From IMG/VR virus record IMGVR_UViG_3300033487_000316, positions 1 through 37,005 of that record: a DNA stretch of 37,005 bases; one strand, written 5' to 3'. The notes beneath the pieces are model-generated. The model made no database searches. It was not told the DNA's origin and saw only the letters and a program-made list of their open reading frames with translations. The DNA comes from a virus. Taxonomy: Duplodnaviria; Caudoviricetes. This document shows, one piece after another, positions 1 to 37,005 of this stretch; the first letter of the stretch is position 1, and every line of letters begins with the position of its first letter. A program made the position numbers and the translations under genes.

Positions 1-3000
1 GCGTGGACCGTCAAGCGAGACTATACCGTTGACATCCTTGGCCAGCGCTTCCGCGTCTCGCTTTAAGCGCACACCTCTTTGTACGACAATGCGCCCACTT
101 GATACATAGTCTCCGGTCTTGGCATTTTTCCATGCCACAACTGGATGATCTCTAACTAACTCTAATGCCCTATCCATAGTCATCTCGGCCGGCGCAGCCT
201 CGCTCGGAGTCGGCACACGGGTTGTCACTTCTGCCGGCGAGGTCTCGCGCGGGGTGGGCACTAATCCTACAGACTCAGTAGCAGATTTAGCATCGTCCCA
301 TCCTTTGTACCATGCCGGTTTTAGAGCGGTCTCTAAACCACTCGGAGCAAGACGCGGATAGCCTTCTACAAAATGCCTCCAACCAATCTCAGATACTTCG
401 GACTCTGCCTGTGTGACGGCACGCGCAGCAGTCTCGCCCTGCGTGTACTTCCCCTGTAGCCAGTTATAGACGGCCTCGTTCTGCGCATGCGATGTGTCCG
501 CATCACTCGCGCCGGCCAGCTTCGCCAGCTCGGCGCGCAGGACTGTGATCCCAGCCTTACTCTGTGGGACGCGCGTGCCATCGTTGCGAATCGCCGTCAT
601 GATCGCGGCGCGTGCTCCGGCCCGGTTCGGACCAGACAGGGCCATGTCCCAATCCAGGCGCGCACGTCCGCCGAGGCTAATCATGATCTGTCGTTTAACA
701 TCTTCGATGTGCGCCGCTTCAAGCGAGAGTAGGTAGGCGTCTGCCGCTTCCGGTGTGATCTCTCCGATATTTTCGAGTAGGGGTAATCCACCTTCCGGCA
801 TCATGCCAGCCTGTGTTGGGCGGAGCTGCCCAAATTCAGGCACGGGGCTAATGCCTGGTAGCGGTTCTGTTGCAGCCACCTCGCGCGGCACAAAGGCGGA
901 CTCTGGCGCGCGCTGCGGGGTGCCGCTGAATATCGGTAACTCTTCCTCTCCAAACATCAACTGCTGGCCGGCTGGTGGTCGTCCGCGCTGCGCGATCGTC
1001 TTCGTCTCGGCTTCGCGTGCCAGTTGCTCGATCGGCGTTGTGCGGAATGACTCAGCGCGGACCTGCTCCGGCGTGCGTGGCGCAGGCTCTGCGACGGGCG
1101 GCTCGGGCCGAAGTGCGGCGATCTCTTCCGGGCTGTGTGCGACGGCCGTAATCGCCGACTTGGGTACAGTCACTTCCTGGCCGGATGGGACCAGCAGGCG
1201 CGCGCGTCGATCGTCTACTATCTTGATAACACGTGCCGGCGTATCCAGACCCGTAGCCGTGACCACTGATCCCAGCAGGTTACCGTTACTCACGTCTGGC
1301 CCGGTGAAGATGTCGGGCGCAATGTTGCGCAGGTAGGTGTACTTCCCATTCGCAACGTCATCTTTCAGCGCTGCGATGACACTTAGATCGACTGCCTCGC
1401 CGCGCTTATAAGCCCACAACAGGGCACCCTCGTAAGTCATCCCAGTACGGATCGGGTTTCCGGCGCTGTCAAATTCTCCGGTGTCCATCAGCGGGGAGAT
1501 CTGCGCGAGCACAGGGAAGCCGGCGGCTTTGGCTGCCGCCAGTCGGCGATGTCCATTTGTGACCACGTACTGCCCGTTTATGTGCTGCACAACTTGGATG
1601 GGCGGCGCGTTGCGTCCCTCGCGTAACCACTCCGCGTACCGCTGGGCGTCGATGTCACGGCCATCATAGCCTTGCTCGACGATATGCTCTGTCGGTTGGA
1701 GCGTGTTTGGATCGACGAGGCGTATCTGTTCTACCTCGTGACCGTATCCTCCGGGGATCTCATCCCATAACCATTGGCCTGGACGCAGTGTCAAGCGCTC
1801 GTATAGGGTAGAGGGCGTGGTCCTACTGCTGGCGATCTTGATGTTCTCAGGGGTGAGATACTGTCCGATGTCCGCCGTCCTCAATCCGCCCGTGCTAATC
1901 ATCTGGTCAGGCCGCAGCGTGTGCGGCATGTCGGTCAGCGGATAGGCCGGCTCGGTCTGGACTAGCAGTCTCTCGTACACTCCGCGCATGTCGGGCGTGA
2001 TGTCGATGTCGATGTCACTCCCAAGAATACGCTGATAGACCTGCACGATCCATTTCTTAAAGCGCTCAAACAGCCGGCGCAGTTCAGGAGTAGGCGCGTA
2101 GCCATCGGCCAAAAAGCGCTCGAACCCGCGCGCCCAATCTTCCTGTGCTCCGACAACCAGACCCTCTCGGATGGTAGCCGACCGATCGATACCGGACGAC
2201 ATCAACTCATCGCGCCCGTTGTACACTTGGAATTGCCCGGCGTCTTCGACGAGACGCCAGTCCTTTGGTAGCCTGTCGCTGGTGGCGAGCAGCCGGCCAT
2301 CGACTAGGGATACATCAATGTCCCGACTTGTCTTGAGCCAGTTCTGATAATGACCCAGATCCTGCCGGGCCTGGTCGTCCACCTTGGCGGCATCGAAGAG
2401 GTCGTACAGGAAACCGTGACTGACTTCGTGTACAAACGAGGTGATGTCACGATTCTTGAAACCGGTGACCGTGCGCTGCCAACCCTCGCGCAGTTCAAAC
2501 GCGGCCTTGGGCTGGCGGGCCTGCTCTTGGAAGAGTGGGACACCCTCACGCAGCACACTCTCACGCATGGCCGGCGTGATGTCGAGGGAGTGAACTTGTT
2601 CGACTCGTGCGTTTTTGCTGGCTGCGGCCAGTGCTTCCGCATGTGTCTTATAGAACGTGACGACATCTGATCCGTCTTCGTTGTACTGACGCAAGCGCCA
2701 GGGTTCTGCCGATCCATCTCCGAGATCATCGATCTCATATTCCCCGGTTCTATTCGGAAGAACTTCTCCGGCTGCCTGCCTGGCAGATTCAAGCGCTTCA
2801 CTGCCAACTTGCGATCGTCCTACCTCCCACTTATCGCCTAACTCATCGACTCGATAGACCGCAAACTCATCGCCCTCGCGCTCTAGTGTCATGTTCTCAC
2901 TGGCGAGATATTCACCATCTGCCAGCCGGCCGATTTCCCTTTCTCGTTCAGGACTGTGCCAATACGCAGCGTCAACATTTTCGGGCTTAGTGCTTACGGT

Positions 3001-6000
3001 TGGCCTAAACACATCCTCGGTGACTTCTGTTTTCTCGATGCCGATGCCAGAGAAGAGGCGGACTTTATTTCTGGCATCGTTTGGTGTATCGTAGAGGGCT
3101 ATCGCGCCATTTTCATGGCGTAGGTATGACCCATCCTCAAGGACGACTCGATACTTGGTGCTCGTGACCGACTCAATTTTACCGATAACCGTCTCGCCAA
3201 CCTGCGCGCCAAACTTCTTGCCAAACTTATCGGCGTACTTGGGCAGGATGTCATCATAGAAACCCTTCATCCCCTCCCCGCCGACAGACAACTGTGTTCC
3301 TGTTAGACGCTTATAAGAGTAGGGGTATTCTGTTGTAACATATTCATTACCATCGCCGGCCACAATGCGCGCCGCGATGTCCTTACCAATGTAGTTCTCC
3401 AGTTCTTCCGGCGTGAGCGGTTGCCGATTTGCGAACGTGCCGCCTATACCGTCTGTTGTTTCATAGGTGACAATGTACTTTCCATCTTCTGCTGACTCAT
3501 AGTTGATGTGCTTAACCCGTTTCGATATGTCGTAGCGTTCGGCCTGCTGCGCGCCAGTTGTCCACGCAATGCGATCGTACCCTTCCTCGGCGGCCAGCCG
3601 GGCGATGCGCCGAAAGGCCATCTCGTGCCAGGTCTTGGCATAGGGCGCCTGCGGGATACCGCGATCTTTGATCCGATCTAACTCCGATTGCAAGGCGTAT
3701 TGTTCTCGTCCGATCTCGCCGTCGCGCACATTAAGATTGTCGTGCAACCGTTTCAGGTCGGCATCAGGCCACTCGTCTTTCAGCCAGTCCCAACCATACT
3801 TTCCATACCGAGACTGATCGATGGTACCGTTCTGCATTTCGCGCAGTTGTACCTGCTGGCTGATACCCGCTAAGCGTTCTTCTTCTAGTGCAGCCAGTTG
3901 AGCAGTAATCGCCTGTACACGTGCGGGATCAACATACCCCTTCGTTCTACCCTGCTGGTGCCAGTCGCTCTGAATCTCTTCGATGAAGAGAACCTTCTTT
4001 CCGTCTGCATCAATCCGATCGTCAAGGCGGAAGTGGGCCAGTAGATTCTTGCCGAAACGTCCAAAGTGGGATGACTCGTATTGCTTCATCAGCGACCGAT
4101 TAAGATAGTCGGTCTTCTGATCGTAGATGCGCTTCCACTCCGGGCTATCTTCGGGTAGATCGCCGAGAAGTCGATTGAAGTATGCCACTTTGGCACTTTC
4201 AACCGTACTGGTATCCGGCATGGACATCAGCACTTCACGATAGTTCTCTCCGCCTGGCAGAGTATAGAGGTCGTAGATCGGAGTGGGCGCATTCACAACA
4301 GTCTTTTGCGCCTGGTTATATTTCCGCTTGGCTGACTGCGTGCTTTCATACAACGCACTTAGATACTCGCGCAGGCTATCGGCGCGTTCCTGCCCCAATC
4401 TCTTGACGAATGATAGGACTATCCCGCGCGGAGGATTCGGCTTAGCGAAGACTTCTACCAATCCACGGGCTGAGCTGATTGTTAGATCGAGATCGGCGAC
4501 GGTGATCTCGTCAACAGCCTGTTTCTTGGCGAGGTCAAGCCGGCCTTCAAGCGTCGTCATTTCAGAGTAGTACAGATCGCGCTCATCAATGAGGCTCTTG
4601 GGGATAGCCCCTAGAGTTTGCTCCTGTAGTGCAAATTGATTAGCGTTCAGGTAATCCAGCGCTTCGACCTTGCTGACTGGTCCAGTCTGTTCGTTCAGCC
4701 AGTCGTCGAATCCGGTCCACATCATCTCGTCGGCCTTCACGCCAGCGCCGGCCAGCATCTTACGCAGTTGGTCGATGGGCATTCGCGCCGACATCTTAGC
4801 GTCCAGCGTGCGCGCCAGAACGGAGTACCAGACCGGGCCGATCGCCTGGGTCTGGAAGAGGGGCTTCGCGCCGAACGAGAGTAGACTGTTAGGGATCGTC
4901 TCTTCGCGCGTCCCGATCGTGACGGTCGATGACTCAGGCGTGATGGACTTGACGACTGCCATCTCGCCGCGCGGCGTAACCACGGCATCGCCAATCTTCC
5001 AGGCCACTCCGGGCACTTCGCCAACTGCCGGCATGGGAGCCTCGACCAGTGGCACAAGTTCCCCACCTCGCGCCAGGTCTTCACCAAAGAGGCTGTATTG
5101 CGTCGGCTGCCCGAACATATCCAATTGATCGACGGCGGCCCGCTGGCGTTGACCACGCTGATACAGGGCCTGGGTAATGTCTCCAATTCCGCCAGCCTGC
5201 AAGCCGTACCAATCCTCGGGAGGCCGGTTCCAAACTCGTGACCAGACCTGCGCGTGTGCGTCGAGCAAAGCCATTGACATCTCGACCTGATCGGCATAGT
5301 CCGGGCTGGCCTGGTCAAACCAGCGGCTGACTACCTCATCAAGATAGCGCTGGCGTGTCCACGGGATAAGCGGCACGACATCGCTGGGGGCCGGATCAAG
5401 CAGGGCTTCGCGCGCCGTGACAACCTCTGCCTCCTGCTGCACTACGCGCGTCACATCCTCGACGGCAGACAGGGCCTGCTCGTTCAGGATCTCAGCCGGC
5501 GTTGCCTCAGCAAACATCGCGGCTCTGGCTTCGGCGTCGGCGCGTGCCGCTTCAAGGCGCGTGTTCATAGACTGCGTTGCTTCGAGTAGTGGCACATCCT
5601 CCATGTTTTCGTAGGCGGATAGATAGGCCCAGTCTGGATCGTCGATGTGCGCCTCGTTTGCCAGTCTCCGATCTTTGTTGACGGCATTCAATAGATGCTT
5701 GCGGCCACCCTTCCAGCCGGCGGCACGCATGATCGCCGTGTCCATCGTCGCCAATGACGGGGGCGGGACTGTGCGCAGGGGTGCCACTTCGCCCGGAGTC
5801 GGTTGTGCCCAAGTGGGTATCTCTTCCATTCCGGCCAGTGGATCGATCATCGTCTCGGCCAGTTGTGCCTCTTGGGCAGCGAGTAGTTCATCAACCGGGA
5901 TAGCCTCGGGGGTCTCGATGGGCGGCAAGCCAGCGGCTGCACGAGTAGCGTTGACCTCCGGTAGTACCTCGATCGGGGTCGGAATGTGGACCGGTGTCGG

Positions 6001-9000
6001 CAGGTCTGGCGTGCGTTCCGGGTCGAATACCTCACGCGCATTGAGAGTATCGAAGTCTGTCCCGGTAACACTCATGGGCTGCTCGACTGGTCCGGTCTCT
6101 GGTGCCGGCGTCACGGTCGGCGGTTTGATGGGCATCACATCCATTACCCGGTGACGCATGTCGATGTTGCGGATCATGATGTCCCGCCGGCGTGCCGTGC
6201 GTTCGGCATTGAAAGCCAGCCAGCGCTTGGACTTCTCCTTAGCGCTCTTGATATTCTTGATCGACTCGCGGAAGCGAGAGACAGCGGCCATGTCCTCCCG
6301 GTTGAACTGGCGCACGGTGTTGCGCCAATCATTGAAGGCGCGTCCGGTCTCATCGCCGAAGGCACGCGCAAACTCGGCCGTCATGTAAACGTCTGTGCGC
6401 AGCGCAATCGCCGCGAGGTCATCTGAGAGCGTGTTATACAGGGCGTTGATCTGTTCCTGTACCCTGATCCATTCCTCATCCGACTGCCGCTCTGGCCGTC
6501 CGAAGAACTCCGATCGAATCCGATCGCGCTCGGCGATAAACTCCTGGGTCTTCGCCCGCTTCTGTCGGGCCGCCGTTAGCCAGTTATCACTCAACTCCAA
6601 CCCGGCATCTTTCAGGCCGGACTCGACCCCGCGGTAGATGGCATCCTCATAGTCGAAGTAGGTTTGCCAGGATGAATCATCCGCCTCTGACAATTCCCGC
6701 TTCATCAGATCCCGAATACCCTTGTTGCCCTGCTGGTTGATGCGCTCCCACTCCACGTCATGACGGGACATGGTTTCTGAGTAGGTATCGAACAGGCGCG
6801 TTTCAATATCGTCGATACTATCCAGCGCCGCGCCCACATCGCCCAGCTTCATCACCTCCATAGCGTGCTCGCCAAACTGCGCGGCTTCCTCGCGTGCTGC
6901 TTCGTGGACAGCCTTCTCGCCGGCAGCTTTGATGTTGGCGAATGCCTTGCGGATGTGACCCTCGGTCGGTTTCTCGGGCAGCTTGCCCAGCTCGGTATTG
7001 ATTGTGCGGTCGAGGCCATCGATCTTGAACAGGTCTACTACCTGCTCTTCTGGCATCCCCAGATCGCGCGCCGTCTCTTTGATGTACTGCTGCATCACGG
7101 GTTGCGGGGCTTCGCCGAAGACTGCCGCATTGATCTCGCGCGGGTTTGCTCCGGCTTCGACCGCTGCATACACCCACTCAGGATCGATCCCAAAGCCGCG
7201 CAGTTGTTCCTCAAGCGCCGGCGGCATCAGGTCGATGCTCTTACCCTTGCGCCAGTTGGACGCATGGAAATCAAAGAACCCTTTGACCACGGCGCGCGCA
7301 CTCTGCCACTTCTCCACCTTCTGCGCCAGGCTGGTGGCCGGCATCTTGGCTGAGATACTATTACCCAGCCGCGTAATCTGCGCGAGTGCATCCTGTTTGT
7401 CCATCCCCTCTAATAGGACATGCTCACCACGCTTGTAAGCGACGGCCCCCCAGTTGCCGGCGTCGTTTGCTAAATCGGTCAGCTCGGCAGCGCCAATACC
7501 AGAGCGCAGGCGCGAAGGATCAATGCCCATGCTGCGCATCCGCTCAATGCCGGCTTTGATGTTGGTTAATCCCCAGACCCCACGGGCGAACATCGTCGCC
7601 TCGCCGTTGAAGACATTGTTGACGAGGTAACCAAGATTAGGACCCATCAGTAGCGTAGACTCGATCGCCTTTACAGCTCCAGCCAGACGCTGCGCGAAGC
7701 CGGGCGGCTGTACCTTAAACGTCTGAGCCGACCACTTGCCGGCATTCTCCATCATGCGCGAGAAGATCGCAGCCTGGTACTCTTCGGCAGTAAACGCCTG
7801 GCGACGGCCCATTGCATCGTACTCACGGAAGAGACCACGAATCGACTGTAATCCGTCTGCGTCAATCTCACTCGTACCGATCTTGAGAGGCGCACCCGTT
7901 GCCGCAGCAAACTCGGCGAGCACGCCGGCAGGATTTTCCTTGATGCGGTCGAAGACTGCAGCCGGCGTAATGTCTAACGCTTCGGAAATCTGATTGATAA
8001 GAGCCGCATACGGACGACTGGCCTTCCAACCGGAGAGCAATTCGTCGTAACTCTCCATCTCGCCCAGCGTCTGGCGATAGACCTTGCCTTCTAGGGTCTC
8101 CTGTATCTTAGAGTAAGCCTCGCGTCCTGGCATGGCGGCCGGCAGATCTTCCGGTCGCGCGCTGATGGTTGCCTTGACGGCGGCTGTGATGTCATCGACG
8201 TAGTTTGGATCGCCGATCGTAAAGCGCGAGTTGAGGTTTGACTGGTAGAAATTCAACGCCTGGTGCATCGTCTCTTTGGCTTCGCTCATCGGTTCGAGAC
8301 GATTCAACTGATACCACTTCGGCGGCTCGTAGCCGGCGCCCTCCGCCAGTTTTACCAGCGTCTTTGAGAGTAGCACCTTTTGGAGCATGTTCAGATCGCG
8401 CGCGGCTACAAAGTCATGGCGGAAGGGTATCTCACTTAGCATGATCCGCTTGTAGTTTTCCAGCGTCTTGATCAATCCGCCTTCGTAGGCAATCGCCGGG
8501 AAGGGGAAGAGGTCTAGTTTGACGCGGCCCTGCGTGCCCAGGATGCGCTCGGCCAGACCTTCACCACCCAATCTACGGACAATGCCGGCAGCGCCGCGCT
8601 GAATCGAACCCAGCGGTAGCGCTTCGGGCGTCATCGCCAGGGCCTTAGCCATACCTGGATCGTTGGCGTACTTGGCGTACAATTGCAGTCCACCCCGCTG
8701 GGCCTTGCCTACAAAGTTCAATGGATCGAGGAAGATGTTAAGCGCGAGATCTCGGATTTGACCCGGAGCACCAAACGACCCAGCCACTAGGGCCTTAATC
8801 TGATCCGGGTTCTGGCCTTCGAGAATACGTTGACGCGCCCAGGCCAGGGCATTGACACCAGACATGGGGGCCGGCCCGGTATCCCAATCGACAAACTGTG
8901 ACGTGGGGGATTCCATGATCCCATACATCGGCTTGCCAGTACGGATCGAATCGAGCATGTGCTGCACACCGAACACGCCGCGCACATCGAGCGGGGTAGC

Positions 9001-10113
9001 GGCATAGGTCAACTGTGCAGCGTCCCAGGCTGCGCCGAAGTTCTCGGCGAAGGTTTTGTTCTTGTCGAAGGAGTATTGATCTGGGTTGATCGCGGCAGCC
9101 AGACCCTGCGCACTCACGCCAATCACTCGCTTCACAGTCTCAGCCGGCGCATTGAGTGCGAGCAGGGCCATGCCTGGGATCGTGCGGTCAAATTCTTTTT
9201 GAGCCGCGTATAGTTCTTCGGCGGATGCAGCACGCTCGGCGAGTTGGCGTTGTTGTTCGGCCTGCACTAACATTGCGCCTGTGCCGATGGCTCCGCCGAT
9301 CAACGCGCCGATCGGGCCGGCGATAGCACCACCCACCAGCGCCGAAGGCGCACCTCCGGCAATAGCGGCCTGTCCAATCTGCGTCAGTGGATTGGACATG
9401 AATTGCGCAAACCCTCCACGCAAAGTCTTGTTAGGGTCGCCCTCTGGTAAACCAAACTGCTGACCAGCCCCCACCGTATCCTCTTTGTACTCGACGGGCG
9501 GCGCGATCTCGCGCGCAAATAACTTGATCTTCTGGTAACGCTTGTTCCCTTCCGTGCGATATTCGATGTTCCAGTCCTTACCAAACTCGCCAGGATTGAA
9601 AACAAACCCACCCTCTGGATCTAGTTCATAGTCCTCCGGTCCGCGCAGGTCAAGTCCAGCGGCTGTACCAATGTTCTTGGCAGTCTCAAGCGCATCCGAC
9701 ACAATCCGTATAGGGCCGGCCGGCGCTTGTGGCTGCTGCGAGCGTATCTCGCGTACTTGCTGATAACGCTGGCGGCTCTCTTCGTCCGGGGTGATGTGCA
9801 TTCGACCATCGTCGAGCACGCGCACCTTTGACTTTTCAAAGTTGACCCAGTTTGGTAAACGATATTTGAAGCGCTGCGCCGTTGTTCCGCCCGGGGGAGC
9901 CTTGTTAGGATCGTAGTATTCCCCTCCCTTGAAGCCGGCCGCCCAGCGGTCGCGCATCGCACGCATACGTGGGTCGGTAGCCGGCGGACCAAAACTGATC
10001 GGACGATTGGCCGGCGTCTTAGCCGGCGTCTTGGGCGGCTGTGGAGGTGGCGCTGTGTTAGGTTTTCCCTGTCCAACGGTTTGGGTTGGTTTCTGCTGTG
10101 GATTAGTAGCCAT
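1..10113 (-). CDS. Giant (>3,371 aa, 3'-truncated by window edge) polyvalent / internal virion (DNA-ejection-type) protein
   Basis: ATG at 10113 (MATNPQQKPTQ...). This minus frame has no entries in the ORF track and showed no stop wherever I translated it, down to base 1 (...ALAKDVNGIVSLDGPR). It contains a Gly-zipper hydrophobic segment (~9270-9370), a conserved phage domain with LFIEEIQSDWHQ (~3960-4000) and GMKGFYD (~3250-3275), an HEVSH zincin-like motif (2416-2430) followed by EDWARGFERFL, and a ParB/Srx-like PPIQV...VVTNGHRRLAAA segment (~1520-1610). Confidence 0.9.
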   Translation of the reverse strand, partial: MATNPQQKPTQTVGQGKPNTAPPPQPPKTPAKTPANRPISFGPPATDPRMRAMRDRWAAGFKGGEYYDPNKAPPGGTTAQRFKYRLPNWVNFEKSKVRVLDDGRMHITPDEESRQRYQQVREIRSQQPQAPAGPIRIVSDALETAKNIGTAAGLDLRGPEDYELDPEGGFVFNPGEFGKDWNIEYRTEGNKRYQKIKLFAREIAPPVEYKEDTVGAGQQFGLPEGDPNKTLRGGFAQFMSNPLTQIGQAAIAGGAPSALVGGAIAGPIGALIGGAIGTGAMLVQAEQQRQLAERAASAEELYAAQKEFDRTIPGMALLALNAPAETVKRVIGVSAQGLAAAINPDQYSFDKNKTFAENFGAAWDAAQLTYAATPLDVRGVFGVQHMLDSIRTGKPMYGIMESPTSQFVDWDTGPAPMSGVNALAWARQRILEGQNPDQIKALVAGSFGAPGQIRDLALNIFLDPLNFVGKAQRGGLQLYAKYANDPGMAKALAMTPEALPLGSIQRGAAGIVRRLGGEGLAERILGTQGRVKLDLFPFPAIAYEGGLIKTLENYKRIMLSEIPFRHDFVAARDLNMLQKVLLSKTLVKLAEGAGYEPPKWYQLNRLEPMSEAKETMHQALNFYQSNLNSRFTIGDPNYVDDITAAVKATISARPEDLPAAMPGREAYSKIQETLEGKVYRQTLGEMESYDELLSGWKASRPYAALINQISEALDITPAAVFDRIKENPAGVLAEFAAATGAPLKIGTSEIDADGLQSIRGLFREYDAMGRRQAFTAEEYQAAIFSRMMENAGKWSAQTFKVQPPGFAQRLAGAVKAIESTLLMGPNLGYLVNNVFNGEATMFARGVWGLTNIKAGIERMRSMGIDPSRLRSGIGAAELTDLANDAGNWGAVAYKRGEHVLLEGMDKQDALAQITRLGNSISAKMPATSLAQKVEKWQSARAVVKGFFDFHASNWRKGKSIDLMPPALEEQLRGFGIDPEWVYAAVEAGANPREINAAVFGEAPQPVMQQYIKETARDLGMPEEQVVDLFKIDGLDRTINTELGKLPEKPTEGHIRKAFANIKAAGEKAVHEAAREEAAQFGEHAMEVMKLGDVGAALDSIDDIETRLFDTYSETMSRHDVEWERINQQGNKGIRDLMKRELSEADDSSWQTYFDYEDAIYRGVESGLKDAGLELSDNWLTAARQKRAKTQEFIAERDRIRSEFFGRPERQSDEEWIRVQEQINALYNTLSDDLAAIALRTDVYMTAEFARAFGDETGRAFNDWRNTVRQFNREDMAAVSRFRESIKNIKSAKEKSKRWLAFNAERTARRRDIMIRNIDMRHRVMDVMPIKPPTVTPAPETGPVEQPMSVTGTDFDTLNAREVFDPERTPDLPTPVHIPTPIEVLPEVNATRAAAGLPPIETPEAIPVDELLAAQEAQLAETMIDPLAGMEEIPTWAQPTPGEVAPLRTVPPPSLATMDTAIMRAAGWKGGRKHLLNAVNKDRRLANEAHIDDPDWAYLSAYENMEDVPLLEATQSMNTRLEAARADAEARAAMFAEATPAEILNEQALSAVEDVTRVVQQEAEVVTAREALLDPAPSDVVPLIPWTRQRYLDEVVSRWFDQASPDYADQVEMSMALLDAHAQVWSRVWNRPPEDWYGLQAGGIGDITQALYQRGQRQRAAVDQLDMFGQPTQYSLFGEDLARGGELVPLVEAPMPAVGEVPGVAWKIGDAVVTPRGEMAVVKSITPESSTVTIGTREETIPNSLLSFGAKPLFQTQAIGPVWYSVLARTLDAKMSARMPIDQLRKMLAGAGVKADEMMWTGFDDWLNEQTGPVSKVEALDYLNANQFALQEQTLGAIPKSLIDERDLYYSEMTTLEGRLDLAKKQAVDEITVADLDLTISSARGLVEVFAKPNPPRGIVLSFVKRLGQERADSLREYLSALYESTQSAKRKYNQAQKTVVNAPTPIYDLYTLPGGENYREVLMSMPDTSTVESAKVAYFNRLLGDLPEDSPEWKRIYDQKTDYLNRSLMKQYESSHFGRFGKNLLAHFRLDDRIDADGKKVLFIEEIQSDWHQQGRTKGYVDPARVQAITAQLAALEEERLAGISQQVQLREMQNGTIDQSRYGKYGWDWLKDEWPDADLKRLHDNLNVRDGEIGREQYALQSELDRIKDRGIPQAPYAKTWHEMAFRRIARLAAEEGYDRIAWTTGAQQAERYDISKRVKHINYESAEDGKYIVTYETTDGIGGTFANRQPLTPEELENYIGKDIAARIVAGDGNEYVTTEYPYSYKRLTGTQLSVGGEGMKGFYDDILPKYADKFGKKFGAQVGETVIGKIESVTSTKYRVVLEDGSYLRHENGAIALYDTPNDARNKVRLFSGIGIEKTEVTEDVFRPTVSTKPENVDAAYWHSPEREREIGRLADGEYLASENMTLEREGDEFAVYRVDELGDKWEVGRSQVGSEALESARQAAGEVLPNRTGEYEIDDLGDGSAEPWRLRQYNEDGSDVVTFYKTHAEALAAASKNARVEQVHSLDITPAMRESVLREGVPLFQEQARQPKAAFELREGWQRTVTGFKNRDITSFVHEVSHGFLYDLFDAAKVDDQARQDLGHYQNWLKTSRDIDVSLVDGRLLATSDRLPKDWRLVEDAGQFQVYNGRDELMSSGIDRSATIREGLVVGAQEDWARGFERFLADGYAPTPELRRLFERFKKWIVQVYQRILGSDIDIDITPDMRGVYERLLVQTEPAYPLTDMPHTLRPDQMISTGGLRTADIGQYLTPENIKIASSRTTPSTLYERLTLRPGQWLWDEIPGGYGHEVEQIRLVDPNTLQPTEHIVEQGYDGRDIDAQRYAEWLREGRNAPPIQVVQHINGQYVVTNGHRRLAAAKAAGFPVLAQISPLMDTGEFDSAGNPIRTGMTYEGALLWAYKRGEAVDLSVIAALKDDVANGKYTYLRNIAPDIFTGPDVSNGNLLGSVVTATGLDTPARVIKIVDDRRARLLVPSGQEVTVPKSAITAVAHSPEEIAALRPEPPVAEPAPRTPEQVRAESFRTTPIEQLAREAETKTIAQRGRPPAGQQLMFGEEELPIFSGTPQRAPESAFVPREVAATEPLPGISPVPEFGQLRPTQAGMMPEGGLPLLENIGEITPEAADAYLLSLEAAHIEDVKRQIMISLGGRARLDWDMALSGPNRAGARAAIMTAIRNDGTRVPQSKAGITVLRAELAKLAGASDADTSHAQNEAVYNWLQGKYTQGETAARAVTQAESEVSEIGWRHFVEGYPRLAPSGLETALKPAWYKGWDDAKSATESVGLVPTPRETSPAEVTTRVPTPSEAAPAEMTMDRALELVRDHPVVAWKNAKTGDYVSSGRIVVQRGVRLKRDAEALAKDVNGIVSLDGPR

Positions 10114-10176
10114 GTAATTGCCTTGCGCTATGTAATGGCGCACGCTCACGATCGAGGATGATCGAAAGCCTGATCG

Positions 10177-10215
10177 AAAATGAGGCGACCGCGCAGTAGC
10201 GATCGGTCGCCCCAT
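10177..10215 (-). terminator. Intrinsic terminator-like hairpin upstream of the giant gene
   Basis: Minus strand ATGGGGCGACCG-12 nt loop-CGGTCGCCTCAT (one G-U pair) followed by TTT. Confidence 0.55.
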
Positions 10216-10237
10216 CTAACAGACAACTGATAGCGGC

Positions 10238-11062
10238 TTACAACCGCCAATTATAGAGCTGTTGTAGCCAGCGGTTTTGATAGGGTGTGTATCCACCACC
10301 ACCACCACCACCACCACCACCCCAACCAGGCCATCCCTCATCTTCATATCCACCACCCGTAAAGGCTGGCATTTGGGGAGGCTCGATCTCTGCCTCGTTG
10401 GGAAGTGGCGCCGGCGGTCCCTGTAACGGCGGTAACTCATACTGCTTCGGCGGCCATTGGGCTTCTGGCGCGGGCGGTCCAAACTGTGGCTTACCCCAGA
10501 ACGACAAAGGTTTATCGCCGAAGAACGTCTTGAAGTCCTCTACCGTTGGCGCTGGGCCAATCCGGCGACCCTGATTATCAATGCCGCCTGGCTGCGGAGG
10601 CGTAAGCAGCGTCGAATGAATGCCCGGCCCGATGTTACCCGGCTCCCACCTGATCACGTCTGGATAGTAACCCGTGCCGGCCATTAACTCTTGCAGCCGG
10701 CCAGGATACATATAACCCGGTGGCTGTGGCTCGCGTGACTGCTGCGCGTTGGCCTGGGGGATGCGACGTGATACAGCCAGAGCCTGCTCAATAGAGATCG
10801 GCTGCGTCTCTGCCTTGCGGTTGAAGGGTTGCAGTCCACTCGTCTGAGTAAACTTTCCCTTGGGGGAGGCTGGTTTCGTGCTCTCGTCCAATTCAGCCGG
10901 CAAGCCGAATGACGCGCGCCATTTTTCAGATGGCGTTGTAGGTCTGTTGCCACCCGTGAATTTCGGCATCTTCGTTTGATTGGCTGGCATCGGAGTAACA
11001 TTTGTCTGCTGCTGAGCCGGCTTGCTCCGTGGCTTCTTGTATCCACGCTGACCTGATCCCAT
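10238..11062 (-). CDS. Pro/Gly/Gln-rich hypothetical protein, probable internal virion protein
   Basis: 274-aa ORF, GGAGG RBS, lies between portal and giant protein; low complexity with a Gly10 run. Confidence 0.75.
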   Translation of the reverse strand: MGSGQRGYKKPRSKPAQQQTNVTPMPANQTKMPKFTGGNRPTTPSEKWRASFGLPAELDESTKPASPKGKFTQTSGLQPFNRKAETQPISIEQALAVSRRIPQANAQQSREPQPPGYMYPGRLQELMAGTGYYPDVIRWEPGNIGPGIHSTLLTPPQPGGIDNQGRRIGPAPTVEDFKTFFGDKPLSFWGKPQFGPPAPEAQWPPKQYELPPLQGPPAPLPNEAEIEPPQMPAFTGGGYEDEGWPGWGGGGGGGGGGYTPYQNRWLQQLYNWRL

Positions 11063-11075
11063 GTCTTACCTCCTA

Positions 11076-11309
11076 CTAATGCTGTTTAACGATCGCCTTC
11101 ATGCGCTTGATGTTGGTCATCACGCGCTCATACTCTGCCGGATCTGCCTGGCGCAGAATCTCGGCCGCTTGTGGATTACTGAGGATGTCCTGCACTAGCT
11201 GCGCCCGGATGACTGGCGCGAAGAGTGCCGCCTGAAACTGCTCTTCCAGTTGGGCCGCTTTGCGCGTTACATCCATTTCAATTTCTTGCAGCATCAAGAC
11301 ATCAATCAT
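11076..11309 (-). CDS. Hypothetical alpha-helical protein (77 aa)
   Basis: ATGA overlap with the upstream gene stop; fills the operon gap. Confidence 0.7.
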   Translation of the reverse strand: MIDVLMLQEIEMDVTRKAAQLEEQFQAALFAPVIRAQLVQDILSNPQAAEILRQADPAEYERVMTNIKRMKAIVKQH

Positions 11310-12427
11310 GGTGCCGGAGCCTGTCCACGCTGATAGTTATAGTACAGCGGTTCAGTCGGTGCAGAGATGCGCTTACCTGGAACAAAATTGCTGATGTCAG
11401 TGTATGGCCCACGTCCTGGCGTCGGAGCAAAGAAATCTCCACCGATGCGTGTTCCATTGATTGGGTTGTTAGGATCTCCCGCAAATGCAGGCATCTGATA
11501 TGCTTGCGCGCCATACTGCGGATACCACTGGCTCAACTTGCGAAACCAGTATGGGTTTTGGCCGGCGTAAGCGTATGCCTCGGGCGGTCCGCCCCAGCCG
11601 GGAGTATTACCTATTCCTAGAAACCCGCCTGTCCGTGCTCCAACACCTGGCTTGAGTCCCATACCCGGGAAGAACTCTGCATCTGTCTGTTTGGCAGCGC
11701 TGATAAATTGCGGATTGCTTGAGTACCATCCGCCTTGTGGTCCAACATCGAAGTAGTGTCCGTACTCGTGTCGCATGTCCTCTTGGATTTTGTACTCCGG
11801 CTCTCCACCCTGCGATTCTGGAAGCCAGTATTTTGGAGGGTATCCGATCAGATTCTCACGATCGTAGTATTGTGCTCGGCCTTGGGTCGAGTCGCTATAC
11901 CTCGCCGGCACTGATTGCATTCTCAGTTGCGCCGATGGCGTGTACCAACCTCCGCCCAATAGTCGGGCACGCTGATATTCATGAGTTCGTGGTCCAAAGT
12001 TCTGTAGATTGTAACGATTGACCACGCCGGCCGCGAGCGGAGCAGCCACACCCTTAATCAGCGCATCGGCGACAGCCCCGGTAGTCCCTGGGATACGTGT
12101 ACCATACATGCCAGCGCCACCCATTCCGGCCAGTAGTTGCCTGTTCCCGGCCAATCCACCACTGACCGCATTATACGCTCTGGCCGCCGGCGCCATAGCA
12201 CGATTGGCTAAGTCCCTTACAGGAGCGAGCGCGCGGCCCAGGCCAGACCGTGCCGCAGGAGAAGGCGGGCCAGAGAAGCGGGGCATTGTCGGGAGACCAC
12301 GCGCAGCCACACCACGCGCAGCCTGACCGGGCACAGGCCGAGGGGCATTGACCTGAGCGATATTCGTTGCGCCACCAAAGCGTGGCATTCCTACCCGTTG
12401 TCGTGAGATTTGCTCTGCTTGTGCCAT
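11306..12427 (-). CDS. Putative virion-associated protein with C-terminal zincin-like (HExxH) metallopeptidase motif
   Basis: AGGAGG RBS; Arg/Ala/Gly-rich N-terminus; DMRHEYGHYFD...SSNPQF...PEAYA. Confidence 0.7.
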   Translation of the reverse strand: MAQAEQISRQRVGMPRFGGATNIAQVNAPRPVPGQAARGVAARGLPTMPRFSGPPSPAARSGLGRALAPVRDLANRAMAPAARAYNAVSGGLAGNRQLLAGMGGAGMYGTRIPGTTGAVADALIKGVAAPLAAGVVNRYNLQNFGPRTHEYQRARLLGGGWYTPSAQLRMQSVPARYSDSTQGRAQYYDRENLIGYPPKYWLPESQGGEPEYKIQEDMRHEYGHYFDVGPQGGWYSSNPQFISAAKQTDAEFFPGMGLKPGVGARTGGFLGIGNTPGWGGPPEAYAYAGQNPYWFRKLSQWYPQYGAQAYQMPAFAGDPNNPINGTRIGGDFFAPTPGRGPYTDISNFVPGKRISAPTEPLYYNYQRGQAPAP

Positions 12428-12476
12428 CGTATCCTCCTACTGTCCTTATCGTATTTGAACCGGTGATCCATCCACT

Positions 12477-14276
12477 CTAACGTACAGGCAATGGCGCTTG
12501 CAGTGGAGCACCTGGGCCGACTTGTCCACCTGGCGGATACGCGCCGCCGGCCATCTCGTCTGTCACCTGGCCTGTTTGTTGCGCCTGCATCTGGGCTTGC
12601 ATCTGCTGGGCAATCTCTGGCGGCAGACCCTGCATCTCGGGCGACTCGCCCACTGTAGCCGGCTGGGCCTGAGCCTGAGCTTGTTGCGCCTGCATCTGCT
12701 GTTGAAACTCTGCCATCATCTTCTGAAACTCGATCTGATCGCCGGCCTTCAATCTCTCAATGAGGCGACCCAGCTCCACATCCATCCGCTGCTCGGTCCA
12801 GATGTCCTGATCCATAATGTGCGTCTGGCCCATGTTCAATAGATTCTCGCGCACCCAGGCGCGCGAAGCCATCTTACCATTGACCAACATCAGCGAGACA
12901 TTCGCCGCAGATAGCCTATCCTGTGGCAGATCGGGTTCGATCACACATCGAATCTTGAGGTTGTCTGGAATCTCAGACGGATCAATATCAACTGAGGTCA
13001 TGTCACGCCGGTAGAAAGACGACTTATCACCATCCATCTTGAGCCAGCGCATGGACATGAGCATCAGATCGGCGGCAGCACGCCCCATCATTTCCTTGTG
13101 ACTGACCAGCGGTAGGCGGCCGGCCTGTGCGAGCAATGAGATCGAAGAGAAAGGCATCGTCCCTTGCGGGGGAGCACCTAATGCCTGTGGTTGGATCGTG
13201 CTTGAATTTCCGAAGCGCTGCGCCAGGTCAAGACTGGTGAACAGATTCTGATCGACAATCTTCTCAACGAACGGGTTAATGTCCTCGTCCGGCCCGATGT
13301 CCACCACCCCGCCAGGCGTCGAGCGATCGATGACCAGCGGACTACCCTTCTCGGCTGTCTTGCGCTTCATCAGCGGCGATGAGCCTAGCGCATACACGAG
13401 ACTGTAGATCGTGGTCAGTGACAGATTCTCCCGATACCACAGACCAGACTTGAGAAACGAGTACAGTAACGGAATGCGCTGTAACTCTGGCCGGTCATAG
13501 TCGAAGAGGAATGAGCCATCCGTGATCTGTGCGACGAACGGAATAAAATCAAGTCCGTGATCGTCCCATAGAATCTCTGCCCCCTCTTCCACCCACACGC
13601 CGCGCTTTTCCCAATCGTAGTAATCGACCAGCGTGATTTGAGTGTTGCGCTCGGTGAGCAGCGGCATCGCATCCTCGGCCAGTTTTCCCCACGTATCGAT
13701 CACCTCGCCCCAAGTCGTGCGCTGTTTGACCACAACCCGAGACAACCCATAGCGATCGATGTCTGGATAGAACTTGGAGGGATCGTAAATCTTGTAGTAG
13801 TACGGGGTCTCGTGCGCCAGTGCCCGCATACGATTGATGGCGCCGCGTAGCTTGGCCTGTTCGGCATACTTCACCAGGTCGGCAGTCTTGGTGACGGATG
13901 CGCCAATCTCGCCGAAGAGGATAGCCGAGGTCGCCATCTCGTAATGGACCGGGCGCTGTGCTACACGTCCGCTGCCATCCCACATCGAACGGCACGCAAC
14001 TTCGATCGCGTCGGCCGACGACTTGGCGTTGTCGTCATTCTGATTGTAGGGTACGGTGATCTGCGGCTCGGTAGCGGTCAGTAGACGGATAGCCCCGAGA
14101 CTGCTGTTATGCGCAGACGGCGACATGGTAGGCTTGATCCAATCTGCCTTGGGCGCTTCCTGCCACTCCATATGATAGGCGCGACGAATCTCGTTATTGA
14201 ACTCATCACGCTTAGCATATCTCGTGGAGAGCTGGATAGCGACGTGTCTGGCATCCTCGATCGTAAAGTCTGGCAT
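12477..14276 (-). CDS. Portal protein (probable)
   Basis: 599 aa, downstream of TerL, helical core with Gln/Pro/Met-rich C-terminal tail typical of podovirus-like portals; assigned by size, position and composition. Confidence 0.7.
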   Translation of the reverse strand: MPDFTIEDARHVAIQLSTRYAKRDEFNNEIRRAYHMEWQEAPKADWIKPTMSPSAHNSSLGAIRLLTATEPQITVPYNQNDDNAKSSADAIEVACRSMWDGSGRVAQRPVHYEMATSAILFGEIGASVTKTADLVKYAEQAKLRGAINRMRALAHETPYYYKIYDPSKFYPDIDRYGLSRVVVKQRTTWGEVIDTWGKLAEDAMPLLTERNTQITLVDYYDWEKRGVWVEEGAEILWDDHGLDFIPFVAQITDGSFLFDYDRPELQRIPLLYSFLKSGLWYRENLSLTTIYSLVYALGSSPLMKRKTAEKGSPLVIDRSTPGGVVDIGPDEDINPFVEKIVDQNLFTSLDLAQRFGNSSTIQPQALGAPPQGTMPFSSISLLAQAGRLPLVSHKEMMGRAAADLMLMSMRWLKMDGDKSSFYRRDMTSVDIDPSEIPDNLKIRCVIEPDLPQDRLSAANVSLMLVNGKMASRAWVRENLLNMGQTHIMDQDIWTEQRMDVELGRLIERLKAGDQIEFQKMMAEFQQQMQAQQAQAQAQPATVGESPEMQGLPPEIAQQMQAQMQAQQTGQVTDEMAGGAYPPGGQVGPGAPLQAPLPVR

Positions 14277-14290
14277 GGGCAGATCCTATG

Positions 14291-14329
14291 AAACAGAAGC
14301 GCCGGCCTCCCTATACGGGGGGCCGGCGC
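14291..14329 (-). terminator. GC-rich hairpin with T-rich tail between the portal promoter and portal start
   Basis: GCGCCGGCCCCCC-GTATA-GGGAGGCCGGCGC then TTCTGTTT on the minus strand; one C-A mismatch on this strand. Confidence 0.5.
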
Positions 14330-14353
14330 GGGTAGCGATCCGGTGTTATGCTC

Positions 14354-14383
14354 AGTGTATCATAATGGGGGGATCATAGTCAA
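14354..14383 (-). promoter_or_regulatory. sigma70-like promoter TTGACT-N18-TACACT (extended -10 TGn) for the portal operon
   Basis: Same spacing and same or near-identical hexamers recur at 18151-18180, 27693-27722 and 27771-27800. Confidence 0.7.
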
Positions 14384-14534
14384 CTACCTACCTACCTAAC
14401 CTTTCGACACACCCTATCCCACTCAGAAGCGCTGTAAAATGTCGCCAGGTAGACCAATCATGGGTGTGTTTAGGTCAGGTAGGTAGGTAGCGGGGTTTCG
14501 GGTAACCCGAATCGAATCGGGTAACCCGAAACCC
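14384..14534. repeat. Nested inverted-repeat region
   Basis: CTACCTACCTACCTAACCT...ACACACCC (14384-14414) pairs with GGGTGTGT..AGGTCAGGTAGGTAGGTAG (14462-14490); then a near-palindrome at 14493-14534 containing two TCGGGTAACCCGA copies. Confidence 0.8.
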
Positions 14535-14552
14535 AAGTATAAACCGCAGTGC

Positions 14553-14969
14553 TCAGTGATCCATACGCTCGACTTGTGATTTGAGAGATTCTTTATACAG
14601 CCTAATCGCCCGCAGCGCACAGTTAGAGACATGCACTCTATCCGTTTCTCCGAACTCGCGGAAGAGGACAGAGCGGATGTAGTACGAATGCGGCATACGC
14701 CCCACCTCATCTGCCGGCACCTTACGCCATAGTTCCAGCGCTCTAGTGATAATGGGATCGTCGGCCTTGCTCTTGCGCCGGCTGCGTGCCATGAACGTCA
14801 TGCGCTCGTCGTCGAGTTGAACCTTGAACTGATTCGCGCCGATCTCGACAACTGCGGCCATTCCGTGCATGGGGACATAGAACTGATCGCCGATCCGCAG
14901 TGTGATGCTTTCGTGTCTGCGTCCTGCGCCCTCTCGTTTTCCTCCGCTGCGACCGCTCTTACCTGACAT
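14553..14969 (-). CDS. Putative transcription-related protein: GGKREGAGR basic motif plus CarD-RID-like segment
   Basis: Start reassigned to 14969 (AAGGGG RBS, downstream of promoter); LRIGDQFYVPMHGMAAVVEI resembles the CarD N-terminal motif IGDxVVYPMHGxGxI. Confidence 0.7.
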   Translation of the reverse strand: MSGKSGRSGGKREGAGRRHESITLRIGDQFYVPMHGMAAVVEIGANQFKVQLDDERMTFMARSRRKSKADDPIITRALELWRKVPADEVGRMPHSYYIRSVLFREFGETDRVHVSNCALRAIRLYKESLKSQVERMDH

Positions 14970-15018
14970 GATGATTGCCCCTTGCGCGTTGGAGTCGCGC
15001 CCTCGTTTTGTTGATTTG

Positions 15019-15068
15019 ATTATATATCCAATCATATCTAGGTCAATCTATTTCGACCTTAAATTTTT
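15019..15068 (-). promoter_or_regulatory. Promoter AAAAATTTAAGG-N10-TTGACC-N16-TATAAT
   Basis: Near-consensus -35/-10; the upstream 12-mer is shared with 21848-21859 and 27749-27760. Confidence 0.75.
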
Positions 15069-15099
15069 ATCGAAGCCGCACTAGAGGACTCCATAAACG

Positions 15100-15129
15100 G
15101 ACACAGCCGGCGCGCGCGCCGGCTGTGTC
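15100..15129. terminator. Perfect 30-bp palindrome, probable terminator after the TerL operon
   Basis: GACACAGCCGGCGCGCGCGCCGGCTGTGTC equals its reverse complement; followed by CGTTTAT on the minus strand. Confidence 0.6.
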
Positions 15130-15153
15130 ATTGCTGAGGTGATTCTTAGATTG

Positions 15154-15390
15154 TCAATTCAGATTGAACTCGTTCTCACTCAGCCAGAATGGAAAGACAT
15201 GCTTGACATCCTGGCTCTCGATGGCAGCGCACAGGCGGAAGTAAGATTGAAATTGAAGCGGCTGATCTTTCTCAGAGATCGTCACTCGATACACACTGAG
15301 GATCGAGGCCGTTGGCCGGCTGCTGCTGACACCATTCGTGTGGTATGGAAATACATCATGATTCGTGGTGTAGTCATCATCTGGTTGCAT
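15154..15390 (-). CDS. Hypothetical protein (78 aa)
   Basis: ATG immediately after the TerL stop with GGAAAGGA RBS. Confidence 0.55.
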   Translation of the reverse strand: MQPDDDYTTNHDVFPYHTNGVSSSRPTASILSVYRVTISEKDQPLQFQSYFRLCAAIESQDVKHVFPFWLSENEFNLN

Positions 15391-15391
15391 G

Positions 15392-16828
15392 TTAGAAGTC
15401 CTTTCCTGCAAGCACGCCCTGCCCTATTCGTAGATGCTTGGCGAGTGGATCGTTGACCAGTTGCTCGCCCGGCTGCAGTCGTGGTTTAGGATTGATAGCG
15501 GTTAGGGCGTAACGAGTGCCGTCATAGATGTGATCGTCGGCGTCACTGTCCACGTCCTCCATGTTACCACTCTCGGCATACGGCAGTGCCGGCACATCTT
15601 CAATCCAGTTGACGCAGGTCTCAAACACCATCAGTCCTGGCCGACCATCAGGCAGGTCGGCGAGCAGGGTATCGATCTTGCGCTTCCCTATAATACGATT
15701 GTTGTCAGCCTTAGTCAAGTAGATCTTCTCGGCTGCGTACTCGTCGGCCGTAGAGAAGATACGTTTCTCTTCTGATTTCTTCGTCCACATCGACGGATCG
15801 GCGAAGGTGGAGGCGAACTTCTCGCCGGGCAGTGAGTTGTCGTGCAGCGCGCGGGCCTGCTGCCGATCGGTTAGGCCGGCTTGTTTGACCTCACGGTAGA
15901 TATAGATGCGCCCAATATCCGGGTCTTTGGAGATCCACACACACGCGAACGGATTGCGATAGCCCCAGTCTACTCCACGATAGCGAGTCCAGTGGCCGGG
16001 AATATCGAACGGAGTGCAGACGTGCCGCTCGTGCCGCCAGGCTGGGAATGCCTGACCCTCGAAAATATCCCAATCGCCGTCTCGCCAGGCTTTGCCCAGT
16101 GCGCCAGTCAGGCCAAGTAGATAGTTGATGTACTCTTGGTGCAACCACGGATTATCACGATAAGTCGAGGGGAAGAACCGTGTTTCGGTCTGCCGCTTCT
16201 CGCGCAGCGGAATGACGTACAGGTTCTTGAAGTCAAGATGTCCCACTCCGCCAGGGTTGGAACTCTCGTACCATCTCGCGCGCCAGTCGCGCCGGCTCGT
16301 GCGCAGACTACCGCGAATCTTCTCACGCTTCTTGCCGGTGATCTGGGTGCCCTCTTCGAGGACGATGACATCGTACTCAATGCCGAGATAGTTATCGATG
16401 TCGCGCTCGGCATTGTAGCCGCCGATGAGAATACGCGATCCGTTTTCAAACACCACCTTGCCGGCCGTGATTTCCTTGGCGACGTTGCGGAAGACCTTAC
16501 GGGTTAAGTCGTCGAACGATTCAGCCGCCTTCTTCATCACCTTACGCAGGAAGAGAGCCTTCAAACCTGGCGCCCGCTGACAGTCGTCTAGTCCAACCTG
16601 TGCCATGATCGCGTGAGATTTACCAGGACCTCGCGCGCCGCCGCAGGCTATCATGACCGGACCATCTTCCCGATCGGCTTCACGCGCCGCCGCATGGAAT
16701 GGGAGCGACCAGGCCAGCGGCACATAGGCCGCCTGCCCAAAGTTTGCCATCTGGTCCAGTGGCACGCCGGCCGATATGGCATCCCCGAAGAGGATAGCAC
16801 TCAGCTCAGGATCTGCGGCGATGTCCAT
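15392..16828 (-). CDS. terL: Terminase large subunit
   Basis: Walker A GGARGPGKS, Walker B VIVLEE, coupling motif SSNPGG, RNase H-like nuclease motifs GVDWGYRNP / FADPSMW / DHIYDGTRY. Confidence 0.95.
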   Translation of the reverse strand: MDIAADPELSAILFGDAISAGVPLDQMANFGQAAYVPLAWSLPFHAAAREADREDGPVMIACGGARGPGKSHAIMAQVGLDDCQRAPGLKALFLRKVMKKAAESFDDLTRKVFRNVAKEITAGKVVFENGSRILIGGYNAERDIDNYLGIEYDVIVLEEGTQITGKKREKIRGSLRTSRRDWRARWYESSNPGGVGHLDFKNLYVIPLREKRQTETRFFPSTYRDNPWLHQEYINYLLGLTGALGKAWRDGDWDIFEGQAFPAWRHERHVCTPFDIPGHWTRYRGVDWGYRNPFACVWISKDPDIGRIYIYREVKQAGLTDRQQARALHDNSLPGEKFASTFADPSMWTKKSEEKRIFSTADEYAAEKIYLTKADNNRIIGKRKIDTLLADLPDGRPGLMVFETCVNWIEDVPALPYAESGNMEDVDSDADDHIYDGTRYALTAINPKPRLQPGEQLVNDPLAKHLRIGQGVLAGKDF

Positions 16829-17483
16829 AGGCTTTTTCTAGCATCTCGTTGTAGTTGGTGATGTTGACCAGTAACTCCCGGTCGGCCGGCTTGTTATCGG
16901 AGAACAACTCGTAGTGTTTGCCCAACAGTTCCAGCGCCGACTTGGCGTCGTACAGTTCGACCTTAATCCCCTTGTCGGTGATGGAAATACTCTTGATGAG
17001 ATGGAGTTTACCGGCAGCGCGTGCGCGTTCGAGATCGATCGTGCTCAGCAGGATCAACCCATCCTCGCTGATGTGGACCTCACCGATGAAGTCCCCCATT
17101 GTGCCCTGTGCCATGTCGGAGAGACGCGCCAATACCTCATCAGCACTTAGCTTGTGCTCGGCGAGTCGCGCAGCAATGGCGGCCTTAACTGCTTGATTCT
17201 GCTTATTATTCCAGCCGCTTACCTCGGGGTCGCTGTAGCCGGCGCGGCGCGCGGCTTCGGTGGCATTCCAGCAGCGCAGATACTGTTCCAACCATACACG
17301 CTGCTTGTTGGTCAGGCCGTCAAGGTCTGGTGTTTCTTTGACTTCTGGGGCCTGGTCTGATGCCGGCAGAGTTTTGAGAACAGTCGCAATCGCCGGCGGG
17401 GTCTGGTGCTTACGCTTCCGTGTGACAGGTTTATTGATAGCGGGTTTCTTCGCGGTCTTCTTAGCGGGTTTCTTTGCAGTCAC
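16806..17483 (-). CDS. terS: Terminase small subunit
   Basis: LTNKQRVWLEQYL..NATEAARRAGYS helix-turn-helix and KSALELLGKH motif; overlaps the TerL start; Lys/Ala-rich N-terminal extension. Confidence 0.9.
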   Translation of the reverse strand: MTAKKPAKKTAKKPAINKPVTRKRKHQTPPAIATVLKTLPASDQAPEVKETPDLDGLTNKQRVWLEQYLRCWNATEAARRAGYSDPEVSGWNNKQNQAVKAAIAARLAEHKLSADEVLARLSDMAQGTMGDFIGEVHISEDGLILLSTIDLERARAAGKLHLIKSISITDKGIKVELYDAKSALELLGKHYELFSDNKPADRELLVNITNYNEMLEKAYGHRRRS

Positions 17484-17558
17484 GGCTCACCTCAGAACCG
17501 CCGGCGAAAGCGTAGCGCTCTCTTCCTGCCGGTGTCCTATCCACCCTGCTCTGGATGG

Positions 17559-17753
17559 TTACTTCCCCTTATAAGCTGGCATCGCTCCGCGCAAACTCTT
17601 GCCGGATGAGGCAGCCTTTTGGAACTTCTTTTTACCGTACTTCTTCCGACCGATCCATGCCGCCAGCGCTTTTGGATCTCTTACGCCCTTGCGCTTGAGC
17701 GATGTGGAAAGATTCTTGAAGCCGGTCCACTTCGGCATAGACTTCCCGGCCAT
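17559..17753 (-). CDS. Small basic phage protein (DPKALAAWIGRKKYG type)
   Basis: 64 aa, Lys-rich, AGGGGG RBS; I recall this motif from phage proteins next to packaging genes. Confidence 0.8.
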   Translation of the reverse strand: MAGKSMPKWTGFKNLSTSLKRKGVRDPKALAAWIGRKKYGKKKFQKAASSGKSLRGAMPAYKGK

Positions 17754-17765
17754 GTCTCTACCCCC

Positions 17766-18089
17766 TTACATGCCAGAGAATGGCGGCATCGATCCACGCG
17801 GTTTCCCACGACCCATCATCTTGCCACCTGGCGCAGCGCCCAGCGGGTTCTCTCCAAAGGCAGGCATACCCGGCGGCATACCCGGCCGGCCAGCGGCTGG
17901 GCGGCGCGCGGGCATGGGTGCCATCATCTCACCTTCCGGCTCTTCGGACTCTTCCTCTTCCTCTTCCTCTTCCGGCATCTCTTCCTCGCCGGCGTTGAGC
18001 TCTTCGAGTTTCGCCTGGGCTTCCGCCTGCGGCATTGGATCGGATTGCAACAGTGCCATACCCTGACCGACCGGAATAACTTTGAACAT
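17766..18089 (-). CDS. Acidic/Pro-rich hypothetical protein
   Basis: AGGAG RBS, 107 aa, poly-Glu tract; first gene after the promoter at 18151-18180. Confidence 0.75.
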   Translation of the reverse strand: MFKVIPVGQGMALLQSDPMPQAEAQAKLEELNAGEEEMPEEEEEEEESEEPEGEMMAPMPARRPAAGRPGMPPGMPAFGENPLGAAPGGKMMGRGKPRGSMPPFSGM

Positions 18090-18100
18090 GGTTAGCTCCT

Positions 18101-18138
18101 AACGAAAACCGGACAGTGCGTCAAGCGCTCTGCCCGGT
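18101..18138 (-). terminator. Leader terminator-like hairpin between promoter and first packaging-operon gene
   Basis: ACCGGGCAGAGCG-CTTGA-CGCACTGTCCGGT then TTTCGTT. Confidence 0.55.
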
Positions 18139-18150
18139 AGGGTTATCTAC

Positions 18151-18180
18151 AGTCTATCACAGGTTAGGTGGTCAAGTCAA
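18151..18180 (-). promoter_or_regulatory. Promoter TTGACT-N18-TAGACT (extended -10) for the packaging operon
   Basis: Matches the repeated TTGACT-N18-TASACT architecture. Confidence 0.7.
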
Positions 18181-18813
18181 TCTGGCATGTTCCAGCCACA
18201 CGTCCCCGTGGCATGGTTCTGAGAGAGAGCACCAGCACATCACGTTCTTGCCGCGCAGTGGCGCGACCAATTCCTCTAACTCTGACGGCGACATTGCAGC
18301 GAGGTAGTCGCGGAAACAATTGACGGCCTGCTCGGCGGCCAGCCGCTTCGATGGTCGCGTTGCTAGAATAGTCGTTCCACGCACGACAACCCACACGCCC
18401 CCCGCCCGGCGAACCTTGATCGGATTCTGCCACTTACTAGGCCGGCCCACATAGACCGCACCCTCCGGCGCGCGCCAGCCCTTACTCCGCTTGCGTTGTA
18501 TTCTGTTCATGGTTGGTAACTCCACAAATGACTTAGTAGATCCGCGGGCGATGGCGGCAGATACTCCGATGTGACTATCCATTGCATACTGAGCCATCAC
18601 CTTCATAGATTCATGACCGAGACGAGAATCACACCACTCGATTCGCTCTGAGTAAAACTTGATCGCCTGTTCCTCGTGCCACAGGCACGCCTTGCGCTCG
18701 GCGGCGATTGCGGCAGCGATCACATTCACAAGCGCTCGGTACTTTGAGCTGTCGCTTGCGATCGGTACGTTGTTCTCGTTGATATACTGCGCGGCATATT
18801 GATCGGCGTTCAT
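18172..18813 (-). CDS. DUF4326-domain protein
   Basis: C-terminal RIQRKRSKGWR..GAVYVGRPSKWQNP...LRGKNVMCWC...CHGDVW; possible internal start at 18510 (GGAG RBS). Confidence 0.85.
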   Translation of the reverse strand: MNADQYAAQYINENNVPIASDSSKYRALVNVIAAAIAAERKACLWHEEQAIKFYSERIEWCDSRLGHESMKVMAQYAMDSHIGVSAAIARGSTKSFVELPTMNRIQRKRSKGWRAPEGAVYVGRPSKWQNPIKVRRAGGVWVVVRGTTILATRPSKRLAAEQAVNCFRDYLAAMSPSELEELVAPLRGKNVMCWCSLSEPCHGDVWLEHARLT

Positions 18814-18815
18814 GG

Positions 18816-19217
18816 TTACCTAGACTCCACCTTCGTTATCAAGCGTCTGCATTTTTGGCACGTCACGTCATGTATCTCGTCTGGGTATCCTCGCCATCCT
18901 GCCGAGCGTCTACCTGGCGCGGAGCCGCACAATGCTTTTAGGCTTCTATCTGATTCTGGTACTGCGTGCCAGAGAGTGCCGGAATCTCGCTCTTCTCCAT
19001 TCGCGCAGCGACCAGATAAGTACATCGCGCGAATTGTTCCACGCTCGGGCGTTTCGATGTACCGCCCAACAGGCCGGGTATCAAAATTGACCATTTCTAT
19101 GGACTTGCAATAGCGGCATTCGTGGAGACGATAGTGATTAAGGTTCCACGTGGACCTATACACATACCATCCCCGCTTATGGCAGACCGGGCACGCTTCA
19201 TAGGAGATTGCTGTCAT
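18816..19217 (-). CDS. Zn-ribbon-containing hypothetical protein
   Basis: CPVC...CRYC and ALCG...VTCQKC motifs; tightly packed operon. Confidence 0.7.
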   Translation of the reverse strand: MTAISYEACPVCHKRGWYVYRSTWNLNHYRLHECRYCKSIEMVNFDTRPVGRYIETPERGTIRAMYLSGRCANGEERDSGTLWHAVPESDRSLKALCGSAPGRRSAGWRGYPDEIHDVTCQKCRRLITKVESR

Positions 19218-19419
19218 TTGATTTCATCGTGGGGGTAGTAGTTTTTAGAGTTTCATTATAGACGCTGAGCAATACGAGATTTGTTGCTCGCGGCTCGATG
19301 ACGATCTGACCATCAACAACCGCAACCCGCAATTGACCATTACGGATAGATACGGACATGATCTTATCGTTGATAACAAAGTCCACAACGTCACGGTTTT
19401 TAACGGTAATCTCTGCCAT
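19198..19419 (-). CDS. Hypothetical protein (73 aa)
   Basis: GGAG RBS, operon packing. Confidence 0.6.
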   Translation of the reverse strand: MAEITVKNRDVVDFVINDKIMSVSIRNGQLRVAVVDGQIVIEPRATNLVLLSVYNETLKTTTPTMKSNDSNLL

Positions 19420-19423
19420 GATT

Positions 19424-19717
19424 CTACTCTCCGCCGACTGCGATCAGACTGACACGCGCTTCAATCCGGCGTAGGGCCTCAGCCCTCACGCGGAAGTCGT
19501 AACCGTAAACGGCATAGTCGCGCAATAGAGACAGATCACACGTGTCCCAATCTGGCGGGGCCGGCTCTTGGCGGGTTGCGCCATCGGTGAAGCTGGCCGC
19601 ATACCGCACCCCATCACTGATCTTGCCCCCGGTGACCACGCGCGCGCCGATCCGCGCGAAGATCTCGCGCAGTGTCCCGGCCTCATCTCGGACAGATAGT
19701 CGTAGATTGTCACTCAT
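19424..19717 (-). CDS. Hypothetical protein
   Basis: Start reassigned to 19717 (GGGGAG RBS, ATGA overlap). Confidence 0.6.
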   Translation of the reverse strand: MSDNLRLSVRDEAGTLREIFARIGARVVTGGKISDGVRYAASFTDGATRQEPAPPDWDTCDLSLLRDYAVYGYDFRVRAEALRRIEARVSLIAVGGE

Positions 19718-20046
19718 GATGTTCTCCCCATCTTCTTGAGAAGTCTCTGGTAGTCTGCCTCGGGCATCAACAGCCGATCGCACGAGATGACAACCCATCT
19801 GCGCTTCCAATACTCAGTAGACCGATCGTTAACAACCGAGATGTGTCGGCCTGAGAGATGACCCGTAAATAGACGCAGACCACGATAGATAAAGTCAGTC
19901 GGGTAGTACACGGTCCACGCTGCAGACAGCAGAGTAGTCCGAATACCATTCGAGAAGTAGTCCAGATTGACCTTAGTCGTTTCCGGCTTGCGATAGCTGC
20001 CGGCCCAGTGGTAGGCTGAGACCTTAGAAAAGATAAAATCAGCCAT
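19714..20046 (-). CDS. Hypothetical protein (110 aa)
   Basis: Abuts its neighbours in the operon. Confidence 0.6.
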   Translation of the reverse strand: MADFIFSKVSAYHWAGSYRKPETTKVNLDYFSNGIRTTLLSAAWTVYYPTDFIYRGLRLFTGHLSGRHISVVNDRSTEYWKRRWVVISCDRLLMPEADYQRLLKKMGRTS

Positions 20047-20047
20047 A

Positions 20048-20248
20048 TCACACCAGATCGATATGGTCGATCATTGCGCCTTCATCCCCGATCGAATCTA
20101 CATCGGGATACGAGGCGACTACTTCCTCGGTCATGGCTACTACGATCCCGTCTTGGCGGGTGAAGAAGACTACATACACCCCCCCGCCGGAATCTAAGTA
20201 GTTTCCACCAAACATCTCTGCCAGTTGACGCGCCTTTTCTTCGCTCAT
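20048..20248 (-). CDS. Hypothetical protein (66 aa)
   Basis: AGGGGA RBS, protein-like composition. Confidence 0.65.
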   Translation of the reverse strand: MSEEKARQLAEMFGGNYLDSGGGVYVVFFTRQDGIVVAMTEEVVASYPDVDSIGDEGAMIDHIDLV

Positions 20249-20334
20249 CGTATGTCCCCTACTTTCCTGATACTGACTTATCGTTGATTTCGTCGATCGT
20301 CAATTCGCCTCTAACCATCTTGGACAAGAAGCGC

Positions 20335-20904
20335 TCACCGTCGGTGCATACCACGTAAGTAATACTCTTTCTCCAATTCGCCGCCGGGATCTTCCTTCTC
20401 AATTGGTAGGTCCTGCTCCCGGCGTGTATCAAGTTCCAGAAGGGCCTCTTCGATCTCAGCGTCTTCCAGAGGATTGCTATACTCGTCCGGCGCAGGCGGC
20501 ACGGGGCGGCTCATACCGTTGGGATATTCGATAAAGAACTCATCCTCTTGTGGCTCTTCCGTCCAGTAGCCGAGCAAACCGTTAGGGCGAGAGCAACCCT
20601 CGTGAAGGTCCCCGGGGGCATACCCCAGACTAAGACGAGTGCGAGCGTTGCAGGCTACACAGATCACGATACGCGGTTGAGCACGCTTGACGATACGCGG
20701 CCAGTCCTGTTGTTTCTCTGCGTTTTCGATGGCGACGTGAGTCGCCCTCAGTAAGGCAAGACCGTGCATCGTATCCCCACGGCCAACACTCAGTAGTGGG
20801 ATTTCATTCATGACCTCTTTCCAGCGCTTGAGGACTTCAAGCAACTCGTTCTCGGGCGGCTCTGGTACGGACAGATCGGGGTCTGGTCGTTCGTCGTGGT
20901 ACAT
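20335..20904 (-). CDS. Acidic hypothetical protein with CxxC motif
   Basis: Start reassigned to 20904 (AGGAG RBS, 2 nt after the upstream stop). Confidence 0.65.
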   Translation of the reverse strand: MYHDERPDPDLSVPEPPENELLEVLKRWKEVMNEIPLLSVGRGDTMHGLALLRATHVAIENAEKQQDWPRIVKRAQPRIVICVACNARTRLSLGYAPGDLHEGCSRPNGLLGYWTEEPQEDEFFIEYPNGMSRPVPPAPDEYSNPLEDAEIEEALLELDTRREQDLPIEKEDPGGELEKEYYLRGMHRR

Positions 20905-20906
20905 GG

Positions 20907-21173
20907 TTATTCTCCTGTCAGCTTGGGATGAAGGTTGTTCTCGCGCAGAATCTGGCACACGGCCACATAGCCGGCGCTGTCTTCCAGTGGCATTGTCCAC
21001 GAGGCGGGCATCCCGTTAATCATCAGAGTGATGGTCCGCCAATCAGAAACCAGCGCATCCAACCATGCGCGCTGAGCATCCTCTAACGGGATGAGTAGCG
21101 TAGAGACAAGGGTGCCCGGAATGGCGTTGATTTGCGCTTTCTTGGCTTCAACCATTTCGTCAAAGGGAGTCAT
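20907..21173 (-). CDS. Hypothetical protein (88 aa)
   Basis: GAGG RBS, operon packing. Confidence 0.65.
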   Translation of the reverse strand: MTPFDEMVEAKKAQINAIPGTLVSTLLIPLEDAQRAWLDALVSDWRTITLMINGMPASWTMPLEDSAGYVAVCQILRENNLHPKLTGE

Positions 21174-21176
21174 CTG

Positions 21177-21782
21177 TTACGCCTCTACCATCTCGTCCAT
21201 ATTCGCCAGAACCATCACGCGCTTATCCAGCGTCTCGACCCAGTACAGCTCGTCACACTCTGGCCGGACAGAGACTAGGACTTCCTCGCCGGCTTTGATG
21301 ATCACGTCCTCATCTGGCGACGTGACATCACTCAACATACGGTAGCACAGGACACAAGGATTATCGTCTTGCGCTTGAGGTGTCCCATTGGGGAAGAGCG
21401 GAAGCCCAATCTCGTTGACCCATTCAAACTCATCGTCGCTGAGACCAAGATCGACCCCGATGAAATTTAGGCAATCGTCGATCGACTTGAAGTCGTCACG
21501 GATAAACGCGCCGTCTTTATACAGCGCGATTTTTCCGTCTTTGATGGTGTAGCAGATCTTGGGCAGGGGGATCGTCTTTTTCTCGATAGCCGGCGTGTGT
21601 GTGCCGAGTCTGACGATCGTGCCGCGCGCCTCGTTAAACGCATCCAGATCAAAGCGAGACCCGCATGAGCACTCGAACGAGGTGTACTCGGTCCCGTCTT
21701 CCGCCTTGCGGATATAGGGGGTCACTTCTTCGCAACTGTAATTGTGATTTTTCAACCACTCCATAAGAGTCATGTCAGACAT
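21177..21782 (-). CDS. Acidic hypothetical protein, first gene of the leftward accessory operon
   Basis: Start reassigned to 21782 (GGAGG RBS, downstream of promoter). Confidence 0.7.
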   Translation of the reverse strand: MSDMTLMEWLKNHNYSCEEVTPYIRKAEDGTEYTSFECSCGSRFDLDAFNEARGTIVRLGTHTPAIEKKTIPLPKICYTIKDGKIALYKDGAFIRDDFKSIDDCLNFIGVDLGLSDDEFEWVNEIGLPLFPNGTPQAQDDNPCVLCYRMLSDVTSPDEDVIIKAGEEVLVSVRPECDELYWVETLDKRVMVLANMDEMVEA

Positions 21783-21799
21783 TGGAAACCTCCGTGAAT

Positions 21800-21859
21800 T
21801 TGTACACCCATTGTACACCCCGAGTGACTAATTGCAACATCGAGTTTCCTTAAATTTTT
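21800..21859 (-). promoter_or_regulatory. Promoter AAAAATTTAAGG-N10-TTGCAA-N16-TACAAT with tandem GGGTGTACAA repeat over -10/+1
   Basis: Shared upstream 12-mer; direct repeat at 21800-21820. Confidence 0.7.
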
Positions 21860-21881
21860 TGCACGAGAATATGTCAACGCA

Positions 21882-21911
21882 AAGCAGCGGCACAGTTCTG
21901 TGCCGCTGCTT
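21882..21911. terminator. Hairpin terminating the lysis/membrane operon
   Basis: AAGCAGCGGCACAG-TT-CTGTGCCGCTGCTT perfect inverted repeat. Confidence 0.7.
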
Positions 21912-21940
21912 GATTGACCCTCTAACCATTCGAGATTGTT

Positions 21941-22186
21941 CTATCCGTTGCGCCACCAGATACAGCCGATGCGCCAGGCTTCCCGCAGACTATACCCGCA
22001 GATGTAGGACCAACAGAACTCTCGCAGTCCGCTCATGAAATTACTCTGATGGTGATCGGACCGAAGCGATGTATGGAAGAACAACCAGCGGATAGGCACC
22101 AGGCCAATCGGCCAGAAGCGCTGATTGAAACGCCAGGCCAGACGCTGCCGGAAATTCTTTTTATTTTCTGCCGGCTGTTCACTCAT
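21941..22186 (-). CDS. Hypothetical Trp/Arg-rich protein
   Basis: ORF in operon context. Confidence 0.5.
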   Translation of the reverse strand: MSEQPAENKKNFRQRLAWRFNQRFWPIGLVPIRWLFFHTSLRSDHHQSNFMSGLREFCWSYICGYSLREAWRIGCIWWRNG

Positions 22187-22197
22187 GGCTTGCCTGG

Positions 22198-22419
22198 TTA
22201 CGGAGTGAAACGGTGAGTAGATTCATCGGTCTGTGGCCGGTGGGCATACTTATCGATATGCTTGATCTTGATCGTAAACTCATCGTCCCCGCAGTCGATC
22301 TCGATCCCGAGCACACGCACACTGTTAATCTCTGTGGCGCGATCGTCGAGGGCCTGCTTGATCGCAGAGACCCGATCGCGCGCCAGAAGCATCGTTCGCT
22401 TAGCTGTTGGCTGACTCAC
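22198..22419 (-). CDS. Hypothetical protein (73 aa)
   Basis: GTG start abutting the upstream stop. Confidence 0.55.
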   Translation of the reverse strand: MSQPTAKRTMLLARDRVSAIKQALDDRATEINSVRVLGIEIDCGDDEFTIKIKHIDKYAHRPQTDESTHRFTP

Positions 22420-22420
22420 G

Positions 22421-22558
22421 CTAGATCATCCGTAACCCAATGAGCACCAGCATCCCGCCGATAACGATCATGATCCCACAAACAATCTTGGCACTCCTGA
22501 TGTAGCGCTGCCGGCGCAGCCGCCGGCCTTCACGCTCCCACATATTCGCGTCGGCCAT
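22421..22558 (-). CDS. Small single-TM membrane protein (45 aa)
   Basis: GAGG RBS before MADANMW...; basic patch followed by a hydrophobic C-terminus. Confidence 0.6.
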   Translation of the reverse strand: MADANMWEREGRRLRRQRYIRSAKIVCGIMIVIGGMLVLIGLRMI

Positions 22559-22593
22559 ATTATCCTCGATGCGGTAGAGGTCTTGTTGCTCGC

Positions 22594-22725
22594 TCAAATG
22601 ACAAGGGACAAAACCAATAGCGCTGCTCCAACCCAGCCAAGATCGACTTGGCCGGTGTTGACGCCGAGCGCCTTCACCACGAAACAAATGAATGTCAGAA
22701 CATAGAGAACCACATCAACGCTCAT
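22594..22725 (-). CDS. Small two-TM membrane protein (43 aa)
   Basis: AAGGAGG RBS before MSVDVVLYV... Confidence 0.65.
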   Translation of the reverse strand: MSVDVVLYVLTFICFVVKALGVNTGQVDLGWVGAALLVLSLVI

Positions 22726-22821
22726 GTTACCCTTACCTCCTTCCTTTTTGGATAGACAGCACACTTCTTGGTGAGTTGGCGGCACAGGTCGCGCACGTGC
22801 CGCCGCATCGCCTCAACTTCT

Positions 22822-23427
22822 TCATTTCTGAGTTGCCCCCTGAAAGGGTGTATTCCCGTTCAGGTTGACATTACGCAGCGCATCCGTTAATTGAGAGGCC
22901 GAGATCAGAATGTCTGCGCCGCGCTCGGCGGTCGGCCAATAGGGATCGTTGTAGTAATATAGATCGGGACCATAGCCGGTGATCAGTATCCAGTGGGAAG
23001 ACTGGTAAGTGGGATCAAACTTGATGGGCAGAGAAGGATAATGCACCAGGGCAATCACTGGCCGGGCGATGTCGATCTCATACTCGACGAGCGGTAAGAT
23101 CAGCGTCCCGAATTGATGAACCAGATCAAGGCCGAAGGCATTCGCGGCCTTATCTAGATCGGCGAAGACAGTGTACGGATAGTTGGGCGGCTTGCCTGTG
23201 GCGCGGCTCACATCATCCACGCTGACCGAGGTTTTCCCGCGATAGTGCAGCCAACCGGTCACCACGGCCGCGCCGCAATCCGAACGGGTATAGTCGTCGT
23301 CCGAACGGGTTGTATTCTGTCCGACCCAGGGGACAGCCAGCCGGTGATCAGCGGGCCGTTCGGGAGCCGGCACAAACTGAATTGTGCCGTCAGGAAGTTC
23401 CACCTTGCGATACAGAATCTCAGTCAT
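22822..23427 (-). CDS. C39-like papain-fold cysteine peptidase
   Basis: LAVPWVGQ...DCGAA (catalytic Cys), PVIALV, HWILITGY (His), YYNDP (Asp). Confidence 0.85.
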   Translation of the reverse strand: MTEILYRKVELPDGTIQFVPAPERPADHRLAVPWVGQNTTRSDDDYTRSDCGAAVVTGWLHYRGKTSVSVDDVSRATGKPPNYPYTVFADLDKAANAFGLDLVHQFGTLILPLVEYEIDIARPVIALVHYPSLPIKFDPTYQSSHWILITGYGPDLYYYNDPYWPTAERGADILISASQLTDALRNVNLNGNTPFQGATQK

Positions 23428-23809
23428 GACACACCGTCGCTTTCGTTAGACCGCGTTGGGGCAGGGCACCCCAGCGCCGCGCTGTATAGTAATCGATCTC
23501 GCCGAGAATGTGATTGCGGTCCATCCACTGGCGGGCGGTCTGGCTGCCGGCGCAATCAAAGACCATCAGTCTGGCATATCGACCGCGCCAATACACATGC
23601 CGAATCTTCCCGATGTTCGAGCAGTCGCGCTCGGCGATGTATCCGTCTACCGCTTGCCAGCCGGCCGGCAGAGTGTAGGCTGTCCTGCCGGTAATCGTCC
23701 GGTTGATCAATACCTGGTCGGTCGGTCGCCGATCGTACTGCGAGAGCGTCCCGGTTGTGCAGGTCGTCGATCCCAGCACAACCAGGGCCGCCAATAGATG
23801 AAGGAGCAT
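23420..23809 (-). CDS. Secreted protein, possible RlpA/expansin-like double-psi beta-barrel
   Basis: TAATG overlap start at 23809, N-terminal signal peptide, GYIA..DC..IG...LMVFDC...EID pattern. Confidence 0.6.
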   Translation of the reverse strand: MLLHLLAALVVLGSTTCTTGTLSQYDRRPTDQVLINRTITGRTAYTLPAGWQAVDGYIAERDCSNIGKIRHVYWRGRYARLMVFDCAGSQTARQWMDRNHILGEIDYYTARRWGALPQRGLTKATVCHD

Positions 23810-25920
23810 TAGGCCGGCGAGAAGGTCGCCGTCACGATCGTCCCCTCCGGGTACCCATCGGTGGGCTGGGGGGGATTCAGGGTCACCACGCCAGAGCCTG
23901 GCGGAGAGACATTCACCGTCAGGAAAAACCGACTGACGGGCGGAGCGATCAACGTCCAATTCGCTTCGAGCGTATGATTGGCGTTCATCACGATCTGGCG
24001 GGGATTGCTCCCATCGCTCGCGCCGCCGTCCAAGTGCGAATGTTCAAACCGATACGTGACGGGAGGTGCCACAATCCCCGCGGCAATCCCTGCGGCAATC
24101 TCGGACACGACCCCACTGCGCACGATCGTTTGCCGCGTCGTGTTATCAGATGTCGTGCTGCTGCTGATGATGTAGAGATACGCACGAGTGACCGTGGGGT
24201 AATGGGCCATGATGTAGTTCATCCAGTCCACATACTGCAGCCCCTTCTCACGGTCGGGATCGGTTGGCTGATTGTTGGCGAACTCCGTGATAAAGATCGG
24301 CTTGCTCGCCGAACTCATTGGCAGCAGTGGAATGAAATTAAGCCCCTGCTCCTGGGTCAACATCGTAGATCGATTGGGCCAGTACACATGAGCGCCGATC
24401 GCATCGACGGCATCGAAGACCCCATGTTGGCCCATGTCGATCCACCACTGGGGGGTATTGGGCTGCGGACTCAGACCGGGACTGATCAACTTGATCCCGG
24501 CATGGTTGGCGCGCAGGATCGGAATGACCTGCAAGACCCAATCGATAAAGTCATGAGCGTCATCCGAGTAAGGCCACTCGGCGGCATTGCCATACGCTGC
24601 GCCTAAGTTTGGTTCATTGTGGATCTCGAACCAGACCACGCCGGCGGCCATCGCCTCTTGAATCGCCAGCCGCTGCTCATCGCAGAATTGGGCCGGCGTC
24701 GGCTTAGTGCGCCCTCTGAAATCGACGAACAGTCGCGTGATACAGTTTGCCGGCGGTAGCCCCAATGCGGCGACCTGCGCGTAATGGGCGGGCGGATCGC
24801 CAGTCAAAAACTTGTACCCGTTAAACTTCTGGGCCGCTGTTATCCCGGCAGTATCGCCGGTCAGCATCGGGCCAGGTGCAGCAGTTGCGTGAACTCCAAA
24901 AATAAAAGCCATGTCTCCCCCTTGTGCTGGTGTTGGATGGGTCACGATATACTCAGTCAGTAGTGGCACAGCCTCAGACAGATCGCTCTCGCCCGTACCA
25001 TGATGATACAGCGCTGCGCCCAGGGCATAACGATCCTTCATGATCTCGGTGTCATAGTCGGCGACAACGGAGATGTACGATTCCATTTCGTACCCGGTAT
25101 CGTAGCCGGCGCCCGGTCCAGCCTCGGTGATCGCCAGCAGCGGGCGGGCGTCGGGCGGCAGTGCCGCGTAGAGCTGGCGATAGCGCAGACAGAGCGGACT
25201 CCCCAGCATCGGACCATCCAGAGAATACTCATGCAGCTCCAGAATATGACCGTGCTCGACCGCGTATCGCATCATCGGCGTGTAGATGTCGATGTACACT
25301 CCGGCTGCCGTACCGAAGAAATCCGTAGCGATGGCGCTGAAATAGGTGTTGGTCTCGACTACCTCCCGGTGGTACATTTGGAGTGCGCGCAACTGTCTGT
25401 AACGGTAGCTCTCCATTGGGGTATTGACGGCCCACTGCGGCACACCAGACAATACCCCGTTCACCCAGGTCAGCAGCTGAGCGCTATCGGCAACATTGAT
25501 GGGTGGCATCCCCGTGCTCCAACCGCCAATTGCCAACTTGATCCCCAGCTCGTCGGCGCGTTGCATCGCGCCCAGATAGAAATTGCACAGCCAGGTCAGC
25601 CCGAATACATCACTGCGGCCAGGCTCATTGATGATCGAATAGTAATCCGCCTCGTTCTGAATGAGAATGGGATAGAGCGTATCCACCCAGGCGCGGCCGG
25701 CAGCGATCGGATCGCCGCTGTACATATTGCCATTATCCGGCCCGAAGATCTGGGTCCTGAAAATGAACAGCGTTGATGGACTCCGCTCGTCGATCGTCGA
25801 GCGCAAATTGATGTCAAGTCCATAGAGGAAGGGCAGTGGCTGGTCAGCCGCAGCCGGAGCGCTCAGCAACTCACTCAGTCCGCTGGGGTGCAGCCCGCAA
25901 TGGGTAACCAGTTTACTCAT
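23809..25920 (-). CDS. Tandem clan GH-A glycoside hydrolase (two TIM-barrel domains) with C-terminal beta-rich B-repeat-like module; candidate endolysin/envelope hydrolase
   Basis: Domain 1: SIINEP...LHEY...LAITEAG; domain 2: FEIHNEPNL...DAIGAHVYW...PIFITEF; C-terminal FLTVNVSPPGSGVV..YPEGTIVT. Confidence 0.8.
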   Translation of the reverse strand: MSKLVTHCGLHPSGLSELLSAPAAADQPLPFLYGLDINLRSTIDERSPSTLFIFRTQIFGPDNGNMYSGDPIAAGRAWVDTLYPILIQNEADYYSIINEPGRSDVFGLTWLCNFYLGAMQRADELGIKLAIGGWSTGMPPINVADSAQLLTWVNGVLSGVPQWAVNTPMESYRYRQLRALQMYHREVVETNTYFSAIATDFFGTAAGVYIDIYTPMMRYAVEHGHILELHEYSLDGPMLGSPLCLRYRQLYAALPPDARPLLAITEAGPGAGYDTGYEMESYISVVADYDTEIMKDRYALGAALYHHGTGESDLSEAVPLLTEYIVTHPTPAQGGDMAFIFGVHATAAPGPMLTGDTAGITAAQKFNGYKFLTGDPPAHYAQVAALGLPPANCITRLFVDFRGRTKPTPAQFCDEQRLAIQEAMAAGVVWFEIHNEPNLGAAYGNAAEWPYSDDAHDFIDWVLQVIPILRANHAGIKLISPGLSPQPNTPQWWIDMGQHGVFDAVDAIGAHVYWPNRSTMLTQEQGLNFIPLLPMSSASKPIFITEFANNQPTDPDREKGLQYVDWMNYIMAHYPTVTRAYLYIISSSTTSDNTTRQTIVRSGVVSEIAAGIAAGIVAPPVTYRFEHSHLDGGASDGSNPRQIVMNANHTLEANWTLIAPPVSRFFLTVNVSPPGSGVVTLNPPQPTDGYPEGTIVTATFSPA

Positions 25921-26168
25921 GTGCTTTTGCCCGATCTACCTGAGAGGATATGCCGCGCCGCCTGCTCAATCCGGGCGGCAATCTCTTCACGCCGATAGTT
26001 TTGTATAATCCAGAGCTTAACGGCATGGGGGTCGTCCGCCCCGTTGGAAATCTCAGACTCCAAGGACTTGACCACCTCGGGGACATTGGCGGATAACCAC
26101 TCGTAACTTTCCGCATCGAGTGCGCGCTGTAGATCGGGGAAAACTAAGCGGGAGATCTTCTTAGCCAT
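25917..26168 (-). CDS. Hypothetical protein (83 aa)
   Basis: AGGAGG RBS, ATGA overlap with the next gene. Confidence 0.75.
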   Translation of the reverse strand: MAKKISRLVFPDLQRALDAESYEWLSANVPEVVKSLESEISNGADDPHAVKLWIIQNYRREEIAARIEQAARHILSGRSGKST

Positions 26169-26185
26169 GTAACCCTCCTGTCGGC

Positions 26186-26644
26186 TTAGGCTGGCATATC
26201 AGGTTTCGAGAGCGGTCCGGTGGGTGCTGGTGACCACAATGGTTTTGCGTTGAGATGAAAGAGTTGATTGGTGAGAATATAAATCCCGTTCAGATAAATG
26301 GTATTCTTCCTCTCGGCGGTAATGGCGCGTTCCTCGGACATATGGGCGCGTTCCTCGGCCAGCACGGCGCGTTCCTCGGCGATTGCGCGCGCCGCGCATT
26401 CCTCGGTTAGTTCTTTCTCAATCACATCGAGCCGATCGGAGAGAGACTTGATCTGTGAATTAGCCAGCCCCATGACCTTCTCTGCGATTTGTGTCTTGAG
26501 GCTATCGGTCTCGACTTTCTTATGAGCCTCTTCGGCCTTATCGAGTGCCGGCTTATTCCGATTCAAGTAGATCTGATACGCAATTCCACACAGCGCAATG
26601 ACGATTGAGGGCGTTGCGATCAAAAGGGATTCCAGTACATTCAT
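26186..26644 (-). CDS. N-terminal TM + coiled-coil membrane protein
   Basis: Start reassigned to 26644 (ATGA overlap); TM helix followed by heptad/AEERA repeats. Confidence 0.7.
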   Translation of the reverse strand: MNVLESLLIATPSIVIALCGIAYQIYLNRNKPALDKAEEAHKKVETDSLKTQIAEKVMGLANSQIKSLSDRLDVIEKELTEECAARAIAEERAVLAEERAHMSEERAITAERKNTIYLNGIYILTNQLFHLNAKPLWSPAPTGPLSKPDMPA

Positions 26645-26940
26645 GGAGTTTTTCGCTGCCGCTGCATATAGCTCATGACTAACCCGCAGACAATCCACAT
26701 CAAGAGATCGACCACGGTCCGCGCCGCGCTGAATGTTGTAGCATCCGCTATGGACATCGGGACAAAGCTGACCAGAATGTAGAATAACAACACGGTTACG
26801 GCGGCGACGATCGGCGGCGTGTAAAACAGGGGATAGGGCGACCGGCGCATAACCATTAGCCAGACGGTGATCGAGATCAGGCAGAGCGCAATGGCAATGA
26901 TCTGAAAGAGATCGTCCTGTACGATATTGCCAATCGTCAT
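26641..26940 (-). CDS. Three-TM membrane protein
   Basis: Start 26940 with AAGGAG RBS; three hydrophobic segments. Confidence 0.7.
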   Translation of the reverse strand: MTIGNIVQDDLFQIIAIALCLISITVWLMVMRRSPYPLFYTPPIVAAVTVLLFYILVSFVPMSIADATTFSAARTVVDLLMWIVCGLVMSYMQRQRKTP

Positions 26941-27179
26941 CGTATCCACTCCTTGACGGCCGGCGTTGGGCGGGGGGTTGGCTCCGATGTCGGCGTTGGA
27001 CGAGGGGTGGGCATCGGTGTTGGCGTCGGACAGGTCCCGCACATGATCAGCGGCAGGTAGCGATACTGTAATGTACTAATCGGCGAAGTATCTGGGCGAA
27101 TGGTCACACCCTGGGTTGGCAGAGTCGCAATAGCCAAGAACACACAGAGCGCTATTCCGAGGAAAATCAATTGACGCAT
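26937..27179 (-). CDS. Small exported protein with YLPLI motif and PT-repeat tail
   Basis: Start 27179 (GGAG RBS), signal peptide, YRYLPLIM followed by PTPTPMPTPRPTP. Confidence 0.7.
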   Translation of the reverse strand: MRQLIFLGIALCVFLAIATLPTQGVTIRPDTSPISTLQYRYLPLIMCGTCPTPTPMPTPRPTPTSEPTPRPTPAVKEWIR

Positions 27180-27200
27180 GGCGCCTGCTCCATCTATACA

Positions 27201-27231
27201 TGCAGGGGACGGTGGGGACTCGTCCCCTGCA
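27201..27231. other. Intergenic hairpin after the holin-like gene
   Basis: TGCAGGGGACG-9 nt-CGTCCCCTGCA; no clear U-tract. Confidence 0.5.
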
Positions 27232-27252
27232 CGGCAATATGAATCCGCGACT

Positions 27253-27528
27253 CTACTTAGCGGCGGGCGGAGTCGTCGGCTTCTTGCTGGTGATGTCGTA
27301 CAGGCCGGCCGCAGCCAGGCCCAACACGATACCGTCAAACGCGATCTGGAAGACCCCCGGGGGGACCAGGGCATAAGCGACGGCCGAGAGAATACCGATC
27401 GCCATAGCCGCTAGGGTCAGCCACTTTCCCGACAGGCCGAACTCCTTGACGAAGTTGACCAGCCCCAGGATGGCCGGCAGCAAAGAGACAATCAGAACAA
27501 AGTTCACTTCTGGTGATGTAGCGGACAT
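27253..27528 (-). CDS. Holin-like protein
   Basis: 91 aa, three TM segments, GIVLGLAAAGLYD motif and basic C-terminus; AGGAG RBS. Confidence 0.75.
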   Translation of the reverse strand: MSATSPEVNFVLIVSLLPAILGLVNFVKEFGLSGKWLTLAAMAIGILSAVAYALVPPGVFQIAFDGIVLGLAAAGLYDITSKKPTTPPAAK

Positions 27529-27539
27529 GAGTATAGCTC

Positions 27540-27665
27540 CTATGGAATGATAGTATAGTTACGTCCGCTGAGTAGACTTCCCAGCCCCATCAGCGGTCTC
27601 ACGACAACCACATAGATGACGCGGGCCAAGACCAGTATCATAAATCCTAAGAGGTGTCTCAGCAT
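27540..27665 (-). CDS. Small hydrophobic protein (41 aa)
   Basis: First ATG after the promoter at 27693-27722; weak RBS. Confidence 0.4.
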   Translation of the reverse strand: MLRHLLGFMILVLARVIYVVVVRPLMGLGSLLSGRNYTIIP

Positions 27666-27692
27666 GGATCGTCTTTCTAGTGGGCTACTGCT

Positions 27693-27722
27693 AGTGTACA
27701 ACAGATAGGGAGCAATAGTCAA
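27693..27722 (-). promoter_or_regulatory. Leftward promoter TTGACT-N18-TACACT (lysis/membrane operon)
   Basis: Exact match to the repeated architecture; divergent from 27771-27800. Confidence 0.7.
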
Positions 27723-27748
27723 ACGCCGGATTGCCATAACGGATAGCG

Positions 27749-27800
27749 AAAAATTTAAGGCAATAGAGCATTGACTTACTGTATAGATTTGTAATACACT
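27749..27800 (+). promoter_or_regulatory. Rightward promoter AAAAATTTAAGG-N10-TTGACT-N18-TACACT
   Basis: Carries both repeated motifs; GGAGG RBS at 27807 and ATG at 27819 follow. Confidence 0.75.
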
Positions 27801-27818
27801 TGTTTTGGAGGTGGGCAC

Positions 27819-28001
27819 ATGGCAGAACAAACTCGCAGAACACCGTTGCAAGTCAGCCCGACCGATCGAGATCTGGAAAACATCAAAGTCATCGAACAGG
27901 CTCACCCTGAATTTGCAACAACGGCGGATGTGCTACGGCACGCTTTGGAGACCACGCGACGTGCTTCTGAGCGCGAGCTGCAAACGCTATCGGCGACGTA
28001 A
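27819..28001 (+). CDS. Putative ribbon-helix-helix regulator
   Basis: 60 aa, beta-strand LQVS then two helices (TTADVLRHAL); first gene of the rightward operon. Confidence 0.6.
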   Translation: MAEQTRRTPLQVSPTDRDLENIKVIEQAHPEFATTADVLRHALETTRRASERELQTLSAT

Positions 28002-28101
28002 ATGAAAGCCGTGAGTGGGGCGACACTCACGGCCGGGGAAAGTCAGGCAGAAGATTCTGCCTTACACCCCGATCATACCACAAGGAAAAGGGGAAAGTCA
28101 A

Positions 28102-28590
28102 ATGAAGATAAAGCAGTGTGTTGTAGTCATCCACGGCAAGCGCTGCACCAATCAGCGGCGACCGGGCAGCCGATCGTGTGGCTGTCACGGGAAGAAGAAA
28201 TTCCGCTCAGTCAGGATTCGGCCACAGTCAGGCCCGATCTTCATCGAGGCAGCCTCCCCCTTATCCATACCAGAAGATCAGACTTACTCCGTCAAGCACG
28301 TGGATTACTCATATCCCGTGGTCGTATTTAATCCGGCAGTGGGATTGTTGCGAGTATCAAATCTACCTACCAATGCTCAGGAGCTGGGCGAGTTTGTCGC
28401 TCAGTGGCTGAGAAAACCAGGTCATATCCTAGAGGATGTCTACCGCATCGCTCCGAGCAAGATCCAGGTTTGGCCCGACGATTTTGGGTTGACAGCTATC
28501 AAGCTCCTTGAGCGTGATACTCCTCCCCCCGCCGGCTATCACATGGCCTTTGCAGGTACGGCACTGGTCGCTTTGGCGGTTCCAGAATGA
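28102..28590 (+). CDS. Hypothetical protein with N-terminal Cys/His cluster
   Basis: Start reassigned to 28102 (AAGGGG RBS); C..GKRC......CGCH. Confidence 0.65.
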   Translation: MKIKQCVVVIHGKRCTNQRRPGSRSCGCHGKKKFRSVRIRPQSGPIFIEAASPLSIPEDQTYSVKHVDYSYPVVVFNPAVGLLRVSNLPTNAQELGEFVAQWLRKPGHILEDVYRIAPSKIQVWPDDFGLTAIKLLERDTPPPAGYHMAFAGTALVALAVPE

Positions 28591-28997
28591 CCAGCATTCC
28601 ACAGGCCACCCTCGACACCTATGCGGCCACTCCGGCGACCATCACCTCGCGCAGCGGTCACATGCTCTATGTTACCTATTCCGGTAAAGCGTATTCAGTC
28701 TCGACGATTTACTGCACGTGCTCCGATGTCGAAGCGGCTCTCTACCGCACTGGGCGGGAAAGCGACGACAGCTATCAGGCCGTGTTGGTCTGTCCAAATC
28801 ACGGGACCCATACCTCAGCAGCTCTACCCTGCGGAAACCCGACAGTGCGCGGCGAGACGATCTCTCCGCGACAGGCCGGACGTATCTTTGGTTACTCAGA
28901 ACAACTGGCGCGATCTGCGGCAAAGCGCAGCAAAGTCCCGCAATGGGGCTTCAACTCGAATGCCGGCTCTGGAACTAACGATCGAGAGTCCGGTTAA
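28587..28997 (+). CDS. Hypothetical Cys-containing protein
   Basis: ATGA overlap; CTC and CPNH motifs. Confidence 0.6.
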   Translation: MTSIPQATLDTYAATPATITSRSGHMLYVTYSGKAYSVSTIYCTCSDVEAALYRTGRESDDSYQAVLVCPNHGTHTSAALPCGNPTVRGETISPRQAGRIFGYSEQLARSAAKRSKVPQWGFNSNAGSGTNDRESG

Positions 28998-29028
28998 TAT
29001 CTAGTTAGCCCGCTATTCGGAGGTAGGC

Positions 29029-29292
29029 ATGGCAGATATGCTTTTGGTAATTGGTTCTTCTCTTTCCGGTTCAGATGTGTCAGCGAAAGACCGTTCTACC
29101 ATCTTTAATAAGGTCGAGGCGCATGTTGGTGATCCTGTTGAACTGTCTCGTGAGGCATGGCAGGCAATCACCTTTGCGGCGAAGATGGAATTTTTACGCC
29201 AGTGCCGCAAACAGGCGCGGGCTAACAAGCGCGTGCAGCCGACGCGCAGGGCTGGCAAGTCTGGTACATCAAAATCTAATGCGCGCGGCTGA
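29029..29292 (+). CDS. Cassette 1 hypothetical protein
   Basis: GGAGG RBS; C-terminus (ANKRVQPTRR...) is read through the attC. Confidence 0.7.
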   Translation: MADMLLVIGSSLSGSDVSAKDRSTIFNKVEAHVGDPVELSREAWQAITFAAKMEFLRQCRKQARANKRVQPTRRAGKSGTSKSNARG

Positions 29293-29312
29293 CGCGCAGA
29301 CCGTTAGCCCGC
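29217..29312 (+). repeat. attC-like site
   Basis: GCGGGCTAAC-AA-GCGCGT(G)CAGCCG(A)CGCGCA...TGCGCG-CGGCTG-ACGCGC-AGACC-GTTAGCCCGC. Confidence 0.85.
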
Positions 29313-29328
29313 TCGAAAGAAGGAAATC

Positions 29329-29574
29329 ATGGAAGAAGAAATCAGAGGCAGGGGCATCAAGTTACACAATGACTATGCAGCCGCACTCGGAAGGCTGTTT
29401 GCAGAATGCCCTAAATCCGTGTTCGCCGCCATTGCTGTAAGTGCTCTAACGTGTGGCGGAGAGCAATTGCAGGACGCGCAATATCAGGTGTGGAATGAAT
29501 GGCGCATCCTGCACGAAAATGGAATCGTAGAGCAGAAGCCCCCGGCGAAGCCAGAATGTGCGCCAGCCGCTTAA
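29329..29574 (+). CDS. Cassette 2 hypothetical protein
   Basis: AAGGA RBS, 81 aa. Confidence 0.75.
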   Translation: MEEEIRGRGIKLHNDYAAALGRLFAECPKSVFAAIAVSALTCGGEQLQDAQYQVWNEWRILHENGIVEQKPPAKPECAPAA

Positions 29575-29591
29575 TTCAACCGTTGGGCCGC
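29566..29591 (+). repeat. attC right-half remnant
   Basis: GCCGCTTAATTCAACCGTTGGGCCGC; no matching left arm seen. Confidence 0.5.
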
Positions 29592-29611
29592 AACTCTCTT
29601 GCGAGGATAAA

Positions 29612-29890
29612 ATGATAATCTCAGCATCAATCGTGGTCATGGGGCGCAGGCTGTATAAGTGCGAGACGTGCGGAAAAACTATCTTTGCGTCTCACGTCCG
29701 TCTCTATGGCAGCGCAGAACAAGGCGATCCGCCGTTCGTGGTACGCATCCATCCAGAATGTGCAACCCGTGAAGTGCTCGTAAAACTTCAAGCGGCCAAA
29801 CACCGCGTGAAGCCGAACGCCGATCATGCGTCGGTAATGTATCGGGTTAAAACTGCCGTCTCTGCTGTTGGTGGCGTCGGCTTATGCTAG
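29612..29890 (+). CDS. Cassette 3 small Zn-finger-like protein
   Basis: Start 29612 (GAGGA RBS); CETC...HPEC; C-terminus runs through the attC. Confidence 0.7.
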   Translation: MIISASIVVMGRRLYKCETCGKTIFASHVRLYGSAEQGDPPFVVRIHPECATREVLVKLQAAKHRVKPNADHASVMYRVKTAVSAVGGVGLC

Positions 29891-29903
29891 TCCGTTAGGT
29901 GGC
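29792..29903 (+). repeat. attC-like site
   Basis: GCGGCCAAAC-ACC-GCGT(G)AAGCCG(A)ACGCC...GGCGT-CGGCTT-ATGC-TAGTCC-GTTAGGTGGC. Confidence 0.75.
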
Positions 29904-29919
29904 TACTTGGAGGCCAGCA

Positions 29920-30126
29920 ATGTGCAACATTCAACTGTTAGGGCAAAACAATGTCGGAAAAGTGTATGGGTGTGAAACGCACGACCTGCGATTTGTAGTC
30001 ACTTGGCGGCAAATGAACTCTGGGTCAGCGTCGCCCTCGCCGGACAAGTGCCCGGAGAACGCCGCCCAACAAGGGCGTGAAGACCGACCCGCTACGCCGC
30101 CGACAGCGCGGGATGAATCAAAGTAA
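29920..30126 (+). CDS. Cassette 4 hypothetical protein
   Basis: Start 29920 (GGAGG RBS); ends inside the attC loop. Confidence 0.6.
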   Translation: MCNIQLLGQNNVGKVYGCETHDLRFVVTWRQMNSGSASPSPDKCPENAAQQGREDRPATPPTARDESK

Positions 30127-30159
30127 CGCGGGCGGCTTATGCCCGTGCCGTTGGGCGGC
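30061..30159 (+). repeat. attC-like site
   Basis: GCCGCCCAAC-AA-GGGCGT(G)AAG(A)CCG(A)CCCGC...GCGGG-CGG-CTT-ATGCCC-GTGCC-GTTGGGCGGC. Confidence 0.85.
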
Positions 30160-30164
30160 ATATC

Positions 30165-30431
30165 ATGGCACTACCACCAAGCAAAGAATTAGTATTCTGC
30201 ATAACGTTTCACAAAAGCATCCACGCTGGACACGATGACGAATGGTGTATCTGGCTACGTGTTGATGGAAATCGTTTTGAGTATTACGGAAAGAGCACAA
30301 AGTCACATGCAGACGCTAAGGCAAAGGCAACCCGCATCGCTGCCAAAGGTAAGCGCATGTGTTCTTTCGTCAGTGAAGAAGAAATGAAAAAAGGGACTGC
30401 ACATGAAGAAGAAAATTTACTTTACGCTTAA
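30165..30431 (+). CDS. Cassette 5 hypothetical protein
   Basis: ATG a few nt after the attC core; AT-richer than the backbone. Confidence 0.65.
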   Translation: MALPPSKELVFCITFHKSIHAGHDDEWCIWLRVDGNRFEYYGKSTKSHADAKAKATRIAAKGKRMCSFVSEEEMKKGTAHEEENLLYA

Positions 30432-30561
30432 CTCCATTGGGCGAAAGTTTGCATACCCAATGCTATCGGGACGTTCTTTGGTTGTTTCACAAAGCATCGC
30501 GCGTTTGTTCTTTGGGTTAGCAAATCTCTGCTGCCCAACACACTGGAACAGGAGGCCATAG
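30403..30561 (+). CDS. Small hypothetical protein (52 aa; below the ORF-track cutoff)
   Basis: AAAGGGA RBS, MKKKIYFTLNSIGRKF...; stop abuts the next ATG. Confidence 0.4.
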   Translation: MKKKIYFTLNSIGRKFAYPMLSGRSLVVSQSIARLFFGLANLCCPTHWNRRP

Positions 30562-30792
30562 ATGATGGCAATTAGAAAAAAGCGGACAACCCAACAGATC
30601 GATCGGGCCGGCCTAAACGGTCGCCGGCGCTGGTGTCCATCCTGTCAAGAGATGATCGGCACGCAGCGCGGTAGATTCAACCAGCACGGATCAACTATGC
30701 CTGGAAAAGAAGTGTACTGCCGGATGAGCGGAGAGAAAGTCGGGGCGCCTGTACCCACAAAGCCAAAGCCTATGCCGCGTAGGAAGCACTGA
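30562..30792 (+). CDS. Basic hypothetical protein with CPSC...H...C motif
   Basis: AGGAGG RBS. Confidence 0.65.
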   Translation: MMAIRKKRTTQQIDRAGLNGRRRWCPSCQEMIGTQRGRFNQHGSTMPGKEVYCRMSGEKVGAPVPTKPKPMPRRKH

Positions 30793-30793
30793 C

Positions 30794-31891
30794 ATGCGCA
30801 AGTATTTCATTGCAGTTAAGACCGGCCTCAGCCAAGATCCACGCCATCAGAAAAGGATGGGTAATCGTATCTGGCTGTTCCTCTTCATCGTCGATCATGT
30901 GGATTGGGAAACAGGCCGGATCGATTCTTGGACGGACGAATGGGCAGCCAGTGAAATGGATATGTCCAAGGCGACGATCAAGCAGCAGCGCCAGGAATTG
31001 CAAACGCTGGGCTATATCACTTGTCAACAGCTCAAGCGCTGGCAGCGTATTACGGTGCATAACTGGCAGAATCCGCGCTCGGCGACACGTGAGATCATCA
31101 ACAAAAAGCCTGTATTCGGCGATGAGTACAAGCGCAACCCCCCAAATATGGCACAGGCAGCAGTAGTCAAGGGTGATGGAATTACCTCCCCCTTGGCAGA
31201 AGAGGCCAAGGGGGAGGTCAAGGGGGAGGTCAAGGGGATAGGTAAATACCCCCCTCTTCCTATTAAAGATCAGATTGATCACATTGATCACACACTCAGT
31301 GGGTTTGAGGTCTGGGATGCTATTGTCCCTTATCTGGAAGCGAAGTTTAACGGCAGCTATGCGAGGCTAAATCCTCGTCTGCATTCGGTGGATGACCCGC
31401 GTATCTTGACAGTGTTCGTGAATGAGGCCGACCGGTATATCAAGGGTTCGATCGGGAAACTGGCGAAGATGGTCAGCGGTGAAAAGTGGGATGTGACGGT
31501 GACGGTCAATCCCCCAATCGTCTGCGGATCGACTCTTTTGCCAGTCCAGCAGCAGATCAATGCCCTGTCGCAGCGAATAGACCAGCTCGCCGGCGCTGTG
31601 CAGTGGGTAGACGGCGAAGACAAAGAAGCCTTGACGTATCTGGCCGAGAAGGACATCACGCCAGACCAGTTGGAGCAGATCTATCATATCGTGTACCAGA
31701 ACTCTCCCAAGTTCTGGGCAACCCGGCGCATCGGTCCAAAGACCATCGCCAAAAATATATCCCTATTGAATGGGGGGAAAAATGTCAGACCTACAACGGA
31801 TACTCGAACAGGAGCGGATAAGACTAGCGAAGCTGATCTCCGCGCCGTCGCCGCTGAAATCAACGCCGCTCGCGCCGCTCGGAAATCCTGA
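30794..31891 (+). CDS. Putative replication initiator protein (N-terminal wHTH)
   Basis: IWLFLFIVD...WAASEMDMSKATIKQQRQELQTLGYI HTH; internal iteron repeats; directly upstream of the DnaC-like gene. Confidence 0.75.
   Translation: MRKYFIAVKTGLSQDPRHQKRMGNRIWLFLFIVDHVDWETGRIDSWTDEWAASEMDMSKATIKQQRQELQTLGYITCQQLKRWQRITVHNWQNPRSATREIINKKPVFGDEYKRNPPNMAQAAVVKGDGITSPLAEEAKGEVKGEVKGIGKYPPLPIKDQIDHIDHTLSGFEVWDAIVPYLEAKFNGSYARLNPRLHSVDDPRILTVFVNEADRYIKGSIGKLAKMVSGEKWDVTVTVNPPIVCGSTLLPVQQQINALSQRIDQLAGAVQWVDGEDKEALTYLAEKDITPDQLEQIYHIVYQNSPKFWATRRIGPKTIAKNISLLNGGKNVRPTTDTRTGADKTSEADLRAVAAEINAARAARKS
31168..31243. repeat. Putative replication origin iterons within the initiator gene
   Basis: CAAGGGGGAGGT twice (31207-31230), inverted copy ACCTCCCCCTTG (31184-31195), degenerate copies at 31168 and 31231. 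Confidence 0.65.
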
Positions 31892-32582
31892 CGCAGATCC
31901 GGCCTGTGAGATGTGCGGCGGGCAGGGGTATTACTCGGTCAGTGTCCCGCTTAACCATCAACTCTTCGGGAAGGTACTGGACTGTCCCTGTACAGCGCCG
32001 GCTAGATCCGCGCGGCTGCAGGCGACCTGTGGTCTCAACTCCGCTGAGCGATCAATCACACTCGACGACATCGCAGCGGCTGGGCCGGGCACCAGGCAGA
32101 TGGTCAAAGCCGCGCAAGCGTTTATCGAAACTCCGCGCGGATTCTTGACACTGTGGGGGGGACCCGGCAACGCCAAGACGATGGTGTTACAGGCGATTGT
32201 CAATCAGGCCATCGGCTTAGGCCGCATGGCCGTCTACATTACCATGCTAGATCTGCTCGACTATATCCGCGAAGCCTATGCCGAGCGGCAGTCCCAGATT
32301 CATGAGTCCGCCTCGCGCCGGCTGAGTCGCTACGCTAACGTGGAAGTGCTCTGCATCGACGAGGTTGATAAGGTAAAGACTACCGACTGGACCGTAGAAC
32401 GGGAGACAGCCCTGTTTGATATTCGCTACCGCTCGGGTCTGGTCTGGTCGGCGGGTACTGTGCTGGCGATGAATGCCAATCCGGCCACTCTCCCCGATTG
32501 GATTTACAGCCGCCTCAGCGATGGCCGTAATACCATTATCGAGAATGCCGATCCAGACCTGCGCCGTTACATGAAGGATTGA
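31782..32582 (+). CDS. DnaC/IstB-like AAA+ helicase loader
   Basis: CEMC...CPC Zn motif, Walker A-like GGPGNAKT, Walker B VLCIDE, IYSRL; start could alternatively be 31770. Confidence 0.85.
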   Translation: MSDLQRILEQERIRLAKLISAPSPLKSTPLAPLGNPDADPACEMCGGQGYYSVSVPLNHQLFGKVLDCPCTAPARSARLQATCGLNSAERSITLDDIAAAGPGTRQMVKAAQAFIETPRGFLTLWGGPGNAKTMVLQAIVNQAIGLGRMAVYITMLDLLDYIREAYAERQSQIHESASRRLSRYANVEVLCIDEVDKVKTTDWTVERETALFDIRYRSGLVWSAGTVLAMNANPATLPDWIYSRLSDGRNTIIENADPDLRRYMKD

Positions 32583-32585
32583 CCC

Positions 32586-32807
32586 ATGCCTCCCACACGA
32601 CAACACAAGATCGACGCCTTCGCATCCACCCTGAATCTGCTCATCGACGAGCATCGCCTGATCGATCGACTCGTAACGAACGCTCTAGTGGGGCAGCCCC
32701 TCGATCTGGTACTGATCCATAAACTGGCTAACAGCATACAGGAGTGCGATACGGCCATCGCCGATCTGAAACGTATGCTAAGCCCAGAGGGCAACGAACA
32801 TGCCTAA
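32586..32807 (+). CDS. Hypothetical protein
   Basis: AAGGA RBS, operon packing. Confidence 0.65.
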   Translation: MPPTRQHKIDAFASTLNLLIDEHRLIDRLVTNALVGQPLDLVLIHKLANSIQECDTAIADLKRMLSPEGNEHA

Positions 32808-33024
32808 GTCGAAGAAGCCGGCGGCGCCGGGTTACACGCCACCCCCGATCGATCAGAATCGGCTCTACCTGCTGTACGATTCTGTGCTCGCCGGAATGGT
32901 GGTGACGACAAATAGTATCGAGGAATTTTGTGCGCTCATAGAACTATTCGAGCGTGACGGCCGGCCGCTGCTGCCGCGCACGGAATGGGAAGTGAAAGCC
33001 AATCCCTGGCTATTCAAGGTGTAA
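32800..33024 (+). CDS. Hypothetical protein
   Basis: GAGGG RBS, overlap with upstream gene. Confidence 0.65.
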   Translation: MPKSKKPAAPGYTPPPIDQNRLYLLYDSVLAGMVVTTNSIEEFCALIELFERDGRPLLPRTEWEVKANPWLFKV

Positions 33025-33028
33025 GCCA

Positions 33029-33280
33029 ATGAGCAATCTCAGTCCGTATGACGAACTACTCCTATCTCTCGATGGCAGCCGGCCCGAGGCGATCGATCTC
33101 TTTGGAGCCGTGGATGTCCTACGCGATCAAGCCGTATCCAGAATCTGCGGTACATCAGCCCGGGTCACCATGCCCCTGACGCATGGCGACATTCTCGAAA
33201 TCGTCCTAAAACTAAACGGTCTATCAGATGAAGAGATCATAGCCTACCGACCCAAGAGGCGAAATGCGCTCGGTATCTAA
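33029..33280 (+). CDS. Hypothetical protein
   Basis: AAGGTG RBS, operon packing. Confidence 0.65.
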   Translation: MSNLSPYDELLLSLDGSRPEAIDLFGAVDVLRDQAVSRICGTSARVTMPLTHGDILEIVLKLNGLSDEEIIAYRPKRRNALGI

Positions 33281-33539
33281 CAAACTCCATGTTGGAAAAC
33301 GGCCCGGGAAATCTACTAGCGGGCGTGACCATGCCTACGATAAAGGACGCGCGCCGGGCAAAGCACAGTCCGTCTACTCGCCACAGTGCATCATCCAGAT
33401 CACGCGGAGCTATGGTCTCTGCGCCAACTGCGGAAAAGAACACGATCTCATCAATAACTACTGTGCGGTTTGTCGGGCAAATTGCGCCAATGAGGCGCAG
33501 TGCATGAACCCGCGCAGATTAACAGGAGCCAGTCAATGA
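33264..33539 (+). CDS. Zn-finger-like hypothetical protein
   Basis: CANC...CAVC; stop overlaps the MTase start (ATGA). Confidence 0.55.
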   Translation: MRSVSNKLHVGKRPGKSTSGRDHAYDKGRAPGKAQSVYSPQCIIQITRSYGLCANCGKEHDLINNYCAVCRANCANEAQCMNPRRLTGASQ

Positions 33540-35305
33540 TTGAAAGTGTGTGGCACGGTTGTTACGATCAGACTCTAAAAGGCATTATCACGCCAGAATC
33601 ATTCAGGCATCCGGCGAAGATGGGAAAAGTCCTGTGCGAACGTATCTTTGATCACGGAAACCAGATGGGCTACTGGCAGCCAGGCGATGTCATCGGCGAA
33701 TCCTTCGGCGGCATCTTCACGGTGGGTATCCTCGGTTCCTACCGCGGCTACCAGGTGATTGGTGTGGAACTCGAACCGCACTTCCACGATCTAGGGCTGG
33801 CGAATATCGACAAGAACCTCAAGAAGTTAAACCATCTGGGCAAGCCCATCCCGATCCTAGTTCAGGGTGACTCCCGTCAGTTTGCCGAGATTATCAGGAC
33901 GGTACTGCCGTTCATTGGCGCAGAGCACGCGGCCGGCGTCGTGACCAGTCCTCCGTATATGAGAGATCATGGTGAGAGTGGGATAGATCAAACTAAATTG
34001 AATGGGCATACTACAGGCATATATTCTCAAGCGTTTTCAAATGGATACGGTGACACCTCCGGCCAGATCGGCGCGTTGGACGGCAACGACTTCGATCAAG
34101 TTTCCGGCGTCATCACCTCGCCACCTTTCTCGCAGCCACAGACCCGCGACCGATCGGAAGTCTCGCCCGGTCTCATCGCAGACGCCATGACCCGCGCCTA
34201 CACCGTGGATCGACAGGGGACCACCGAGGGTAACATCGCGGCGCTGGCCTATGACGACATCGACGGTGTGATCACTTCTCCCCCGTTTGAAAGGACTTTG
34301 GCGCGTGAGCTTGTCGATGCAGACGCGCGCCGTGAGTATGCCCGTGCCCACGGCATCAGCAATGCCGAGCACGTCTCAGTAATCGATATGGAGCGCACGG
34401 GAGCACGCGATCAGGAGTATGGAAACACTGCCGGCCAAATTGGCGTGTTAAGTGGTGGGGAGATTGACGGGGCTATTACTTCGCCGCCGTATGCTGACCA
34501 GTCAATCGCCAAATCAAGCACCTCGATCGATTACCAAAAGCAATATGAAACCTATCGCAGTCAGGGAGGCGGAGCGTCGTTCGAGAAGTTCGTCGCTACA
34601 CAGAAACTGCATAGCCAAGAGTATGGCACAGCGGATGGGCAGATCGGTGTACTGCCCTCTCGGACAGACGACAACAATGAGAAAGAAACCTACTGGCAAG
34701 CAATGGCCCAGGTCTATCAACAGATCTGGTTAGCGCTCAAGCCAGGCGGGGTGGCGGCTATCGTCGTCAAAGACTACATCCGCAATAAGCAGCGGGTGCT
34801 ACTGTGCGACCAGACGGCCAGCCTCTTAGAGCGCCTGGGCTTTACCATCGTCGAGCGCACGCGCGCCATGCTGGTCAAAGAACAGGCGCAAGCCTCGCTC
34901 ATGCAGATCGAGGATACCAGTACCACCACCACCAATCTACTCGGCGATACATCCGCGCAGGTAGGCGCCGAGATCGGAGAAGTGGCCGTCAGCGAGCGGG
35001 TCGAGCGCTTATCTTTCTTCCGCCGGCTGCACGGCAAGAAATACCCTCACCTCAAGATTGAATGGGAGGAAGTAATTTGGGCGCAGAAGCCGGGCCAGAA
35101 TGGGGGGGGGATTGAAGGGGTTGTTACCTCGCCACCGTATGGCGATGGATCAGCAAATCATGGAGGAAACATCAACAACTCAAAAATGTATATCACTGGC
35201 GGAAAATTATACGGTGTCGGATTAGAAGACTTCCATTCTGTAGCTCGATATGGTGAAACGCCCGGCCAGATCGGACAGTTGAAAGAAGGAGATATACCCA
35301 CATGA
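33536..35305 (+). CDS. DNA amino-methyltransferase-like protein (N4-C/N6-A) with five TSPP[Y/F] modules
   Basis: Start 33536 (AGGAG RBS); HPAKM, degenerate motif I (GESFGGIFT..GVELE), QGDSR, TSPPY/F five times, LKPGG..IVVKD. Confidence 0.85.
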   Translation: MIESVWHGCYDQTLKGIITPESFRHPAKMGKVLCERIFDHGNQMGYWQPGDVIGESFGGIFTVGILGSYRGYQVIGVELEPHFHDLGLANIDKNLKKLNHLGKPIPILVQGDSRQFAEIIRTVLPFIGAEHAAGVVTSPPYMRDHGESGIDQTKLNGHTTGIYSQAFSNGYGDTSGQIGALDGNDFDQVSGVITSPPFSQPQTRDRSEVSPGLIADAMTRAYTVDRQGTTEGNIAALAYDDIDGVITSPPFERTLARELVDADARREYARAHGISNAEHVSVIDMERTGARDQEYGNTAGQIGVLSGGEIDGAITSPPYADQSIAKSSTSIDYQKQYETYRSQGGGASFEKFVATQKLHSQEYGTADGQIGVLPSRTDDNNEKETYWQAMAQVYQQIWLALKPGGVAAIVVKDYIRNKQRVLLCDQTASLLERLGFTIVERTRAMLVKEQAQASLMQIEDTSTTTTNLLGDTSAQVGAEIGEVAVSERVERLSFFRRLHGKKYPHLKIEWEEVIWAQKPGQNGGGIEGVVTSPPYGDGSANHGGNINNSKMYITGGKLYGVGLEDFHSVARYGETPGQIGQLKEGDIPT

Positions 35306-35955
35306 CACACCCTGCCTATGCCGTCGCCGATAAACTGAAAGCTGCCATCGAGCCGGCCTGCGTCCGGGTCGAGATTGCCGGCAGTATCAGCCGGCTAAAA
35401 CCAGAACCGAAAGACGTTGAGATTGTCTGCCAGCCTCAGATCGGAGTGTGGACTGTGCCGGATATGTTTGGTGGACCCCCCGCCACTTATGAGGTCAATC
35501 ATCTTGAGACACTGCTAGGAAAACTGTACGAGTCTTTCCTATGGCGACTTGACCCAGAGAACAGAAAGGACGGACCAAATTATAAGCGGCTGCAACACGT
35601 CGAAAGCGGAATCGGTTGTGATGTCTTCATCGTTACCGATAGGCGTAAGTGGGGCATGATAAAAACCATCCGAACAGGATCAAGCACCTTCTCGCGCAAC
35701 CTGGTAACACACGTTCGGCATTGCGGTTGGTTTGTGCAACATGGCCTGCTACACCAGCATCAGCCAGAATTGAATGAACTCGACGAGGTTCAAGAGTGCC
35801 CTAACGGCCAGCAGTGCCCGCAGATTCTAGCACTCTATGAAGAGCGTGAGGTATTCGACGCACTGGGCCTGCCGTGGATCGAGCCTCCCGAGCGGACTAC
35901 ACTGATTGAAGCACTGGCCCGCGAGAACTACCGCCAGGAGTTAAAGGCCCTGTGA
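35302..35955 (+). CDS. DNA polymerase X family-like nucleotidyltransferase (stand-alone palm/thumb)
   Basis: VEIAGSISR..PKDVEIV, CDVF, IRTGS, EEREVFDALGLPWIEPPER. Confidence 0.85.
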   Translation: MTHPAYAVADKLKAAIEPACVRVEIAGSISRLKPEPKDVEIVCQPQIGVWTVPDMFGGPPATYEVNHLETLLGKLYESFLWRLDPENRKDGPNYKRLQHVESGIGCDVFIVTDRRKWGMIKTIRTGSSTFSRNLVTHVRHCGWFVQHGLLHQHQPELNELDEVQECPNGQQCPQILALYEEREVFDALGLPWIEPPERTTLIEALARENYRQELKAL

Positions 35956-36383
35956 TTACCCTCCCGCAGCACATCATCGACTTGAACCCGGAATACCAGG
36001 CGTTGTTAGCCAAGCCGATCAAGGTGAAAGAGCGATCCAAATTATCCAATCCGGGCGGCTTTGACAGTCCGCTTGAGGCTGATTGGGACGCGGAATTAAC
36101 GGCGCGCGGCCTGGCACATCTCGCGCATCCCTTCACATTCCATCTGCCTGGGGGTGTCGATTACACGCCCGATCAAATCGCCTGGCCTTCACGGACGGAC
36201 GATAATCATCAAGTCTGGATCGGGCAGGCAACGGTCTACGAGGTCAAGGGCGAGTACGTCAAGAACACACGCGATTCACGAACACGCTTCCGCATCGCCG
36301 CCGGCCTGCATCCCTACCTACGTTTCGCCTGGGTCACACGGAGCAGGGGGGGGACGTGGCGTGAGAAAGTATATCGTCCATGA
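35952..36383 (+). CDS. PD-(D/E)xK nuclease (DUF1064-like)
   Basis: FDSPLEA...YTPD...YEVKG. Confidence 0.75.
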   Translation: MITLPQHIIDLNPEYQALLAKPIKVKERSKLSNPGGFDSPLEADWDAELTARGLAHLAHPFTFHLPGGVDYTPDQIAWPSRTDDNHQVWIGQATVYEVKGEYVKNTRDSRTRFRIAAGLHPYLRFAWVTRSRGGTWREKVYRP

Positions 36384-36814
36384 ATCAGACACCACTCCCC
36401 CGCCTATCAGATATTGCGGCTGCAGCAGATCCTGAGAGACTGCTGCCGCGTAAGTGTGTCGGTTGCACTCAGACCGATCTCGATCGGTGTAAAGCCTGCT
36501 ATCGAACCTTGTACCCACATTACGCAGCCAGGACGACATCTCTGAATTACAGGACTGCGCAAAGAGTTGTGCGCGAGAATCAGATCGAGGACTTTATTAA
36601 GCGGTTTGTGGATGAGACAGGCTACGGGGTCGATGCGTCATGGATTTGGTTAAATCTCAAACTAGATCCCATTATTGCCCTGAGTACCCTCAACAACAAT
36701 CTGCGGCGGATGGTGGCAGCCGGGAGTCTACGCAAGACGATCGTCCGCGAAGGCCGATCCCTAATTGCTCACTACTGGCCGGCTGATCGGGCTACTCAGG
36801 CGGAAGAAGCTTGA
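36380..36814 (+). CDS. Hypothetical protein with Cys cluster and probable C-terminal wHTH
   Basis: CVGC...CKAC; LSTLNNNLRRMVAAGSL. Confidence 0.65.
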   Translation: MNQTPLPRLSDIAAAADPERLLPRKCVGCTQTDLDRCKACYRTLYPHYAARTTSLNYRTAQRVVRENQIEDFIKRFVDETGYGVDASWIWLNLKLDPIIALSTLNNNLRRMVAAGSLRKTIVREGRSLIAHYWPADRATQAEEA

Positions 36815-37004
36815 GTAGTCTCCCCAGGCTGCACTCGAAGTAATCACAGAGGGCTACCAGCTTATCGGCATCAAAGCGGGTAACATCCCCGTTCTTCCAA
36901 TGTAGCAGGGTCGAGGCTCCAATCCCAGTGGCCTTTTCAATCTGGCGTAGCGATAGCTTACGACCCGTTGCGCGCGATTTACTGGCAATCAGCCGGTCCA
37001 GATT
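36792..37004 (-). CDS. XRE/Cro-C1-type HTH regulator (5'-truncated by window edge; absent from ORF track)
   Basis: Manual translation NLDRLIASKSRATGRKLSLRQIEKATGIGASTLLHWKNGDVTRFDADKLVALCDYFECSLGRLLKLLPPE*. Confidence 0.85.
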   Translation of the reverse strand, partial: NLDRLIASKSRATGRKLSLRQIEKATGIGASTLLHWKNGDVTRFDADKLVALCDYFECSLGRLLKLLPPE

Positions 37005-37005
37005 G

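Follow-up and report, generated by a model that had tools for sequence, protein, structure and literature searches.

Integron-type gene cassettes behind a probable attI site in the early operon of a phage with no integrase in view

Introduction

Integrons are bacterial stores of resistance and anti-phage genes. The locus studied here, an array of integron-type cassettes on a phage contig, raises the question of how a virus with no integrase in view could have loaded and expressed such genes. The contig makes up an entire virus record, linear and 37,005 bases long, with a completeness of about 82%; this whole stretch of DNA is referred to as the window. The initial annotation recognized integron-type attC cassettes in a phage, which is upheld here, and credited such arrays with more novelty than they have, phage attC clusters without an integrase being already known (available text of PMC9892861).

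Genome context of the array

The contig encodes a terminase, a holin, DnaD-like and DnaC-like proteins, a methylase and a resolvase. Structural and lysis genes run leftward and early genes rightward, diverging from one intergenic region. Recoding in the left 10 kb was considered and rejected, the region being a single open frame of more than 3,400 codons, and a search of the window against Rfam gave 0 matches. A wetland metagenome is the best-matching data set for the phage DNA and is possibly its source; no RNA data set was among those listed as containing it. The features around the intergenic region and to the right of it, the array excepted, are:

27693..27722, minus strand: leftward sigma-70-like promoter with the same two hexamers as the next and an 18-nt spacer, facing the holin and structural arm (consensus match only)
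27771..27800, plus strand: rightward sigma-70-like promoter, TTGACT-18-TACACT (nine of 12 consensus matches)
27819..28001, plus strand: opening gene of the rightward operon, 60 aa, resembling ribbon-helix-helix proteins (ESM Atlas lead only)
28102..28590, plus strand: 162-aa gene with no assigned function (open reading frame; no NCBIfam or PADLOC family)
28587..28997, plus strand: 136-aa gene rich in Cys and His; its final 8-12 residues and the stop codon overlap the probable attI described below
30794..32582, plus strand: replication module, DnaD-like at 30794-31891 and DnaC-like at about 31785-32582 (PHROGs 7498 and 50)

The gene layout bears out the earlier placement of the cassettes inside the rightward early operon, downstream of three small genes and directly upstream of the replication module. 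The 60-aa gene has a feature score of 0.91 to an RHH_1 cluster and TM values of 0.62-0.73 to RHH/ParD-like models (ESM Atlas), and its product is a possible autoregulator. The DnaC-like protein shares 50% identity with the DnaC-like protein of a prophage (G406) that also carries a cassette.

The two promoter-like sites are mirrored, with 18 of 30 letters identical between them. A promoter had been proposed at 27749-27800; the consensus match itself stands, at 27771-27800, while such sites number four against 2.4 +/- 1.9 in shuffled sequence. It is the only plus-strand promoter consensus within 27500-30900 and lies 1.2 kb upstream of the probable attI, near which no Pc-like promoter was found. 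Given its position between the divergent operons, the rightward promoter likely stands in for Pc. A scan identified no plus-strand terminator between this promoter and the replication genes.

Cassettes and attC sites

All five cores of the initial annotation are present at the places given there (GTTAGCC at 29004 and 29303, GTTGGGC at 29582 and 30150, and GTTAGGT at 29894). Three of them fit the claimed GTTRRRY form, and both GTTAGCC cores depart from the strict consensus by one position. As had been stated, a small gene follows each core, a same-strand open reading frame beginning within 15-30 nt of all five. The cassettes, all on the plus strand, are:

29005..29303, plus strand: cassette 1, 87-aa gene at 29029-29292 that reads into its attC (left core 10/10; no family)
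29304..29582, plus strand: cassette 2, 81-aa helical protein at 29329-29574, attC present as a right arm only, 29569-29588 (family found in phages)
29583..29894, plus strand: cassette 3, 92-aa CxxC/HxxC zinc-finger-like protein at 29612-29890, reading into attC 3 (left core 9/10)
29895..30150, plus strand: cassette 4, 68-aa gene at 29920-30126 that ends inside attC 4 (open reading frame; left core 8/10)
30151..30539, plus strand: cassette 5, open reading frames 30165-30431 and 30403-30561, attC present as a left core only, 30533-30539 (left core 9/10)

The left-core values compare each core with the start of its own cassette; the left core of cassette 4 fits the next core better (10/10), and cassette 2 has none. 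The genes of cassettes 1, 3 and 4 extend into their own attC.

Three complete attC hairpins had been reported, and both a paired-arm scan and a covariance model recover them. The scan found exactly these three in 37 kb, one of them on both strands; the right spacer is 8 in every case. Five random 37-kb sequences gave one match in total. The covariance model (R1) was trained on 21 attC from outside the window, and its scores as given here are inflated, 12 of the 21 coming from loci retrieved by patterns drawn from the attC arms of the window itself; the other nine came from loci retrieved on account of their intI:

29220..29309, minus strand: attC 1, intact, with spacers of 5 and 8 and unpaired G and A (67.7 bits; fold z -5.28)
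29795..29900, minus strand: attC 3, complete, weaker (29.4 bits, E 2e-5; fold z -0.24)
30064..30156, minus strand: attC 4, intact (49.2 bits; fold z -2.61)

These bottom-strand scores support the attC assignment that the initial annotation had put forward for checking. Elsewhere in the window the model reached at most 10 bits, except on the top strand of site 1 (18.8 bits); from this difference between the strands, the bottom strand of attC 1 is the predicted folded substrate. Folding of the bottom strands holds for sites 1 and 4, but not for site 3, in which only the L-box stem forms. All three sites have the RYYYAAC-like R'' and GTTRRRY-like R' cores of an attC within an imperfect inverted repeat, with some cores one letter away from the textbook consensus. 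On the left arm of the top strand, G and A were confirmed as unpaired in all three complete sites, and an unpaired R-L spacer was confirmed as well; the spacers of 5 and 8 together with the extrahelical bases mark the bottom strand. A Xer-type look-alike of an integron was rejected, the site anatomy matching that of sites beside true intI genes. Counts of covariation across attC sites were discarded as circular, the sites having been selected by a hairpin scan. In viral contigs a left-arm pattern gave five matches, three of which (L020-L022) have no match to the attC model.

The picture of an array of regular cassettes needs amendment at two places, the remaining attC being complete: cassette 2 retains only the right arm of its site, and cassette 5 consists of two open reading frames followed by a lone left core. 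No right arm fitting this left core was found, so that cassette 5 is probably immobile. Because two of the five cassettes lack half of their attC, part of the array is probably fixed. The most intact site is the one nearest the probable attI and the last site is the most decayed, but the sites do not decay steadily from one end of the array to the other (site 4 outscores site 3, and cassette 2 is broken). GC content is lower in the array than in the contig (0.52, and 0.445 in cassette 5, against 0.56). With three attC within 940 bp and no nearby intI, the array is a CALIN, defined in the available text of PMC4889954 as at least two attC without a nearby intI, and is not a complete integron.

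A probable attI at the head of the array

The initial annotation treated the core at 29004 as a cassette core alone. The core is there, but the site before it resembles attI and not attC, and a probable attI was thus missed:

28976..29010, plus strand: probable attI, with TAAC at 28976-28979, GAGAGTC at 28984-28990, L box GGTTAAT at 28992-28998, a 5-nt spacer and crossover G/TT at 29004/29005 (ranks by matrix and alignment)

A 23-letter piece of attC 1 matched nine genomes from several phyla, among them a Roseiflexus metagenome-assembled genome (G001) with two complete integrons, whose phylum we take to be Chloroflexota. The attI beside an intI in this genome has TAAC, GAGAGTC, the L box, the 5-nt spacer and GTTAGCCCGC in common with 28976-29013 of the window. 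In an alignment to this attI, position 29004 ranks first among 895 GTT sites of the window (score 7, as compared with a mean of -8.2 and a standard deviation of 3.6), and one of 7,503 GTT sites in other viral loci reached the score of the window's site.

We also built a matrix of the 24 letters before GTT from 12 distinct intI-linked sites of the same phylum. By this matrix 29004 ranks first among 896 GTT sites in the window, with 4.2 bits (runner-up 3.9), the training sites having been chosen by eye from 26 intI loci after the window's site was known; six of the 12 have a downstream attC with a matching left core. The other four cores of the array score -16 to -32 bits. Training sites left out one at a time score between -2.3 and 20.3 bits, so that 4.2 bits is modest, and one of 1,871 GTTRR sites in other viral loci attained it. 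At the first core the attC covariance model finds nothing at E up to 5, and the 76 nt around it fold weakly (z -1.78). We consider, from the ranks and the motifs in common, that the first core is probably an attI.

The stop codon of the 136-aa gene lies inside the attI L box, and the two homologues of its product end 8 and 12 residues earlier, as expected if an attI had been joined to the end of the gene. The attI pattern gave 0 matches in viral contigs. For most integrons attI is not known and is not searchable, according to the available text of PMC4889954; a draft attI consensus for the phylum of the Roseiflexus genome is one outcome of this work.

Source of the integrase and candidate host

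The statement that no integrase is in view is correct for the contig, which has no tyrosine recombinase (no PF00589 match), and tblastn of the Roseiflexus IntI against it gave no match at E up to 1. In a complete integron intI lies next to the array; here a phage gene occupies the DNA next to the probable attI. About 18% of the genome is missing from the linear contig, and an integrase could lie in that part.

A search for intI in candidate hosts, as had been proposed, was productive: IntI above the family cut-off is present in 26 of 301 genomes of the candidate phylum. That the host belongs to Chloroflexota is reasonably likely; attI was profiled in that one phylum. The left arm of attC 1 also occurs in genomes of Actinomycetes, Ignavibacteria, Methylocaldum and Zixibacteria, and the Methylocaldum site has an L box similar to that of the window's attI.

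The attI-family pattern occurs at six places in three of 401 genomes (one place with a reversed control). Four of the six are beside intI and two are not. The latter are the same DNA in G001 and in a second genome (G300), with 95-97% agreement along some 1.44 kb; the 1.5 kb upstream of them contain no intI, and the sequence after GTT differs between the two. What follows in G001 agrees at its start with the first cassette of the complete integron of G300 at 51 of 55 letters (73 letters of the contig remain). Another attI with a cassette and no adjacent intI was found at L007. Judged by their sequence, the intI-free attI of G001 and G300 are a natural precedent for loading at a distance.

Cassette cargo

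Searches of the cassette proteins against Pfam, PHROGs and PADLOC assigned no family to any cassette gene, and NCBIfam gave a single match (E 0.074) far under its cut-off. The first open reading frame of cassette 5 has two homologues and no family.

The cassette-2 family has 12 relatives in a protein search and was identified at 18 viral loci, 17 of them without attC in the available flanks. No member was found in 401 sampled genomes of the candidate host phylum, in a search that had no positive control. A structural model of the protein (pLDDT 82, from 28 sequences) matched no fold clearly (lowest Foldseek E 5.5, highest Z 2.9). Its assignment as an integrase N-terminal domain was considered and rejected, all Atlas matches being under threshold.

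The cassette-3 protein belongs to a large group of small CxxC/HxxC proteins (180 matches, including some long multi-repeat proteins). In one viral locus the family is a plain gene without attC, and it was not found in the 401 sampled genomes, again in a search without a positive control. Tails like those produced by reading through an attC occur in only four of 75 short homologues among the 149 matches listed.

With both families present in viral loci and neither found in the 401 genomes, the cargo looks like phage accessory genes. Each family occurs both as a plain phage gene and as a cassette, and the two are a concrete case for studying the origin of new cassettes, a mechanism called unknown in the available text of PMC4889954.

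Relatives and other cassette-bearing phages

No close relative of the phage was found in viral contigs via the upstream gene or the DnaD-like and DnaC-like proteins, and the DnaD-like protein had none in 381 genomes. Metagenome contigs returned only the window's own record, and blastn and tblastn against GenBank phages gave no match. Contigs from four sequencing runs contained no joint that skips a cassette; because contigs drop rare variants, such joints may still occur. In one run (X1), a single 155-nt contig of depth 2.7 matches 29582-29634, at the start of cassette 3, with two other letters and one gap (94% alike). The match starts exactly at the core G, and the different flank scores 15.3 bits as attI. 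An X1 contig break at 29006/29029 and a loose end at 29315 in a second run (X2) were also noted; assignable to neither phage nor host, they were left out of the argument.

A cassette relative does exist at a different site in another phage. The closest relative of cassette 2 (68% protein identity) lies at locus L055 in the prophage G406, as part of a complete cassette of two genes, which agrees with cassette 2 in its first 12 letters and has a full attC scoring 48.8 bits. It is the sole cassette in its record, and its insertion site scores -19.1 as attI. Along with the X1 contig and the intI-free attI of host chromosomes, it is indirect evidence that the cassettes may be mobile.

A further phage, G407, has a terminase 42% identical to that of the window, along with a portal, a capsid and a serine-type integrase. 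Directly before seven attC it encodes a 190-aa IntI-like protein that is far below the family cut-off (78.6 as against 265 bits) and presumably lacks two catalytic residues. Its cassettes carry a methylase, a radical-SAM-like and a Mom-like gene. At least five attC precede the head genes in G408, and L073 has a single cassette behind a DnaB-like helicase, at a site scoring -27.3 as attI. G406, G407, G408 and L073 were found through two narrow patterns and one protein family, from which no frequency can be derived.

How the cassettes may have been loaded

The array appears to work like an integron with its integrase elsewhere. We lean towards the reading that a host IntI loads cassettes in trans at the phage attI, that the early promoter expresses them and that older sites decay. 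In a first step, a phage gene would have acquired at its 3' end a short attI of about 45 nt, with neither intI nor Pc. When the phage infects or lysogenizes a host that has an integron, probably one of the Chloroflexota, IntI would join the attC of a circular cassette to this attI. Recombination would occur at G/TT using the folded bottom strand of attC, with older cassettes pushed downstream; both insertion by IntI at attI, in first position, and its action on the folded bottom strand are established (available texts of 10.1101/2022.09.11.507474 and PMC4889954). The rightward phage promoter would take the place of Pc; transcripts reaching the replication genes, which come next on the same strand, would pass through every cassette. 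Decay of older sites, as in cassettes 2 and 5, would fix those genes, and cassettes 1 and 4, as well as 2 and 3 as one unit, would still be excisable.

The condition of the array could also reflect a one-off capture of a piece of a host integron (attI and cassettes) by illegitimate recombination, now decaying and domesticated with no further IntI traffic, although we judge this unlikely. The ragged ends (no intI or Pc left, a truncated attC on the right), the two broken attC of five and an AT content above that of the contig are all in keeping with such an event; the intI-free attI sites of host chromosomes would be available for capture, and such routes are suggested in the available text of PMC9892861. 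A captured piece accounts less well for a perfect site 1 (10/10, 67.7 bits) next to damaged distal sites, for two tested cargo families that occur in phages and of which no member was found among the 401 sampled genomes of the candidate phylum, and for the cassettes carried by the related phages G406 and G407.

Loading by a phage-supplied integrase, encoded in the missing part of the genome or by a co-infecting phage, or lost from a phage-borne integron, seems improbable. About 18% of the genome is missing, and G407 offers an example of a phage with an IntI-like gene before its attC. Yet that gene is short, scores low and apparently lacks catalytic residues, as described above, and no intI or remnant of one lies by the attI of the window, where the upstream DNA is a phage gene.

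It is more improbable still that the first site is a secondary genomic site (attG) or a decayed attC, with the array grown by insertions into existing attC: IntI does insert at many GWT sites (available text of 10.1101/2022.09.11.507474), the single cassettes of L055 and L073 lie at sites unlike attI, and the first core of the window folds weakly and has a modest matrix score, but both measures place this site at the top of the window's ranking, it has GAGAGTC and the L box in common with true attI, and a decayed attC is opposed by the lack of any attC-model match there.

If loading by a host IntI in trans is true, a phage that lacks an integrase but has a functional attI would turn the integron machinery to the loading and expression of genes within its own early operon. 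The claim lends itself to direct testing, given a site of 50 nt, the three attC and candidate IntI genes of hosts.

A broader and more doubtful extension is that phages of Chloroflexota may keep a cassette pool of their own. Phage accessory genes would become cassettes traded between phages by host IntI, through attI docks (this contig), chance secondary sites (L055 and L073) and arrays behind dead-looking intI (G407). If so, phages would parasitise the host integron and would be one source of new gene cassettes.

Comparison with known systems

Our literature search, outside which most subscription journals lay, found no publication describing a phage in which an array with attI and without an integrase is loaded; with the same scope, it found no attI consensus for Chloroflexota and no trans loading of a phage attI.

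The chromosomal integrons of the phylum of G001 resemble the array in attI layout, in an attC right spacer of 7-8, in the unpaired G/C and A and in the 10-mers at cassette starts. They differ in that the window has no intI and no Pc, its array lies in a phage operon, and a search of 401 genomes of that phylum found neither of its tested cargo families.

SALINs and attG sites, defined in the available text of Loot et al. (10.1101/2022.09.11.507474), are alike in that IntI acts away from its own locus, and the single cassettes of L055 and L073 fit this description. Unlike attG sites, which are chance sites unlike attI, the first site of the window is attI-like and heads five cassettes. The attG sites have CRGM to the right of the cut; in the window this right side was lost with the truncated last attC.

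The closest counterparts are phage CALINs. For 10,705 phage genomes, the available text of PMC9892861 (Qi et al. 2023) counts 17 CALINs and four elements of the integron or In0 type; it also reports recombination of five of six phage attC with attI1 under IntI1. It stresses transfer of phage cassettes to bacteria, and loading into the phage lies outside the tests it describes; the sole case of an attI before a phage CALIN given in that text is M16-3, a cryptic prophage of Shewanella that carries intI itself. Phage CALINs such as that of Tetrasphaera phage TJE1 resemble the window in having at least two same-strand attC, small genes and no intI. The array start of TJE1 is not among its top attI scores with the matrix used here. 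In contrast to phage CALINs, the array of the window starts at what is probably an attI of host type, attached to a phage gene, and it is positioned between an early promoter and the replication genes.

Other features of the phage genome

Outside the cassette array, the window encodes the following features:
1-10215, - strand: single open frame of more than 3,400 codons, extending off the contig end
27693-27800, between the two operons: two promoter-like sites pointing away from each other and sharing both hexamers (TTGACT-18-TACACT)
31202-31238, inside a DnaD-like gene: short tandem repeat with a unit of ~12 letters
33500-35955: gene for a 601-aa multi-segment DNA methylase-like protein, followed by a gene matching the DNA polymerase beta thumb

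The long open frame probably encodes a giant virion or tail protein. The promoter-like pair adjoins a gene for a ribbon-helix-helix-like protein, with which it may form a shared switch, and the tandem repeats are possible origin iterons.

Cassettes in other phages

Phage G407 encodes a 190-aa IntI-like protein, followed directly by seven attC cassettes immediately before the terminase gene (L023:3812-8643). The cargo includes DNA methyltransferase, radical-SAM-like and Mom-like genes. The IntI-like protein apparently lacks two catalytic residues. Phage G408 (L024) carries at least five attC cassettes, all on one strand and containing a repeated stretch, directly upstream of genes for a head protease and capsid; this array continues past the contig end. 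Two other phages have one cassette each at secondary GTT sites (L055:4965-5556 and L073:4699-5078), within early or replication regions.

attI sites near and away from intI

A draft consensus for the phylum of the Roseiflexus MAG G001 was derived from attI and attC beside intI (loci L026-L052). The attI has C at -14, an R-N-A-TAA-W box and A at -1, then GTTRG; the right spacer of attC is mostly 7-8 rather than 6.

In the same Roseiflexus MAG, a further attI-like site with a cassette and no adjoining intI (L007:4897-5804, cassette on the - strand) scores 20.3 bits, and is neighbored by toxin-antitoxin-like genes and two more attC.

Chromosomal attI with no intI within 1.5 kb occur in G001 (L083) and in a second genome of its phylum, G300 (L082), with their own promoter (TTGACA-17-TATAAT). 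The attI position is identical in both genomes and the first cassettes differ, which is evidence for the loading of remote attI sites by IntI.

Follow-up and report, generated by a model that had tools for sequence, protein, structure and literature searches.

Integrons and CALINs (clusters of at least two neighbouring attC sites with no intI nearby) have been reported in phage genomes by Qi, Rajabal, Ghaly, Tetu and Gillings (2023; PMC9892861), who found 17 CALINs among 10,705 genomes, those tabulated in the accessible part of the paper holding 2–4 attC sites. Phage attC sites were recombined by IntI1 in that study, and attI lay ahead of the CALIN in one inactive Shewanella prophage; the accessible part of the paper contains no CALIN with a named Chloroflexota host. 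Chloroflexota integrons are listed in the portion of PMC8618304 available to us. By the definition given in the available sections of ACID (PMC2674596) and of Cury et al. (10.1101/030866), a cassette begins with the T that follows the G of G/TT and ends with the G of the next R′, its own attC being the one found in the circular form and the sites in an array being chimeric. Cassettes inserted away from intI by an integrase acting in trans (attG, SALINs) are described in the available text of Loot et al. (10.1101/2022.09.11.507474), which also suggests attC loss as a form of domestication.

The element described here is a decaying, attI-led cassette array without an integrase in a probable Chloroflexota phage, and is a variant of the published phage CALIN. 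It has three attC sites within 940 bp, and no intI gene lies near them within the virus record, which we call the window: the whole linear sequence of 37,005 bp, 82% complete. As regards a complete integron, intI is absent from the record and attI is recognised solely by its sequence profile; as regards an attG site or SALIN, which is a lone cassette at a site unlike attI, there are five cassettes behind an attI-like site. The array resembles the CALINs of Qi et al. in being an attC cluster in a phage without integrase; DNA methyltransferase cassettes are a further common point, 3 of 60 ORFs in the related arrays being of this kind. Unlike those CALINs, the arrays of the phage group considered here begin with a host-type attI in 11 of the 14 cases whose head is visible, reach 10 sites and consist of small cassettes, with natural variants at G/TT.

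Comparison with PHROGs places terminase subunits, a holin, DnaD-like and DnaC-like proteins and a DNA methyltransferase in the window. The array sits in the rightward early region of this tailed-phage contig, between a 136-aa ORF and the replication genes:

28587..28997, plus strand: upstream phage ORF, 136 aa, no family, ending within the attI-like site
28985..29010, plus strand: putative attI-like docking site found with a weight-matrix profile, crossover G/TT at 29004/29005
29005..29303, plus strand: cassette 1, ORF 29029-29292, 87 aa, function not assigned, reading through its own attC
29220..29309, minus strand: attC1, intact (R″ 29220-29226, L″ 29232-29239, L′ 29288-29294, R′ 29303-29309)
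29304..29582, plus strand: cassette 2, ORF 29329-29574, 81 aa, from a small protein family of viral contigs
29569..29588, plus strand: attC2, right half only (L′ 29569-29575, 6-base spacer, R′), no model match
29583..29894, plus strand: cassette 3, ORF 29612-29890, 92 aa, CxxC motif, reading through its own attC
29795..29900, minus strand: attC3, covariance model 31.1 bits, E 1.3e-6
29895..30150, plus strand: cassette 4, ORF 29920-30126, 68 aa, stopping within the attC loop
30064..30156, minus strand: attC4, covariance model 24.7 bits, E 7e-5
30151..30547, plus strand: cassette 5, ORF 30165-30431, 88 aa
30562..32582, plus strand: downstream early genes, starting with a 76-aa ORF, PHROGs matches
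30794-31891, plus strand: DnaD-like initiator, PHROGs match
31770-32582, plus strand: DnaC-like loader, PHROGs match

The G of each G/TT lies at 29004, 29303, 29582, 29894 and 30150, and the left cores (R″) end at 29226, 29801, 30070 and 30539. The array thus consists of three whole attC sites, with inverted R″ AAC and R′ GTT cores, and two half sites. The left half of attC2 has likely been deleted, while of the attC of cassette 5 the left core remains (30529-30539) with a possible L″ remnant (30541-30547). The ORFs of cassettes 1, 3 and 4 extend into their own attC; that of cassette 2 has its stop codon inside L′. According to the sequencing runs, DNA of the window occurs chiefly in wetland metagenomes, and no RNA runs containing it are listed. 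Three of the five G/TT junctions (29004, 29303 and 29894) are spanned by run contigs with at least 31 bases on either side. The terminase is 55% identical to that of G019 and the DnaC-like protein 50% identical to its counterpart in G001, both being records with the same attC type.

Several features elsewhere in the window deserve mention in their own right. An ORF of at least 3405 aa (1-10215, minus strand), with weak tape-measure, endolysin and ParB-like stretches, is possibly a giant virion protein. A small protein with a DNA polymerase beta thumb domain (35302-35955, plus strand) has relatives in G017 and G019, a 601-aa DNA methyltransferase-like ORF (33500-35305, plus strand) contains internally repeated motifs, and a perfect 14-base inverted repeat with 12-base tandem repeats inside the initiator gene (31184-31240) may be a replication origin.

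A motif from the right half of such attC sites matched viral contigs at 24 loci and genomes at 115; titles naming Chloroflexota or a subgroup account for 85 of the genome loci, by a hand count in which one genome may contribute several. A covariance model was then built from 45 of 67 attC sites, taken from Chloroflexota-titled records only. Applied to the 37-kb window, it finds attC1 (44.9 bits, E 2.4e-10; fold z = -4.9), attC3 and attC4 and nothing else under E 0.07. The significant matches fall on the bottom (minus) strand only, the best plus-strand match at the array having E 0.47. Rfam gave no match. Across the 45 aligned chromosomal sites the named structure is 96% paired, the inner stem 98.4% paired with both sides changed in 11 of 18 pairs, and the R helix 89.8% paired, figures that lean upward because the sites were picked for pairing; the lower value for the R helix is as expected if that helix is chimeric in arrays. 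The L″/L′ stem has two unpaired (extrahelical) bases, with covariation, and the window sites align to this structure. The first extrahelical base of attC sites is usually G; in the Chloroflexota family it is C. Both the anatomy of the window sites and their match to this family are thus direct observations. At 25–45 bits the window sites score lower than most related phage sites, and since two of the five sites are also broken, the array may be inactive now. A 4-base R″–L″ spacer in attC3 was considered as a mark of decay and rejected, 4 bases being the norm of the family. Short contigs with the same attC motif (L084-L086, L102, L106, L107, L145 and L181) are binned as archaea, Thermotoga or unnamed bacteria; some carry phage-sized cassettes and may be misbinned.

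The head of the array was assessed with a weight matrix derived from the first junctions of 10 phage arrays and three IntI-adjacent bacterial sites, the window being excluded. The 29004 junction ranks first among the 896 GTT sites of the window (11.4 bits; runner-up 5.9) on a profile that is loose because three training sites (L038, L019 and L137) scored poorly when left out, and the other four GTT cores of the array fall below zero. Three of the 11 phage arrays headed by an attI-type junction are outside the training set, and the remaining 3 of the 14 with a visible head do not open with such a junction. The segment 28985..29010 is therefore likely, judged by its profile, to be an attI docking site of Chloroflexota type. 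Its TAA (28995-28997) is the stop codon of the upstream ORF. The attG of Loot et al., as far as the available text describes it, needs little beyond GWT, whereas the entry site here has a 19-base attI profile, common to Chloroflexota integrons, and holds five cassettes. A scan for a Pc promoter gave as its best result a 9/12 match at 27771-27800, with 4 sites found against 2.9 expected. Could the stems simply be chance hairpins or terminators between small phage genes? A terminator scan also matches some of them, but model E-values down to 2e-10 with no other significant match in 37 kb, covariation in the attC stem, the top rank of the attI junction and the family-wide own-start comparison given below make this hardly conceivable.

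The first-pass annotation had proposed that the cassette ends are complementary to their own starts, as a footprint of circular insertion. The quoted strings are where it placed them, and its counts for cassettes 1, 3, 4 and 5 (10/10, 9/10, 8/10 and 10/11) are exact. The pattern is real and above chance, but its presentation was selective, as it omitted the better downstream match of cassette 4. Over 10 bases, the left core of cassette 1 matches its own start and the downstream core equally (10 and 10), because cassettes 1 and 2 begin alike. Cassette 3 favours its own start by 9 to 7, as had been said, and is the only cassette in the window to do so; cassette 4 differs from its own start at 2 of 10 bases and matches the downstream core at all 10. 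For cassette 5 the own-start match is 9 of 10 and the downstream partner is absent, while cassette 2 has no left core. The four own-start matches total 24 of 28 variable bases. Starts drawn at random from the GTT sites of the window did not attain this once in 200,000 trials, and against 68 starts of the same attC family P is 0.001, but 12 of the 120 permutations of the window's own five starts equal it (P=0.10). The window by itself cannot separate own-start pairing from family likeness. A further expectation, that reconstituted circles would fold better, holds for cassette 3 alone (circle -18.3, array -15.0 kcal/mol); cassette 1 folds the same and cassette 4 worse (-20.8 against -27.3 kcal/mol).

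The footprint is ordinary integron biology. The annotation's premise, that IntI cuts at G/TT and that the bases after G belong to the cassette's own attC, agrees with established work (the available sections of PMC2674596 and 10.1101/030866): because of this cut, the first bases of a cassette are the tail of its own attC, and left cores therefore pair with their own starts. Relative to the definition in those sections there is no difference in principle, though pairing here often extends to 10 bases, past the 7-base core.

The same comparison gives a much clearer picture at the scale of the family. Of 73 adjacent site pairs in 18 arrays of related viral records, 6 were left out and 67, with intact triplets, were compared. 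The better match is with own start in 56 of these cassettes and with the downstream core in 4, with 7 ties (p=9e-13); mean matches are 6.1 and 3.8 of 7 bases, although the cassettes are partly non-independent, a few being common to several phages. Sixteen of the 67 have at most 5 own-start matches, as does cassette 4 of the window. An independent heuristic that ignores the variable core bases gave 38 wins, 5 losses and 6 ties in 49, and the circular form folds better in 37 of 49 related viral cassettes. A similar result is found in the arrays of genome records (51 wins, 6 losses and 9 ties of 66). These data bear on the possibility that cassettes were exchanged by homologous recombination between similar attC sites, independently of IntI. 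The attC sites of the family are indeed alike (mean column identity 68%), and cassette 4 could be a chimera of the start of one cassette and the attC of another. However, under such exchange junctions could fall at any point of the stem and own-start pairing would not be expected, whereas the junctions seen lie at or beside G/TT and own start wins 56 to 4; the family-scale test largely refutes this route, which we regard as very improbable. In L021, L028 and L031, some cassettes whose starting core departs from the GTTRRRY rule nevertheless have a left core that fits this start, which shows own-start pairing particularly clearly, and at L112, upstream of intI, the first cassette apparently entered at G/TC rather than G/TT.

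If cassettes move as units, the similarity of their relatives should end at the G/TT boundaries, and for cassettes 2 and 3 it stops at or within 3 bases of them, so that the refuting case named in the annotation did not arise for these two. The boundaries are observed directly in several relatives. A provirus record (L001) carries the cassette-2 gene behind an identical 12-base start but does not have the window's upstream attC, and in its two-gene cassette the terminal left core matches its own start at 10 of 10 bases and the downstream core at 4 of 10. At L185, the cassette-2 gene continues into an intact attC whose left core complements the start of the window's cassette 2 over 11 bases. 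The family thus occurs in cassette form at two close homologue loci; a further 21 loci have no attC match (L005 and L186 were excluded as duplicates). The protein collection contains a further 12 relatives of the cassette-2 protein. A tree of the homologues (35 rows, 70 columns) leaves 17 of 32 inner branches open and so gives no direction between cassette and attC-free forms. An attG reading of the upstream junction in L001 was considered and dropped: the junction has an attI-profile score of -14 and is possibly the right half of an attC that has decayed.

For cassette 3, a contig of run X1 (155 bases, depth 2.7) carries a variant that matches 29582-29634 and diverges exactly before the G. 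The 19 bases upstream are identical to the window's attI site at 14 positions and, by eye, apparently close an ORF whose final four residues and stop codon are those of the window's upstream ORF, so that the contig looks like a related locus without cassettes 1 and 2. In run X6, from a separate study, the sequence in front of a cassette-3 variant is different again, the divergence setting in 3 bases ahead of the G; another X6 contig has a base at 29798 that turns the left core of cassette 3 into a 10/10 match. Cassette 4 has zero-difference matches in contigs of runs X2 and X5. Homologues of cassette 1 (P0015 and P0016; 84–89% identical) have a common head and a different tail, the tail being attC-encoded in the window, and cassette 5 has homologues P0018 and P0019 (81–84%). 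Neither excised circles nor joints skipping a whole cassette were seen in contigs of six runs, which show presence only, and a close relative with an empty site was not found. In viral contigs there was no match for the initiator or for cassettes 1, 2 (as a single query) and 5, and the sole match for cassette 3 is an unrelated zinc-knuckle protein without attC (L214). Annotated phages gave no match. One cassette is found with different neighbours in two phage records, at L031, after the first attC, and at L034 2092-2603 (89% DNA identity over 379 bases); L031 and L042 have a methyltransferase cassette in common, at 44% protein identity.

The claim that the genes arrived as integrase-inserted circles is therefore supported, chiefly from outside the window, by the attC model, the 56 of 67 own-start wins and the G/TT boundaries; action of an integrase on these cassettes is what we infer from such sequence patterns.

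The cargo differs in size from that of the presumed hosts. Phage cassettes have a median length of 357 bp (n=35) compared to 786 bp (n=57) in genome records (p=1.7e-8). Among 60 phage cassette ORFs, 10 match PHROGs (3 methyltransferases, 2 HNH nucleases and 5 without known function), a rate that does not separate them from chromosomal cassette ORFs (9 of 55), and the five in the window have neither a PHROG match nor a Pfam match above cut-off. Pfam matches are found in 2 of the 60 phage ORFs against 23 of 55 chromosomal ones, a contrast confounded by length because those 55 are the longer ones selected from 111. No cassette shared between phage and host was found, which is weak evidence because sharing is scarce overall (5 phage-phage and 3 host-host protein pairs). 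The Chloroflexota (Anaerolineae) chromosomal integrons at L101, L112, L118, L137 and L142 have the same attC family as the window, and in three of them attI ends similarly; unlike the window, they have a divergent intI, attC sites of ~130 bp, cassettes of ~790 bp and host-type genes (GNAT, DinB and hydrolases).

Alternatively, a single illegitimate recombination event might have moved attI and cassettes together from an integron in a host chromosome into the phage, with nothing but decay afterwards. Host-type sites and two broken attC sites out of five would fit such an event, and Qi et al. (PMC9892861) propose off-target capture for phage attC clusters. The small phage cassettes speak against it, as do the cassette-3 variant found directly at a homologous attI in the X1 contig, the presence of cassette 2 as a cassette in another phage record and, given how rare sharing is, the lack of cassettes in common with hosts; we consider block capture quite improbable.

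As to the enzyme, no tyrosine recombinase (PF00589) match was found in the record, 82% complete, and the 37-kb contig itself is free of an integrase. IntI above cut-off occurs in one of 23 related viral records; of the four with a completeness of 90% or more, three lack it. G011 is an example of a complete phage that has an array but lacks IntI. The exception is the temperate phage G017, in which terminase, portal and serine integrase are accompanied by an IntI of its own (428 bits), an attI and three cassettes. One terminase family is found in 11 of the 23 records, that of G017 belonging to another. G017:C1 35898-38643 (L038, L045 and L050) is a complete integron in which intI is co-oriented with the cassettes and has its stop codon within attI. 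Circles might also have been inserted by an IntI of the phage itself, encoded in the unsequenced part or by an intI that lay upstream of attI in an ancestor and has since been replaced. The precedent of G017, which has the same attC type and an intI stop codon placed like that of the window's upstream ORF, favours this, as does the completeness of 82%, which leaves room for such a gene in the missing part. However, no integrase similarity was seen when it was sought in the upstream ORF (28587..28997), and 22 of the 23 related records lack IntI above cut-off, including most of the nearly complete ones, so that a phage-encoded enzyme appears unlikely.

Host-supplied IntI is plausible in view of the distribution of the gene. 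In the likely host class, taken as that of an Anaerolinea record, 65 of 201 genomes have IntI above cut-off, and the gene lies beside the array at 5 of 80 genome loci retrieved with flanks. The host is probably an Anaerolineae-type Chloroflexota bacterium, an assignment based on the attC/attI family; the DnaC-like protein has 31–40% matches in 8 of 401 genomes of the phylum, the only phylum compared, and atlas searches indicated neither host nor function. As the sequenced part of the phage has an array and no integrase, it likely borrows the integrase of its host to swap genes.

Taken together, our preferred reading, held with moderate confidence, is that the locus is likely an attI site with five cassettes inserted singly as circles, the IntI likely being supplied in trans by an Anaerolineae-type host. 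The identity of that host, the source of the enzyme, the order of insertion and the expression of the genes we infer as follows. Circles would be inserted one by one at attI by an integron integrase acting in trans, with newcomers entering at attI and older cassettes shifting downstream, where they would be transcribed from the early operon of the phage. Later partial deletions would have cost attC2 its left half and attC5 the greater part of its sequence, and would lock those genes in place.

The footprint itself merely confirms that these are true cassettes, and it is their setting that matters. Phage attC clusters have been published as rare and probably accidental; here many phage records of one likely host group have them, behind a docking site and made up of small cassettes that form a size class of their own, and most of these records lack an integrase. 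A phage group with a host-type attI and cassettes half the size of those of the host was not found in print, and we found no earlier report of attI-led arrays in Chloroflexota phages in literature covered mainly outside subscription journals. A more tentative and rather doubtful extension is a phage cassette economy, in which a host-type attI in the early operon would serve as a hitch-hiker platform for host IntI and tiny cassettes would be traded from a pool specific to phages, including some ordinary phage genes that had gained an attC. Were this true, the cassette-2 family, with attC at two loci and without it at 21, would represent cassette birth in progress. The origin of new cassettes is stated as unknown in the available text of Cury et al. 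(10.1101/030866), and gene families found with and without attC in phages offer a natural series for studying it. If host IntI does load phage sites, integrons would also be a gene-shuffling tool for phages.
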